A stretch of 53,775 nt of DNA, from assembly GCA_049999805.1 (NCBI GenBank), contig JBNGIO010006293.1, positions 214,166 through 267,940 on the forward strand. The letters run 5' to 3'. Both the position numbers and the translations under genes were made by a program. Within the stretch, counting starts at the first letter, position 1, and every line of letters starts with the position of its first letter. The notes beneath the pieces are model-generated. The model had not been told where the DNA came from and did not search any database. It saw only the letters and a list, made by a program, of their open reading frames with translations. The stretch comes from Folioceros fuciformis. Taxonomy: Eukaryota. Shown one piece after another: positions 1 through 53,775 of the stretch.

Positions 1-56
1 GCACGCACGCGCACACAAGAGCGACCGGGGGGGTGGTGTATGATGATGCTTTTCCG

Positions 57-95
57 AGGGGCTGGGGCTGGGGCTGGGGCGGGGGCCGGGGGCCC
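57..95 (+). repeat. (GGGGCT)n-type G-rich microsatellite
   Basis: gggggctggggctggggctggggcgggggccgggggg read directly; it has at least four G-runs. Confidence 0.7.
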
Positions 96-1029
96 GGCCC
101 GATCCATCTCCGACTTGAATGCGCATCAATTCTTATGCAAAACCCGCATCTTTCCCGTCCCTGACACCCGCCATGCCATCTCTGTACTCTTCTTCTTTTC
201 AATTTTGGCCACCGCATTGCGCTTCGCTGCTCTGCCCTGTGCTGCTCTGCTCTGCTCTGCTTCATAAATTTTGATTGCCGCCTATGCTCCGCTGCCAAAT
301 TTTGGATACCTGGACGACGCCATGTGACATCCATCCCGACTCTTAATGCCGGCCCCATTCCTCCCCATGCGCGTCCGTACATACCAATTTTTCGTCTCGT
401 GTCGCCCCCATTCCGTCCCGTCCCGTCTCCTGTCGCGCCGTGTCCATCAGTAATAAGCCATTTATAATCATGGGTCCAGTATATTCTGCGTACAACAATA
501 TCAGTATTTTAATTCAATATATTTCAATGTTTTTCATGAGGGGCGGCTGGGCTGGGCGGGGCGTTCCAAACTGGGATGGGAGGGCTACATACCAAGGGAA
601 CACAACACAATACATGGGCAACATATATGACACATTTCATCCTGATACCTTCTAAGATGCCTTGATACCACAGGATAAATGAAGTATTTTTAACATTTAA
701 AAAACATATTATTTAATAGCGCATGTATAAATTCATAATATCCCTTGGCTTTCAATTATGTATTTATTAAGAATAGAAAATACCACTCTCTTTGTTAAGA
801 AGTAAGATCATGATATTTGGTCTAGAAAATGAAGATTAGTCAGTAAATGAAGATTAGTCAGTAATCCAAAAAGTTAGGAATAAATTAATCCAAAAAAAAA
901 AAAAGAATATGTACATTTCAAAGCTTCAATCACTTTGTCCTGTGTTGTACAAAGGAAGAGGAAGGAACACTTACATCGAGATTCTTCAAGTTTGTACAAG
1001 GTCGTCTCATCCACAACTCCATGATCTGA

Positions 1030-1330
1030 AAAGGATTTTGGTACAGAAAGAGTAATTTGAATATAAATATCAGTGGGACTTGTAAAGTAAGATTAGTTTG
1101 GAGTTTAAGCTGACTCATCGTGGTTAGCAGGTGGAGCGTTTTACGTGTCCGCTTATGGAGGTTGATGGCTGGCCAGCTTTGTATGGGCCACAACTTGCAC
1201 AATCCTATTCTTCAGCCAAGCTCTACGGAGGCCCCTCGTGACAACATCAAATTTCACACCTCCGCTACCTGGAAGAGAGATATTCGTGTGGAAGTACAAC
1301 ATGCAGTTGGAATGATCGAACTTCGCACGG
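1030..1330 (+). mobile_element. possible degenerate PIF/Harbinger (DDE_Tnp_4-like) transposase fragment
   Basis: Stop-interrupted translation gives FWYRKSNLNINISGTC and then NIKFH...RVEVQHAVGMIELR. These loosely resemble the Harbinger motifs Y/FxNRKxxxSINVQxxC and FN...RxxVExAFGxLK, in the same order, in an AT-rich context. Confidence 0.25.
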
Positions 1331-3858
1331 TTTTTGAGCTGCAGATATGGACACTCGGGAACGGGGGATGGAGAGGCCCAGCGACCTGCACTCCCCTCCG
1401 TTTGCCACCTGACCCCAGGCAAAACCTGATTTACCTCATGAGACGCGTCTCGAGGGAAATTGTGGGTGGCCTTGCAGTGTTATAACGGACGAGTCATGGG
1501 GCGGCATTGAAGGCCACGCAGTATCTGTGGAAAACCTGCTGGACTGGATGAGACAAGAAAAAAGCATGAGAAGCACAAATTGAAATCGTCCAGGGATTTC
1601 CACGTGGAAGCTAGTAAAGTGTGGGCAGGGCAGCAGGGGGAGGGGGAGGGCGTTGGTCGATACAATACATGTACACATGTTGTGATGCATTCAGAGGGGA
1701 ATGTGAAGGGAGGGAGTGTGGATGGATGGATGGTGTGATGGAGTGGTGGGGAAGAGAACGTTGTGGGGAGGCGAGAGGAGAGGAGAGGAGACAACCCATT
1801 GACCGGTCGCCACAAGAAGGAATCTGGCAAAGCTTTGGCCCCGACCGATTGGATGCCAAGCGCCAGTGACTGGCATCGCAGGGAGCGAGGGCCTGAGTAA
1901 AAAAGAAGAAAAAATTTGGAGGAGAAACTGATGGGAGTTGGCGGAAGGGGACAAAAAAGCAGGTCATGGGTTTCGGAGTCGGGGCGAGGTAACAAAACGC
2001 CGGCAGTATGTACCTGAATCCGGATGCGGGTCTTTTGATGCTCTCCAGTCTCAGGGCTGGCGGGTGGGTGGGCCCACCCTGGTCTTCCCTCCCCGGCTGT
2101 GCAGCAGGGGGCACCATATGGCAGGCTTCGAGGATGTGATTTGCGTAATGGGCAGTGGGGTCCGCCCACCTTGGTGTTCCACAAAGTTCGAACTGCTGTT
2201 GCCACCGGGAGGCTCATGGACTCTGACACCGTTGACAGACTCGAAATGCCGCCACTGCACAAATGAGAGTACATGTGCATGTATGTATGTGCGTAAGTCC
2301 GAATGCGCATGGCATGGCCATTCTAGTTCTAGACAGGCATGAACGACGATGTACAGTGGAAATATCTGGCTTGTGAGGAGGAGATACCAGGATCCGGCAC
2401 GTGAGTGGGTTTGTGATGACTCCATTGCAGGGCTCTGGGAGCAGGCCAGGCCACGGCCAGGGTAGAGCACGCCAGGCAGGCCAGGCCAGGGCCAGGTCAG
2501 GTCAGGCCAGCCCTCCGAGTCCGGCCGTCTTCAGGACTGACTCCACGCTGCAGCTCATCAAGGACAAGGACAAGAGGTGATTAGGGTAAGCTCAGGTAGG
2601 GTAACCAGTGCTTGTGATGGTGTGGCTCACCTGGATTGGCAGGGATGATGAAAGGAAACTGGGACCTGGACGCGTGACTTCCATGACTCTATCATGTGGC
2701 GTGTGTAATAGGACTTCTGGCAGCACCAGCCAGCACCGGCTGTGGTTGGGATAGTGATAGTCACCAGCTCTGACATCGCTCCGGTCAGCCAGCTAACAGC
2801 CAAGAATGTTTGTGTCTGGTTTGGTGGGCTTGAGTGCGTCCATCTCCCTCTCCCATCCATTGTAAACCATGCTCCTGACAACCCATGTTCAAGTACAAGC
2901 TCAAAAGCTGCTGCTGTGAATGTGAGTTAAGAGGAGCCATCTGGCAGGAGACGCTCGGACGGCCGGGGTGCAACATGGACGAGAGGCTCATCCAGTCAGA
3001 AGCAACGGCGGAACTTACCTACCTGTGGAGCCCCATCGCCAGTTTTCTAAACAAACACAACAGTTCGCCGTTTGGATTAGTCTAGCATCGGTCCAACAGC
3101 TTGCTTTGCAGAAAGACGAAGCATACAATCCACAACAGTGAACATTTCAAAGCGGGAAAAAGGAATCAGAATTCCAAACGGTCACGTGCACCCCCGCCGA
3201 TGGAGGGTGAAGGATATATGGAGGTACAGGACTCTGCAATTCACAAACGAAGTATGTATGTAGATACGTACTGCACAGGGAAGCGGACGCTCAAAAGCAA
3301 GACTACAAGGAAAAGAGAAGAAATGAAATGGGTTTAAGGCTCTACCCTCTTGGGATCGGTCGCTAGTATACACGGGCATACAGAATACCCTGAAAACGAG
3401 CCGCGCATGACAATGCAACGGTTAACCACACTTCAAATCTTGAAACCAACTGCGACAAACAAGACGTTGACGACTTTGGAACAGCTAAAGAATGATTTAC
3501 AGATTACGGTGTCTCTGCTGATGCAGCCTACATTGCAGGAACAGGACCCACACCTTGCTTGCCCTGACATCCTCTACACCTAGCCGGACAGGCCGATGTC
3601 CCTTTGGATCAGCTTGTGAAATAATAAGCTGGCATAGCAAGCGAGAGGCTAACAGCTACCAGCTTGAAATGGAGATCTAGGCTTTGAACTTTACACAGTG
3701 CTGCTAACTACCTGACAAACTGCGATGTCGCCCAGCAGACCTGCTTTCCAGATGAGGAAGCCCCCATCACAGCGACACAGCATGTTATAAGCTTCTTCCC
3801 CAGAGGCCGCGTCTGCTGTTCTTTGAAACGCAGTTTCATCCCTTAACTTGAGTGTGAT

Positions 3859-6110
3859 CTAAAGTGTCGATGAACTCCAGCTGTCATCCACTGCAGCCAT
3901 GATTTTGCTATGCAGGACCGTCCCAGCACACGCGATAACCCCTCTGTCCAGACCCTCCAAATACCTGCCTCTGGAGAAATCCAATGGACACCCTCTGGCA
4001 TCCGTTACCACACCTCCAGCTTCCTCCACAATCAGAACCCCAGCCGCATGGTCCCAGATTTTTTCCTTGTACCCAACTTTCGCGAACTTCATGAAGATCT
4101 CAGCATCTCCCCGAGCTATAGCTGCATACTTCGCCATGCTATATATTCGCAGCGGCCGGGACCTGTTGGATGTTACCAAGGGAACGGAAGTTATGTCCTC
4201 AATGCAGATGATCTCAAAAGCATTCCAAGAAAAACTTAGGAGGCAATATTCATGCAAGCGACCAGGCTACTTTGCGACGCAACACCACGATAAATTGACC
4301 AGCATTACCTTAGGCCAATACTGCTGGCTACACCTGCCGAGAAATGGTGACTAGAGTTCCCCTTCTCCACAGGCTCACAGAAGGCAGCTTCGGCAGGGTC
4401 TGTGATATTCGAAACATGAATAGGCAGAGGTGATGCATTCTCGAACTGGTTTGTGCCTTCTGAGTTCCACACCAAAGGCTCCATCCAAGCCCCGCCTCCC
4501 CCCTTGGTTGCAGTCATCAGGCAGCCCTTGTGCCACAGGCTTGGTTTAGGAGGTGAAAGTTTGCTCGCAAGTCTGTAGTACTTATGACCATATTTCAGCC
4601 ATTCCCTCCTCATCGGGAAATTTGGACAACCTAAAAGAGCCAGCACAACTTCTCCATCCTGGATCATAGCCAGGGCCACAGCATATTGGTCACCTCGGAC
4701 AAAACCAAGTGTCCCATCTACAGGGTCAAGCACCCAATGACGTCCCTGGGGACCACCTTGAGAACTTCCTCGACTGATCGCTTTCAACACATCTACAGTC
4801 GCAAGGGGAGCCTCAGGGGGTGTAATGCCAACCACTGACGCCTCACTCAAACATTCATTCACTGCAGCCACAACTCGTCGCAGCAAGTGGATCCCATCCA
4901 TTCCTCTCAGATCTTCTGTGTCCTCTTCAGCGACAATGGACAAACGCTCATCTGGAAAAGCTTGCGTAAGCACCCAGCTGATCACTGCCTGCACCCCCCA
5001 GTCTGCTCCAGAAACGAGGCAACCTCACGTGAGTGACAACCCCAGAAGTCTGCATGCAATCATATCAAATGCAAACTGCGACGGATAGATCTTCATGGCA
5101 TATTCTAATCATACCAGAGAGGGAAGCCCACCGTCACTTCTGTTTTACCTCATGGTTGCTGGAAATGGCTACATGCATGCAACAGAACCTCAACTCACGG
5201 GGGTCGCGGGACAAGTTTTCGAGAAAGTACCTGCGATGGTCACAAGCGAGTGATCACTTTTAGCACTTGCCTCCTCCTCATGTCGCAGAAGTCGATCCTG
5301 TATTCTCTGGGTAAGCATGCAAGCCAACTGAACTGCACGTGAGGCCACCTCCAACTCCCTGCCATACTTTCCTGAGTGACTCTTCTGAACCGTGGGTCCA
5401 GTCACCTTGAATTCAGCCATGTTTGCACCTTCCATATTTCCAGCATCTTGCACAGCGTTCAGGTCTGCATGCAATCTGCTATCATGATTGTTCAGCTCCG
5501 ATGAAATTCCCTGACAGCCCTTGTTCTCCAGTACCTTACCAGGCAGAGCCGATATCTCTTCTTCTCCATTTCGGTTCGATTCACCTTGACCATTCACTCT
5601 AACCATGTCTACGGACGAGCCCACACTGTCCCCTTTCTGTTCTCCAGTAGATGAGAGCTCATGCGCGGCTACGTCTTCTGCTGGTGCCAGCTTCACAGAC
5701 AAGTCCGGTAATTCTCCCTTGGATAGATTCACAAATGGTAGGGCCGTCTGCAATGACTGATCATCTCCAGCCCCAATATAGTCTTGAAGCCCGATACTGG
5801 TAGGTCCTTTTCCCTGCAGACTGCAGACGGACAAAGTCCTCCTCTTACCCTGGGAAGCGGCTCCCATTCCACCAACATCGGATAGCCATTGACCATTTGC
5901 AGCACCCGCCTTGCAGAGATTGTACTTGCACTTCACGGCCTCCAGACTGGAGAGATTGACCCCATGAGTCATCTGGGAGACGCTCATCAATCCGAACAGC
6001 GATTTTGGATACAAGCATACGGGGTGCGAGCATGAATGTTGGAAAGCCAACTCTGTGGGTGCTAAGCACGTTAAAGCTGGCGAATGCCGAGAACCGGAAG
6101 TACTCCACAT
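3859..6110 (-). CDS. AHL: PAP-specific 3'(2'),5'-bisphosphate nucleotidase, HAL2-like (AHL clade)
   Basis: Three exons (about 6110-5231, 5002-4309, 4162-3859) with GT-AG borders splice in frame (TIA/DWG, LR/SRPLR). Motifs: KSDHSLVTIADW, AEED, WVLDPVDGTLGFVRGDQYAVALA, EKIWDHAAG. Start codon uncertain. Confidence 0.9.
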
Positions 6111-7877
6111 CTTTTCTCTGCTATACAGGGCCAAGAGAAACATGGTCAAGAACCTACCCCGTTCATGCCGGGGAGAGACAATCGGCATTAGCCGCAAAGG
6201 GGCATAACCGAGGGCTGTCACAACGAAGGAGGACAAAAAATCGCAAAATCGCACAAATGACTGACGCCTAGTAGGACCAACTGTCAATTCCCACCCCGCT
6301 TGCGATCCCACTAACTACCCGCCACAGCCATGCAATCAATAACAGGAAAGCGCTTGCCAAATTCTACCAACTTCCGAACCCAAGCACGCAGAACAGAATT
6401 GGCTCAAGGAGAGCCAAGGTGTGGAGAATCTCCCCCACACCCCCTGTCCCGCTGCGAAACCCAGCCTGGATCCAGTGGCCTGCTCTGGTCTGGTTGCTCC
6501 TGACCTTACCTCAGGCCACAGAAGCTGTCCTCGCAGCAGGCATCTTCTCACGTAATCAGGAATGTATAATCGCTGGTTTGATGGAAGGCCCACCCGCGCT
6601 CCACAGGCCTATATCTACACAAGGATCCTTGCGACCGTGCTCCACCTTATCTGCAAACAAACATTTCTGGTTCAATTCCAAGTTTGCTTGCGGCAACACC
6701 GGCGCACGAACGTCACCTGTCACGACTGCTTCACCTTTGGTGTCCTGCACTCCAAACAAACGTAAGATTACATATTATAGTTTTTGTACTTGGATTCCTG
6801 TGCCCTGAGTGAGGGTAGCTTTTCATGTTGTCTACAGTACGGTAGGGAATGGCAACCCTTCCCAACGTGCCGGAGAAGGCGTTAGCCTTTCACCACAGTT
6901 TGCTACGTAGCTCTTCAGCGGGCCCTTCCCCTTCCCAACCACATCTGATCTTGTACAGTAACTGGACGCTCGCGTCCGCGTCCAACTATAAGGGTAAGGA
7001 AAAGAAGTTCCACACAACAGAGAGTGCGTGGAGAAAATGCAAATGCAGACAGGAAATGACGGAGCCAATGGTACCTCTCCGAAGAGCCAATTCGCTGGAG
7101 TGTGGGGCCTTTAGGGTAGGTACTAAAATACAATGAACTCGAAAGGGAAAGACCAGGTGCAGGCTCCCCTCCAGGCCTTGCCCCTTCGTGTTCAAGCGTG
7201 AACGAGCCGCGCTGGTCTGACGGACGCTACCCAGTTTGCGAAGCTTTCAGAATCTGCGTGAGTCACAAGTTGGGCATCAGTCACGCAAGGAATCTGGCTT
7301 TGGCTTGCCTTTCTCACTCATCTTACCTCCAGTCAGAATTGAGGTTCTCTCTCTGCAATGGGTACATGTGAAGCAGAAATTGGAGCAAATACAGGATTGT
7401 CAGCCAGGCGGAGAATCCTGATGTTCGAAAATTTTTGTCAGTACTTTGCAGCTCAGGCAAGTATCTGGTAGAGTGTTGGATGAGCAGAAAGCACTGCAGA
7501 AGAAATGGAAGTGGTTGCAGCGTGGTACATATCAGGGAGGGATGCCAAAGATGATACAAGTGGCAGGTCGTGTGATGGATAGCACAGACACAGACAGTAA
7601 TCCAGCGTACCTCGTTGCTACGATGCTATTTTGTGCAAGTGATTCAGCTACATCTCAACTGTCGGATAGCCAAGCAGTCTTTGTAGTGTGTGAGTGTTCT
7701 AAGCTTCCTGAATCTGCCTGACCGGCTCCCCCGCATGTTCAGTCCTGCCGGTTGCCGAACTTCCCATCTGAGGAGTAATGCTGTTTGGGTGGACACATAA
7801 CTGCACTGGGAGCGCCTCACCAAGGCAATGCACGTCAGAGATGAGTGCATTTAGGCTTGGCAAGTTTGGGTATACCA

Positions 7878-9995
7878 CTACAACATATTTCTGGAACCTC
7901 GCCCAGGCTTGAAGGATTTCACCCGACCAAACATTCTCGTCAACGCAACTCGGCTGCGATTCTCACCGGGCGGGCTGTTGGCTTGTTGAAGAGACTTATC
8001 CAACTTAGCAGCCTGGGCCTTGAGAAGAGCGTGAAGTGAGGAACCAGTCGTCTTAGCAGATGGCAACTGGACATCGTCTGTCCGGTTGAGAAAACTGGGA
8101 AACATCAGCTGATCTCTGTGAGGAGCATCTTTCCCCGACTCTTGAGGAGGAGCGTGGTTTTCCTTGTCTTGAGTCTCCTGTTCGTCCCCCTTATCCACCA
8201 TCTTATCCAATTTGCCGGATCTGGGTCCAAAGATGAAGGAGGGTACACCACGAGAGCCTTTCTTCCCGCCTGAGGGAAATGAGGGCTTCCCCCGGTTCAA
8301 GAAAGAAGGCTTCAGAGGGCTGGGTTTCTTCGCTACGCTGGACGAGGATGTCCTGCCCTGTGGGTGAGGGACACGGACTCGGTTGATCATCCCCATCAAC
8401 TCCCTTGATGTTCCGTCCATGGCTTCGCTAAGGAAGTCTTCCTGTTCGTCTGACTCCTCCAACAACCGTCGCACAAGCGCTTGTTGCTGAGCGTTTTCAT
8501 CGTCTTCCTCCTCTTCGCAAGTATCTGCCTCCGCATTCTCAGTGGTTTCTGGAGGCTCTACCACGCCATCTGCAGCACTAGTGTTCTGCTCCAGCACAGC
8601 TCGCGTACGACGAGATAACCTCTCAGCATGCTTCGAACCTCCTAGGCTGTCCAACCCCAAATCCTCGTCGAGGAAAGCAACAACCCGTTCTCTAGTCCCA
8701 CTACGCTTCCACCCATGTTTCAGCTTGTGAAGGAGGTCATCTGTTGCTGCATTATCCCTTTCTTCCAGCCACTTTTGATGAAGCTTCTCCCTTCTGCGCC
8801 TGTCAGAGGGCGTTTCTTCCACAGTGGTTGCAACCAGATCTTGTAGGTCACCTTCGTTCTCATCCACATCCTCGTCATTGTCCCCATTCCCATCGTCATC
8901 TTCATCCTCTGCTTCATCGTCTATCATGGCTCTGGCGGTGATGAACTCTGAAGACGTCTTTACTTTGTCTTTCTGCCTCTCCACCCTCGCAGGAGAGATG
9001 TGCAACCTGTCAACTATTTGTCCTGCCATCACCTCAGACTCCCTCAGCTCGGAGGGTTCACAAGCTCTGCCGTTCTCCCGCTCTACTCTCGCGGGAGACA
9101 AGTGCAAACCGTTTTCTATAGGACCTGCCATCACCTCACGCTGCCCTTGACTATCTGGATCTGCTCCACTCAGCTCACCATGGCTTGGCTCTCCATCCGA
9201 TCCGCTACTGAGCTGAGAATAAGAAAACAGATCAGGCGAATCCGCCACAGCTCTTTCATCAACAGGAGGGCCTTGAAGCTCCCTCCCCGGACCTTCCTCG
9301 TTCGCGCCCTCCCCTACCAATCGTCCAGGACCATCAGCGTCCAGGTCAACCATCGCTGCACACTCTCCACCGTTAGAGTCCTCCATAGCAAATACAGCCA
9401 CTCCGGACGAGGCACCACCCGCCTCCACCCTCTTCTCGCCATCACCGCCAACCACAGAAACATCCGCCTCTGTCCTATCCACCGGCACCACCAGCTCTTG
9501 TCTCAAACAAGAACCACCGCCTGCCCCCATGTTCAGCTGCATCTTGCGAGCTCTGATCTTCTCCAAGACCAAAGAAATCGGTTTTGGCACAGCAGGCTCC
9601 ACTGCAAAAGCTGCTCCCCTGCTCTCCCGCAGCAGCCGCTGCGACTCTGCATACAATCCTTCCATATCCTCTTTACTCTTCCTCTTCCTTCCTCCGTTCC
9701 AGTCGTTCGGTACCCTATCACACTCGTCGTCCACTAGCGCACCGTCCTGCAGATCCGGCGCAACAGCACACTCATCTTCATCCTCATCTGCAACTTCGTC
9801 TCCTTCCTCCGCTTCTTCTATCCCAAGCTTTTTTTCCAAGTATCCCAGGTACTCCCCCTCATCATCTTCATCCACTTCATCACTATTTGCACTCTCCTCC
9901 CGTTCTTCAAAGCTCCGTGAACTGAACACTGCATCCTCTTCATTCTCTTCAACATCTACGATCTCCGCCTCCTCTTCTCCACCAGAAAGCGCCAT
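7878..9995 (-). CDS. acidic, largely disordered protein, Claspin/Mrc1-like
   Basis: Single-exon 705-aa ORF from the ATG at 9995. It contains LYAESQRLLRES...PKPI (recalls Claspin LHSETQRLIRES) and a Mrc1-like block IDDEAEDEDD...DLQDLV...LHQKWLEERD. Confidence 0.75.
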   Translation of the reverse strand: MALSGGEEEAEIVDVEENEEDAVFSSRSFEEREESANSDEVDEDDEGEYLGYLEKKLGIEEAEEGDEVADEDEDECAVAPDLQDGALVDDECDRVPNDWNGGRKRKSKEDMEGLYAESQRLLRESRGAAFAVEPAVPKPISLVLEKIRARKMQLNMGAGGGSCLRQELVVPVDRTEADVSVVGGDGEKRVEAGGASSGVAVFAMEDSNGGECAAMVDLDADGPGRLVGEGANEEGPGRELQGPPVDERAVADSPDLFSYSQLSSGSDGEPSHGELSGADPDSQGQREVMAGPIENGLHLSPARVERENGRACEPSELRESEVMAGQIVDRLHISPARVERQKDKVKTSSEFITARAMIDDEAEDEDDDGNGDNDEDVDENEGDLQDLVATTVEETPSDRRRREKLHQKWLEERDNAATDDLLHKLKHGWKRSGTRERVVAFLDEDLGLDSLGGSKHAERLSRRTRAVLEQNTSAADGVVEPPETTENAEADTCEEEEDDENAQQQALVRRLLEESDEQEDFLSEAMDGTSRELMGMINRVRVPHPQGRTSSSSVAKKPSPLKPSFLNRGKPSFPSGGKKGSRGVPSFIFGPRSGKLDKMVDKGDEQETQDKENHAPPQESGKDAPHRDQLMFPSFLNRTDDVQLPSAKTTGSSLHALLKAQAAKLDKSLQQANSPPGENRSRVALTRMFGRVKSFKPGRGSRNML

Positions 9996-10757
9996 CTTGC
10001 TCCACAAGTGCAGAAACCTGGACGAAAAGAATCAGCAACTCCACAATTCCAGTGTCCCCGCACCGATGCGATACAGGAATTCTTCTCCAGCAAATGCTCG
10101 CAGCTGTCTCAGCTCTCAGATGCACCGCATTCCGCCACATTTTTGAAGGCGACACCTGGGCGCCAAATTCGAATTGAAAGAAACTTCATTAAAGAAACGG
10201 TAGCTATGGGGAGTAAGAAACAAAACGAATGAAACTTAGAACGAGAAGCGGATAGGGGCTCTCAACGTGGACGCGGCTGCGCTTCATGTAGAGTGCCCAA
10301 GCCTTCGCCGCTCGCCCCTAGACTCGCTTCAGTGCGGGTGGGGCCGCGGTTCCTCTCCCTCTCTGGTTGCGGATAGTCCCTGCCTCTCAAGTTTTTCAGC
10401 TGCAGCGGTACAGGCAACTCTGGGCATTCTTCCTTTGAGTCTCGTTGGATGAAGGAGCGCTGAATCCGAGGGATTTTGAAACGCATTCCTGTGCACATAC
10501 GTCTCGTGCCTTCTGTGTAAGTCAGGCCCACATCGTTGCGTGAAATCTGACATTTTGTGCATCGCATTTTATTCTCGTGGGACGATGGGATGTGATGGTG
10601 TCGGTGTCAGGCGATGATTTTCGGCAAGATTTAGGTCTGAGGAGTTGTGGGAGTTCGGTGTTGGATGAATTTATCTCCGTTTTGAATTCCAGTGTTGGAT
10701 GTGCCATTTTGTAATGTCGTAATGCGGTTCCGGCAGGTGGGCGGTGTGAAGGGAGCT

Positions 10758-13415
10758 ATGGCGTCCTCCATAGCTCAAGTGAGTGGCGTCAGGTGTGCAA
10801 GCTCGATAGCCTCGCAGTCGACTGCCTCCTCCAGTAGCAACAAGGGGGAGGCATGCCGGGGAATGGCGAATTTTGCTGGCCTCAAGAGCACCACCGGGTT
10901 GCCCCTCGCTTCGTCTCTGGAGAGCATGTCATTGAAGAGGAGGGTGTTGAAGTGTCTGAAGGCAGGAAGGGCGAGCCAGAGAGCGGCTGTGGTCTGTATG
11001 GCAGCTGAGGGTATGGTTTCAGGCTTGGTCTCTATCGTCTGTGCGAGAACGTGGTGCGAAGCGTCTGCGGTTGGATGCGGCTGCCTCTGACCTTTGTTGT
11101 CTTGTTTGTTCAGATAAGCGAGTGGTTCCTTTATCTGACTACCGCAACATAGGTATCATGGCTCACATAGATGCTGGAAAGACCACGACGACAGAGAGGA
11201 TTTTGTTCTACACGGGTAGGAACTACAAGATTGGGGAGGTCCATGAGGGCACTGCCACAATGGACTGGATGGAGCAAGAGCAGGAGAGGGGAATCACTAT
11301 TACTTCTGCTGCCACGACGGCTAAGTGGAACAACCACCGTATCAACATTATCGATACACCAGGGCATGTGGATTTCACTCTTGAAGTTGAGCGAGCTCTG
11401 AGAGTCCTTGATGGAGCTATCTGTCTTTTTGATAGTGTGGCTGGCGTTGAGCCGCAGTCTGAGACCGTGTGGCGTCAGGCGGATAAATATGGCGTTCCTC
11501 GAATCTGCTTTGTGAACAAGATGGACCGACTGGGAGCCAACTTCTTCAGAACCAGGGACATGATCGTGAGCAACCTTGGTGCTGTTCCCTTGGTGTTGCA
11601 GCTTCCTATCGGTGCCGAGGATACTTTCTCTGGAGTAGTGGATCTTGTGACGATGAAAGCCATTGTTTGGAGCGGAGAGGAGCTGGGGGCGAAGTTCGAG
11701 GTGGTTGATATCCCTGAGAACTTGCAGGATCTTGCTGCAGACTACAGGGCTAAGCTGATCGAGACTATCGTTGAGCAGGATGATGCTGCCATGGAATTGT
11801 ACCTAGAGGGAGTGGAGCCATCCCTGGAACAAATTGTGCAGCTCATCAGGAAGGGGACCATCGCCTCTGCCTTCGTACCTGTCCTTTGTGGATCCGCCTT
11901 CAAGAACAAGGGTGTCCAACCTCTGCTGGATGCAGTGGTTTCATACTTGCCGTCACCTTTGGATGTCCCTCCAATTAAGGGATGCGACGTGGATGATCCT
12001 TCTGTTGACGTAGTAAGACTGCCTAGCGACGCTGAACCTTTTTCAGGGCTGGCATTCAAGATTATGAATGATTCGTTTGTTGGTTCCCTTACATTTGTAC
12101 GTGTGTATTCGGGAACGATATCCGCTGGAACCTATGTCGTCAATGCCAACAAAAACAAGAAGGAGAGAGTTGGGAGGTTACTGGAGATGCATGCTAACAG
12201 TCGGGAGGATGTAAAAGTCGCTAGAACAGGAGACATTATTGCCCTTGCTGGTCTGAAGGATACCATCACAGGAGAGACTCTGTGTGACCCAGACAAACAG
12301 GTGATTTTGGAGAGGATGGACTTCCCAGACCCTGTCATAAAGGTTGCCATCGAGCCCAAGACGAAGGCAGATGTTGACAAAATGTCTGCGGGTTTGATCA
12401 AGCTGGCTCAAGAGGATCCCTCCTTCCATTTCTCCAGGGATGAAGAGACTAACCAGACAGTCATTGAGGGCATGGGAGAGCTCCATCTGGAGATCATTGT
12501 GGACAGGCTGAAGAGAGAGTTCAAGGTAAGTTTCAGCACCTTCTGTGTCCTCGTACCACAGAGGACGATCAATACTCAAGATCTGACTTTATTGCTGATT
12601 TTTTGTTGCAGGTGGAGGCCAACGTTGGGGCTCCCCAGGTAAATTACAGGGAGAGTATTGGAAAGCAAGTGGAGGTGAAGTACGTTCACAAAAAGCAGTC
12701 AGGTGGTCAGGGGCAGTTTGCTGAGGTGGTCATCCGATTTGAGCCTCTTGAACCAGGATCTGGGTACGAGTTCAAGAGTGAAATCAAGGGTGGAACAGTG
12801 CCCAAGGAGTATGTTCCTGGTGTGGTGAAGGGATTGGAAGATATGATGAGCAATGGTGTGCTTGCCGGGTATCCTGTGGTGGATGTCCGAGCTGTGCTGG
12901 TGGACGGTTCCTACCACGAGGTCGACTCAAGTGTGTTGGCCTTCCAGCTTGCTGCTCGTGGAGCTTTCAGAGAGGGCGTTTCAAAAGCAAACCCAAGGCT
13001 GTTGGAGCCTGTGATGAAGGTGGAGGTGGTGACCCCGGAAGATAACATGGGTGACGTGATCGGTGATCTCAACTCCAGGCGTGGTCAGATCAACAGCTGC
13101 GGAGACAAGCCCGGTGGCATGAAGGTTTGTTTGTTTGTTTTGTTCTCCTTGGCCCAAACTTTCTGGAGAAATCCAGTCCAGGTCTGGTAACAGTCCTGAT
13201 TTACTGGAAGCTGGATTCTTACTTGCATATTGCTGATTTTCCAGGTGGTTGATGCTTTGGTGCCACTATCGGAGATGTTTCAGTATGTGAGCAATCTCAG
13301 GGGCATGACAAAGGGCCGCGCTTCGTACACAATGCAGCTTGCGCAGTTCGAAGTGGTTCCTCAGCATATTCAGAACCAGATCACTGCCAATGCCAAGACC
13401 GCCTCAGTCGCTTAA
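10758..13415 (+). CDS. EF-G: plastid translation elongation factor G
   Basis: Exons 10758-11010, 11114-12525, 12612-13124, 13245-13415. Ser/Ala-rich transit peptide, then [25 protein letters not shown] and NKMD GTPase motifs and the EF-G domain IV/V sequence. Confidence 0.96.
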
Positions 13416-13647
13416 TTTTTGTAGGCTAGATATGTGTTGGACTTTAACTCAGCTCTGATTTTTTCCGAGACATGTACACAGTCTCTATAGTCCATAGCCA
13501 GTAAATCTTGTCTGACATGCCGGGACCCAGCCAAAAGGGTGGGCACAATGTATCGTGTATTGTTCACAGATAGACCACTTGGAGTGAACCGATAATGGCG
13601 TGACTTGCTGTACACCACTCTGTATCCGCACCCAATTCCAAGGTAAC

Positions 13648-14786
<1,139 letters not shown>

Positions 14787-15204
14787 TCAAAGTCCTACAA
14801 AACATGGAGACACCAAACCCTAAACCCGTCCCCCATTGAAGCAAGAGCACGAAAGTGAAGGATACCCTCGTGAAAGGGAGAGTGGCTCGTCAACAAGTTG
14901 CAGGATGTTCCCTCCTCTCGTACCATTCCAGAGCTCAGAGTCATGCCAACTTCATTCTAGCTCATGCCTTGTGGCTAAGGCCTAAACAAGTGAAGATTCG
15001 ATGCTATCCAGGTATCATGACATTCATGTCGCTTCCACAGCAAAGAAACTTCCATCTAGTTTAGGAAAACAAGATGAAAACTTGTCATGATTTATCCCCT
15101 AAAAGATAAATCATGATCATCACTGCTAATAGCACGGATGGTGTTGAGAATGATGTTCGAAGGACTAAGTAGCCATGTGACCTTGGGCGGTGGAGGGTTG
15201 TATA

Positions 15205-15656
15205 ACTTCTCCCTACACAAAGTCTATAAGCATTCTCCCTACAATATATGGGTAGGGTTGTACACGTAAGTCTATAAGCATTCTCCCTACAATATATGGG
15301 TAGGGTTGTACACGTACCAAAGTGCATAAGTATTCTCCCCTGTCATCCCACGGGGCTATGGGCAAGCACTTTTCAAGGTTCATCAAAAAAGTGTGCCAAG
15401 ATTTATCAGAGTCATGGGACTTTTTCTCTTAAGACTCATGGGGCTATGGGCAAAGACTTGTCAAGGTTCATCAAAAAGTGCACCAAGATTTATCAGAGTC
15501 ATGGAATGGTGTTCTGCCTCTTTCATCTATGGTGGCCTTCTTTCAACAAGGTATATCTATTGCTTTGCAAAAAGAATTAGCAACAAGGTATATCTATTGC
15601 TTTGCAAAAAGAATTAGCAACAAGGTATATCTATTGCTTTGCAAAAAGAATTAGCC
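15205..15656. repeat. cluster of short tandem duplications (48-bp x2, about 87-bp x2, 37-bp x3)
   Basis: agtctataagcattctccctacaat at 15221 and 15269; ggggctatgggcaa...gatttatcagagtcatgg at about 15352 and 15439; caacaaggtatatctattgctttgcaaaaagaattag at 15544, 15581 and 15618. Confidence 0.9.
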
Positions 15657-16233
15657 AATGCGGTTTCTTGGACACCGGTGGTTAGTAGGCATTGAAAATG
15701 ATGTTGAAAGGCATTTTTTTATTCCAGATTTTGGGACTTAGTTTTTTGAAAATGATGTTTGAAGGAGCTAATACCCCTTTTGGCATATGACTCTCTTGGA
15801 GTTGTTCCTCCTATCTTTGGAGTAGATGAGACTTTCTGTCTCTTTTTCAATAATAGAAAATACTTCCTAATAGCACCTAAAATATATGGTGTGTAATGAA
15901 AAAAAAAACCATTGGAGTTGCTGATTGTATATGTTTCATAACTACATTCACCTTGTCTTCTATTGCAATCTTATCTCACCAATACAATAAAATGATATTT
16001 TTCAATAAAAATATAGTATTTCTCATTCCAACATATAGTATTACCTTCGAATGAAATCAATATTTTAATTTTTCAATCAAATTTTAAAATAATTATGATA
16101 AATAATTAGGTTTATCATATATAATCCTATTGCTAATGGGACAAGAGTATTATGTACAAGGCTTTGCAAGGGTGACCTACTTGGGGATCTTCTATGGAAG
16201 GAACAATTTTATAAGGTTGGATTTGTAAAGGAT

Positions 16234-16260
16234 ATAATAATAATAATAATAATAATAATA
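16234..16260. repeat. (AAT)n microsatellite
   Basis: About 9 tandem ATA/AAT units read directly. Confidence 0.9.
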
Positions 16261-16299
16261 GCAGAAAAACCATCAATTTATCTTGTGATACAACTTGTG

Positions 16300-18150
16300 A
16301 TTTATGTCAAACCGCATAAGATACGAAGAATGTCAAAACCTTTATAATGGGAATGTACAAATCTTTTCTTTGCTTTTAACACAATCCAACTCTTTTTCTT
16401 CACGGTTGCTTTGTCTTGGATCTTTCTACACATAAGCAAAGACAGACACACATATTTAGAAATCTCCTTAGTGCATCTCATTGTCTGTGAGGTTTTGCCT
16501 CATAGCCATATCCTTCAACTGGTCTTCTACTCCACAATTGGCTACCCATGTGATTTAGTATGAGGGTGCTGAACTTCATCAATTGGTGAAGAGACTTGAA
16601 GGATCTTAGTTTTGACATTACTGCAAGATTAGGCATGTTTGCAGTGTTGTTGTTGCTAGAAAGTATTACAATTGCATGTTCGCTACACACATGCAAGCAC
16701 AAGTCAATTGTGCCTCTTTGCTGGAAGTGAGGCATGACTACTTGATGCACCTAGCACACCCTCCACTTATGCAACCAGCGCATATGGCATGACAATGATG
16801 TGTACTTAGGATAGAAAATGCTGCAATATTGAACCCTAAATTTGTATGTAGCTTTCCTTGTAGGCTAGCGTGGAGATGGCCTTGGAGCTTATGTGTGTCC
16901 CCTCGTAGCAGCATGATCATTGAGAATGTTGGAGCAAGTGTTTGGAGCTTCTGTGGTGGCAACAACTATAGCAAGGGGTGCCCATGGAGCAAGTAAATGT
17001 GGGAAGTCCTTGTTGCCTATACTGCTACTGCTGCTACCAAAGCGGTTGCGTAGCTCAAAAATTGGAGTGGCCTCTACGAGCATGTCATGTTTGTTGATGT
17101 TGCAACATTGAGAGGGTGCTTAGGTATAAGGAAGAGTGGAGGTGTTGCAAGGGGGAGAGGCCATAGGGGGCAAGTGTAACAAGGCATCATTGGAGGGGCC
17201 ACAACAACAGTACTGGGGGAATGTGGAGTGGGGTCTTGCAGAGGATGGGGCTAACAACACAACCCCTATATAAGTTGGTGGCCTAGAACCTGTAGGCTAG
17301 AGAAGCTAGCCATTAAAGGAGTAAGCACCATAGCTTGCTTGTAGCATATGCACTCTTGAAGGCTATTGATCATATTCAGCACCTAGCCTAGAGAGGGCAA
17401 TACAAGAGTGCAGGGCGCTAAAGGAGGTATGCACAGGCATCCAAATGCACATTGCAATAATGCAACACGGTGTGAATTCTGAATGCACATTGCAATAATG
17501 CAACACGGTGTGAATTCCGAAATCTGCTTAATACAGGTTGAGCTGCAACTTGATGATATCAACATCCCAAGAAGGTAAGGAGCATGTATACTTGCTTTGC
17601 TTCATATAGCAGTTGGAAGGTAGGTAGTAGAGGCGCTTTGCTTCACATAGTAGTTGGAGGACATGACCAGAGATCGATAATGGGCATCAACTGTGTGAAG
17701 TACAAGAACATCACTTAGATGCTCATGTAGCATATAGATTGTGCATAGGCTACAGAGCACAGGTGATGTGGGATGTTTTGGTGTGAAAACCTTTTGCCTT
17801 AATCTTGTGCTGAAGGGATATGGCAATAACACAATGCAGATTTCTCTATCCCTTATGCTTGTGTCCTGCATCTATCGGGGTCCCCATGATCGTTGCATCT
17901 AGGGGAATGCCTTTATAGTTTACATCCTCACTTGGTCACTTGCATTAGGGAAATTCCCTTATGCTTTGGTTCCTTGCATTAAGGGGATGATCACTACCCC
18001 AATTGAAACTTTGGTAACATAGAAAACCCTAGCCTCAAACCCTAAAAGGAAAAACATGAACATGGTCTACAAAAGACTGGTCACACATGCTTCTTGTCAA
18101 AAAAAAACTTGTGTAAGACAGAAAAGTTTTGATGGCTGCTGATGCCACTA
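16300..18150. mobile_element. probable highly degenerate transposon-derived DNA
   Basis: Intergenic, CpG-poor and TpG/CpA-rich stretch with no long ORF and a short tandem duplication at about 17448-17520. No diagnostic domain could be recognised. Confidence 0.3.
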
Positions 18151-18510
18151 AACATTATCATATAGGTTTTAACTTCTTGGGGGGCTGGAAGTGATGGGAA
18201 GTTGATCACCAATGTGGGCCACAAACGACGCTGTGATAACCCCACGTATTTTAGAAGGTTCCTTCCTTTAAAGCTTTACTAGAGACAACGTATGCAAACA
18301 ATGGTGAATCCTGGATTCTCCTTTGCCGTATGGGCGATCTACTCATTAACTGTGTCGGGTGACCTAAAGTTAGGTAGGTACTGACATGGTGTCAACTCAA
18401 TTGTGCAGCGAGTTGACAAACCACCGCCTATCAGGATCTAAACCTACATACAGTACCTACCCAGATGTGTCCACAAGAGCGGGAACACAGGGTCCCCAGG
18501 CAATGATGAA

Positions 18511-21395
18511 CTACACAGGCCGGAAGCCATGTCTCAGGGCAGCTTCCCACGTCAAGTCTATCCGGCTGACGTCAATGGCTCCCACTTCGTGATGGTCCCA
18601 GCCCTCCAAGACGTGCACAAGGCCACCAGCATGACACGCATGGGCTACTCCTCGTGGCATTGTCATCTGTCCAGGATACAGGCCGAACACTTTGTCATCA
18701 TGCTGCTACAAGGCAGAGAGACATGGGCGTTTGAGACGTGGTCACTAGGCCCAGAAAGTCGTTACCTCACAGCTTCGAATGCCTTTCATATCCTTCGGTA
18801 ACCGCATGCCAGCTAGCTTGCCGTATGTACAGTCCTCCCGGACCTCGGCAATGGGGGGCACCACGAATTGATGGAAATGTGTGCCGCTGGGAGCCCAACT
18901 TTGGTCTACTGAGCTTGCCCACTTGCCCATGACCCAATGCTGGACGATTTGGGAAGGAGGTCGTCAGGACATGTGGGCTGGCGCACGGACGTAAGGGACG
19001 AACTTGAGGCAAGCGGACATACCTTGCAAGATTTTCCATCTTGGTACTTAGTTGCCTGGATCAGGAGGTGTCGGTGTTCCGGTGGTGCTTCACTCTTGAT
19101 GGCTTCGAAACGATCTTTTGAAGTGGTTAACATCTGCAAGGTGGAGGGGAGCTCGTCAGATAGGATGCGTAATGACACGGGCTACGTCACATGGACACAG
19201 CGAGGGCATAGCGCATACCAGGACTCGCACTCCACGCCCGCAAAGGTACAACCCAATTGCACGTCCAAGCTTAGAGGTAGCTCCTGTCAGGAATATCTCC
19301 TTCACATCCTTGGGGATCTTATCTATCATCACACCTGCTGTAAGAGTGTTCCCATGAACCACTCGGATTCCAAGATTGGGATACTTCTGGACGAAGAGAG
19401 TTCCGCCACCGTTCAGGCCCTCGTTCTGTTAGAGATTATTAGTCAGTACACAAAACAGAAACGGACAAGGCATAAGCAGGAGCTTGAAAAGACGATGTCA
19501 GAGACGCCATGCCTTGTTCAGAGCACCCAAGCTGATCACTTTCGCTCCCTTCTTCTCAGCTCTCAGAATAGCACGCTCTATGAGGCTGTTGATCCTTCGT
19601 TTCTCGAAAGGCAAGAAGTACTGCGAAGTTCAGACACGCAGAGTTAAGGGGCTTCAAAATTGGGGACGAACTTTCTGCGAGAAAACTAATCGACTCATGA
19701 CGTCACTGAAGCCCTTCACGACGCTCACCTGAAAACCAAATCTAGGGATAACCCACGTCTGCAACCGTAGTTTGCCGAGGGTGCGTTTGTCACCCACAAA
19801 TGGCTGGCCGAAGATCCATAGTAACGCCATGACGGGAACCGTTAGCGGCCACAACGGCCAGAGGTACCACTTTGCTGCATAGGGATGTGCAGCAAAAGAG
19901 GGGATGCCAAAGGGAACGTGGAAAGTGGACAGAAGCTCAGTCCCATGCGCGAGAAAGATGAAATCAGGATTGTCTGGTCGACCTGCGAGAGGGGAAACAC
20001 ATATCACTACTTAGCAAACCAATTCAACCATCCACTCGAGATCGTGTCACAAGTTTCCTGATACGGAGAAAGTTATCAGTCAAAAGTGCAAATCCGAAAA
20101 ATGAAGATACCTTTCCTCACTTCTGCATGAAGACTGTCTGAAGATTTATCGACAGTGCCTCCAAGATAGTCGTACAGGGGCATGAAAAGGCAGAAATTCG
20201 TGTGAACTTGCGAATGATGCAGGGAGTGGAATCTGCGAAGGAATCGGCAATTCAGAAAGCAAGCTTGCGAATTTCATGACAGACAGTTCAAGCCCATGTC
20301 CTTGCGACGCAGAGACACCAAAGGGCACAGGAGAAGGACTCACGATGGGGTGTACACAAGGTACTTGAGTGGTGGGAAGGCTCGGAATAACCAGGTTGGC
20401 ATGAATTCAAAGTTGCAGTGCCCTACCGTGTTCATGAAGTCGAACCAAAGCCAGTAGAAGTAAAACATGCCCATGAAAGCATTCCCAAGAATCCAGGTCC
20501 CAAGCATAGGTATGGCAAAGATTGCCGTGTACATGAGGTGTTCTGCAAAGGGGTGCACCGAACCTGCAGGCACAGGATATTGCGACAAAGACTGGAATTC
20601 ATCAGAAAAGCTACACCGAATCCGACGTAGGACCGCATTTCTACATCTGAAGCCATACATACCTGTGATCGGCTCTGTGATGAACGATGCATGATGATGC
20701 GAATGATAGCGTGTGTAGAGGTAGTGGTGATGCAGAGCCCGATGTCCCCAATAGTACACATACTCTGTAGGCCCAATGTGTAGGAGAAGCATGATGATGA
20801 AACCTTTCTGACTCCAGAAAGGCACGTTGGTGAATCCGGGGAGAACAGCACGAACAATTGTTGCCACGAGTACGTGCAACAAAATATAATCCTCCCTGCC
20901 AGTACAAGGACGCTTCTGTTAGTTCGCATAACAGCCAGTTCCATCAAGGACAGCCTGCTGTCCAGCAAATTGCTATGTCGAATGATAAAAGGAGTAATAA
21001 ATGCCGCCTGAATTATACCAGTTGCTCTCACGGTCTACTTGGTCAAAATTGATGCCTTTGGTCTGAATCTGGTACTTGTCCGCAAAATAGTGCCACCTCG
21101 ACAGAGTCATCCACATTTGCCCGTGCAGATACCTCAATGCTGCTACGAGCAACATGTGCAGACAGAAATTGTCTGCGTCATGCCCTCCCAAAAAATTTGC
21201 ATGCACCGCCTTGGCTGCGAACGGGAGATATAGAAGATACTGCATCAAAGAATTGAAATCAGCTCAGCACTTCCTGTGCACCACAAAATCTGCGCACTCA
21301 GCCCAGTTGCCTCAAAGACGAACATCCAAACTTGCCTTCAGGCTGCCGAGCTTCTGCCAGGGCCAGTCGTACAGAAGGCCTGGCTTCATCGCCAT
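18511..21395 (-). CDS. CER1/3: ECERIFERUM CER1/CER3-family (fatty acid hydroxylase + WAX2 C-terminal domain) cuticular alkane enzyme
   Basis: Multi-exon gene: [13 protein letters not shown]..., [71 protein letters not shown], ending [12 protein letters not shown]. Confidence 0.92.
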
Positions 21396-23449
21396 TCCGA
21401 CAGACACTAACAGACACGGCCCTCCGACGCTTTTCTGGTCACAATCTCGTGCAATTCTACTGTCATTCCTCAGCAGCCGAACATGTTGCCGGCATCCACT
21501 AGGGCAGCAGAGGCAATGCGGATGCCTTAAACTGTCAGACAGTGAGATCACGTTGCTGCACTCTACCGACACTTGGAAGGCGCCACACTGAGCCTGCGTT
21601 TTGCAGCAGAGCTACAGAATTTGAAGTGCGGTTAACCTCAGGTTTCCTGCGAACCGGATAGGAAACCAGTCGCCGTTCTGCGACCACGCGGTGACCCTGG
21701 AGTCGTGAAGACACAGCTCCCAGGCATTGACGGATTTTTCTGGCCGCCTTATAACCATTGGCCAATAGGGATGTTCCATTTCTCAACATATCACATTTCG
21801 TATTGGCCTTTCCTGGAGAGAGGCTGGAAGATACCGGATACGAGTCAACCTTTTCAGCTCACAGCATAGAAAAACGACCACCCACCGCAGCAGTCATTTT
21901 TGATCGAACTGAAGCACCAAACGTGTGTTGAAAAAGGAAACCAACTCGCCCGCCACTGAACGCATGACGTCTCTGTAGGCTTTCAGCATCGTTTCAGGGA
22001 CAAGAAGACTTGAAATGAAGAGCCTGTCTGAGATGGCCCAGATATGTCTCTAGATACTTCCTCTCCGGAAAGCACTTCAAAGCAGTGAAGCCGATGAACT
22101 CCTCAAGAGCCAGAGAGATTAATTGGAGGCTCGGATGGAGGCCTCTGGAGATTGATCCATCCGGAGGCAGATGGTGCAATCAGATCTGGAAGCTTCCATC
22201 AAAGCTCCTCTGCAGCTAGAAAGGTTGGTTGGAAGGCATCAGCAGGTGGTGCAACCTGATCCGGAGGAGAGCCAAGGAAGGGCAATAGCTTTTGATTCCG
22301 GACGACATGCCGAGGAGGGGAGCCGAAGGTGCTTAGACCTAGAGTGTCCAGAGCCTGGATAGATACATGCACGAGATGCTACCAGACTCCAGAATGCGCA
22401 ATGTGAGGTTGACTCGATACAATACTGCAGACAATCGTCCATCACTTTCTCTTCTCGCACTTCAATAACTCCTCTTTCAATGCTGTGTGTCAGTTTGCCG
22501 AGAAAACCAGGTGAAGCTGGTGTTCTCCTCCCGTGGCCACAATATTGTTTTAACTTCCCTGCAAACACGGAATCGCTCAGGTCCTAGAAATGTAGATGCT
22601 TTCATGGGTTTACCATCTCTCTATGCCTGTACTGAGTACAGGTTTCTGGCCCTACATCCTCCATGCAGCTGGTACACCGTGTGGCGGAATCCTGCAGCGG
22701 CCACGGCTCGTGAATTCATGTTCTGGTTAGGGTTTCAGCTCCGGCCTAATCCAGCACCCTGGCATCGTTGTGAGAACCTACGGTTTCCATAAGCTTCCGA
22801 CGCGGATCCCGAGCAAGAGCACCCCGGAATGAGAAGCCCTACATACCAGCAAAGAACGACGGAAGGAGCAAATGTGCCCTGATCGGCGAGCATACACAAT
22901 ACATACAGTAATAGCTTTACTGGGGTAGGTGTACGTACAGATGCAACGGGCAGATCCCGAAGGCGGGCGTCGGCTGTCCGTGAGGAGGCTCTGACAGGCC
23001 TGCAACGTGCAGAAGCCAGGTACCCACGCAATCACAGGCTACAGGCTCTGACCTGACCTGACCTGACCAGCTTCGAAAGCTGCTTCTAGCAACAGCGAGC
23101 AGGGCACAGGTGTGCGTGGCCGACATCGCGCCTTTGGAGGCCGAGCCCTGCCTTTTACCCTTGGCTGCCTTGCTTCGCTGTTCTCGATTCCCGCGCCTGA
23201 GCAGTTTGATATCATATCCGATTCCTGTCAGCGGTTGTTTGCGGAGAGTAGTGAGACGGGGCCTACCTTCACCTGGACACCGGAAACACAGCAGCCCGGC
23301 CATCGACATCCACATCCACATCATCCATCCTTACATCCGTAACCATATTGGTACCGTCACAGGTGGGATTCACTACCTCATATTTCTGATAGCTCCAAAA
23401 CATCGGATAGCATATAAGAACTCATGATCGATTAGTCTGCATTTTCTGT

Positions 23450-23758
23450 GTGTCCCTCATTCGCTCTGTAAGGCAGCAATCCAGATATGACCAAATCCCG
23501 TATTCTTCCCCTCTCCCCAGGATAAAACTTTTGAGGACGAAAGATGATACCGCAGGCATTTGCAACATGGCCAACAGCACTGCTCTTCTGAAGTTCTACA
23601 ATGACAACAAGGATGCCAGAGGGTTCTGGTTCAGTAGGAGATGGCTCAAATTCCCTGGAGCATGTCGAAAGCCTGTCCACGACGGAGACACCATCCTCTT
23701 CGAAATGGGAGATGATCCATTACCAGCCGTTGATCCAGTGGCTCTCAGTGCACTGTGA
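23450..23758 (+). pseudogene. possible B3 DNA-binding domain fragment
   Basis: GFWFSRRWLKF...VHDGDTILFE resembles the B3 C-terminal pattern (xxW..F.....L..GD.hxF). No clear ATG or gene structure. Confidence 0.3.
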
Positions 23759-24752
23759 ACTTGAAAGGCCAGGTAGATGGTCTACAATCATGGTCATAAA
23801 ACTGAGGAGCAGAATGACAGAGAGGGACGAGTTTTTTGAACCGCTTGCACATATCCGGCTACAGTGCAGGCTTCGCAAAGGTACTGAACAGGTGAGGTGA
23901 GTATCAGCAGACAATGATTCTTTTGAGCCAAAAACACAGCAGAAGAGGGCAATGACTGGCTTTCCTTGGTGAGCCAGAAGTCGTCTCATCACACATCAAA
24001 GCACACTCTCCTCCCTTTCAACTTGTGCTGTGATTCATGAGAACTTCCAACCACTCACTGCATGTCCTGCCATCGTCTGTGATCCGTCATTCTAGAAGGC
24101 GGAGATGGTCCATAAGCGTTCTTCACCAGGGATCTGATGCCGCCGAGGCACCCCCTAGTCCACAGCAATAAGTAATCAGATAATTTCTTGAGCGTATCTT
24201 CGGGAGGAAACCAAGCCGACTGCTGGAAATGACACCGCAAGCTGCGTGCCAGCAACCGGGAGGCCGGAATCGTTAAAAATGATGACGGGGAAAAACAATT
24301 CTACGGCCGGAAAGGCTGGGCCGGCAATTCATCCCGGATGATTGCATCTTTGTACCACACTGCACATGCCACATTCAAAGCCCTTGCTCATCCTTCCCAG
24401 ATTAGCCGCACCACATTGAATGACTGCCGAGTGCATTCCCGGGCGCCGTTGCACGAAATCGATTCCTGAATCAAACAATTTGCGCTCCAAGCGTCCGAAC
24501 CAAACCAAACTATACGTAACACAGTAGTTAAACAGCGCGAGGCGTGGTCCTTACAGCAATACAATCCGTTGTTGCGCGGTGGGCCTCTTCACACTTTTTT
24601 CCCACACCGCCGATGATGGCTGGAAAGCCCGGAGCCTCGCGACTTGCACGGAGCAGCGGGACGGAGTTCCTGCTGTGGCACAGCACTTTGTTGGAACAGT
24701 CGGGCTAATTGAAAATTATTTAAATTCGAAATCTCTTTCTTTTGAAAGGGGA

Positions 24753-24826
24753 GCTCCCGTAGCTCAGTTGGCTAGAGCATTGGTCTTATGAGCCAAAGGT
24801 CGCGGGTTCGACCCCCGCCGGGAGCA
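24753..24826 (+). tRNA. tRNA-Ile (anticodon UAU), intronless
   Basis: Acceptor GCTCCCG/CGGGAGC plus discriminator A; D-arm AGCTCAGTTGGCTAGAGC; anticodon stem TTGGT/GCCAA with loop CT-TAT-GA; T-loop GGTTCGA; TTTT shortly downstream. Confidence 0.95.
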
Positions 24827-25036
24827 CATCCCGCATAGCCATTTTCGCCACTTGCTAAATCATTGCAGTCGAACATATTTTAGTGTACTATCCCCTCGTG
24901 AATGCCGCTAGTTGGATCCCCCCTGGACTTGTCCCATGCCCATTATGAAACGTCCGTTGAAAATTCTGGTTGCATAAAGGCTTAAAAGCTGTCCCAAAAG
25001 CAAGACCAGGGACAGAAGACAGTCGTGGCAAAAGCA

Positions 25037-25102
25037 GGCCGGGCTCTTAATGAGCCTCTAAAATTGGGGCTGGTTTTACGGCCCCGCATTAAGAGCCCGG
25101 CC
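25037..25102. repeat. perfect 16-bp inverted repeat (hairpin)
   Basis: ggccgggctcttaatg (25037-25052) and cattaagagcccggcc (25087-25102), with a 34-nt spacer that is partly self-complementary. Confidence 0.85.
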
Positions 25103-25438
25103 CCCACAGCCCGCCTCTTCCGCAGCATTCGCCAGTTACGCCACAAGGTAAGCGATATCCTGGAAATATGTACGGGAGATTATGTTTGTACCGATACGTA
25201 TTTCCCGTGCCTGTGCTCAGTTTCTAAAAATAGGCGACCCTCATCCATTCCGTCCCAGACGACACCAAGATGGTTCTATCTCGGATTCTTGGAACTGGGG
25301 TTCCTTACATCACTCAGAAGAAATGGCCTATAGAAGAAACGCGCGTGAGTGAAAGCATAGTAACATGACAAGAGTCGTTGACGTTCTGTTACAGCCTGGG
25401 CGCAGATGTGGCAGCGTTACGGACTTCTGTTATGGAGG

Positions 25439-26704
25439 TTATGGTAAAGGGGGCTGGAAGTTGGGGTAAACGGGCTGAACGGGGCGGGTGAAAGGTAAAA
25501 ACGTGGTACACTGGGACGTCGTGCAGGCTCGCCCTTCTGCCTGCCTTGTCCTCCTGCTGCTCCGCCTCGGCTGCCGTGGCCGCTGCTGTTCCTGCTCCTG
25601 TTTTGGAACCTTTCGGATGCATTGGCGGACGAAGCATCTAGATCTCTTGCGTCGCCCTGCCGCCCTCGGCGCGTTCTGATTGTGATTGTGCCCTGGCTGA
25701 ATTCGCGAATTTGGGAGCGGAGCTGTGGATGCGATCTCTGCTTGGAGGAAGCGGAATGCGAGAATGTGAAGAATTTGCAGAATTTCGGGACATGCAGTGT
25801 TGTTTTCTGGCTGGGGGGNNNNNNNNNNNNNNNNNNNNNNNNNNNNNNNNNNNNNNNNNNNNNNNNNNNNNNNNNNNNNNNNNNNNNNNNNNNNNNNNNN
25901 NNNNNNNNNNNNNNNNNNTTGGAGTGTGTGTCTGATCCGGCCGCCAGGTAGGTGAGGGACGACGGGAGGAGCTCGGTGAGGGAATTGTCCGGCTCCAAGA
26001 TGTGGCTGGTTGGAGGTTTGGAATGGCGTTTTCTGCTTCCGAGGAGCTGGCTGTGCCGGCCAGCTCTGGTGATGTGAGCGGCGGGGAAGGATTGGCTCGA
26101 AGAAATTCTGGCGGAGATCCGCTACAAGGCGTGCCTTCGTGACTCGCAGGTTTTTCTGGTTCGAGCTTGGTTTGGTGGAGGGGACGTACGCGGAGCTGCC
26201 GTCGTTACGTCTCTGGTGCTGTATTGGAAAGCTCTGCTGCTTGGCTGCTTCCGCGCTACAGCCGCGGTGTGTCTTTCTCGCTGATTGCAAGGGAGAGCTT
26301 CCTGAAGGTCGAGTTGCGCTCTGTCTGTAGAGCTTGATCCGGAAGCGGCGCTGGAACAATTCGGTTTCCGTCGCACGCTGGGTCTCCGTGTCGGCGGCTG
26401 GCGGGATTGTCCTTGATTGCCCTTTCTTGGGATCGAGGTTGGGATCGGAGAGGCTGTGCGAGCTACAGGAGCTGCCCGTATTGAGGCTTCTCAGGTGCTG
26501 GGAGAAAGAACATGTAGCTTCGAGAACCGGAGCTGTGGAGGCAGTAGCTGGCTTCGCGCGCAAGTATCTGGACGTTGAAGTGTAGAATGATTGGCTGGGA
26601 TGACTGCAGGAGCGTGCATTGCTGAACAGGAAATGCTCAGAAGCCAGTGCCAAGCATTGGAATGGGTTTCGGCAGGTCTGAACCGGCGACATCGTGAGTA
26701 CCAT
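25439..26704 (-). CDS. orphan S/R/P/Q-rich ORF interrupted by an assembly gap
   Basis: About 260 stop-free codons from the ATG at 26704 to the N-gap (25819-25918). It is not a shadow of a plus-strand ORF. No recognisable domain, and the frame after the gap is unknown. Confidence 0.35.
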   Translation of the reverse strand: MVLTMSPVQTCRNPFQCLALASEHFLFSNARSCSHPSQSFYTSTSRYLRAKPATASTAPVLEATCSFSQHLRSLNTGSSCSSHSLSDPNLDPKKGQSRTIPPAADTETQRATETELFQRRFRIKLYRQSATRPSGSSPLQSARKTHRGCSAEAAKQQSFPIQHQRRNDGSSAYVPSTKPSSNQKNLRVTKARLVADLRQNFFEPILPRRSHHQSWPAQPAPRKQKTPFQTSNQPHLGAGQFPHRAPPVVPHLPGGRIRHTLQXXXXXXXXXXXXXXXXXXXXXXXXXXXXXXXXXXPQPENNTACPEILQILHILAFRFLQAEIASTAPLPNSRIQPGHNHNQNAPRAAGRRKRSRCFVRQCIRKVPKQEQEQQRPRQPRRSSRRTRQAEGRACTTSQCTTFLPFTRPVQPVYPNFQPPLP

Positions 26705-26979
26705 CGCACATTCCTCTATGGTTTTTGCCAGCAATTTTACTGACCCTGCAATGCGACTTGTGTGCGTGCGGTTTTTTCGTGGAATGGCGGCCTTGTGTGG
26801 GAGCGTTTGAGTTCCTGCTAATTTTGGACATGGCTGCCGTTTCCTTCCCGCTCGAATGGTGCGTATTATCGCCTGGCGACTCAACTTGTACTTCGTGTCG
26901 TCTTGGCAGAATCATTGATAGGATTTTGGAGGCAACATGTTGTCACAGAAATCAAAGGAGCGTGGACATCTCCAGCCTT

Positions 26980-29900
26980 ATGGCGGAAGAGGACCTGGCG
27001 GACGCCCGTAAATCCTCGGTAGACCTGGGGAGCGATCGTTTGACTCGCCTGTTCCAGACTCTGCTGAAGGAGAAGCTTGCGTGCTTCCCGGTGAGCGCTT
27101 GAACGGAGGAAACGACTTCTTGCTCGCTTGTTGAATGTCTGCCAATTTGACGAACCTTGTTTTCGTGCAGCAGGATGAGTTGCCAGCTTCGGACTCTGTG
27201 AAAGCGAACGAAGGGGAAACTTGGAAGTCAGATGGAAAGGGCTTGTCGGATGAAGTGAGTAAAACGTTTGATTGTTCAAGCTGGCTCTCCGTTTCGTCGG
27301 AATGATCTGTAACTGGTTGCGGAAAGAGCATTCTGAGGCAGTGGTGGTGGCGTGACTTATGTGGTAGGAACGCTGTCAAGATGCGGAAACAAGCAGGAAG
27401 GCCCTCAGAGTGGTTGACATATTCTCTGCAGCGTTAGCTCGTCAAGCCGCCGATACAGACTACAGTATCCTTCAATGCTGCGTCTGGCGTCCTCTTGTGG
27501 ACCTCCTCAGACGTCCTCAAGCTATCACTGTATGGCAAGATCTGGTGCTATTGTTCCCCAAGCTGGTACGAGTTGAGGCGTGTACATGGTGAAACTTCTG
27601 TCGCTTCTACTTTTCATCATGGCCTGACGTCTTTTGGTCCTTGTTGCAGCTCGCAAGGCACGCAGGCGACTTACTTGGAAGGAACGCCGATGGCCATATT
27701 CTTTGTGAAATGTTTGGTTGGCTGTTGTTCATAGCAGCTTTGGACGACAGAGATGCTGTGAGGCAGAAGGCTCGGTCCATATTGCGCCTCTTGTTAAAGG
27801 TGGGAAGACCTGGGAAGTTGTTCAATGCTGCAGGTTTCTCGTAATTCTCCTCCTAATGGTGTTTGTTGGCTGAATGCAGAGCGCTTTCACTGAGCATGGA
27901 GGACTTGTGCAAATGAAGGTCATATCCACCATGGCCCTCATGGATATCCTGGAATTCCGTGTGACAACCCAGCAAGCAGACACAAATAGTTGCGACAGCC
28001 ATTCTAGTGCCCACTCTTACAGAAGGTCCAAGTCAGTGTGCACAACTCAGAGCCGAGATTCAAGCTCTTTCGAGTGGAGTGACAGCGAGGCAGAGCTTGA
28101 GCAAAGAACCTTCAACAGGTCCGAGACCTTTGGTAATTTCAGGGATTCGTCGGACTCCGCAGATTGGTCTCCTAGAGCCAAAGTTGACTCTCCCTCTAGA
28201 CAGTTCAAACAGCGGCGTAGAGACAAGGTGGGCAGAAGATCAGGGGACTTTGTGAAGCTTCCATGGAGCGAGGAGCTTGATGTTCTGAAGGGGCCCCTGC
28301 CTCCTAGTGGCAGCTTGCCTTATCTCCGACGGAAATCCAGCGCCTTATCCAGTTTCTGGACTGCGGACTCATTGGAGAGCATTCTGAGCTGTCTCTACCG
28401 TTTGGAGACATTAGAGGCCAACGACGTCTCTGGTTATCATGGGATGGTGGCACTGGATTTGGACGTATTTGGTTGGAAGGAAGCGCTACGGGACTTAGTG
28501 GTAACCCTACAGCACGTTTTCCAAGCTTGGAGTGAGCATCATAAGATGGTAAGATGTGTCTGCACACTCTCAGCATATCGATGACTGATAGTTTTGAGCA
28601 GCTCATTTCTGCAGGATTCATCTCTGGTGTCCCATTTTCTGGTGATCGCCAGCGGCACCCCTGACAATGTTGTCGTGAAATCCCGCTATCTGCAGATTGC
28701 AAGACAGTCCGTAGATAAGATTCTGTTGGCGGAGACCTGTCTAGCTGTATCCAGAGCATGTTTCCATGTCCCAGATCTTAGCATACAATGGCTTCTTCGA
28801 CTCAGCCGACGGTACAAGGAGGACCACGCCGAACTGCACCAGCCAGAAGCTGCGCAATGCCTCGTGGCATGTGCAAGCATTATCATCCAGCACATGATGC
28901 GGTCAAGTGAATGTTCTCTGTGGGGGACGCCACACCTGCGGACGCTACAAAAGATTTGCCCCGACATGGTAATCATCTTTCCGAAGCTTCTGGGTGGTCG
29001 TCTAGAAAGGTTGCCTTCGGTGCCAAGACCCATGTCACAGGAAGGCGGTGCTGCTGGCTTAGGTTCTTTGTCACAGACAGCTGATGTGGACTACGGTCAG
29101 AGCGTTTATTATTCCCTTCTTGGTTTACCACCAATCAGTAACAGCAGGCCTGATGAGCAGAGGCCTCACCTATTGGACTCAGTCTTAGAGGACGACTCCC
29201 TAGATGCGAAAGTTAGAGACAATCTGGCGGATGCACTGATTCAAATCAGCAAAGAGCGGATTAGCGTCGACATGAGTGATAAAGGGTTTGTGGTCACGAA
29301 GGGTGATCTACTGAGCAGGTTCAAGTCAAGGTCGTTGCCAGCAATCAATGGAGGCCGAGCCCATGTGATTGGATCAACTGAAATTAACTTGGATAGAGCT
29401 CTAGAGCATTTGCACGAAGCGAGTGAACTTTTCAGGGAAGCTGGTTTCTTGGAGACGGCAGCTGAGCTGATTGAGCTTACAATACCGGTCTACCAAAATC
29501 GGAAGGCGTACAAAGAGTTGATTAAGTGCCACGCAAAACTGGCTGCCGTATGCAGCTCAGTGTGCTCCCAGGCCGAGGTGTGGGGTGAACCAACGACAGA
29601 TGCAGCCTACTATCGTGTTGGTTTCTTTGGTGATAAATTCGGACCAAGACTGTGCGGAAAGGAATATATCTATCGAGAGGATAGGTCAGTTTGAAAGTCG
29701 CTGCTTCAGAGTTGACCGCCAGCAGTAAGATTGGTAATTAACGTACGATGCACTTTCGTTTGTTTCTTGGCAGGCACACACATCTGTCCGATGTGACGGA
29801 CAAGATAGGGAACTTCTACGAGAGACAATTGGGTGGAACGCAGTTCCTACGTATCATATCTGATCCAAGTCAGATTCAACCTAGTTCCCTCATTCCAGGC

Positions 29901-30756
29901 ATCGGTTATCTTCAGGTTGTTCAAGGAAAATCTCCAGCTGTTGCCTGTCCTACTCTTCATCTTCATCCAACGCAAAATTTTTGACACCAACGCTTGCCCT
30001 ACTTCTGCTCTCCAGATTATCCCAGTTGAGCCCGTTTTCAGTACAGATAAGGCAAATCAAGGGACAAGAACATTACTGAGAACTTTCTGTTTTTCAACTC
30101 GCCTAACCAGAAGTACTGCATATGGCTCATCCTCCAGATGTAGCTGCGGGTTCAAGGGAGCTTTGCAGAAAAGGAGGAAAACTGTCTTGACAGTTCAAGG
30201 CTGTTTCCCAAACCTCGTGTGCAGGCTTGAAGTGGTGCAGACGGATCCAGTTGTCATATCGCTGGCCGAGCACATTGTCGACTCCGTCGAGCTGTGGACA
30301 CGGAAGCTCAGAGGTGCTATGGAAACAGCTGCAATGCAACTACACAGAGTCCTCCAGGGCATCCTCAGCGCTGTTTACACTCACCATATCTTGACAGTTA
30401 TTTCTATCTGCTTCAAGTCTCCAGGGTCTACGGGCCGTCATTTCACGTCCGAAGATAGGAGGACCAGCTTGGGTGACGACATGGGTAATGAGGAAGCAAG
30501 ATCTCCTCCGTCTTCTGGTCCTTTGCCTTGGGTACCCTGCTCTACATGTCTAAGTGCATTTGATGCTCTTCAACGTGACAGCGCTAGCAAGGAGAGGTTG
30601 AAGACAGCTGTTACCCTTTTCATGGCCACAATCAGGAAAGCACTCAAGGCACTTTCTGAACATCCAGACCGAAGAGACTGGAGGGTCCAAGCCTCTCTCT
30701 CCGACAAGGCGCATCAACTACTTAAGGAGCTCTCCGTCATAATCCAGAAGCCCTGA
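26980..30756 (+). CDS. divergent DOCK-family (SPIKE1-like) protein with DHR-2 domain
   Basis: Spliced exons follow SPK1 order: ADTDYSILQC, DAVRQKA, HVPDLSIQWLLRL, EAAQCLVACA, ELIELTIPVYQNRKAY..L.KCH, DAAYYRVGFFGDKFG..KEYIYRED, KRRKTVLTVQGCFPNLVCRL, LHRVLQG. The start is uncertain (ATG 26980 or 26830). Confidence 0.82.
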
Positions 30757-31204
30757 CTTCACCACTGTACGGATCGCATGAATGTGGCGGTCCCTTATTT
30801 GCATCGTGTATCCTTATGTACTAACAATGTATACTACAGATTCGTTATCTCTGCCATAGGTTCACCCTACAGACATCTTTTTTACCTGGAATATGAAACT
30901 TGGCCCCACTAAGTGTAACTGGTCCGTCGGTTTATAAAGTGCAAACTCTCAATGAAACGAAATGGCGACAGCGTTGTTAGACTAACTGATGTGATAGCTG
31001 TGTTAACCTTTCCGTACCGTCAAAAATTTATGAAATCAATATCTGTACAAAACATTTGAAGGAGCCAATGGACGATAGTCTGTGCAATTGCACATCTTAC
31101 CAAGGCCCAGGTTCACATCACACATCGAATATTTCCCACGCTGAAGCTTGAGGAACTTCCGCCAGATGATCAGAATCTGAAATAATTCTTGCCAAAGAAT
31201 CACA

Positions 31205-31233
31205 CCCCCCCCCACCCCCCCCCCCCCCCCCCC
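31205..31233. repeat. poly-C tract (poly-G on minus strand)
   Basis: Near-uninterrupted C run between the convergent DOCK-like and SAC9 3' ends. Confidence 0.85.
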
Positions 31234-31518
31234 GCCAGCAAACCGAATTGGCGCAGCCAAAACTGCAAACAATATTGCTTAGCTTGTCCACAATACACCA
31301 GCTTCCTGCACATGAACTTGCTAGGTAAGCCCCCGGATCCGTTCAATTCATTAAGCGTTAATGGCGAAGACAACGGGATAGGCAAATTGACGACTAACTT
31401 ACCATTAAGCAACACAAAGGGCGACTTGACACGACGACATGACGTGTGAGGTCTCTCTTATCCCGTCTGGTCGGGACGCGAGTCACATGAAGTCCTGTTG
31501 CAGGATTTCGACCACCTC

Positions 31519-34500
31519 CTAAATTGCATTGACCTGAGGCCATTTGCCCAGCTCTACAGCCAATACCTGGCGATAGGGACGAATCTTATTGGCAAGCGAC
31601 AGGCTTGCGGGTAGAAGAGAATCCCTATCACTGCTTTCAGTTTGATCTGTCTCCTCAGCAAACGTTGATATGTCACCTAGAAGATCAAACTGAAGATACC
31701 GAACGGCAATAACCTGCCCAAAATCATAGTACAGGGGTGTTCCAGGCCGAGTAATGGGGAGTGAATATACTCCCACTGGGACTGGCGCTTGAGAGTCGCC
31801 CTGTAACCGAAACACGTCAGTTACGCCTAATTCGCATCGTCAACCTCAAGCCCACAACAGATTCAGACGCACAAGAATGTGAACTGAGGTGATAAGCAGC
31901 GAGGGCAACAAACATCTAACCTGAACTGCGGACACACTTATTTGCAGTGAAACTGGATTTGTGACAGCTTCATCAATAGCGCTCCCAAGAGCCTGGTCCA
32001 AGACCCGGATTTTGTTGCTCGCCGATATTGTGTACCTGGCTGCACTTTTCACTGCAGCAATTGCATCCAAGCGAAACCCTGCGATAGGCGGCGCATTAGG
32101 TGCTATAAATTGCTGCACCTTCCGACCACCACCAGCAATCCTTTCACTTTCCACTTGTACCTGGGGGAAAGCAGCCATGAGCACTCTACACAAGGAGCTG
32201 TTGTGCTTGCTGTCAAATTAAGCATTCTAAACATCAGGCACAGACGAAACGGATGGAATCCACACCTTCAGACGGGCTGTTCGAGCTGAGGTGTCCAAAG
32301 CGTTTCTGGCAATCATTCGGTCTTGACCTTGAGGCATGTACTCTGTGTCTTCTGCCAATTTTCCCAATACCAGAAGCCGTTTTGCATGTATACAGATGGG
32401 CCCCATTGCTCCTCTAGGCGGCGAACCAAGGAGGTCTTGACTTGCAGTAGACACATTTTGGAGGCTTATCCTCACCCAGAGTATCCGGCAGCGGACAGGT
32501 TTCGGGAGGTTCAACAAGACGTGACGAGGAGCAGCGGAAGTTGCTGATGTAACAGATTCTGGACCATAGATACTTTCCGATGCTGAGCCAACACCAGCAC
32601 CTATAGCACCAATGTCCCATCTGCCGAGCGACAACCGCTCTGTCTCTGCAACTGTGTTGCTACACCAGACATCAATCTGCATGCAGGGTGATCAGTTAGA
32701 AACAAATTTGCACTGCTTAGGTGAGGGTCCCATCAATAAAGCCACGTGCTTACCTGGGGTGTTTCTTGAGGTGAATAACCACATGGACTAACGATTAAGC
32801 ATACAGCTGAGACTAAAGACTGTGCATTGAGGACAATTGATATATCAGCACTTGTGATCCCAAAAGGAAGCTTCCAGTATGACGAACCAGCCTTTGGATG
32901 TGCTATAAGAGATTGCGCTGGCTCTGACCCTTCAGCTGCAGGTACCTGTATTTCACACAAGCTTCTTGAGGGACATGCTTATTGAATTCAAACCGCTTCT
33001 ACACCATACTCCCAAGGCGTCCAACAACTCAATGCACATCAGCTTACCGATGACAGCAGACTTGCATATGGGTACTCTGCAAGCGATGTCAATCCTTTGT
33101 AAGGTAGTTGAAGATCATCAGTGCTTGTATTTTGTCGAGTTGATGACACCGAGAAACTGCTATTTCCCGGTCCAATTGTGAGACCAGCAACCTCCGCCAA
33201 TGCTTTAGATAGCGAATTTTTCACTCTGGTTTTACGGCGCACTGAAGCCAGAATTCGAACACGGTCTAAGAGTACTCCATCCCTATATGTCTGAGGGCAA
33301 CATGCCTGACATAGCACAGCATCCTCGGCGGGGGGACCTCGCGCAGGTCCAGTGCTGAAAGTTGCACCAGAAGATCCTGCTGCAATGCCCCCTAAGTTTA
33401 CCAGCAATGTACATCCATTTTCAGTCCTACAAGCCATACATACTTTTCTCTTGCAGCTGTCACAGGCAGCAAGCCCTGTGGTTCTCGTTGACCCGCTCAT
33501 TTTCTTTCGAATCACTACTTCACAATCTGGATGAGAGCAGCAGTCCGGAATCATGTCGTCCATTTCTTCACTGCTCGACTGGCCCTGCACTTCGAGGCCA
33601 ATAGCAGCAGCCTCCTTATCCTCTTCAAATATATGAGTGGCAAGTGCCATCTGAGATGCCGCCTGCCTAACCTGTGCAAGCTGGTTCAGGCTCAGCATAG
33701 AGTTAGGATCCAGCGTTGCAGGATCCCGGCCAACTGATAGCAATGCCCGATCCCGCTCAGCTGCAGATAAACCCAAGGACAGCCGTGAAATCTCGAGTTC
33801 CATCGCTTCTTGATAGTTTATCGATTGTCTCTACAGACAAGCAATTAAAAACAAAGGATTCAAGAGTTGCTCAGATGATAATTATCACCTTCAAAAGAGA
33901 ACAGTGTCAAGCAACACAAACACAAATGAAAAAATGTTTCTAGCAGAGGGACGTACAGAATCTGAACCTAGAGTCTTCTCCAGTAGCTCCAGATATCTTT
34001 CTGCAGCTGGATTCAACTTCAGTGGAGAGCTACTCTGCAGAGACATAGGGCTTGTCAAGTTTGGAGTTGTTGATTTCCCTGGTGTGTGCTGGAGAGCTGG
34101 CGAGCTTGAGCCAGCAGATGGGTCGTCAAAGGGATCCCAGTTGATCAGATCAGAAGCAATCGACTCTCCTTGTGCTACGGAACCAGACACTGGCAATGGT
34201 GTGTGGAAACTGTCACTTAGCAAGTCAAAGGCAGCAGGAAGTACGTCAGGGCCTGTAACCTGGCTGCTAACATGGTCATGGACTCCAGACAGAAGGTCTA
34301 CAGGAACCTTTCCTGGAGTCAGACTCTCCCTCCTCATACTGCTAGAGGATGGAGCGCTCAAGCGCTGTTGCTCTACATGTTTAGATATCCCACCAGAGAA
34401 AAGAGACACACCAAGGACCTCCACCTGGAATCACAGAACACAGCTAGTTCAGAGTGAGTGATCGATGTGCTAGATAACAACACCAGGAAATTCTGTAGGT

Positions 34501-37500
34501 ACTGAGTAGGGTGTGACGCAGCATCATACCTGACCAAGGGAGATGGGAATTCCAGGTGAAGCGGGATAAAATGTCAGCACCACAACTCGAGTCAGGAAAT
34601 CCAGCTCCCCCTCTTGCTCTTCGAAGTTATAGAGCCAACAAGAATCCCTCCCCCCTGTCCCTGCACCAGTTATAGCAACATCCTCTGCACTCCTGGCACC
34701 TGGTAAGATATACAAGAGTTGTGTTCCATTGGCGCATCTTGGGACAGTTGCACCCTGAAATTCAAGGCACAGATGGCGACGTTAAGATCAAATGAACCAG
34801 AGGCTGTCTTGCTCCTGCATGCAATCAGAACTAAACAAACAAAAACTGAGCTAGGCTCACCTCAAGAACAAGCTTCAGGCTATCAAGATGACGACCAGCC
34901 CGGATGTCAAAAGAAGAAGGTGATGTAGAGTCATCTGCTCCATGCCCAACCGTCAGCAACAGCTGAGAAGCATGGCAAGGTTCGGAGAGGAATATATACA
35001 GCTCCACCACTTCCGCTGCTGAAGGGCACACCTATCAACACAAGTCAGAGACAAATGAATATCTGCATGATTCATTTCGGAACATGTGTAATTTCATCGG
35101 GAACAAAGAAGGTCATGTGTGAACCGCTGACGTACATACCCAAACGATGTCCTTGTATTTGGCACTAATGAGAGCATTTTGAGGGGCTGTGTTCGGAAAC
35201 ATGCTCGGGACTGTTTTGAGCAGACATGCATTTGGCCGAGTCAAGGCCTGCAGTGGTAGAGACACCTGTCAAGCTATTTCACGATTTCAAAACATAGTTT
35301 CAGATTTCTTGGCACTGTTTAGTCACGAACCTGCAGAGGTTTGTCTGGCAAACTAGGAAAGTACTTGCTCAACCGCAACCCTAGAAACATTTCAAGTTGC
35401 TTTTGTCGAGTGCTGTCCATGACCACATTCAAAAATCGTCTTTGCAAAGTGATTGCTAAATTTTGTGCTGGTGACAATGTTTTCGCTTTGCCTCCTTCTT
35501 CACTGAATATCTGGATAATATGACTGTGCATGGCTTTGGAGCCTGTGTAAAGAGTAGCATGGATATCACCGGAGATGAGGAACAGTTCAGCCATTCCAGC
35601 TACAGCACTGGGGATGGTAGCCTCCTTAAACTCATCCACAGTCATGTCAAATCGTATCCAAGGTTTATCCATGCTTGACTCCTCTGGACAAGGATGATCC
35701 CAGGTTGTTTTCCTTGTGTTATGATCAATATAGAATGTCCTTCCAGTAACTCCGTCAGTTCGCTTTTCCCAACCTGGAGGAAGGGAAGCCTCTGGTGCTT
35801 CAGTCCTACCATTGATCGAGCCACTTGCAGCAGTAACCTTCCCAGAGTCAAGGGGATAACCTAGCTGCCTGCACTGCTCAGCAAGAACCTGTACAGCACC
35901 AAAGAAGCTGGCTGCATTGGTCCTGTCAAGAGAATCTGCACAGTTGAATCTTATAACTCCGTCCTGCTTCTTCACAGTTCTAAAAGCTCCCCCATAGGCA
36001 CCTCTATTTGGAGTTAACGAACCTGTAAAATCTTTGGGCTGTTGGCCTTTAGCGTAATATTCGCCTAGATCAAATTTTATATCACTTGTTGGGTCTTTGA
36101 GCAGCTGCCACAGCCCCTCCACAGTCTTTGGTTCCCCGATGGCCCTAGTCTTGTCGTGCCAGTCGTAGTCAAGAAGAAAAATTCTTGCATCATCATCCTT
36201 GCGATGCGATCTTGCAAATTTGACGGACTCATGAAAATGCTGCCACAGGACTGCCTCGGGCTTTCCAACTCCGCTCCTCAGAAGATTAATGCAGACTAAT
36301 GGCGGTTGCCTTGACTTGCTAGCCGCCTTTACACCTGAAGCATATCGACGGCTGAGCCTTCTGAAGTATTGAGGGGAACCTTCATAGGTCCTCTTCTCAC
36401 AAACAAAAATTTCAGCTTCCGCAATGTTGGACTTGATCTCAGCCCCCCACCACAAAGGGACCGTTCCTCGCCGCCAGAGGTACATAGCGAAAGGAACTGG
36501 CAGTCCTGAAGTAACATGAGGCCAAACCAGCTGCTCACACTCAACTTCATTCCCTGCAAATTAAGATCGGACCAGAGAAAGAGTAGCCCGCAGCTTCAGT
36601 CATGGGGATGTTTCAGAGTGATTGGTAAGAATGGTTAGATACTTTAGGCAATCAAACCTGTGCTGAAAGCTCCATTCATGCCCCGAGCCAGGTACCTCGT
36701 TCCAGCATGCAAACGGCTTCGTCTGGCCGTAAGAGCTACGGTTAACTGCTCACCATCAAGAGTTGAGAATGTGCGACTATCTGCAAGCCCCTGCACCAAA
36801 AAGCTTCGAATCAGACGATACCTTGCTTTTCAAAGATTCAGATGCCGTCTGTTGAGCTGTTATGACAGGCAACCACCCGAGAGTTTACATGTACCTGCAA
36901 AAGAACCACACAGTGCCGGGGCAAACCAATCGCCTTAAAAGGAGATGATAACCAGGAGTTCCAGGCAAACTCCTCGTCTGGAGACTGAACGGAACTGGGA
37001 CTAGGGAACGGCCGAGTGATGTCCCTTGTCTCACAGAAGAAATGGACGTTGTCAATGTCAATGCCCGCGAAATCGGATGCATTCTTCGCCTCCCCTTTCA
37101 GCAGAGGCTGCGGATTTCTGAGAGGAATTTTTACCCACTTGCTTTCGACAACCGTTTGAACAGAATCACCGCCCGGAAGAAAAGAAATGGATGTCCGTAG
37201 CCTGATAGCGACGAGCAGGAGGCCCACGCTTCCGAGCACAGCATAGCCAAGAATTGCTTTCCCATACCAAGTGCTCTTGGGAATCCAACGCGAGTTGCCT
37301 GTCACAAACTGCAGAGCCTCCGCCTCTGTCGGAAATACATCCACCCCTGGCCGACCAGAATAGCAGAGTGCGCCTGTCGTCGGATCGACCCCGATAACCT
37401 GTGTTTCGCGCTGCCCGGAGAGGCTCGTGATGACAAAGAACTCCCCTGACTCCAACTCCACCACAACCACTGTCGTCTCTGCTCCATCACCGTGGATCCA

Positions 37501-37628
37501 CCACAGAAAACAGGGTTTCAGCGAAACTCGAACACAAAGCACCGAGACACATCACAACATGCCGAAGACAGGAGACGCACAGCAAACAAAGCATTGCCTT
37601 CCTCTCACATACCCCGACGTTCAGCCAT
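31519..37628 (-). CDS. SAC9: phosphoinositide phosphatase SAC9
   Basis: Multi-exon. SAC domain with WRRGTVPLWW and catalytic RFNCADSLDRTN, WW domain LPPGWEKRTDGVTGRTFYIDHNTRKTTWDHP, and the long SAC9-type C-terminus (EQEGELDFLTRVV, LSAAERDRALLSVG, LSLANKI). The start is inferred from a short first exon (MAERR). Confidence 0.93.
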
Positions 37629-38682
37629 CAACACCGCAGCGGCTCGCTCTCCGCAGCTGCTGCCCTAGCGTTCACCGCCGAATCCACATCCAGCTCTCGG
37701 CTGCCAGGCAGATCGGAACTCCTGAAATTCAGAATTCCTTCATCCAACCAAGTCCTGGCCACAGTCCCCCGATCCGACCCAATGCTTCCACGCTCGATCA
37801 AGAAATCCGTATGCTGCACCTCAAGCAACCCCGGCCGTTCGGTGCACTTCCAAGCAGGTACCAAGCGATCGTTGCACTGAAAGATTGAAACAGCCCGCTT
37901 CCTTGCTCCCAATCACAGCCTGCATTGCGCGGATTAGCCGAAGCTGCCACAAGAATTGCCTTCGATTCTGCTCCGACATCACGGTCGCTTGCAGGCCTGC
38001 ACCCCTGATGAGACTACTACGCTCGTGCTCGGCGACTCCGCAACAGCGTTTCAAAGTCCCAAAGTGGTGTGCTCTTATAAGGTCCAGCCGACGGACATCT
38101 GGACATAATTAAATGAACACATGTACACAGGTACGTGGGACTGGACACACCAACATAGAAAAGGGAAGAGATAAATGGGTTCATCAACGGGAATTCCTCT
38201 TTGTTTGAACTAAACACACTCATTTCTCCATCATTGAATATGCAAAATCCTGGGGCCCGGCTTGCTGGAGATGGTGAGTCTTGTTCACAAGGTGTTGCTT
38301 GCATTGGAATCAAATACTGATCTTTAAGCTATGAGGCAATTTGGAAAGCCAACCTTGTGGACTCACATAAGTGTGTTGCATTTTATTTTATTTTCCTTTC
38401 CACATATGAAGTAGTATATTATTTTTTTGGTATATTATATTAAAATATATTACAATGAGATTTTCTCTATTTTTCAATAATACATCTAGACCCTCATACA
38501 ACTTATAAATTATGTTTGCCAAAGCCTTCTGTATAGACTGATAAAAGTATAGAACCAAAAGAAGGTCACTACTACTGAAGAAAGGAGGAGAGTCATGATA
38601 GAGCTTGAGGCACGCAAGGTCCAGCTAACCAAAGGAGAACACAGGTCAACATCAACTGGGACCACCAAAATTCTGTCCTCTT

Positions 38683-38833
38683 ACATAGTCCTTGATTACA
38701 AGGTGCTACAGCAAACATAGTCCTTGATTTCAAGGCTGCTACAGCAAACATAGTCCTTGATTACAAGGCTGCTACAGNNNNNNNNNNCTGCTACAGCAAA
38801 CATAGTCCTTGATTACAAGGCTGCTACAGCAAA
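38683..38833. repeat. about 33-bp tandem repeat spanning an N gap
   Basis: acatagtccttgattacaaggctgctacagcaa is repeated at least 4 times; Ns at about 38778-38788. Confidence 0.85.
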
Positions 38834-39548
38834 CGAGAGTGACCAAAAGATTGTGCTGCCAATGTCTGTTGTTCCGAGGTTTGTTCAGCTACTAAGAGGT
38901 TATCTCACAAAAGGTATTAGAGTGCTGTCAGATAGGAATGGAATTGACAATCTACTAACCCTTGAGACTTACACCTACGAGCAGATAGGGATTGTGATGG
39001 TAAGACTGAACTGAATCAGATGGGGAGGAGGAGACTCTAATTTCATCACATTCTATAGTACATTGCAACATCTCAGATATGCCTCCCACTGTTTATGTAG
39101 TGAGTTTGAATAGACGATCTATAGATGCCCTCAATGGGCATGAATTGTGGGTGACAAGGACTTCCAAGGACTCCTTAAATTGAACTTACGCCTGAGTTTG
39201 TCCAGAACATGTGCATATGCAATGTTGCCAAAGGTACGAAGATAGAGAAATATATGGCTTAACACTTGTCCAAGCTTCGCACGGGTGGGAATCTCGAGCT
39301 ATGGAGCCCTTGAGGCCCCCTATTCACATAGGGAAGTTGGAGCTCAGAGGGCTGTGCAAAGGTTACAAGGGTTTGTTATTATTCGGTCTGGAGATTTAGC
39401 GCTGTGGGACCTTTATGCCCTAACGGGAATGATCGATTGGGAAAACACGTAGCGGCAAGCACCCGAAGGGAGGGGGGCAGTAAGTGGAAGTCGAAGAGGA
39501 CAAGCAGGAGCTGGCTGGGGCGTTGCTCACCTGAAGGCAAGGCTAGGC

Positions 39549-40847
39549 ATGGCAACCTTCGACGACGACGACGTGAGCTCAGGCCCGCAGCCCTTCGACT
39601 TGGGGTTTGATCCGCGGCTTCCTTCTGGACGCTTCGAATCCTTCAGGAGCACTCCAGATCGGTTCGCGGAGCAGACGGACGATCCTTTGGAGCCCGATGG
39701 CACGGACTCGCCGTTTGCAGGCAACAACGGGTTCGGCCATGACTACTCTGAACACTCCTACACCGCATTCGACGACGAGACTGCTCGTCAGCCTTCCTAC
39801 ACGGATTCCTTCCGAGCAGAGTCCCTGACGGACTTAAATGAAGGGCCCGACTTCTCCACCGACGAGCATCCTAATGGCAAGATCTTCCAGGCGTACGAGG
39901 GAGGCAACGGCCTGTACACCTTCGCGGAGGAGGACACCAAGCCGGCCAACAACGGAGCTGCTTTGCCTCCTCCGGAGCAGATGCAACCTGAGGAAGGTTT
40001 TGTGCTGCGGGAGTGGAAGCGGTGAGTGGAAGGAAGTTGTTTAAGCTTGCACATCATGCTTTTGCTTCAGATCTAAGTGTGGCCTGGGGTTGCGGGACTG
40101 ATCTGCCTCTGATCCGAGGATCGTGGAGTCGTGCGGGCACTTTTGGTGCGTTAGCTTAGGCTGTGCCGTGAGTGTGCGTGTTGTGTGCAGGCAAAATGCC
40201 CTTCGACTTGCCGAGAAAGAGATGAAGGAAAAGGAAGCGCTTGCCAGGATTGAGCGGGACGCAGCTGACTTCAAAGATGAGTTCTATGCCAAACGGAAGG
40301 CGAATAATGAAGCAGTTGCTAAGAGCAATCGTGAGAGGGAAAAGGTGTGTTTGGAAGTAGGGAATACAATGCGTGACAGATTGCTTTTCATTCTGGTGTC
40401 ATGTGGAACTCTGATGGTGACAACGTGTTTGTTCCGGTTTGCGAGTCCTCATGGTGTGACTGTGACTTACTTTATCCGGGATCTCATTCGCTCTGGTTTG
40501 CGGTGCAGGTCTTTCTCGTAAACCAGGAGAACTTTCATGCCAACGCTCACAAGAATTACTGGAAGGCCGTCGCAGAGCTTATACCAACGGAAGTTCCAAC
40601 GTTGGAAGGGAAATCACGGGGCAAGGATAAGGATAAGAAGAAACCGTCAGTTGTGATCAACCAGGGACCGAAGCCAGGGAAAGCCACTGATCTGACCAGG
40701 ATGCGTATGATCTTGATGAAGTTGAAGCACTCGCCGCCCAACCATATGAAGCCTCCACCACCACCAGCTCCAGCTGCGAATGGGGCTCCGGCGAACCCTC
40801 AAAGTGCTCCAGCAAATCCACAAGCGGCCCCAGCAGTCCCTGCCTAA
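39549..40847 (+). CDS. CLC: clathrin light chain
   Basis: Exons 39549-40021, 40191-40344 and about 40510-40847. Motifs: [71 protein letters not shown]. Confidence 0.93.
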
Positions 40848-41608
40848 GCTTTTGTGTCATCTCTAGTCGTTTCGACAGCTGAGGTCCTGACGGCCTGCCT
40901 CACTCCTGGTTTGGATAGGGACGCAGTAACTTGTTGTTGCGGCCTGTGTGAGGCTGCGGCTGGCAGAGAGGCGGAGTCCCGAGTGATATCTTCTATCAGT
41001 TAGCTTTATGGCTTAGATTTGATCAGCTGGAGGAAGGGAAGAGGATCATCTGCGTCTCAAGAGACTCTTCTTCTGGCGTCCGATACGGACTGTGGAGAGT
41101 TCAGGATTCTTGTGTAGTTCGGGAGGATCATTCTTGTTGTAGCAAGCGTGTGTTTTTGTACTTAAGTTGTCGTGTAACCTCGGTAAAGTTTCGCATTTAT
41201 CGACGATCTCATCCGGATGTGCTCTTCTGGAGAACTTTAGAACGCGGTCCTTTTCATGCTGACTGGTCGCGCACGTAGCGCACCTCGTCATAGAAATCTT
41301 GGGGAGATCGAAGAACGCTCGCAAAGCGGTATGCAAGCTGATCCTTTCTGCGAACCTTCTTGCGATGAAGTTTACCCTGTCATCTCATTTAAGACGGAGT
41401 AAATTGGATGCTTGGGCACTGGAGGAAGAGAAAGCTTGGGAGCCCGGTGAGAGATGCGTGCTACGAACCTTGGTAAGCAGAGTATGCGAGTGTTCTTCTC
41501 CGTTAGCGGACGACAACATGGACAGCGTGATTGGCTTAACCAGCCCAACTGGCGCTCCGGATCTGGGTCTCGTTGGGTTCAGAGCTTCAGGCTGTAGATG
41601 CGGAAGGC

Positions 41609-44600
41609 ATGAGTGTTGCGCTTCAGCTGAAGAGTGGGCGACAGGGCCTCCTGTGGAGACAGAGGAATTTTGGTGGGATGTCGGACATCAAATTCATGGC
41701 TGAAGGACACCTATGGGGGGTGACGGATGAATCTGTGAGCCAGCTATGTCAGCAGGGGCAGCTTGCTGAAGCTGTGGAGGCTCTGGGAGTTCTGGTGCAG
41801 ACAAATTGTGGTGTTGCTCAGTCTGTATTTCGTGCAGTTATCAAAAAGTGTGAGATTCAGAGGAATCTGGTTGTGGGTCGCCTTGTCCATGCTCTTGTAG
41901 TGATGAAGGGGTATGAGTCGGACACGTTCTTGTGCAACCACATCATACGAATGTATGCTTCTCATGCCAGGTTGGCTGAAACGATGGATGTGATCTCTGT
42001 GGCTGCCAAGCCGGATGCCTTCATGTGGTCTTCCGTGATCTCTGCCCATGTTAACCACGGACAGGCTGAGCGGGCAGTACAGCTGTATCAGCAGATGCGA
42101 AGGTCAGGTGTGAAGCTGGATGGCCATGTGTTTGTGGCAGCCCTTCAGGCCTGTGCCAGGGGAGCAGACTTGAGTAGCGGGCAGCAGGTGCATGCTGATG
42201 TGTTGGCCAGTGGCTTGGAACCTAGTTTGTTCGTCTCTAATGCCCTGGTGGACATGTATGCAAAGTGTGGCAGCTTGGAGGATGCTCAGAGGGTGTTTGA
42301 TGGACTCGGTCGAAAAGACGTGGTGACCTGGACCTCGTTGATAGCAGGGTATGCGCAGCATGGCATGGGCCTCGAAGCTCTCTGTGTGTTCTGGGCTATG
42401 CAAGATGAAGGGATGGCTGCGCCGGATTCTGCCACGTTTGTGTGCCTCTTGCAGGCATGTGCAAGTTTGGGCACACCCGCTTTGGAGCACGTCAAGCAGC
42501 TTCATCAGAAAATTAGGGAACGAGGCCTGCAAGCCGATGTGTTCGTAGCCAGCAGTTTGGTGAACATGTACACGAAATGTGGCAGACTGGAGGATGCTCG
42601 AAGTGTGTTTGATGGACTTGGCCACAAAAATGTTGTCACTTGGAATGCTTTGATAGCAGGGTACTCCCAGCAAGGCATGGGCCAGGAAGCCCTTCATCTT
42701 CACAATGCTATGCAACAAGAAGGCGCTGTGGTACCTGATTCTGTGACTTTTCTGTGCCTTCTGCAGGCGTGTGCAAGTGTGGGCACCTCGGCTTTGGGCA
42801 AGGGGAAGCAGCTTCATTCGCAAATCAGAGAACGGGGGCTTGAGGCCGGTGTGCGTATGGCCAGTAGTCTGATAAACATGTACGCAAAGTGCGGCAGCCT
42901 GGAGGATGCTCGGGACGTATTTGATGGAGTTGGTCAAAAAAATGTGGTGGTATGGAATGCCATGATGGGTGGATATTCCCAGCAGGGCATGGGCCAGGAA
43001 GCCCTTGCTCTTTACTGGGTTATGCAAGAAGAAGGTGTTGTGGCGCCTGATGCTGTGACATTCGTGGGCCTACTCCAGGCGTGTGCGATGGAGGGCTCCC
43101 CAGCTTTGGAAACCGGGAAGCAGCTTCATGCACGGATTGTAGACGGAGGGTTCGAAGCCGACGTTTTCCTAGCTAACAGTTTGGTAAACATGTACTTGAG
43201 GTGTGGCAGCTTGGAAGATGCTCAGAGTGTGTTTAACGGACTTGGTCGAAAAAATGTGGTAACCTGGAATGCCATGATAGCAGGATACTCCCACCAGGGA
43301 ATGGGTCAGGAGTCCCTTAACCTTCACAGTGCTATGCAGGAAGATGGCAAGACCGCTCCTGATTCTGTCACGTTTCTATGCCTCCTGCAGGCGTGTGCAA
43401 GCGTGGGGACAGCAGCTTTGGAGAAGGGGAAGCAGCTCCATTCACAGATAAGAAACGGAGGACTTATGACCGATGTGTGTTTAGCCAACACCCTGGTGCA
43501 CATGTACGCAAAGTGTGGCAGCCTAGAAGACGCTCAAGGCATATTTGACGGACTCAGTCAGAAGTGTGTGGGAACGTGGGCCTCCCTGATAGCAGGATAT
43601 GCCCGGCAGGGCTTGGGCCAGGAAGCCCTTAGCCTTCACTCTTCTATGCAACAAGAAGGCATCGCAGCATCGGATTCTGCGACAATTCTATCCCTTCTAC
43701 GGGCATGTGCAAGTGTGGGCACTTCTGCTTTGGGGACTGGAAGGCAGCTTCATGCGCAAATCAGAGAACAAGGAGTGGGTACTGATGTCGTTTTAGCCAG
43801 CAGTTTGGTAAACATGTATGCGAAATGTGGCAGCCTAGAAGATGCTCAGAGCGTGTTCGACGGCCTTGGCGAAAAAAATGTGGTGACCTGGAGTGCCATG
43901 ATCGCTGGATATTCCCAGCAGGGCAGGGGCCGGGAAGCCCTTCGGCTCTATGAAGCTATGCAAGAAGAGGGTATCGTTCCACCTAATTCTGTGACCTATG
44001 TTTGCCTCCTGCAGGCATGTACAAGTTTGGGCACCATGGGATTGGAGATGGGAAAGCAGCTCCACACACAATCTACAGAACAAGGACTTGAAGCTGATGT
44101 GTTTCTAGCCAGCAGTTTGGTAACCATGTATGCAAAGTGCGGCACCCTAGAGGATGCTCGGGCCGTCTTTGATGGGCTTCCCCTCAAAGATGTAGGGACG
44201 TGGAATGCCATGATTGCAGGGTATTCCCAGCAGGGGATGGGGCAGGAGGCTCTCCGTCTTTACAGTGTTATGCAAAACGAGGGCATTGTGGCACCCGATT
44301 CTCTGACGTTTGTGTGCCTCGTGCAGGCATGTGCAAATGTCGCAGCCCTACACCTGGGCAGACGGCTACATGCACAGATCGAGGAACAAGGGCTTCACAC
44401 TGACGTGCTCGTAGCTGGCAGTTTGATCAACATGTATGGAAAGTCCGGTAGCATGGTTGACGCACAACAGGTGTTTGAGGCATTGCCAGGAAGGGATGAT
44501 GTTGCCTGCAATGCCCTGATTGCAGGCTACACACGTCACGGAGACAGTGAAATGGTCTTCGACTTGTTCGAGAGAATGAGAAGGGATGGCATACAGCCAA

Positions 44601-45145
44601 CTGCCATGACATTCCTCAGTCTTCTAACAGTATGCAATCACGTGGGTCTTGTCAGCAAGGGGCGGGAGTACTTCCAGGCTATGAGTGGAGAACATGACAT
44701 CGACCCCAGTGTGGAGCACTACACCTGCATGGTGGACCTCCTGGGTCGTGCAGGCCACTTGGACGAGGCACTAGCCTTCATCAAAACCATCCCTGTCCTG
44801 CCCAGTGCTGCAATTTGGCATGCCCTGCTAGGTGCTTGTCAGAAGTGGAACAGCGTAGAGATAGGACACCATGCTTTCCATCAAGCAGTGAAGCTGGACC
44901 AGAAGGATGCCTCCGCATATGTGTTGATGTCAAACATATACACCGGCGCCCAGATGTGGGAGCAGGCGCAGGAGATGCAGGCAAGGAGGAAAAGAATTGG
45001 CGCATGGAAGCAGCCAGGGCAGAGCTGGTGGACAGACCTCGACGGACTAGTGCATAGTTTCTTCGTTGGAGATGCCAGGCATCCCGAAAACGCAGTGTAC
45101 TCCAACAACTTGCTTCCAGAAGGAAGGACTTGGCTTATTATCTGA
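41609..45145 (+). CDS. PLS-class pentatricopeptide repeat protein, E1-E2-E+ (truncated WW-type DYW), putative organellar RNA editing factor
   Basis: About 28 PPR motifs in P-L-S triplets (312-bp period), terminal P2-L2-S2 (VEHYTCMVDLLGRAG), E1 (AIWHALLGAC), E2 (SAYVLMSNIY), then KQPGQSWWTD...HSFFVGD..HP. No HxE/CxxC/DYW follows. Start uncertain. Confidence 0.93.
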   Translation: MSVALQLKSGRQGLLWRQRNFGGMSDIKFMAEGHLWGVTDESVSQLCQQGQLAEAVEALGVLVQTNCGVAQSVFRAVIKKCEIQRNLVVGRLVHALVVMKGYESDTFLCNHIIRMYASHARLAETMDVISVAAKPDAFMWSSVISAHVNHGQAERAVQLYQQMRRSGVKLDGHVFVAALQACARGADLSSGQQVHADVLASGLEPSLFVSNALVDMYAKCGSLEDAQRVFDGLGRKDVVTWTSLIAGYAQHGMGLEALCVFWAMQDEGMAAPDSATFVCLLQACASLGTPALEHVKQLHQKIRERGLQADVFVASSLVNMYTKCGRLEDARSVFDGLGHKNVVTWNALIAGYSQQGMGQEALHLHNAMQQEGAVVPDSVTFLCLLQACASVGTSALGKGKQLHSQIRERGLEAGVRMASSLINMYAKCGSLEDARDVFDGVGQKNVVVWNAMMGGYSQQGMGQEALALYWVMQEEGVVAPDAVTFVGLLQACAMEGSPALETGKQLHARIVDGGFEADVFLANSLVNMYLRCGSLEDAQSVFNGLGRKNVVTWNAMIAGYSHQGMGQESLNLHSAMQEDGKTAPDSVTFLCLLQACASVGTAALEKGKQLHSQIRNGGLMTDVCLANTLVHMYAKCGSLEDAQGIFDGLSQKCVGTWASLIAGYARQGLGQEALSLHSSMQQEGIAASDSATILSLLRACASVGTSALGTGRQLHAQIREQGVGTDVVLASSLVNMYAKCGSLEDAQSVFDGLGEKNVVTWSAMIAGYSQQGRGREALRLYEAMQEEGIVPPNSVTYVCLLQACTSLGTMGLEMGKQLHTQSTEQGLEADVFLASSLVTMYAKCGTLEDARAVFDGLPLKDVGTWNAMIAGYSQQGMGQEALRLYSVMQNEGIVAPDSLTFVCLVQACANVAALHLGRRLHAQIEEQGLHTDVLVAGSLINMYGKSGSMVDAQQVFEALPGRDDVACNALIAGYTRHGDSEMVFDLFERMRRDGIQPTAMTFLSLLTVCNHVGLVSKGREYFQAMSGEHDIDPSVEHYTCMVDLLGRAGHLDEALAFIKTIPVLPSAAIWHALLGACQKWNSVEIGHHAFHQAVKLDQKDASAYVLMSNIYTGAQMWEQAQEMQARRKRIGAWKQPGQSWWTDLDGLVHSFFVGDARHPENAVYSNNLLPEGRTWLII

Positions 45146-45540
45146 ACTGATCTCTGTGCTACCCTGCGGTTAGGTTAGACAACGAATACTACATCACAGA
45201 GGGAAAAAAGATGGTTTAAAAGAGGGCAACAGCCCGACGATGGGAGTAGCCCTAGCATCAAACATTTCAAACTCTGTACCAGCTCCTTGAAGAATCAGGA
45301 CCGACCACTGCCACTGTCGAAGAAGTCCTTCGGGTTAGAAGTAGATGAATTTTCTATCTCCTGCACTTCATTGTTCCAACAAAGAACAGTAGTACATAAA
45401 CATTCGTCAATAGACGAGTCTTTGGTGGAATATTCATTCTCGGTTAGACTAATTCGTTCATTTCGGAGTGAAGTTCGACCGGCACCTTTCATGTGACAGA
45501 GCATGAGCGGAGGCCGGCCGGCAGAGCCAGAGCTTCGGCT

Positions 45541-47353
45541 ATGGCGTTGCGACGCGCAGTGTTGGCGGCAGCGTCGGTGTCGGCGTCGGCGTCGGCGTCG
45601 CGCCTTTGCTCCGCGCGCGCTCGCTTCCTCTCCAGCTCCATAGTCTCTCTTTCTGCTGCACCTGGAGCTTCCGATGAGACTGTGAATTCACGGCGTGCCG
45701 GGCCTCCGCGCTTTTCAGCAGCCTTGTACGCCAGTCCGGGCGCAGCACCTGCAGCGTCCGCGTCCGCAGCTGCAGCTGCAGCCGCTGCGGAGCAGGCTGT
45801 GCGGGATGGCCCGCGCACGGATTGGACGCGGGAGGAGATTCAGGCCGTGTATGATTCGCCTCTGCTTGATCTCATCTTCCATGGGGTTAGTGAGTTGTTT
45901 GGATGCTGCTGCAGCGGCGCTGTCTGCATAGCGAAAACGAGGTCGGAATGTCCGATTTACAGGCGTAGTTTTCCGGTCTGGTGCAGGCGCAGGTGCACAG
46001 GCATGCACAAAAATTCAGAGAAGTGCAGCTGTGCACATTGCTGTCCATCAAGACCGGTGGTTGCTCCGAAGATTGTTCCTACTGTCCTCAGTCCTACCGG
46101 TATCAGACGGATGTGAAGGCTTCCAAGATGCTGGGAAAAGACGCTGTCATTGATGCTGCCCGGAAGGTACTTTGGTTTGGACTGTCTAGTTTGCTGGCTA
46201 ATGGAGGAAGGTTCTTTTCGTTTTTCTCCCTCTTCTGGCAGGAAGGTTTGCTGAGGCACGCCCTTCTGTAGGCTAAGGAGGCAGGTAGCACGAGGTTTTG
46301 CATGGGAGCTGCGTGGCGGGACACGACTGGCAGGAAGACGAACTTCAATCAAATCTTGCAATATGTCAAGGAAATTAGGTTGATAGTGTGCCTGCTGTCA
46401 TGGATGGAATGGTCGCCTGCATCGCGTCTCACGCGCCAGAGTTTTGCTGCGCTGTGGTCAGGGAAATGGGGCTGGAAGTGTGTTGTACGCTTGGCATGCT
46501 GGAAAAGGAGCAGGCTGAGCAACTGAAGACTGCTGGATTGACGGCTTACAACCACAATCTGGACACATCCCGAGAGTTCTATCCGAAAGTCATTTCAACA
46601 AGAAGCTATGATGAGCGCCTCCAGACTCTGGAGTTCGTCAGAGATGCAGGCATCAGCGTATGTTCTGGTGAGGTTTACTGCGCTTTCTGAGCTGTGACAC
46701 TGTTTTACTATGCAGGACAGTTTCAGGTTTGGCATTTTGCTGAAGAGGAAGTTCAGGCACTTATCTGTGGGGCAGACTTGAGGTTGCACTTGGCTCAGGG
46801 GCACTGGCAATGTTGTATGTTGTAGGGGGGATTCTGGGACTGGGTGAAGCAGCTGAAGATCGTGTTGGCCTACTGCACACTCTGGCAACTCTCCCGCAGC
46901 ATCCTGAAAGTGTCCCAATCAATGCGCTAGTTGCTGTAAAAGGCACACCTCTTGAGCATGAACAGGTTACTACTCCTCGCCTGTCTTTATTTATCTCCAG
47001 TTTAACTTTCTGCCTCATTCTCGTCCAACTATTCCCCTCCTTTGTTTTCACAGCCGGTGGAAATCTGGGATATGGTGCGCATGATCGCCACCGCACGGAT
47101 TGTGATGCCCAAAGCTATGGTGCGACTCTCTGCTGGGCGCATCAAGTTCTCTCAAGCAGAACAAGCTCTGTGTTTTATGGCTGGTGCCAATTCCATCTTC
47201 ACTGGGGAAAAGCTTCTTACCACGAAGAATAACGAGCTAGAGGCCGACCAGCACATGTTCAACGTTCTAGGCCTGATTCCTATGGCCCCTAATGTGGAGG
47301 CTGAGCTTCAACCTCAGGAAGGCACTGTGACTGCGGCGGTTGCAACGATGTAG
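45541..47353 (+). CDS. BIO2: mitochondrial biotin synthase
   Basis: Six exons with GT-AG borders; Ala/Arg/Ser-rich presequence; radical-SAM motif [55 protein letters not shown]. Confidence 0.96.
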
Positions 47354-48014
47354 GTCAAGCTGCACCACTTCAGGCTGGAGTACGAAGGCTTAGAATAGAC
47401 CCTGAGGTTTTTTTCCTACTGGCAGTGACCAAGGAGGTGTTCATTCCAGGTCACTGTTGTTGGTCCTCTCCACCTACCGCGCTCCTAAGTTTCACCTACC
47501 ATATACCCTGGAAGTCCTTATGAGAAAGCGACACCCTCAGTCTCGTCAATTATGAGTCTCTTCCTCTCTTCGCTTCCGCTTGATCAGCTCGCCAAGAGGC
47601 TGTCACGCAATTGAGCATGAGGTACGGCAGGCCCAGTCAGGTTATAGCGAGCCACCCTCCCGCCTTTTTTCAGCTCCTTGCATCCTTCGTAGTTCGAATT
47701 ATAATCTAGGAAATATATGCCCTGGAACTTTGGGTTGCCCGCCGAACGACTAGTGGCGCTAAACCCCGCCAAGCATGAGCGAGCTGTTTTGCCGTTCCTT
47801 TCAAGGAACGTCCACTGCTTGGAAATACATACTGTACGTGCCACAAAGGTGGCTCCTCCTTAAATGAATACCAAACAAAAATCTCAGGAATTGCCTGGAA
47901 AGGACGTCTCTACACTGCGCGCTTGGCGCGAGCATTGCGTTTCTGCAGCCAGGGGGAAAACGGCGCAGAGGAATTTCAATGTTCCGCAACAAAGGGGGCC
48001 TATCGACTCTCTCT

Positions 48015-51000
48015 CTACTCACTACCAGATGCCTCATCATCCGTGCCTGCACCTTCTTCTTCTGGTGCTGCAGAAGCACCCCCGGCAGACTTGTATGCTG
48101 CCATCTGTGCCTGGTACCGCTCTTTGCCGAGCTTCGCCTTTGCCTCGTAAGGTTCCCTCTCTTTAGCTGCATGATGAAATCGAGAACCGACGAATCAAGA
48201 GACACGTTACGGCAGAAATGCCACACATCTTTCAAGAACCAGCGGAGAGGGAGCAGTACGGCTGGCAAACCCAAGGCCCTGATATATTTTGTATGCATGT
48301 ACCTGTCATTTTTTTCCATTTGTCACCTAAAATCTTCCCCATCTCTTGGAAAGACGTACTTGGAGTGGTCTTCTTAACAACCTGCACAGCACAGCCCATG
48401 CGTCCCTGTCCTTCAATGCATCCGATAAAGCGCATCAAGCCAGAAGCTCGTTCAGCAGACACTGTGATTTGCTGCTGGCGGTGCCAAAGGGAACGGGGAA
48501 AATCACGCGAGCCAGTACCTCTCGTTGTTCCAGGGAGAACGTCATAAAACTTGTCAGCGGCCGCTTAGGTGCATTTGGATCCTTCTTCTTTCGCTTCTTC
48601 TTCTTGCCGCTGTCTCCATCATCCTCCGCTTTCCTCTTGCTCTTTGCTCCGGGAGCTCGTGGAGTTTCTTCTTTCTTCTTCTTTTCGACCTTCGAGGGCC
48701 TCACCTCCTGCACATGTGATGGTCTAAGTGACATTATGACCTAACTCAGCATGCCTGCAGGTGGCTGGCCAAAAAATGCAGGTAATCACCTCATCCTCCT
48801 CCTCCCTATGACTCGCAGCACTGGCATCAGAGCCATCCTCATCTGAGGCATCCGTTGGAGATCCTGAATCATCCTTCTCTGCCACAAAATCCTCGTCCTG
48901 GAAGGGGAAATAAATCAGCGATCGTCCGCGTACCGGATCCAGATCCATCGTCTAAGCTAAATTCTAAAAAGGACATAGAATTCCAACACCCTGTGATGGG
49001 GCGTTACCTCTTCGTCGCTGTCACCATCCCCAGCTTCCTGGGCATTGCGGATTCGAGTAAGATGAGGGTCTACCCCTTCATCATCAGAGCTTGCCAGGGC
49101 TGCCACCACTCCGCCTGTACCTTGGGTATCTCCCAAATTCAAAATCTTCAGATTTTTCGAGCTGACACAGAGACAAGAGAGTCAAAACAACGTCCACACC
49201 CGGAGCACAGAAATCCCTAACAGTCAAAGTTACGTAGTCACACCTGATGAAATTGAACAGATTGTGGTACTCATTTCGCTGGATGTTGCGAAATTGATGC
49301 TCCTGCTCGCTCTTTAGACGAAGAATTAGATCAAAATAATGTGAGGACATGCCAGTCGCACCAGCAGCTCCATGTCTTTCAAACTCCACATACTCAATCT
49401 GGCCACAAGGTGGTTTATGGGTCAGTGCTGATATGCCAAATGTGGACTCCTGATTGAACACACAAGGATGGATGCCAACCCGGACTCACCTCGTCATGCA
49501 GGACAAGGGTTGGAGGCTTGGGCAAAAAGAAGAAGCTTTTTTCCAGTGGGTACAAAGTCCCTTCCTCTGCTTTGAGAGATGCCCGGACAGAAAACCCTTC
49601 TTGACTACTGCGAAACTTCCCAGGCTTACTGATTTTCGCGCCAGAAAGTCCCCGCAATATTTGGGTAAACACATCGTGCGATTGTCCCTGATACAGGATG
49701 GAAAAGAAAAAGACAAAGGAAACCGCACATCAGCTACTCTACTGGTGTTCAGGGGGACATTTGACCGGCACACGTAAGAAAGTAAAACCTTGTAATTCGA
49801 CTCCAGCCTATCTTTGTACTTTGTGTTGAGAAGTTCCTCAGAAATAGAAAGAGGGCACTCAGTTGTTTCTTCCGTTGGAAACTACAGCAGCATGACATCT
49901 GTAAGTCAGCAGGGTTTGAAGTAAGATGCTAGGTAGCAAACAGAAACAAAGGAAATCAACGCAGAATCCAAAGGAGACAAAACCTGCAAAACTATGTGAG
50001 GATAGAAAGTCTGGCCCTTTCTGATGGGAGGATCCAGAGTAATAACCACAAACGTAAATGGCTGAGTGGACTGTTACAAACCAAAACGGAGCGGTTCAAT
50101 AAAAGCAGGTGTAACAAGAGCCAAACCACGAGAACCTTGTGCAGACACCAGAAGGAAAATGCGGCAGCATGCATACACACTTTTCTCAGGGGTCATCATT
50201 TGGAGTACTTTCCCCATTCTACACTAGCACAACAACAGTACCTTCGGCAGCAAAAACAAACGGACTATACTGCTGTACTGTATCTTGAAGTCATTCGCTC
50301 CTTGAAGTCTCAAAAATGAGATGTGGAACTCAACATTATACTTACCCCTGCCAGTGCCGTGTTCAGGCTATGCTCAAGTCCAGTTTAAAATGTGACAGGC
50401 TAACCTGCTCAGTCAATAACTAATGCCAATCTTTCCAATACAGCAGGGCAACTGGACAACCTACAAGCCACAGAGAAACATACCTGGGGGTTAGAATACC
50501 AACTTCTTCAAACGTGGCGATAGCTTCTGCACCTGATGGTCCCACATCAGCCATTGCCATGATCTTATCATGAAAAACCTAGAACGGGTTGCCCTGTCAG
50601 ATTCCGAAATCCTTATTGCAAACATCACAAACCCATGGATGATGACACGTGTCCGGAAGAATGCCTCCTACCTCTGCGGAGGGACGCTCCTCGTCACCAA
50701 CGTAAGTGGCATTAGTGTTAGGTACATGAAAACTCATCTCCATAAGTGTATCTTTCTGAATAACACACCATGAGGTCAGAGTAGGACGTTCTTGCATCAT
50801 CCCATGATGAGACAATCTGACAGCAAAACACAGCAGCTACCTCGTTTGCCCCTGTGGTGTCATCCACATGAAACTCCAGTACAACGTCATTTTTCCCTGA
50901 TATTTGTGCCTGTGAGACGTCAGCGATCGAGACCTCAAACGCATGTTTATCGCCCACAACAAAAGAAAGCATATTGCCTGCAACACGAGTTACACGAGAT

Positions 51001-51755
51001 TAGTACCACCAAATTACGTACCCAGACCAAAAGAAAGAGTCAGGAATTTGATTGACAGTACCATCAAGCTTCGCTTCTCCCCAATTACGCCCAGCAATTG
51101 CCAGCTGTTTGTTCTCAGGGGTAACATCCAGGTTCGATGCCATGAAATCGTTGAGGCTCTGGACATCCTGCACCATACGTACTCTTTATTACGAACAACC
51201 CAATAGCAGAGGGTAATGCATTTCGACTCTGCACACTCGGAAGTCAGCAAAGAATTGAAAACTACCTGCTCCCGAAATCCATTAAACTTCACGTTTGAGC
51301 CTGCCTTCAACCTCAGACCCAGCTGATACCCTCGAGGTATTCGAGTCCACCACAAACCGGCAAGATCCACTTTGGACACCTCTACAACCTTGCCGCCGCC
51401 TTGCTTCTTCCATATGAAGCCGCCCACATGAATTCTGAGCTGGCCGGGATGCTGCGCACCACAAAAATCCAAACCCTAAGAGAAACACCCAATTCGTCCT
51501 TCAACTGCCTGACAGCGCAACCTTCCCTTCTCACGAAGAGACTCAAGCCAGTGACGGTGTCCAAAATCAGAATCGGGATGCGTACTGCTGGCTACAGAGC
51601 TATCCAATTTACGCTAGGCAAGCCTGGATACACAGTCATACGCCACAAAATCGGCACGCCTCAACTTGAGCAAAAACAAGCCCGTGGCCCCAACACACCT
51701 GACCAGAGCGGCCCCCCAAAAGGATATTGTTGAAGAGCGGCCCTGTATCCCCCAT
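48015..51755 (-). CDS. SSRP1: FACT complex subunit SSRP1
   Basis: Many exons: [16 protein letters not shown] / [70 protein letters not shown], acidic tract, and HMG box [10 protein letters not shown]...LGDKWKKM...ERYQAQM. Confidence 0.95.
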
Positions 51756-52550
51756 GCCGCCTTCCTACAGTCCAGCGTCCAGCATTCTTTTGTTCAAGAC
51801 CGCTGGGTTGCTTGGCTGTGGTGTGTCTTGTCCCCGAGTGCTGGACGTCTCTGATCTTGTAAACTCTCCTCTCTTATCTTTCATTTATCACGCCTTCGGT
51901 CTGTTTACCGTAGTCTCCATGTTTAACGGTAGTGGTACTGTATTTAACAAGCTCAAACTACCCGGAGATAACATTAGATACAGTCTTCCGTTATCACCTA
52001 TTGTTGTAGTGGCGCCTTCGCTGTCAGTGTACGTTGCATAGACTGTGTTTTTCGTTAAAGAAACATTTGTAATTATTTTTATTCAATATTTTTATTTTAT
52101 TTTATTTTAAAATTCGAAGACCCATACTAAGCCTTTTTATATTAAGAAAAGTTATTTTATATTATTAAAAATATAAAAAGTCCCATTGACTCCAATGATA
52201 GGAAGAACAAATCAAGCCATGCTAGAAGCCACTAACCTCTTCAAACATCATTCTCAAAACTATTTATTGCTCCCCTAATGTCATGATGCAAAATAACAAA
52301 AAGCTTATCTACACCTATGCCAAAGAAGTCAGTCACTTGCCTAGCACTTGTTGTTGTTCTAAAGACGACATGTAGGAAGAGCCAAGTTGGTCTCCTCCTC
52401 TCTTATATTTTGGTCTTCTCTCAAACTAAAGACAACATGTAGGAAGAGCCAAGTTGGTCTCCTCGTCTTTTATATTTTGGCCTTCTCTGAAAAGCAGGTA
52501 TCTAATTTTTTTTTCATGGAAGAAAGTTTAGATTATGATAACTTACATTG

Positions 52551-52665
52551 TTCACAAGATTATAAAATGTGTAAGCTTACGTTCACAAGATTATAAAATG
52601 TGTAAGCNNNNNNNNNNTATAAAATGTGTAAGCTTACGTTCACAAGATTATAAAATGTGTAAGCA
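52551..52665. repeat. 31-bp tandem repeat spanning an N gap
   Basis: ttcacaagattataaaatgtgtaagcttacg is repeated; Ns at about 52608-52617. Confidence 0.85.
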
Positions 52666-52914
52666 ATCGACTTGGACCTTTGAGAAAGGCATTCTCATGT
52701 CTGATGGTCTTATTCATGAGTAACCAACACATTATTGACAAAGGAAATTACAAAAGATTTACGAACCAACACTTAGAATACTTTAATTTTACATAAATTC
52801 CTTAATTACTCAACTTAATATTTAAATATATTTATTAGTAATAATCATAATTACAAATCATGCAAAGGTCCATTTTCTCCCTCATCAACTTATCTTGATA
52901 ATTACATATATTTA

Positions 52915-53775
52915 TTAATAAATAATATGAATAGAAAAATCAGGAATAGATCCCGTAGGAAAATCATTGTGAGAGAGCGATACTTGAATACCATGTGGAT
53001 TGTTCTCTTCGGGTGTATTAAACTCTTCGGGGTTGATAAGCTCGAACAATTTCTCTTCGATTGGTTCTTGCTCCTCAAGGCCTGGTTGTCCCTTAAAGTG
53101 TGCTTGTGGATTCTCTTGTCTTCCTTGTTCTTGTGGTGGATTCTCTTGTCTTCCTTGTTCTTGTGGTGCATTCTCTTGTCTTCCTTGTTCTTGTGATCGA
53201 CGTTCGGCAAACCAAGCATTGATTTGAGATTCTGCCAAACGTAGAGATGTCGCTAGAGTTTGTATAGTGCTCATGGAAGGGTAGTTATTCTTAGCAAAAG
53301 ACCTCTCTAAGGAATTGTTAACATTTTCACAAATTTCTTCCCAATTTGCAAGTTCATCTTCCCGTGCATATAAGTCATCGTCGCTTGTCTCCTCTTCATA
53401 TTGGCCCTCTTCGCTTGGCTTCTCTTCATATTGGCCCTCCTTGAGGCCTGGTTGTCCCTCAACGTGTGCTTGTGGATTCTCTTGTCTTCCTTGTTCGTGT
53501 GGTGGACTCTGTTGTCTTCCTTGTTCTTGTGATCGACGTTCAGCAAACCAAGCATTGATTTGAGATTCTGCCAAACGTAGGGATGTCGCTAGAGTTTGTA
53601 TAGTGTTCATGGAAGGATAGTTATTCTTAGCAAAAGACCTCTCTAAGGAATTGTTAACATTTTCACAAATTTCTTCCCAATTTGCAAATTCATCTTCCCG
53701 TGAATATAAGCCATCGTCGCTTGCCTCCTCTTCATATTGGCCCTCCTCGCTTGCCTCCTCTTCATATTGGCCCTC
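52915..53775 (-). CDS. partial ORF of tandem atypical homeodomain repeats (5' end outside window)
   Basis: The frame is open from the window edge to the stop at 52915 (287 codons). It has two near-identical 112-aa units, each with LERSFAKNNYPS..TIQTLATSLRLAESQINAWFAERR, which matches homeodomain helices 1-3. Confidence 0.72.
   Translation of the reverse strand, partial: EGQYEEEASEEGQYEEEASDDGLYSREDEFANWEEICENVNNSLERSFAKNNYPSMNTIQTLATSLRLAESQINAWFAERRSQEQGRQQSPPHEQGRQENPQAHVEGQPGLKEGQYEEKPSEEGQYEEETSDDDLYAREDELANWEEICENVNNSLERSFAKNNYPSMSTIQTLATSLRLAESQINAWFAERRSQEQGRQENAPQEQGRQENPPQEQGRQENPQAHFKGQPGLEEQEPIEEKLFELINPEEFNTPEENNPHGIQVSLSHNDFPTGSIPDFSIHIIY

Follow-up and report, generated by a model that had tools for sequence, protein, structure and literature searches.

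The locus analyzed here raises the question of whether one protein chain, instead of the CER1/CER3 alkane-forming pair, could turn acyl-CoA into alkanes, and of how such a chain came to look like CER1 in its N-half and like CER3 in its C-half. An earlier note on this DNA had described a CER1-type N-half joined to a CER3-type C-half, with both active sites kept. Our analysis of the window (the whole stretch of 53.8 kb, to whose numbering all positions refer) points to an undivided CER1/3-type enzyme that most likely takes acyl-CoA through aldehyde to alkane within a single chain, a reading to which we give a probability of about 70% from its sequence features. Enzymes of this kind are known from algae, where CER1/3 proteins have been described as bifunctional hydrocarbon-forming enzymes (New Phytol 2026, PMC13326499). 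Five of them, two from streptophytes, formed hydrocarbons alone in yeast, and mutation of the His-box, the NADPH-site or the Cys of OtCER1/3 abolished hydrocarbon formation (PMC13326499). CER1/3 was the sole homologue in the genomes of the algae studied, and the same paper reports putative CER1/3 in non-seed land plants, namely some liverworts, mosses, lycophytes and ferns; hornworts are not named in its main text (PMC13326499). The undivided type is therefore already published, and the window gene adds a member and a lineage to it but no new principle.

The gene lies on the minus strand and its coding sequence occupies 18511..21395, with the ATG at 21395 and the end of the stop codon at 18511, exactly the limits that had been proposed for it. 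The model, built by hand, consists of 11 exons (21395-21336, 21239-21019, 20895-20663, 20563-20344, 20232-20111, 19982-19729, 19620-19513, 19425-19219, 19133-19023, 18939-18766 and 18666-18511) with a CDS of 1866 nt, and the resulting protein of 621 aa aligns end to end (1-621) with homologues of 621-622 aa at 73% identity. The 10 introns measure 83-128 nt each. Eight are GT-AG, and two, intron 1 (21240..21335, 96 nt) and intron 7 (19426-19512, 87 nt), are GC-AG both in the splice-site listing and at the joints of a spliced contig, which places CT..GC at their ends on the plus strand. This single contig of 2432 nt, from the independent run X3, has exact joints across 10/10 introns, whereas the sequence of the DNA run X1 follows the window colinearly and has no joints. 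Runs X4 and X12, in which only small shares of the words occurred, contributed no aligned sequence. No run is recorded as RNA and X3 was taken as such by guess, the evidence for expression being the spliced contig itself. The contig reaches 21577, giving a 5' leader of at least 182 nt (21396..21577). Within it lie three short ORFs, 10, 4 and 19 codons long, with upstream ATGs at 21495, 21484 and 21466. At the other end one unbroken piece covers 18200-18666 and includes the 3' UTR (18200..18510), the transcript continuing past 18200. The gene is intact and its expression is spliced. No second copy of a CER1/3-type gene was found by tblastn within the 53.8-kb window. A neighbouring gene codes for an EF-G whose best matches stand at 87-90% (an unnamed protein at 90%; a fern at 89%; lycophyte, mosses, liverworts and a desmid at 87-88%).

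Both domains of the CER1/3 type, FA_hydroxylase and CER1-like_C (WAX2), are present in one chain of ~620 aa. The Pfam family FA_hydroxylase matched the N-terminal piece with an E value of 4.2e-07 (30.9 bits against a cut-off of 31 bits, in a query that ran through an intron), CER1-like_C matched the last two exons with E values of 1e-21 and 2e-20, and in the 73%-identical homologues both families are over the cut-off. The metal-site motifs of the N-domain, located as a set at 20214..20744 (minus strand, as all that follow), are HRALHH (aa 145-150, 20744-20727), YHSHHH (aa 157-162, 20708-20691), TEPITG/HPFAEH (aa 167-180, with HPFAEH at 175-180), which spans intron 3 and ends at 20538, and FHSLHH (aa 246-251, 20231-20214). 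The three His-rich motifs and HPFAEH are all intact, the state found in CER1 and in algal CER1/3. The longer string HIGPTEY...HPFAEHL, with intron 3 inside it, corresponds to aa 133-181 of the spliced protein, PDFIFLAHG to aa 291-299, VHGNTLTA to aa 429-436 and a further quoted 10-residue string of the C-half to aa 451-460. TGATSKLG (aa 453-460, 19264..19287), a putative NADPH-binding motif, carries the Ala-Thr pair equivalent to A461/T462 of AtCER3 and A455/T456 of OtCER1/3, residues defined in PMC13326499. HACHAGG (aa 579-585, 18622..18642) contains Cys581 (18636-18634), the putative acyl-thioester nucleophile and the counterpart of the putative catalytic Cys of AtCER3 (C587) and OtCER1/3 (C581). 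Besides, 159 of the 163 columns that are invariant among 15 CER1/3-type proteins are retained. All the motifs quoted in the earlier note, the CER1-style His boxes with TEPIT..HPFAEH as well as the CER3-style strings and HACHAGG with its Cys, could be located, and its reading that one gene keeps both active sites agrees with the intact state of both sets of putative catalytic motifs in one expressed chain.

We compared the motifs over an alignment of 47 sequences that included 10 named angiosperm CER1 and 11 named angiosperm CER3. The former have HRALHH, YHSHHH and TEPI(T/S)S..HPF in 10/10 cases, and His boxes and TEPIT..HPFAEH are in the same state in the window protein and in angiosperm CER1 (rice GL1-4..6 among them). 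The CER1 proteins differ in their C-half, with VDGSSLA, a degenerate nucleotide motif and MSAWR at the position of the catalytic Cys. As a description of angiosperm CER1 this last string, taken from the earlier note, holds for seven of the 10, the others having MSAAR, MSVSR and MSACR; the Cys of HACHAGG is found in none (P0102, with MSACR, has a Cys one position later). Conversely, angiosperm CER3 (WAX2, rice GL1-1..3) and the window protein have identical C-domain motifs, HACHAGG included, and TGATSKLG is kept in 11/11 named CER3, but the N-motifs of these are altered (e.g., HRLLHS, YHSLHH and ..ATFLEH) where the window protein has the full His set. The His motifs of AtCER3 are dispensable (PMC13326499). 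The string HPMTAG..LLEN that had been offered as typical of CER3 has only an approximate match, in a Brassicaceae CER3 (P0201: NPMTAGNATLLES).

Database matches divide in the same way. Among the 120 matches listed for the N-half, the named proteins were CER1/GL1-4..6 and none was named CER3; among the 120 listed for the last exon they were CER3/GL1-1..3 with no CER1 protein, two listed entries bearing only the generic Pfam name 'CER1-like C-terminal domain'. When 218 other full-length relatives were classified by motifs, 56 had the same combination of CER1-type N-motifs and CER3-type C-motifs (N1+C3), 46 were CER1-type, 90 CER3-type and 26 other. Both land plants (mosses, liverworts and a lycophyte) and algae (zygnematophytes among them) share the combination. 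The median identity of the window protein was 59.1% (N) and 58.0% (C) to the CER1/3-type class (ranges 53.6-75.8% and 34.7-75.0%), 51.9% and 38.5% to the CER1-type, and 39.5% and 60.1% to the CER3-type (C range 30.2-70.5%). In the 11 closest CER1/3-type proteins identity was even across the halves, 64-76% in N and 66-75% in C. Physcomitrium patens P0003 (named 'GL1-1' by NCBI) and Riccia fluitans P0002 are 73% identical end to end, with identical motif states and in the same clade. In general, moss, liverwort, lycophyte and zygnematophyte proteins are ~70-73% identical, and the forms from chlorophytes and secondary algae are more distant. Most algal-type sequences show 52-62% identity, the Mesotaenium and Spirogloea entries being database proteins and not necessarily those assayed. 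The characterized algal enzymes (OtCER1/3 of Ostreococcus tauri, KnCER1/3, MkCER1/3, PcCER1/3 and PsCER1/3) are single chains of ~620 aa with the same two domains, and they share the three His-rich motifs, the NADPH motif with its Ala-Thr and the catalytic Cys, which is C581 in OtCER1/3 too. These are proteins of algae, whereas the window protein belongs to a land-plant-like lineage; judging by the neighbouring EF-G, the organism stands outside the mosses and liverworts from which the closest proteins come, and outside the vascular plants. A search of a representative library with the moss homologue gave 1770 proteins at E<=1e-3, of which 197 also passed E<=1e-30; in this library the CER1/3-type was collapsed to few clusters; it contributed mainly distant outgroups, a Selaginella CER1 and one CER1-like entry.

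The C-domain also has a homologue of known structure in the cyanobacterial acyl-ACP reductase, AAR (PDB 6jzu, 6jzq). A family profile built from 15 CER1/3-type proteins reached 6jzu with an E value of 5.1e-07, covering the nucleotide-binding and the Cys-bearing stretches: TGATSKLG aligned to the GATGDIG region of the reductase and the Cys column of HACHAGG to the Cys of 'FAC'. When a single exon (58 aa) was compared with the PDB nothing came up at E<=1, AAR being reached by the family profile alone. A thioester/NADPH mechanism has been proposed for AAR and CER1/3 alike (PMC13326499). However, AAR is a soluble stand-alone protein of 341 aa whose partner is the unrelated ferritin-like ADO, and in the window protein the reductase shares one chain with a membrane di-metal domain.

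Trees of the separate domains place neither half within the canonical CER1 or CER3 crown clades. In the full-length tree the window protein lies outside two monophyletic groups, CER1 (100/99) and CER3 (100/100); in the N-domain tree a monophyletic CER1 (SH-aLRT 94) leaves it out, and in the C-domain tree CER3 excludes it with a support of 100. The stems in the N-tree measure 0.85 to CER3 against 0.14 to CER1, those in the C-tree 0.26 + 0.51 to CER1 against 0.34 to CER3, and the branch of the window protein is short in both (0.20 and 0.19). The best C-domain tree puts it nearer to CER1 than to CER3, although its identity to CER3 is higher. The mixed appearance of the protein is thus attributable to the fast change of the N-half in CER3 and of the C-half in CER1 after duplication, and the window lineage would have kept both halves through this asymmetric divergence. 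Canonical CER3 are marked by altered, dispensable His motifs and canonical CER1 by the loss of the Cys and a degenerate NADPH motif; the window protein has the N-motifs intact and both the Cys and the NADPH motif present, and falls outside the CER3 clade and the CER1 crown. In the free full-length tree the land-plant CER1/3-type proteins and CER1 form a clade (95/96) with the window protein as a close outgroup of CER1. Two alternatives were not rejected by the AU test, one holding CER1 and CER3 together (cost 9.15 lnL, p 0.205) and one holding CER3 and the land-plant CER1/3-type together (cost 9.50 lnL, p 0.192), and with p values of ~0.2 for both we claim no orthology to either CER1 or CER3.

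These results bear on how the gene could have arisen otherwise. If recombination or exon shuffling had brought a CER1 N-half and a CER3 C-half together in this lineage, the N-half should resemble CER1 more and the C-half CER3 more, which is what raw similarity gives. But the same pattern is found in the 56 relatives mentioned above, including algae without CER1 or CER3, and the identity to the closest CER1/3-type proteins does not change from one half to the other. Given this shared motif state and the place of both domains outside the crown clades, we reject a secondary chimera as highly improbable; the halves were not 'joined', as the earlier note had it, and the arrangement is ancestral. 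A decaying or untranslated copy, to which the three upstream ORFs in the leader could point, we consider scarcely credible and likewise reject, for the frame is open over 11 exons, the transcript is correctly spliced and nearly all of the family-invariant residues are kept.

A more serious alternative is that the protein works like CER3, as an acyl-CoA reductase that passes its aldehydes to a CER1-like paralogue, or to an aldehyde reductase of the SOH1 type that would make primary alcohols, the N-domain being structural or dimerising. In its favour, identity between the C-half and most seed-plant CER3 amounts to 56-63% and every CER3 catalytic motif is kept, the 73%-identical moss protein bears a CER3-group name (GL1-1), the AU test tolerates the grouping with CER3, and a conserved CER3-SOH1 module that includes a Physcomitrium SOH1 has been reviewed (PMC13510223). 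Moreover, Selaginella P0235 ('protein ECERIFERUM 1') is CER1-type with Ser for Cys and Riccia has a paralogue with HASHAGG, indicating that CER1-like partners exist in non-seed plants. Against it, all the His-box residues are kept, even at the three positions where most seed-plant CER3 differ (the second His of HRALHH, the middle His of HSHHH and the first His of HPFAEH), and the N- and C-domain branches are equally short, which together argue that the metal site has stayed under selection. In addition, the free tree groups the protein with CER1 and not with CER3. We consider this alternative unlikely, though far less so than the two above.

For the undivided CER1/3-type enzyme that we prefer, activity without a partner is most likely by analogy with the published algal homologues. 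A fatty acyl-CoA would be loaded onto Cys581 of the C-domain as a thioester and reduced by NADPH to an aldehyde, and removal of the carbonyl carbon by the N-domain would then leave an alkane or alkene shortened by one carbon. The enzyme is probably a homodimer in the ER; for OtCER1/3 an AlphaFold comparison has been published. The algal enzymes expressed alone in yeast gave only C15-C17 products and C25 required AtCER3 (PMC13326499), so that the making of cuticular very-long-chain alkanes by one chain is a hypothesis. A review credits bryophytes, a hornwort among them, with diverged homologues of CER1 and CER3 (PMC13510223), and therefore the window protein may also work with a partner. Among the best-ranked literature matches there was no functional test of a land-plant CER1/3-type protein.

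More tentatively, and with the balance of likelihood against it, the land-plant CER1/3-type might be the still-bifunctional stock of vascular CER1 and not a third, relic lineage. The source plant, probably hornwort-like, would then have no CER1/CER3 pair and form the alkanes of its cuticle by one chain; the functions would have been divided later, more than once, inside the land plants. The Selaginella protein (Cys to Ser) and the Riccia paralogue (HASHAGG) are candidate intermediates toward CER1. The origin of the CER1/CER3 pair belongs to the history of the plant cuticle and of terrestrial life, and an intact, expressed gene in an embryophyte lineage that is neither moss, liverwort nor vascular plant is a ready test case, both for single-chain synthesis of very-long-chain wax alkanes and for the timing of the division of labour. 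A single-gene alkane synthase that accepted long chains, if this is what the gene encodes, would be of interest to metabolic engineers.

The earlier note had placed a candidate single-chain alkane-forming enzyme at 18511-21395, and these positions turned out to be the precise borders of a minus-strand coding sequence, with the ATG at 21395 and the stop codon ending at 18511. The gene model, which we assembled by hand, has 11 exons, a CDS of 1866 nt and a product of 621 aa. The ten introns are 83–128 nt long, eight of them GT-AG and two GC-AG (introns 1 and 7, at 21240-21335 and 19426-19512 of the minus strand). In X3, a sequencing run of the same organism from a study other than the likely source of the DNA, a single contig of 2432 nt spans all ten introns at exactly the borders of the model, with both GC-AG introns present as joints. 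A DNA run, colinear with the window, has none of these joints. We conclude that the gene is genuine and intact and that its transcript is spliced to mRNA. The X3 contig also includes a transcribed leader of at least 182 nt (21396-21577, minus strand), in which three short ORFs (10, 4 and 19 codons) precede the main ATG, each out of frame with it; they could exert translational control.

All the protein strings quoted from the first reading were located in the spliced product, at aa 133-181, 246-251, 291-299, 429-436, 451-460 and 579-585. Pfam detected FA_hydroxylase in the N-terminal piece (E 4.2e-07, 30.9 bits versus a cut-off of 31, with a query that read through an in-frame intron) and CER1-like_C in three C-half pieces out of four; against a cut-off of 28.3 bits, two scored far higher (77.6 and 73.6) and the third lower (20.8). 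Both domains are well above cut-off in the closest full-length homologues. Of 163 columns without variation among 15 sequences of CER1/3 type, i.e., the undivided wax-alkane enzyme with both catalytic halves, the protein retains 159. Aligned end to end, it is 73% identical to proteins of Physcomitrium and Riccia fluitans, 72% to Sphagnum, 70% to Spirogloea and Calypogeia, 69% to Diphasiastrum and 52–60% to many algal or unnamed proteins.

What had been said about the motifs of CER1 versus CER3 held up when 47 sequences were aligned. All ten named angiosperm CER1 carry HRALHH, YHSHHH, TEPI(T/S)S..HPF and FHSLHH or YHSLHH, while their C-half has VDGSSLA-type and degenerate nucleotide motifs and MSAWR-type strings (precisely MSAWR in seven of the ten). 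The HACHAGG cysteine is found in none of them; P0102 has a Cys shifted one position downstream (MSACR). The named CER3 of angiosperms (11 sequences) combine altered N-motifs with a 16-residue string and HACHAGG. Database searches were in line with this. With the N-terminal piece, the 120 matches listed (293 significant among 455 candidates) included CER1/GL1-4..6 names and no protein named CER3. With the last exon, CER3/GL1-1..3 names appeared among the 120 listed (129 significant of 153 candidates), two of which bear merely the generic name 'CER1-like C-terminal domain'.

Nine motifs were scored across a further 218 full-length relatives. As in the window protein, an intact N-half with a CER3-like C-half was found in 56, with median identities to it of 59.1% (N-half) and 58.0% (C-half). 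The corresponding medians were 51.9 and 38.5% for the 46 CER1-type proteins and 39.5 and 60.1% for the 90 of CER3 type, the other 26 being other or partial. The mosaic look is thus a trait of the whole class, algae included, and is not peculiar to this gene. Full-length CER1/3-type proteins with every motif were also seen in the diatoms Nitzschia (P0068) and Cylindrotheca (P0101) and the cryptophyte Guillardia (P0071); among the secondary algae given in the main text of PMC13326499 cryptophytes are included and diatoms are absent. Some non-seed-plant paralogues combine intact N-motifs with a partly lost C-site: Riccia sorocarpa P0011 (HASHAGG), the Selaginella 'ECERIFERUM 1' P0235 (QASHAGG and VDGSTL) and Sphagnum compactum P0012 (TGATSNLS). 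These losses look like separate or early steps to a CER1-like state.

A CER1-type N-half joined to a CER3-type C-half, as the earlier note put it, describes the similarity pattern of the two halves well. The joining itself found no backing, the trees containing no signal of a secondary chimera. Separate domain trees (quick searches) were built from 75 rows chosen by hand among 219 full-length ones: 11 land-plant or zygnematophyte CER1/3-type, 22 algal or unnamed, 16 CER3, 16 CER1-type (the Selaginella protein included) and 10 distant. In the N-domain tree the streptophytes formed three groups whose branching order was an unresolved fork: the CER1/3-type group with the window protein (SH-aLRT 84), CER1 (94, stem 0.14) and CER3 (100, stem 0.85). 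For the C-domain, CER3 was a clade (100, stem 0.34), and CER1 (98, stems 0.26 and 0.51) fell within a 95-supported group with eight land-plant CER1/3-type rows, the window protein among them, three zygnematophyte-like rows being separate. Neither domain lies inside a canonical CER1 or CER3 crown clade. Given the long stems, it is safe to say that the divergence of CER3 was mostly in the N-half and that of CER1 mostly in the C-half. A careful full-length tree (62 rows, 626 columns; 10 distant and 4 long algal rows removed, one unnamed CER1-like row added) recovered CER1 (100/99) and CER3 (100/100) with the window protein in neither, and grouped the window protein and seven land-plant CER1/3-type rows with all 17 CER1 rows as one clade (95/96). 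Constraining CER1 and CER3 together (AU test, p 0.205) or CER3 with the land-plant CER1/3-type rows (p 0.192) gave alternatives that stay unrejected.

A profile of 15 CER1/3-type proteins matched cyanobacterial acyl-ACP reductase (AAR; 6jzu, 6jzq) with E about 5e-07 in two stretches, GNT.TA...GATS/GDIG and one in which the family HAC lies opposite the FAC of the reductase. We take the Cys of FAC to be the thioester nucleophile of AAR. A thioester mechanism as in AAR has been proposed for CER1/3 (PMC13326499, New Phytologist), where C15-C17 hydrocarbons were made in yeast by five algal CER1/3 acting alone, two of which come from streptophyte algae. According to the same work, OtCER1/3 forms a homodimer and ceased production after a single mutation in any of its His motifs, in the NADPH-site Ala-Thr or at Cys581, and AtCER3 requires its Cys and NADPH site, its His motifs being dispensable. 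That each paralogue retained just one active domain had been argued earlier (Kojima et al., 2024; PMC11020225). By homology to CER1/3, the C-domain of the window protein would reduce acyl-CoA to an aldehyde, which the N-domain would decarbonylate.

The neighbouring genes include, as identified by Pfam in individual ORFs, an inositol monophosphatase/SAL1-like gene (3859-5024, minus), a DOCK-type DHR-2 protein (27874-30756, plus), a phosphoinositide phosphatase with SAC domain and WW (33039-37551, minus), a biotin synthase with BATS domain (45472-47353, plus) and SSRP1/POB3 (49084-51475, minus), besides a tRNA-Ile(TAT) (24753-24827, plus). None of these neighbours in the window is lipid-related, so the CER1/3 gene lies outside any wax gene cluster. 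An uninterrupted, intronless ORF of 1201 codons (41540-45145, plus) codes for a PLS-class PPR protein with E motif, a type characteristic of land plants that edit organellar RNA. The chloroplast-type elongation factor G (10960-13190, plus) lacks a near relative among named proteins, its identity to those of ferns, lycophytes, mosses, liverworts and desmids being 87–89%. In a quick tree of 28 rows it pairs with one other protein (98), and the pair falls outside mosses plus liverworts, outside vascular plants and inside zygnematophytes, with weak supports (82–87). Such a placement would suit a hornwort. The open frame reaching the window end (52915-53775, minus), with two near-identical homeodomain units and Glu/Gln-rich repeats between them, is a tandemly duplicated homeobox unit. 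Three assembly gaps of 100, 10 and 10 bases (25819-25918, 38778-38787 and 52608-52617) leave the CER1/3 gene untouched.

The first reading of 18511-21395 is correct and concerns a real gene; the class itself is already published. The name CER1/3 comes from Chaudhary et al. (2021) and bifunctionality in algae was demonstrated in 2026 (PMC13326499). That paper reports the algal motif set in homologues of some liverworts, mosses, lycophytes and ferns, labelled 'putative CER1/3', its main text not naming hornworts. A 2026 review (PMC13510223) describes CER1/CER3 divergence in bryophytes, Anthoceros included, and considers the distinction ambiguous for early lineages. A literature search by name for functional studies of CER1, CER3 or CER1/3 from mosses or liverworts gave unrelated species only among the matches listed, and one on hornwort wax gave nothing more among those listed. 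The window gene, a new member of this published class, is a reasonable choice for a first functional assay of CER1/3 from a land plant.

Follow-up and report, generated by a model that had tools for sequence, protein, structure and literature searches.

The gene at 26980–30756 on the plus strand of the analysed DNA (the window, the whole stretch of 53,775 nucleotides from Folioceros fuciformis) raises the question whether an SPK1-type protein that looks stripped of its membrane domain and its catalytic residues still activates ROP GTPases, only binds them, or is simply decaying. To our knowledge, SPK1 is commonly regarded as the sole DOCK of plants. The best explanation, which we favour with modest confidence, is that the gene is a transcribed, correctly spliced, fast-evolving and retained non-catalytic SPK1 paralogue of a land plant, whose function we infer. 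Its protein corresponds to the last third of SPK1-type proteins, with a partial helical arm and the DHR-2 domain, to which a short N-terminus of novel sequence and three insertions are added.

The exon structure was derived from contigs of the sequencing run X1, which is presumed to be RNA (a guess from the tool, the library type being unrecorded); two further runs, X2 and X3, contain next to none of the gene's words. Eight GT..AG joints in the X1 contigs link the exons across introns of 80–216 nt, and the seven coding introns supported by spliced contigs are all in frame. The preliminary description had left the 5' end to transcript reads, and these add a 5' exon (E0, 26265–26693, start undefined) that is supported by the joint 26693→26910 (GT..AG) and by depth in bins from 25563 on. 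In the coding frame this exon has a TGA at 26623 followed by an ATG at 26662, and it also contains ATGs at 26600 and 26633 in a different frame, which may restrict translation provided that the transcript start precedes both. Exon 1 (26910–27090, joints 26693→26910 and 27090→27171) holds the originally proposed ATG at 26980 and encodes model aa 1–37 without SPK1 homology; the product has 1027 aa from this ATG and 1062 aa when started at 26662. The X1 joints also define exon 2 (27171–27254, aa 38–65, without recognisable homology), exons 3 and 4 (27368–27565 and 27650–27799, aa 66–181), in which the SPK1-homologous helical region begins according to tblastn and phmmer, and exon 5 (27880–28548, aa 182–404), which matches no Pfam family. 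Exon 6 (28696–29684, aa 405–734) is fixed by the joint 28548→28696 and by a PF06920 match and encodes DHR-2 lobe A, exon 7 (29774–29915, aa 734–781) encodes the end of lobe A and the start of lobe B (X1 joints, tblastn to SPK1 1567–1630), and exon 8 (30016–30756, aa 782–1027 and the stop codon) encodes lobes B and C as judged from X1, AlphaFold and Foldseek. A single unspliced X1 contig (30013–31197) spans exon 8 and continues through the 3' UTR (30757–31197), where it ends at a poly-C tract. A nearer acceptor for exon 6 at 28615 was rejected because an X1 contig uses 28696, a difference of 27 in-frame codons, and so was a short intron excising the YTHH stretch of the sensor discussed below, as the sole frame-keeping GT..AG pair spans 45 nt and X1 is unspliced there. 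The earlier statement that the exons are open and correctly spliced thus holds for the joints and the reading frame, with the correction that exon 6 starts at 28696 and not at 28615. Whereas the two remaining frames contain 41 and 57 stops, the coding frame of 1027 codons has none, and together with seven coding introns each spliced in frame this argues against a transcribed but functionless partial SPK1 duplicate drifting to a pseudogene, an explanation that we regard as unlikely even though the upstream ATGs in the leader would fit it.

What the gene lacks is the larger part of SPK1. Collinearity with SPK1 as found by tblastn and phmmer is confined to residues ~1157–1771 and the C-terminal helices, with model residues 70–240 matching 1157–1324 of the SPK1-type protein P0003 (i-E 6.4e-11). 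The proposal that recognisable homology is limited to the C-terminal part was therefore correct, its start lying at ~1157 of the 1847 aa of P0003. Using four full-length SPK1-type proteins as tblastn queries, the first ~1150 residues remained unmatched across the 53.8-kb window, and no DOCK-C2 domain (PF14429) was found in any of the 134 ORFs that reach 70 aa in the segment 10960–38624; the controls P0003 (477–646, 108 bits) and P0005 (452–620, 100 bits) do carry it. It is very improbable that the gene model is merely incomplete and that exons further upstream or inside an assembly gap supply DHR-1. A gap of 100 N at 25819–25918 does lie in or near the first exon and the transcript start is undefined, but a C2 domain of ~170 aa is too big for 100 bases, the coding frame is closed by the TGA at 26623 before its first ATG, and there are no X1 joints upstream of 26693. 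Moreover, the depth is 0 across 24510–25562 (intergenic), and a tRNA-Ile gene (24753–24827) and minus-strand transcripts (21018–24421) are found further upstream. Both the TGA and the tblastn result in the window agree with the original observation that no DHR-1/C2 domain stands upstream. The neighbouring genes are CER1-like, SAC9 and PPR-E.

The DHR-2 domain, in contrast to the missing part, is still recognisable. Exon 6 matches PF06920 (DHR-2 lobe A) in Pfam with a score of 65.3 bits (cut-off 26, E 1e-17), and also DOCK6 (E 8.2e-10) and DOCK9 (E 2.3e-6), and phmmer aligns model residues 627–909 with SPK1 1477–1771 (i-E 5.2e-48). Lobes B and C score 16.9 and 12.5 bits (PF20422 and PF20421) against a gathering cut-off of 26. 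For exon 8 AlphaFold nevertheless predicts the fold of lobes B and C with a pLDDT of 80.5, the model being a prediction from a 39-row alignment, and its top 16 Foldseek matches are the DHR-2 domains of DOCK8, 7, 10, 9, 5 and 2 (E 1.9e-9 to 2e-5). On this basis the fold of all three lobes appears to be retained. Conservation is unevenly distributed within this fold: from 29 DHR-2 columns that are at least 85% conserved among 48 representatives, 21 are kept, among them all those of lobe A, and eight, which belong to lobes B and C, are lost, and besides the residues of the α10 sensor four conserved residues of lobe B are replaced. When exon 6 (lobe A) was modelled as a pair, the complex prediction reached 0.04 against a mark of 0.32, a value obtained with the alignment unused and the fold uncertain, which bears on dimerisation in neither direction.

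Three insertions interrupt this framework. In exon 5 a Ser-rich insertion of ~138 aa (aa 241–378, nt 28057–28470) stands in place of ~27 aa in SPK1, lobe A in exon 6 is interrupted by ~125–130 aa (exon residues ~101–225, nt 28996–29370), and the alignment places a further, low-confidence insertion in lobe C after α10 (exon 8 residues ~133–169, 30412–30522, plus strand), for which AlphaFold gives a pLDDT of ~49–52 at residues 141–170. The Ser-rich insertions that had been noticed at first sight are thus real, with Ser-rich stretches at model aa 211–260 and 321–350 and large insertions relative to SPK1, and they would probably act as regulated linkers.

The next change concerns helix α10 with its nucleotide sensor, which corresponds to LHRVLQGILSAVYTHHILTV at 30340–30399 on the plus strand (HMMER, MAFFT, AlphaFold). 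According to the portion of PMC10152721 available to us, catalysis resides in lobes B and C while lobe A makes the dimer, and the sensor Val is essential and invariant across all species. In HMMER, LHRVLQGILSAVYTHHILTV aligns without gaps to DOCK8 and DOCK7, and we compared it by MAFFT with 50 DOCK representatives, each with at least 380 residues past the lobe A match and taken from the 148 hits, among 150 listed, for which blastp returned a match; P0001 (see below) was excluded. The N-terminal half of α10 is preserved (L890, L894, Q895 and G896). Beyond it, Tyr902 (codon TAC at 30376–30378) takes the place of the catalytic Val that 47 of 50 representatives have, the next column, with Asn in 36 and His in 11 of them, holds Thr903, the Gly present in 50/50 is His905, and Cys913 replaces a Phe found in 48/50. 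The substitution of Tyr for the sensor Val and the loss of N and G, as first proposed, are thereby confirmed, and the combination of the invariant Val with N/H-x-G is absent. As V901 directly precedes Tyr902, a shift of the alignment by one residue would bring a Val onto the sensor, but Asn/His and Gly are lost even so. The prediction is in line with this, since the usual seven-residue sensor loop is reduced to a two-residue kink in a near-continuous helix, whereas α10 of the canonical control P0151, folded from the same sequence set, is broken by a loop of six residues. The Val has at least one natural exception, as the DOCK representative P0098 has a Glu at this position, which counts against the non-catalytic reading.

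Could the protein nevertheless be an atypical but active GEF, exchanging nucleotide on ROP through a re-shaped sensor formed by the shifted V901 or by Tyr902 and reaching membranes through a partner in place of DHR-1? Bulky Tyr902 might also occlude Mg2+, and V901 could take over sensing if displaced by one residue; both points count against the non-catalytic reading. Furthermore, lobes B and C of DOCK7 and DOCK8 alone suffice for GEF activity, as stated in the part of PMC10152721 consulted, and in our protein the fold is kept (AlphaFold, Foldseek) along with 21/29 conserved columns including L890, L894 and G896 of α10N. Still, we consider an active enzyme unlikely, because Gly (50/50) and Asn/His (47/50) are lost under any shift of the alignment, the predicted loop has two residues against six in the control, and four conserved residues of lobe B are gone too.

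In order to place the gene among its relatives we reconstructed a tree of the DHR-2 region, in which it falls within the green SPK1-type clade (10 rows, support 100/100) with a sister group of seven rows (support 94/93). A quick tree of 49 rows gives the same grouping with an SH-aLRT of 95, but the fork linking P0098 to the SPK1-type clade is weak and unsupported there (69). Together with the X1 joints, the clade support bears out the initial assignment as a spliced SPK1-type paralogue. The exact position is unsafe because of the long terminal branch, which at 1.91 changes per column is about three times as long as the median (0.58). Such a branch is what a decaying duplicate would also show, as are the lost catalytic residues and the large low-complexity insertions, and it would be in keeping with decay that a single relative, P0001, was found among 1.84 billion representatives. 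P0001, an ORF from a raw assembly, is 50% identical to exon 6 across 334 aligned positions, and a search with exon 6 for near relatives passed P0001 and P0151 out of 2577 candidates, whereas no candidate passed when longer proteins were sought with the exon 6 ORF (6061 candidates) or near relatives with exon 8 (692 candidates); among annotated moss proteins the homologue search found no close relative of the gene. However, P0001 keeps exon 6 open for 327 residues, stopping short of lobe C, with an identity of 63% in the helical segments against 34% in the insert, and no conserved column of lobe A is lost in our gene, both of which argue against decay. The open frame and this pattern in P0001 support the earlier idea of a retained paralogue, if indirectly.

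Returning to the retained, non-catalytic paralogue: as the catalytic fold is kept and the membrane domain and the catalytic residues are lost, the protein probably serves binding rather than activation. The DOCK mechanism for driving Mg2+ and nucleotide out of a ROP GTPase would not be open to it, nor would it reach membranes by itself, and a protein that can do neither would be left as a non-catalytic binder. It could then hold ROP without nucleotide exchange, or it could use lobe A, which is well preserved and forms the interface of DOCK dimers, to pair with canonical SPK1 and tune the activity of the latter. The roles first suggested, those of a catalytically dead protein, a scaffold or a dominant-negative dimer partner, are likewise hypotheses. 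A bolder version, which is possible but which we hold only tentatively, takes the gene as a conserved DOCK pseudo-GEF, i.e. an old, lineage-restricted SPK1 offshoot without membrane targeting or catalysis that modulates ROP as a partner; regulation would then work through heterodimers formed with SPK1 via lobe A, or through sequestration of ROP. If true, this would be the first natural catalytically dead DOCK in a family whose sensor Val has been called invariant in all species. A retained and expressed paralogue without DHR-1 or sensor would amount to a separation-of-function variant made by nature, showing which DOCK functions (dimerisation, GTPase docking, WAVE/ARP2/3-type effector scaffolding) need no catalysis, and ROP polarity signalling would gain a new type of regulator, negative or modulatory in action. 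As the basis is one genome and one partial relative, we regard this as a lead rather than a result.

A literature search returned no pseudoGEF paper on DOCK/DHR2 and, among the papers listed, nothing on truncated plant DOCKs; looking for SPK1-like or DOCK-like proteins linked to ROP brought up nothing related either. The generalisation that canonical SPK1-type proteins are as a rule the only DOCKs of plants proved too broad: it agrees with the single SPK1 each of Arabidopsis and Marchantia (PMC6322563; 10.1101/385682), but not with the six Spikes, SPK1–SPK6, of Physcomitrella patens (PMC6322563), as far as the excerpts at hand of these sources go. The moss Spikes show that a non-seed plant can have several DOCK paralogues, and in the same excerpts of PMC6322563 they were silenced as GEFs, the RNAi using just the initial 380 nt of coding sequence, with truncation or sensor loss not described. 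P0098 (2755 aa), which lies outside the SPK1-type clade, differs from the gene in having kept DOCK-C2, N-x-G and its full length. The human DOCK-C and DOCK-D DHR-2 domains (DOCK6/7/8 and DOCK9/10), of which structures with Cdc42 or Rac exist, are the best matches in the PDB by sequence and also by fold (TM 0.57–0.63) and share the α10N motif LxxxLQG, but their seven-residue α10 insert, which contains the essential Val (Val1951 in DOCK9), as described in the accessible part of PMC10152721, is not preserved in the gene. Compared with the plant DOCK-family ROP-GEF SPK1 itself, as represented by P0003, P0005 and P0151 (Closterium), the gene is without the first ~1150 residues including DOCK-C2/DHR-1, reads Y-T-H-H where SPK1 has V-N-x-G and carries three insertions of ~35–138 aa, while both have the three DHR-2 lobes, B and C of the gene being recognised by phmmer and by their predicted fold.

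The stretch LHRVLQGILSAVYTHHILTV, encoded at 30340-30399 (+), covers the nucleotide sensor of the DOCK-like protein. We searched 1.84 billion cluster representatives exhaustively with HMMER, taking exon 6 (28696-29684, lobe A) as query, and obtained 153 matches with E ≤ 1e-3. From the best 150, which were listed, the 50 extending at least 380 residues past their lobe A match, with the partial relative P0001 left out, were aligned with the predicted protein. The sensor valine of 47 of these 50 representatives is Tyr902 here (codon 30376-30378), the following Asn or His (36 and 11 of 50) is Thr903, the glycine (50/50) is His905 and a phenylalanine (48/50) is Cys913; the first half of alpha10 is retained (L890, L894, Q895 and G896). 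In a HMMER search against all PDB chains, exon 8 (30016-30756, lobes B and C) aligns gap-free to DOCK8 and DOCK7. Both results bear out the preliminary description, which had proposed that the Val is replaced by Tyr and that the N and G are gone. V901 stands directly N-terminal to Tyr902, and a one-residue deletion would shift it onto the sensor column, with the Asn/His and the Gly absent regardless. The three representatives without valine are P0067 and P0102, whose sequences appear garbled or truncated, and P0098, a DOCK homologue of 2755 aa that has both DOCK-C2 and DHR-2, carries Glu at the sensor but keeps the N-x-G. On its sequence, P0098 is another natural exception to a valine called 'invariant and essential' in PMC10152721.

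The structure of exon 8 (246 aa) was predicted with a 39-row alignment (pLDDT 80.5, pTM 0.73), and its best 16 Foldseek matches in the PDB are all DHR-2 domains of DOCK8, 7, 10, 9, 5 and 2 (E 1.9e-9 to 2e-5, TM 0.52-0.63). In this fold alpha10 is helical over 106-116, breaks for two residues (117-118) and is helical again from 119, including V120, Y121, T122, H123 and H124 (exon 8 numbering; block pLDDT 88-92). In the control, a prediction of the canonical Closterium protein P0151 from the same set of sequences (pLDDT 84.2), the helix at 436-449 is followed by six loop residues (450-455, ALQVNS, with Val453 as the sensor) and a second helix at 456-464, an arrangement that fits the seven-residue alpha10 insert of DOCKs described in PMC10152721. 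As only a two-residue break takes the place of this loop, the sensor loop itself is predicted to be gone, beyond the replacement of the valine. Across 48 representatives (the garbled P0067 and P0102 dropped) conservation reaches 85% or more in 29 columns; of these the DOCK-like protein retains 21 and has lost eight, none of them in lobe A. Four of the losses fall in lobe B: P810R, F811L and G815T belong to the TPFTxxGK stretch, P864L to LSPIE. The other four, V902Y, G905H, F913C and L914F, cluster around the lobe C sensor. According to PMC10152721, holding the GTPase and catalysis are the task of lobes B and C, and lobe A serves lobe B stabilisation and dimer formation. With most conserved columns kept and these eight lost, an active but atypical GEF seems rather unlikely.

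Contigs of the public sequencing run X1 (library type unrecorded, guessed to be RNA) contain 78% of the sampled words from 26900-30900. Mapped to 21000-31500 they give GT..AG joints at 26693/26910, 27090/27171, 27254/27368, 27565/27650, 27799/27880, 28548/28696, 29684/29774 and 29915/30016, and a single contig covers 30013-31197 without a splice. They also splice the adjoining minus-strand genes and leave 24510-25562 uncovered, as cDNA would. Provided that the guessed RNA type holds, we therefore take transcription and splicing of the gene as given. From ATG 26980 the coding sequence has 1027 codons and no stops, the other two frames having 41 and 57. Thus the exons described as open and correctly spliced do have an open frame and GT..AG joints, but the acceptor of exon 6 is 28696 instead of the nearer AG at 28615, which changes the product by 27 in-frame codons, and an additional 5' exon ending at 26693 had been missed. 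Within this exon, several upstream ATGs lie in 26587-26693 (+): an alternative in-frame ATG at 26662, with a TGA in the same frame ahead of it at 26623, would add 35 residues, and those at 26600 and 26633 are out of frame and open up to the exon end, so that once spliced their frame would overlap the main start.

A DOCK-C2 domain is found in the SPK1-type proteins P0003 (477-646, 108 bits) and P0005 (452-620, 100 bits). The first ~1150 residues of P0003, P0005 and the likewise SPK1-type P0006 and P0010 gave no credible tblastn match in the whole window (word size 2, E up to 10), and Pfam detected no DOCK-C2 among the 134 ORFs of 70 aa or longer in 10960-38624. Together with the in-frame stop 5' of the gene, this agrees with the suggested lack of an upstream DHR-1. 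A 100-N gap lies 5' of the gene (25819-25918); set against the stop and these searches, it leaves an incomplete gene model very improbable. A tRNA-Ile(TAT) gene (24753-24827, +, ARAGORN) separates the DOCK-like gene from minus-strand transcripts farther upstream (21018-24421, X1 contigs).

One of these, at 21992-24421 (-), is spliced with two alternative joints, 22557/22938 and 22837/22938 (CT..AC ends), and Pfam recognises no family in any of its ORFs that reach 70 aa. A CER1-like gene (-) matches PF12076 and PF04116 at 18748-20918, and its joint 21239-21336 (CT..GC ends) is a GC-AG intron on the minus strand. A long poly-C tract (31198-31246) closes the 3' UTR of the DOCK-like gene. No more than some 300 nt separates it from the end of the convergent SAC9 gene (-, final coding ORF from 31522), so the two genes may meet or overlap at their 3' ends. 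The window also holds an intronless PLS-type PPR protein of 1201 aa with an E motif (41540-45142, +), a type of protein typical of land-plant organellar RNA-editing factors, an EF-G-type elongation factor of about three exons (10960-13412, +), an inositol monophosphatase family ORF (4308-5024, -) and a homeodomain (KN/TALE-like) ORF continuing beyond the window end (52918-53775, -).

Pfam recognises DHR-2 lobe A with 65.3 bits, and lobes B and C score 16.9 and 12.5 bits (cut-off 26). Three collinear phmmer matches connect the protein with P0003 (1847 aa): residues 70-240 with 1157-1324 (i-E 6.4e-11), 379-494 with 1352-1462 (i-E 8.2e-13) and 627-909 with 1477-1771 (i-E 5.2e-48). Homology is thus confined to the C-terminal part of SPK1, beginning at P0003 1157, and the intervals between the matches are insertions, a Ser-rich one at 241-378 and a second within lobe A at 495-626; a third, low-confidence stretch follows alpha10. 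The C-terminal restriction and the presence of Ser-rich insertions had been anticipated. A carefully built 20-row tree places the protein inside a clade of ten SPK1-type proteins of the green lineage (support 100/100), sister to seven of them (94/93), and a quicker tree with 49 rows is in agreement. Because its end branch is so long (1.91 versus a median of 0.58), the placement outside the Closterium and angiosperm-type group may reflect long-branch attraction.

Among the exon 6 matches listed only P0001 (492 aa) reached E ≤ 1e-30. It forms a cluster of its own, comes from a Logan assembly contig of 14.5 kb and represents a read-through ORF of genomic DNA. Its residues 1-327 share 168/334 identities with exon 6 (E 4e-109), with 63% identity over exon residues 1-100 and 226-329 and 34% over the insert residues 101-225; past residue 327 it enters intron sequence, with exon 7 in a non-coding frame, and it ends before lobe C. 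As the exon is open at such divergence and conservation is focused in the helices, the comparison points to probable purifying selection acting on lobe A. Next to this, and with the losses in lobes B and C, a transcribed duplicate in decay has perhaps one chance in a handful.

The most economical reading, which we favour by a little over even chances, is a non-catalytic binder. The protein would retain a DOCK-like surface for a ROP GTPase, would have its dimerisation lobe well preserved, and would lack both the loop expelling Mg2+ and nucleotide and the C2 domain through which DOCKs are positioned on membranes. Such a protein could act as a mixed-dimer partner modulating canonical SPK1 or as a ROP-holding protein. 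At sequence level the case is clean, its basis being one genome plus a single partial relative, and the function proposed here is putative. The open-access literature searched yielded no account of a plant DOCK that is truncated or lacks its sensor, nor of a DOCK 'pseudoGEF'. SPK1 is given in PMC6322563 and 10.1101/385682 as one copy each in Arabidopsis and Marchantia and six in P. patens. Compared with these known systems, the DOCK-like gene descends from SPK1/DOCK and would work like it, whereas its protein departs from the GEF family in the two defining features tested, DHR-1 and the sensor.

Follow-up and report, generated by a model that had tools for sequence, protein, structure and literature searches.

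The window, by which we mean the whole stretch of 53,775 nucleotides that was analysed, contains a PLS-type PPR gene and a SacI+WW exon, and these mark it as land-plant DNA. At its end lies an uninterrupted minus-strand open reading frame (ORF) of 286 codons, which spans 52915–53775, terminates with TAA at 52915–52917 and is open at the window end. The ORF, its repeat units and its 3′ flank comprise the following features:

52040..52914, unstranded: AT-rich 3′ flank, GC 0.30, with tandem and dispersed repeats
about 52150–52260, unstranded: dispersed repeat of ~130 bp in the 3′ flank, with a second copy at 15744–15862
52359–52492, unstranded: 67-bp x2 tandem repeat in the AT-rich 3′ flank
52550–52664, unstranded: 31-bp tandem repeat in the 3′ flank, with a 10-N gap inside at 52609–52618
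52915..53775, minus strand: visible part of the CDS, 286 codons plus TAA, 5′ end beyond the window; Pfam Homeodomain E 2.6e-24
52918..53073, minus strand: unique acidic C-terminal tail of 52 aa, without a Pfam family match
53074..53439, minus strand: unit B, 366 bp, 122 aa, with the layout of unit A plus one additional 30-bp QEQGRQENPP copy
53106..53195, minus strand: QEQGRQENPP 30-bp sub-repeat of unit B, 3.0 copies, 98% matches
53176..53355, minus strand: homeodomain B, positions 1–60 (protein residues 141–200), Glu51 codon GAA at 53203–53205; modelled as three helices, pLDDT ~85
53381–53439, minus strand: unit B counterpart of the EGQYEEEASE sub-repeat, period 30 bp (10 aa)
53440..53775, minus strand: unit A, 336 bp, 112 aa, consisting of acidic EGQYEEEASE repeats, homeodomain A and a Q/E/P-rich linker
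53472–53531, minus strand: QEQGRQENPP 30-bp sub-repeat of unit A, 2.0 copies
53512..53691, minus strand: homeodomain A, positions 1–60 (protein residues 29–88), Glu51 codon at 53539–53541
53710..53775, minus strand: EGQYEEEASE 30-bp sub-repeat of unit A, 2.2 copies, truncated at the edge of the window

Base composition falls abruptly at 52040. The GC content is 0.30 in the 3′ flank (52040–52914) and 0.42 in the ORF, and that of the whole window is 0.50. The GC3 of the ORF (0.31) equals the local non-coding GC (0.30), whereas six neighbouring coding ORFs have GC3 values of 0.45–0.56; such a low value would be in keeping with a sequence that is young, decaying or expressed at a low level. The initial annotation described an intronless ORF in an AT-rich island. 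The uninterrupted frame and the AT-rich setting are as described, but an intronless gene does not follow, since the 5′ part lies beyond the window. Further AT-rich islands of the window (15–17 kb and 38–39 kb) resemble ordinary non-coding DNA. A weak tblastn match in the 15–17 kb island (E 0.6) was dismissed as chance, since a homeobox-like ORF is absent there.

Tandem Repeats Finder reported a period of 336 bp over 53136–53775, with 1.9 copies and 95% matches, and a repeat search aligned two 300-nt copies (53136–53435 and 53472–53771) that are 95% identical. The near-identical 112-aa units with a 336-bp period noticed earlier are thereby borne out. Since only two units are visible, what had been called an array encoding a multi-homeodomain protein is better described as an internal duplication that yields a double homeodomain. 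As for the nested sub-repeats, reported as 30 and 27 bp, the 30-bp QEQGRQENPP repeat was correctly described, but the period of the EGQYEEEASE repeat is also 30 bp. All three repeat periods (336, 30 and 30) are multiples of three.

Contigs from two DNA runs of one sample matched both unit-specific variants without mismatch, and the junction of the units at 53439/53440 is bridged in both runs (X1 record 5, 53322–53493; X2 record 13, 53322–53572). As far as contigs can show, the duplication is therefore not an artefact of assembly, a possibility raised in the initial annotation. The sample may be the window's own source, and for this reason the agreement does not count as independent support. 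Positions 53260–53319 have no contig cover and the 31-bp repeat with its N gap is bridged by no contig; such holes prove nothing. When contig depth is summed, the parts that code for the homeodomains reach about 1 to 2 times the value of the flanks, which is a hint and not a copy number; at the EGQYEEEASE sub-repeat (53710–53775) the depth increases 20- to 40-fold. No RNA run is listed for the stretch; one run that was guessed to be RNA contributed only contigs of 31–60 nt on the low-complexity 30-bp repeat and is uninformative either way.

Both units are real homeodomains. The Pfam profile PF00046 (Homeodomain), whose gathering cut-off is 22.9 bits, matched with 85.2 bits (E 2.6e-24) in two stretches, one per unit, covering profile positions 13–55 of 57. 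By sequence, 58 solved chains matched at E <= 0.01, and the listed molecule names were all homeobox, POU or Pax. The top match was DUX4 (E 2.6e-9, both domains aligned), which owes its high rank to the summing of two domain scores; the nearest homeodomains by sequence are animal paired-like ones (DUX4, PITX2, OTX2, PAX6, aristaless). AlphaFold2 with a 34-row alignment predicted helices at unit residues 38–50, 56–66 and 70–89, with block pLDDT values of 85–87 across these three helices. The Foldseek PDB matches listed were homeodomain or POU/Pit-1 structures, many of them aligned over 45–57 columns at an rmsd of 0.5–2.2 Å and solved homeodomains at 0.5–1.0 Å; their probability was 1.00 and their E-values were weak (0.002 or more). 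The units share with a typical PF00046 homeodomain the three helices, the F20-to-W48 spacing (28 residues, as is typical of 60-residue homeodomains), the L16, F20, W48, F49 and R53 core and the ‘YP’ loop between helices 1 and 2. Profile, sequence matches and predicted fold thus agree on the homeodomain identity first proposed, and the two checks suggested with that proposal, a PF00046 search and a structure prediction, were both positive (85.2 bits; core pLDDT ~85). A single-sequence AlphaFold2 model of all 286 residues had a mean pLDDT of 42.6 and is uninformative on inter-domain contacts and on the tail.

The residues that normally hold DNA are different. Helix 3 reads WFAERR in both units, i.e. 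W48, F49, A50, E51, R52 and R53 when counted from F20. Compared with a typical homeodomain, Glu stands for Asn51, Ala is found at position 50 and an acidic, partly helical segment occupies the place of the basic arm. Homeodomain positions 1–9 read ELANWEEIC or EFANWEEIC with a charge of −3, helix 3 (positions 42–60) has a charge of 0 and lacks the usual basic residues at positions 55–58, and the whole domain has a charge of −2; the net charge of the visible 286 residues is −41. Glu51 and the acidic arm, as initially annotated, are thus present in both units (codons 53203–53205 and 53539–53541; arm −3). For comparison we used 525 homeodomains drawn from 148 hit proteins. Their mean net charge was +4.8, a charge of −2 or lower was found in 32 of the 525 and in 5 of the 224 that keep N51, and an arm charge of −3 or lower occurred in four of the 525. 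E51 itself was present in 37 of the 525 and the exact WFAERR in three ZHX-like hit proteins. With these cases, and with N51D in PINTOX and N51X in LD, Glu51 is less exceptional than the initial annotation implied.

One report describes a pair of hydrogen bonds between N51 and adenine, with the arm located in the minor groove (PMC11832328), and another states that mutation of N51 abolishes DNA binding (PMC2725295). Neither unit has Asn51, and neither has a basic arm with a net positive domain, the features on which canonical DNA binding is judged; such binding is probably absent. An alternative is a DNA-binding transcription factor of altered specificity, whose paired homeodomains would read a non-TAAT site through Glu51 and Ala50 and whose acidic linkers would serve as the activation domain. 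W48, F49, R52 and R53 are indeed kept, and the best solved match, the DNA-binding DUX4, likewise has two tandem homeodomains in repeat-rich DNA and a first domain that departs from WFxNRR. The title of Kirch et al. 1998 also puts on record two homeodomains in one maize gene that differ in target specificity. DUX4 itself is a DNA-binding activator of basic charge that has N51 in each of its domains, and its identity to the present protein is low. The rarity of the observed charges (32 of 525 for the domain, 4 of 525 for the arm), the loss of binding reported for N51 substitutions (PMC2725295, excerpt) and the missing basic residues at 55–58 all stand against this alternative, which we regard as distinctly unlikely. 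Judged from the residues, sequence-specific binding of the TAAT type by the protein's own domains is unlikely, and some non-canonical nucleic-acid binding is conceivable given the retained W48, F49, R52 and R53.

The protein was initially said to fit no plant homeobox class. This statement stands for TALE, NDX, LD, PINTOX, HD-ZIP, DDT and SAWADEE, whose features are missing, while the architecture of the PHD-finger class extends beyond the window. TALE homeodomains (KNOX, BEL) are marked by three additional residues between helices 1 and 2; here, the 28 residues from F20 to W48 represent the typical spacing, and KNOX, ELK and POX domains were not found. HD-ZIP classes I–IV are recognised by a leucine zipper immediately after the homeodomain, where the present protein has SQEQGRQENAPQEQGRQENPPQ, with prolines and without leucine heptads; HALZ and START were not matched. 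The SAWADEE class has a SAWADEE domain downstream of the homeodomain, and the PLINC (ZF-HD) class has zinc-finger-like motifs upstream of it. Plant WOX or ZF-HD names were absent from the 58 solved-structure matches (E <= 0.01), a comparison of names and not an alignment of classes.

The remaining class marks are those given in Mukherjee et al. (2009), which lists 14 plant homeobox classes, all present already in the ancestor that mosses share with vascular plants. NDX has a six-residue insertion between helices 2 and 3, which is absent from our units with their typical spacing. LD combines W48F with N51X, whereas W48 is kept in both homeodomains here. In the DDT class a DDT domain follows the homeodomain; only 86 residues separate homeodomain B from the stop codon and none of them match Pfam, which speaks against both DDT and SAWADEE. 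PINTOX, named for its interaction with a 14-3-3 protein, has N51D, an acidic region and a basic PINTOX domain of ~70 aa immediately upstream of the homeodomain (same paper). Together with LD it provides the plant homeodomains that also have Asn51 replaced. It differs from the present protein in having Asp51 and not Glu51, one homeodomain and not two, and a basic upstream domain, whereas the 28 residues before homeodomain A and the 52 before homeodomain B are acidic or Gln-rich. PINTOX is moreover a green-plant-wide class, conserved from green algae, so that its relatives ought to come up readily; here the best 150 hits from 1.84 billion representatives all stayed at or below 32 bits per domain.

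In the PHD-finger class the finger is found upstream of the homeodomain, at a distance of several hundred residues (Mukherjee et al. 2009), which makes it the only class whose architecture is out of reach here. The gene could accordingly be a diverged member of the PRHA/HAT3.1/ZmHox type with an internally duplicated homeodomain and a finger beyond the window. Maize ZmHox2a, a PHD-finger class protein on which Kirch et al. reportedly published in 1998, is said to have two homeodomains that arose by internal duplication and differ in target specificity. As far as its title allows comparison, it provides a precedent from plants for the internal duplication of a homeodomain, although both of its domains bind DNA. 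Of the 150 hits, 96 were scanned and none of these has a PHD finger, none of the ten hits checked by name came from a plant, and the top single-domain scores go to animal paired-like and ZHX homeodomains. Membership of this class is therefore very improbable in our estimation.

Close relatives were not found. A search of 1.84 billion representative proteins returned 162 matches at E <= 0.001 and no orthologue. The best 150 of the 162 had 24–44% identity and were mostly multi-homeodomain proteins, the top matches being animal or fungal multi-homeodomain proteins (27–38% identity), and the highest single-domain score among these 150 was 32 bits (animal paired-like and ZHX homeodomains). A word-index search gave nothing at E <= 0.001 among proteins of 157–501 aa, and the top score with ESM Atlas features (0.76) was under the level taken as meaningful. 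Both in 2.9 million viral contigs and in metagenome contigs we obtained pattern matches only, none of which was confirmed by tblastn.

The gene was suggested to be element-borne, and these searches also bear on that suggestion. In such a reading, a mobile element or a giant-virus-like segment that had integrated would carry the gene as cargo, with the AT-rich island as the edge of the insert. Such an origin would be in line with the abrupt drop in composition at 52040, the GC3 of 0.31 against 0.45–0.56 in the neighbours and the dispersed repeat in the flank. Giant viruses do encode homeobox proteins, and five of the first seven hits in a BFVD fold search were homeobox or homeodomain proteins of the mimivirus group. 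These viral hits, however, are generic homeodomains with 16–25% identity, and a relative was found neither in the viral nor in the metagenome contigs. The visible 1.7 kb contains no transposase, integrase, terminal inverted repeats or viral relative, the other AT-rich islands look like ordinary non-coding DNA, and contig depth over the homeodomain parts is similar to that of the flanks (a hint only). The suggestion thus found no backing within the visible 1.7 kb, and we give it very little credence.

The likeness to ZHX/Homez proteins lies in several homeodomains per protein. This family is characterised by ZHX-type C2H2 zinc fingers together with four to five homeodomains. The three ZHX-like hits with the exact WFAERR (P0071, P0099 and P0105) have net charges of +1 to +3, and P0071 also has a ZHX zinc-finger domain. 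We rejected membership: zinc fingers are missing from the visible part, the DNA comes from a plant, identity is ~30% with a best single-domain score of 31.5 bits, and only WFAERR and a low charge are held in common. The family is chordate-specific (PMC7144352), and the likeness is thus considered convergent, not a sign of shared ancestry. In crystals, the second homeodomain of ZHX2 forms a homodimer in which its DNA site is disrupted (PMC2893186), which provides a precedent for homeodomains that engage in protein contacts.

Next to the fold itself, the divergence between units A and B is informative. Core codons differ by three synonymous and one non-synonymous substitution (dN/dS 0.08; synonymous divergence ~0.09), linker codons by one synonymous and ten non-synonymous substitutions (dN/dS 2.25), and the contrast has a one-sided Fisher p-value of 0.033. 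This suggests that the homeodomain fold has been under constraint since the duplication, a signal that consists of 15 substitutions between two units and that gene conversion of the core could mimic. With a core synonymous divergence of ~0.09, the duplication is not very recent, contrary to the recent amplification initially assumed.

The linker dN/dS of 2.25 would also fit a non-functional relic or never-expressed ORF, for example a homeobox gene fragment that was duplicated into AT-rich, repeat-rich DNA, drifts there and has so far escaped stop codons. Its GC3, close to the flanking non-coding GC, its position at the window end next to tandem and dispersed repeats, the loss of nearly invariant DNA-contact residues and the lack of a relative among 1.84 billion representatives are all compatible with a relic. 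On the other hand, the frame stays open over 286 codons where stop codons have a frequency of 0.062 per codon, and the chance of an open frame across the 174 non-duplicated codons is P ~1.5e-5. None of the repeat periods shifts the reading frame, the prediction of the core as a homeodomain is a confident one, and a core dN/dS of 0.08 at a synonymous divergence of 0.09 indicates that the fold persisted in both copies after their divergence. We therefore consider a relic possible, though on the unlikely side. If the ORF is not expressed, it would be an ordinary decaying duplicate of small interest.

We put the chances at about even that the locus is a lineage-restricted land-plant gene for an acidic double-homeodomain protein, visible here in its C-terminal part, which acts via protein contacts; we infer that it is expressed and functional. 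The homeodomain pair arose from an internal in-frame 336-bp duplication and is joined by fast-changing Glu/Gln/Pro-rich minisatellite linkers. Each copy keeps the three-helix fold and the hydrophobic core, whereas Asn51, the N-terminal arm with its usual basic charge and the basic residues past position 53 are replaced. Because the fold is kept while the elements that canonically hold DNA are replaced, protein contacts appear the most likely mode of action. The protein may pair with other homeodomain or nuclear proteins or titrate them; alternatively, it may bring an acidic activation-like region to them. The initial reading as a non-DNA-binding decoy is a reasonable inference.

A bolder form of this proposal, which we think unlikely, sees in the protein the first representative observed of a plant homeobox class beyond the recognised 14. 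Such a class would be acidic, with at least two Glu51 homeodomains of typical length in which an acidic helix takes the place of the basic arm; it would occur solely in a seed-free lineage that is poorly sampled, and would modulate canonical homeodomain factors as their decoy or partner.

A double homeodomain that is specific to one lineage and retains the fold but not the DNA-contact residues would be an exception to the 14-class scheme. It would also represent a natural conversion of a DNA-binding domain to a protein-contact module, in parallel to the chordate ZHX domains, and, if expressed, a candidate for the regulation of homeodomain networks in a plant lineage that has been little studied.

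The homeodomain ORF runs on the minus strand for 286 unbroken codons, from position 53775 to a TAA stop at 52915–52917, and its 5′ end is cut off by the window. A random frame of this base composition would meet a stop every 16 codons, and the 174 non-duplicated codons would stay open by chance with a probability of about 1.5e-5. We conclude that the ORF is real, beyond chance. Its GC content is 0.42, compared with 0.30 in the 3′ flank (52040–52914) and 0.50 in the whole window, which agrees with the AT-rich setting described in the initial annotation. Tandem Repeats Finder reported a period of 336 bp at 53136–53775 (1.9 copies, 95% matches), and a repeat search paired 300-nt copies at 53136–53435 and 53472–53771 with 95% identity. 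Where an array had been proposed, two units are visible, with one homeodomain each:

53440–53775, minus strand, unit A
53074–53439, minus strand, unit B (366 bp)

Unit B reaches 366 bp because it carries three 30-bp QEQGRQENPP repeats, compared with two in unit A. The other nested repeat, EGQYEEEASE, has a period of 30 bp according to Tandem Repeats Finder, and not 27 bp as first described. All three repeat periods are divisible by three.

The duplication had been flagged as a possible assembly artefact. In two DNA runs of one sample, contigs matched the unit-specific variants of both units without mismatch, and the unit junction at 53439/53440 was spanned by record 5 of run X1 (53322–53493) and record 13 of run X2 (53322–53572). 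As this sample is possibly the window's own source, the agreement shows consistency but gives no independent proof. Summed contig depth, which does not equal copy number and serves as a hint only, was 8–19 in run X1 over the homeodomain-coding parts versus 9–13 in the flanks, and rose to 240–486 at the EGQYEEEASE repeat at the window's very end (53680–53775). Short contigs of runs X2–X4 with 1–5 mismatches each were also stacked there. As a hint, these depths suggest that further homeodomain units are few and that the 30-bp acidic repeat has many additional copies. They suggest a long or dispersed acidic minisatellite at 53680–53775 that possibly caused the assembly to break, which would explain why the sequence stops at 53775. 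On the other side of the ORF, a gap of 10 Ns (52609–52618) lies within a 31-bp tandem repeat (52550–52664, about four copies). Since identical 47-nt copies flank this gap on either side, the linkage of the ORF to the rest of the window is credible. The gapped repeat is adjoined by a 67-bp tandem repeat of two copies (52359–52492). The 3′ flank (52150–52260) and the AT-rich island at 15–17 kb (15744–15862) share a dispersed repeat some 130 bp long, in opposite orientation and with about 71% identity. Over 52131–52371, contig depth is raised and several contigs are divergent; we found no convincing terminal inverted repeats.

The rest of the window carries host genes:

4305–4994, minus strand, inositol monophosphatase, large exon
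11041–12642, plus strand, EF-G-like GTPase, large exon
24753–24826, plus strand, tRNA gene (Rfam RF00005, 72.1 bits)
28594–29694, plus strand, DOCK DHR-2 domain, large exon
35319–36485, minus strand, SacI-homology and WW domain, large exon
41573–45145, plus strand, intronless PLS-type pentatricopeptide (PPR) ORF of 1190 aa with an E motif

Apart from this tRNA gene, the window had no Rfam match at gathering thresholds. The best named matches of the PPR protein came from the lycophyte Diphasiastrum (47% identity), then from ferns and a conifer, and the top identity among the matches listed was 54%, to an unnamed protein. The window is land-plant DNA from a lineage without a close relative in the protein collection, and a finding of no homologue is therefore of limited meaning.

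The suggested homeodomain fold was borne out by profile and structure searches. Pfam Homeodomain matched one stretch in each unit (E 2.6e-24, 85.2 bits, cut-off 22.9), covering profile positions 13–55 of 57. A sequence search of solved structures returned 58 distinct chains at E ≤ 0.01, and the matches listed were all homeobox, POU or Pax proteins by molecule name. The DUX4 double homeodomain headed the list (2.6e-9), owing its rank to the fact that both domains align. An AlphaFold2 model of one unit, built from a 34-row alignment, predicted helices 1–3 at residues 38–50, 56–66 and 70–89 (block pLDDT 85–87), and a lower-confidence extra helix (residues 24–34) in place of the N-terminal arm. 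The Foldseek rows listed against the PDB were homeodomain or POU/Pit-1 entries, many with an rmsd of 0.5–1.0 Å over about 50 residues at probability 1.00; their E-values are weak (≥ 0.002), as a domain of this size would lead one to expect. Helix 3 reads W48, F49, A50, E51, R52, R53, and the F20–W48 spacing of 28 residues is typical of non-TALE homeodomains.

HMMER against 1.84 billion representative proteins matched 162 at E ≤ 0.001. Scores reached 129 bits; the highest belonged to multi-homeodomain proteins with 27–38% identity and are high because many domains are summed. When single domains were scored for the best 150 matches, none exceeded 32 bits, and the best were animal paired-like and ZHX-type domains. 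A Pfam scan of 96 of these 150 found none of the plant-class co-domains PHD, HALZ, START, KNOX, POX, DDT or SAWADEE; seven carried the ZHX zinc-finger domain, and others had C2H2 fingers, POU or HMG boxes. Ten matches looked up by name came from anaerobic gut fungi, a fish, a marine survey and unnamed sources, none being a plant. We found no relatives in viral or metagenome contigs, and giant-virus homeobox proteins matched as generic homeodomains only; that the ORF is cargo of an element or virus, as had been considered, is most improbable.

TALE homeodomains have a three-residue loop extension between helices 1 and 2, which is absent from both homeodomains. In HD-ZIP proteins a leucine zipper directly follows the homeodomain; here that place holds a Gln/Glu linker with prolines, and a HALZ match is absent. 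The SAWADEE domain lies downstream of the homeodomain, and the 86 residues after the last domain, all that precede the stop, matched no Pfam family, DDT and SAWADEE included. Maize ZmHox2a, of the PHD-finger class, reportedly has an internally duplicated homeodomain, to judge by the title of a paper on it, and is the sole plant precedent we found for such a duplication. Literature searches for plant two-homeodomain proteins and for new homeobox classes in seed-free plants listed nothing resembling the present gene. Our class tests used features from Mukherjee et al. (2009), supplemented for some classes by general background. According to the available text of that survey, NDX has a six-residue insertion in the homeodomain, LD is defined by W48F with N51X, PINTOX by N51D, and the PHD-finger class carries its co-domain far upstream. 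The NDX insertion is absent and W48 is retained; PINTOX is excluded by Glu51 in place of Asp, an acidic instead of basic upstream sequence and the absence of conserved relatives. The proposal that the protein fits no plant class thus holds for TALE, NDX, LD, PINTOX, HD-ZIP, DDT and SAWADEE, and the PHD co-domain would lie outside the visible sequence; a diverged PHD-class member is very improbable.

Both Glu51 and the acidic arm were confirmed. Positions 1–9 read ELANWEEIC or EFANWEEIC, and net charge is −3 for the arm, −2 for the 60-residue domain and 0 for helix 3 (positions 42–60). The visible protein has 62 Asp+Glu versus 21 Lys+Arg. We compared these values with 525 homeodomains from 148 matched proteins, a set already biased to divergent domains. 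The charge averages +4.8 in this set; a charge of −2 or lower occurs in 32 of the 525 and in 5 of the 224 with N51, and an equally acidic arm in 4 of the 525. Asn stands at position 51 in 224 of the domains, Asp in 58 and Glu in 37, and three ZHX-like proteins (P0071, P0099 and P0105) carry WFAERR itself. Glu51 alone is therefore not unprecedented, and plants too have classes in which N51 is replaced (PINTOX and LD). The unusual point is that Glu51 occurs together with an acidic arm and a negative net charge in a domain that is present twice and has no detectable relatives. What is new is a variant within homeodomain genes, a known kind of gene, and we regard its significance as moderate, limited by the missing 5′ part. 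A further matched protein, P0004 (unnamed, 1335 aa), has about ten homeodomains with WFQDRR or WFEDRR and Asp/Glu-rich acidic linkers, an independent case of an acidic position 51 in an amplified array.

In the available text of published work, N51 makes paired hydrogen bonds to adenine while the arm sits in the minor groove (PMC11832328), and mutation of N51 reportedly abolishes binding (PMC2725295). A DNA-binding factor of altered specificity is accordingly improbable. The ZHX2 HD2 crystal is described as a homodimer with a disrupted DNA site (PMC2893186), a precedent for a role other than DNA binding, and a ZHX evolution study suggests, in the text available, that extra copies freed homeodomains for new functions (PMC7144352). 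On the reading we favour, the predicted acidic double-homeodomain protein would act by protein contacts and not by canonical DNA binding, as a partner, a decoy or an acidic co-activator; we give this an even chance. The initial interpretation is right in part, its homeodomains and substitutions standing and its array not.

At third codon positions the GC of the ORF is 0.31, the value of the non-coding DNA around it and well below the 0.45–0.56 of the host-gene exons. Together with the lack of orthologues found and the 5′ truncation, this weighs against a protein acting by contacts; that the ORF is a drifting relic is the likeliest of the rival readings, though still unlikely. Between units A and B, 55 core codons differ by three synonymous and one non-synonymous substitution (dN/dS 0.08, dS 0.09), and 46 comparable linker codons by one synonymous and ten non-synonymous (dN/dS 2.25; core versus linker, one-sided Fisher p 0.033, on small counts). 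This pattern is what a maintained fold with free-running linkers would give, and gene conversion could contribute to the low core divergence.
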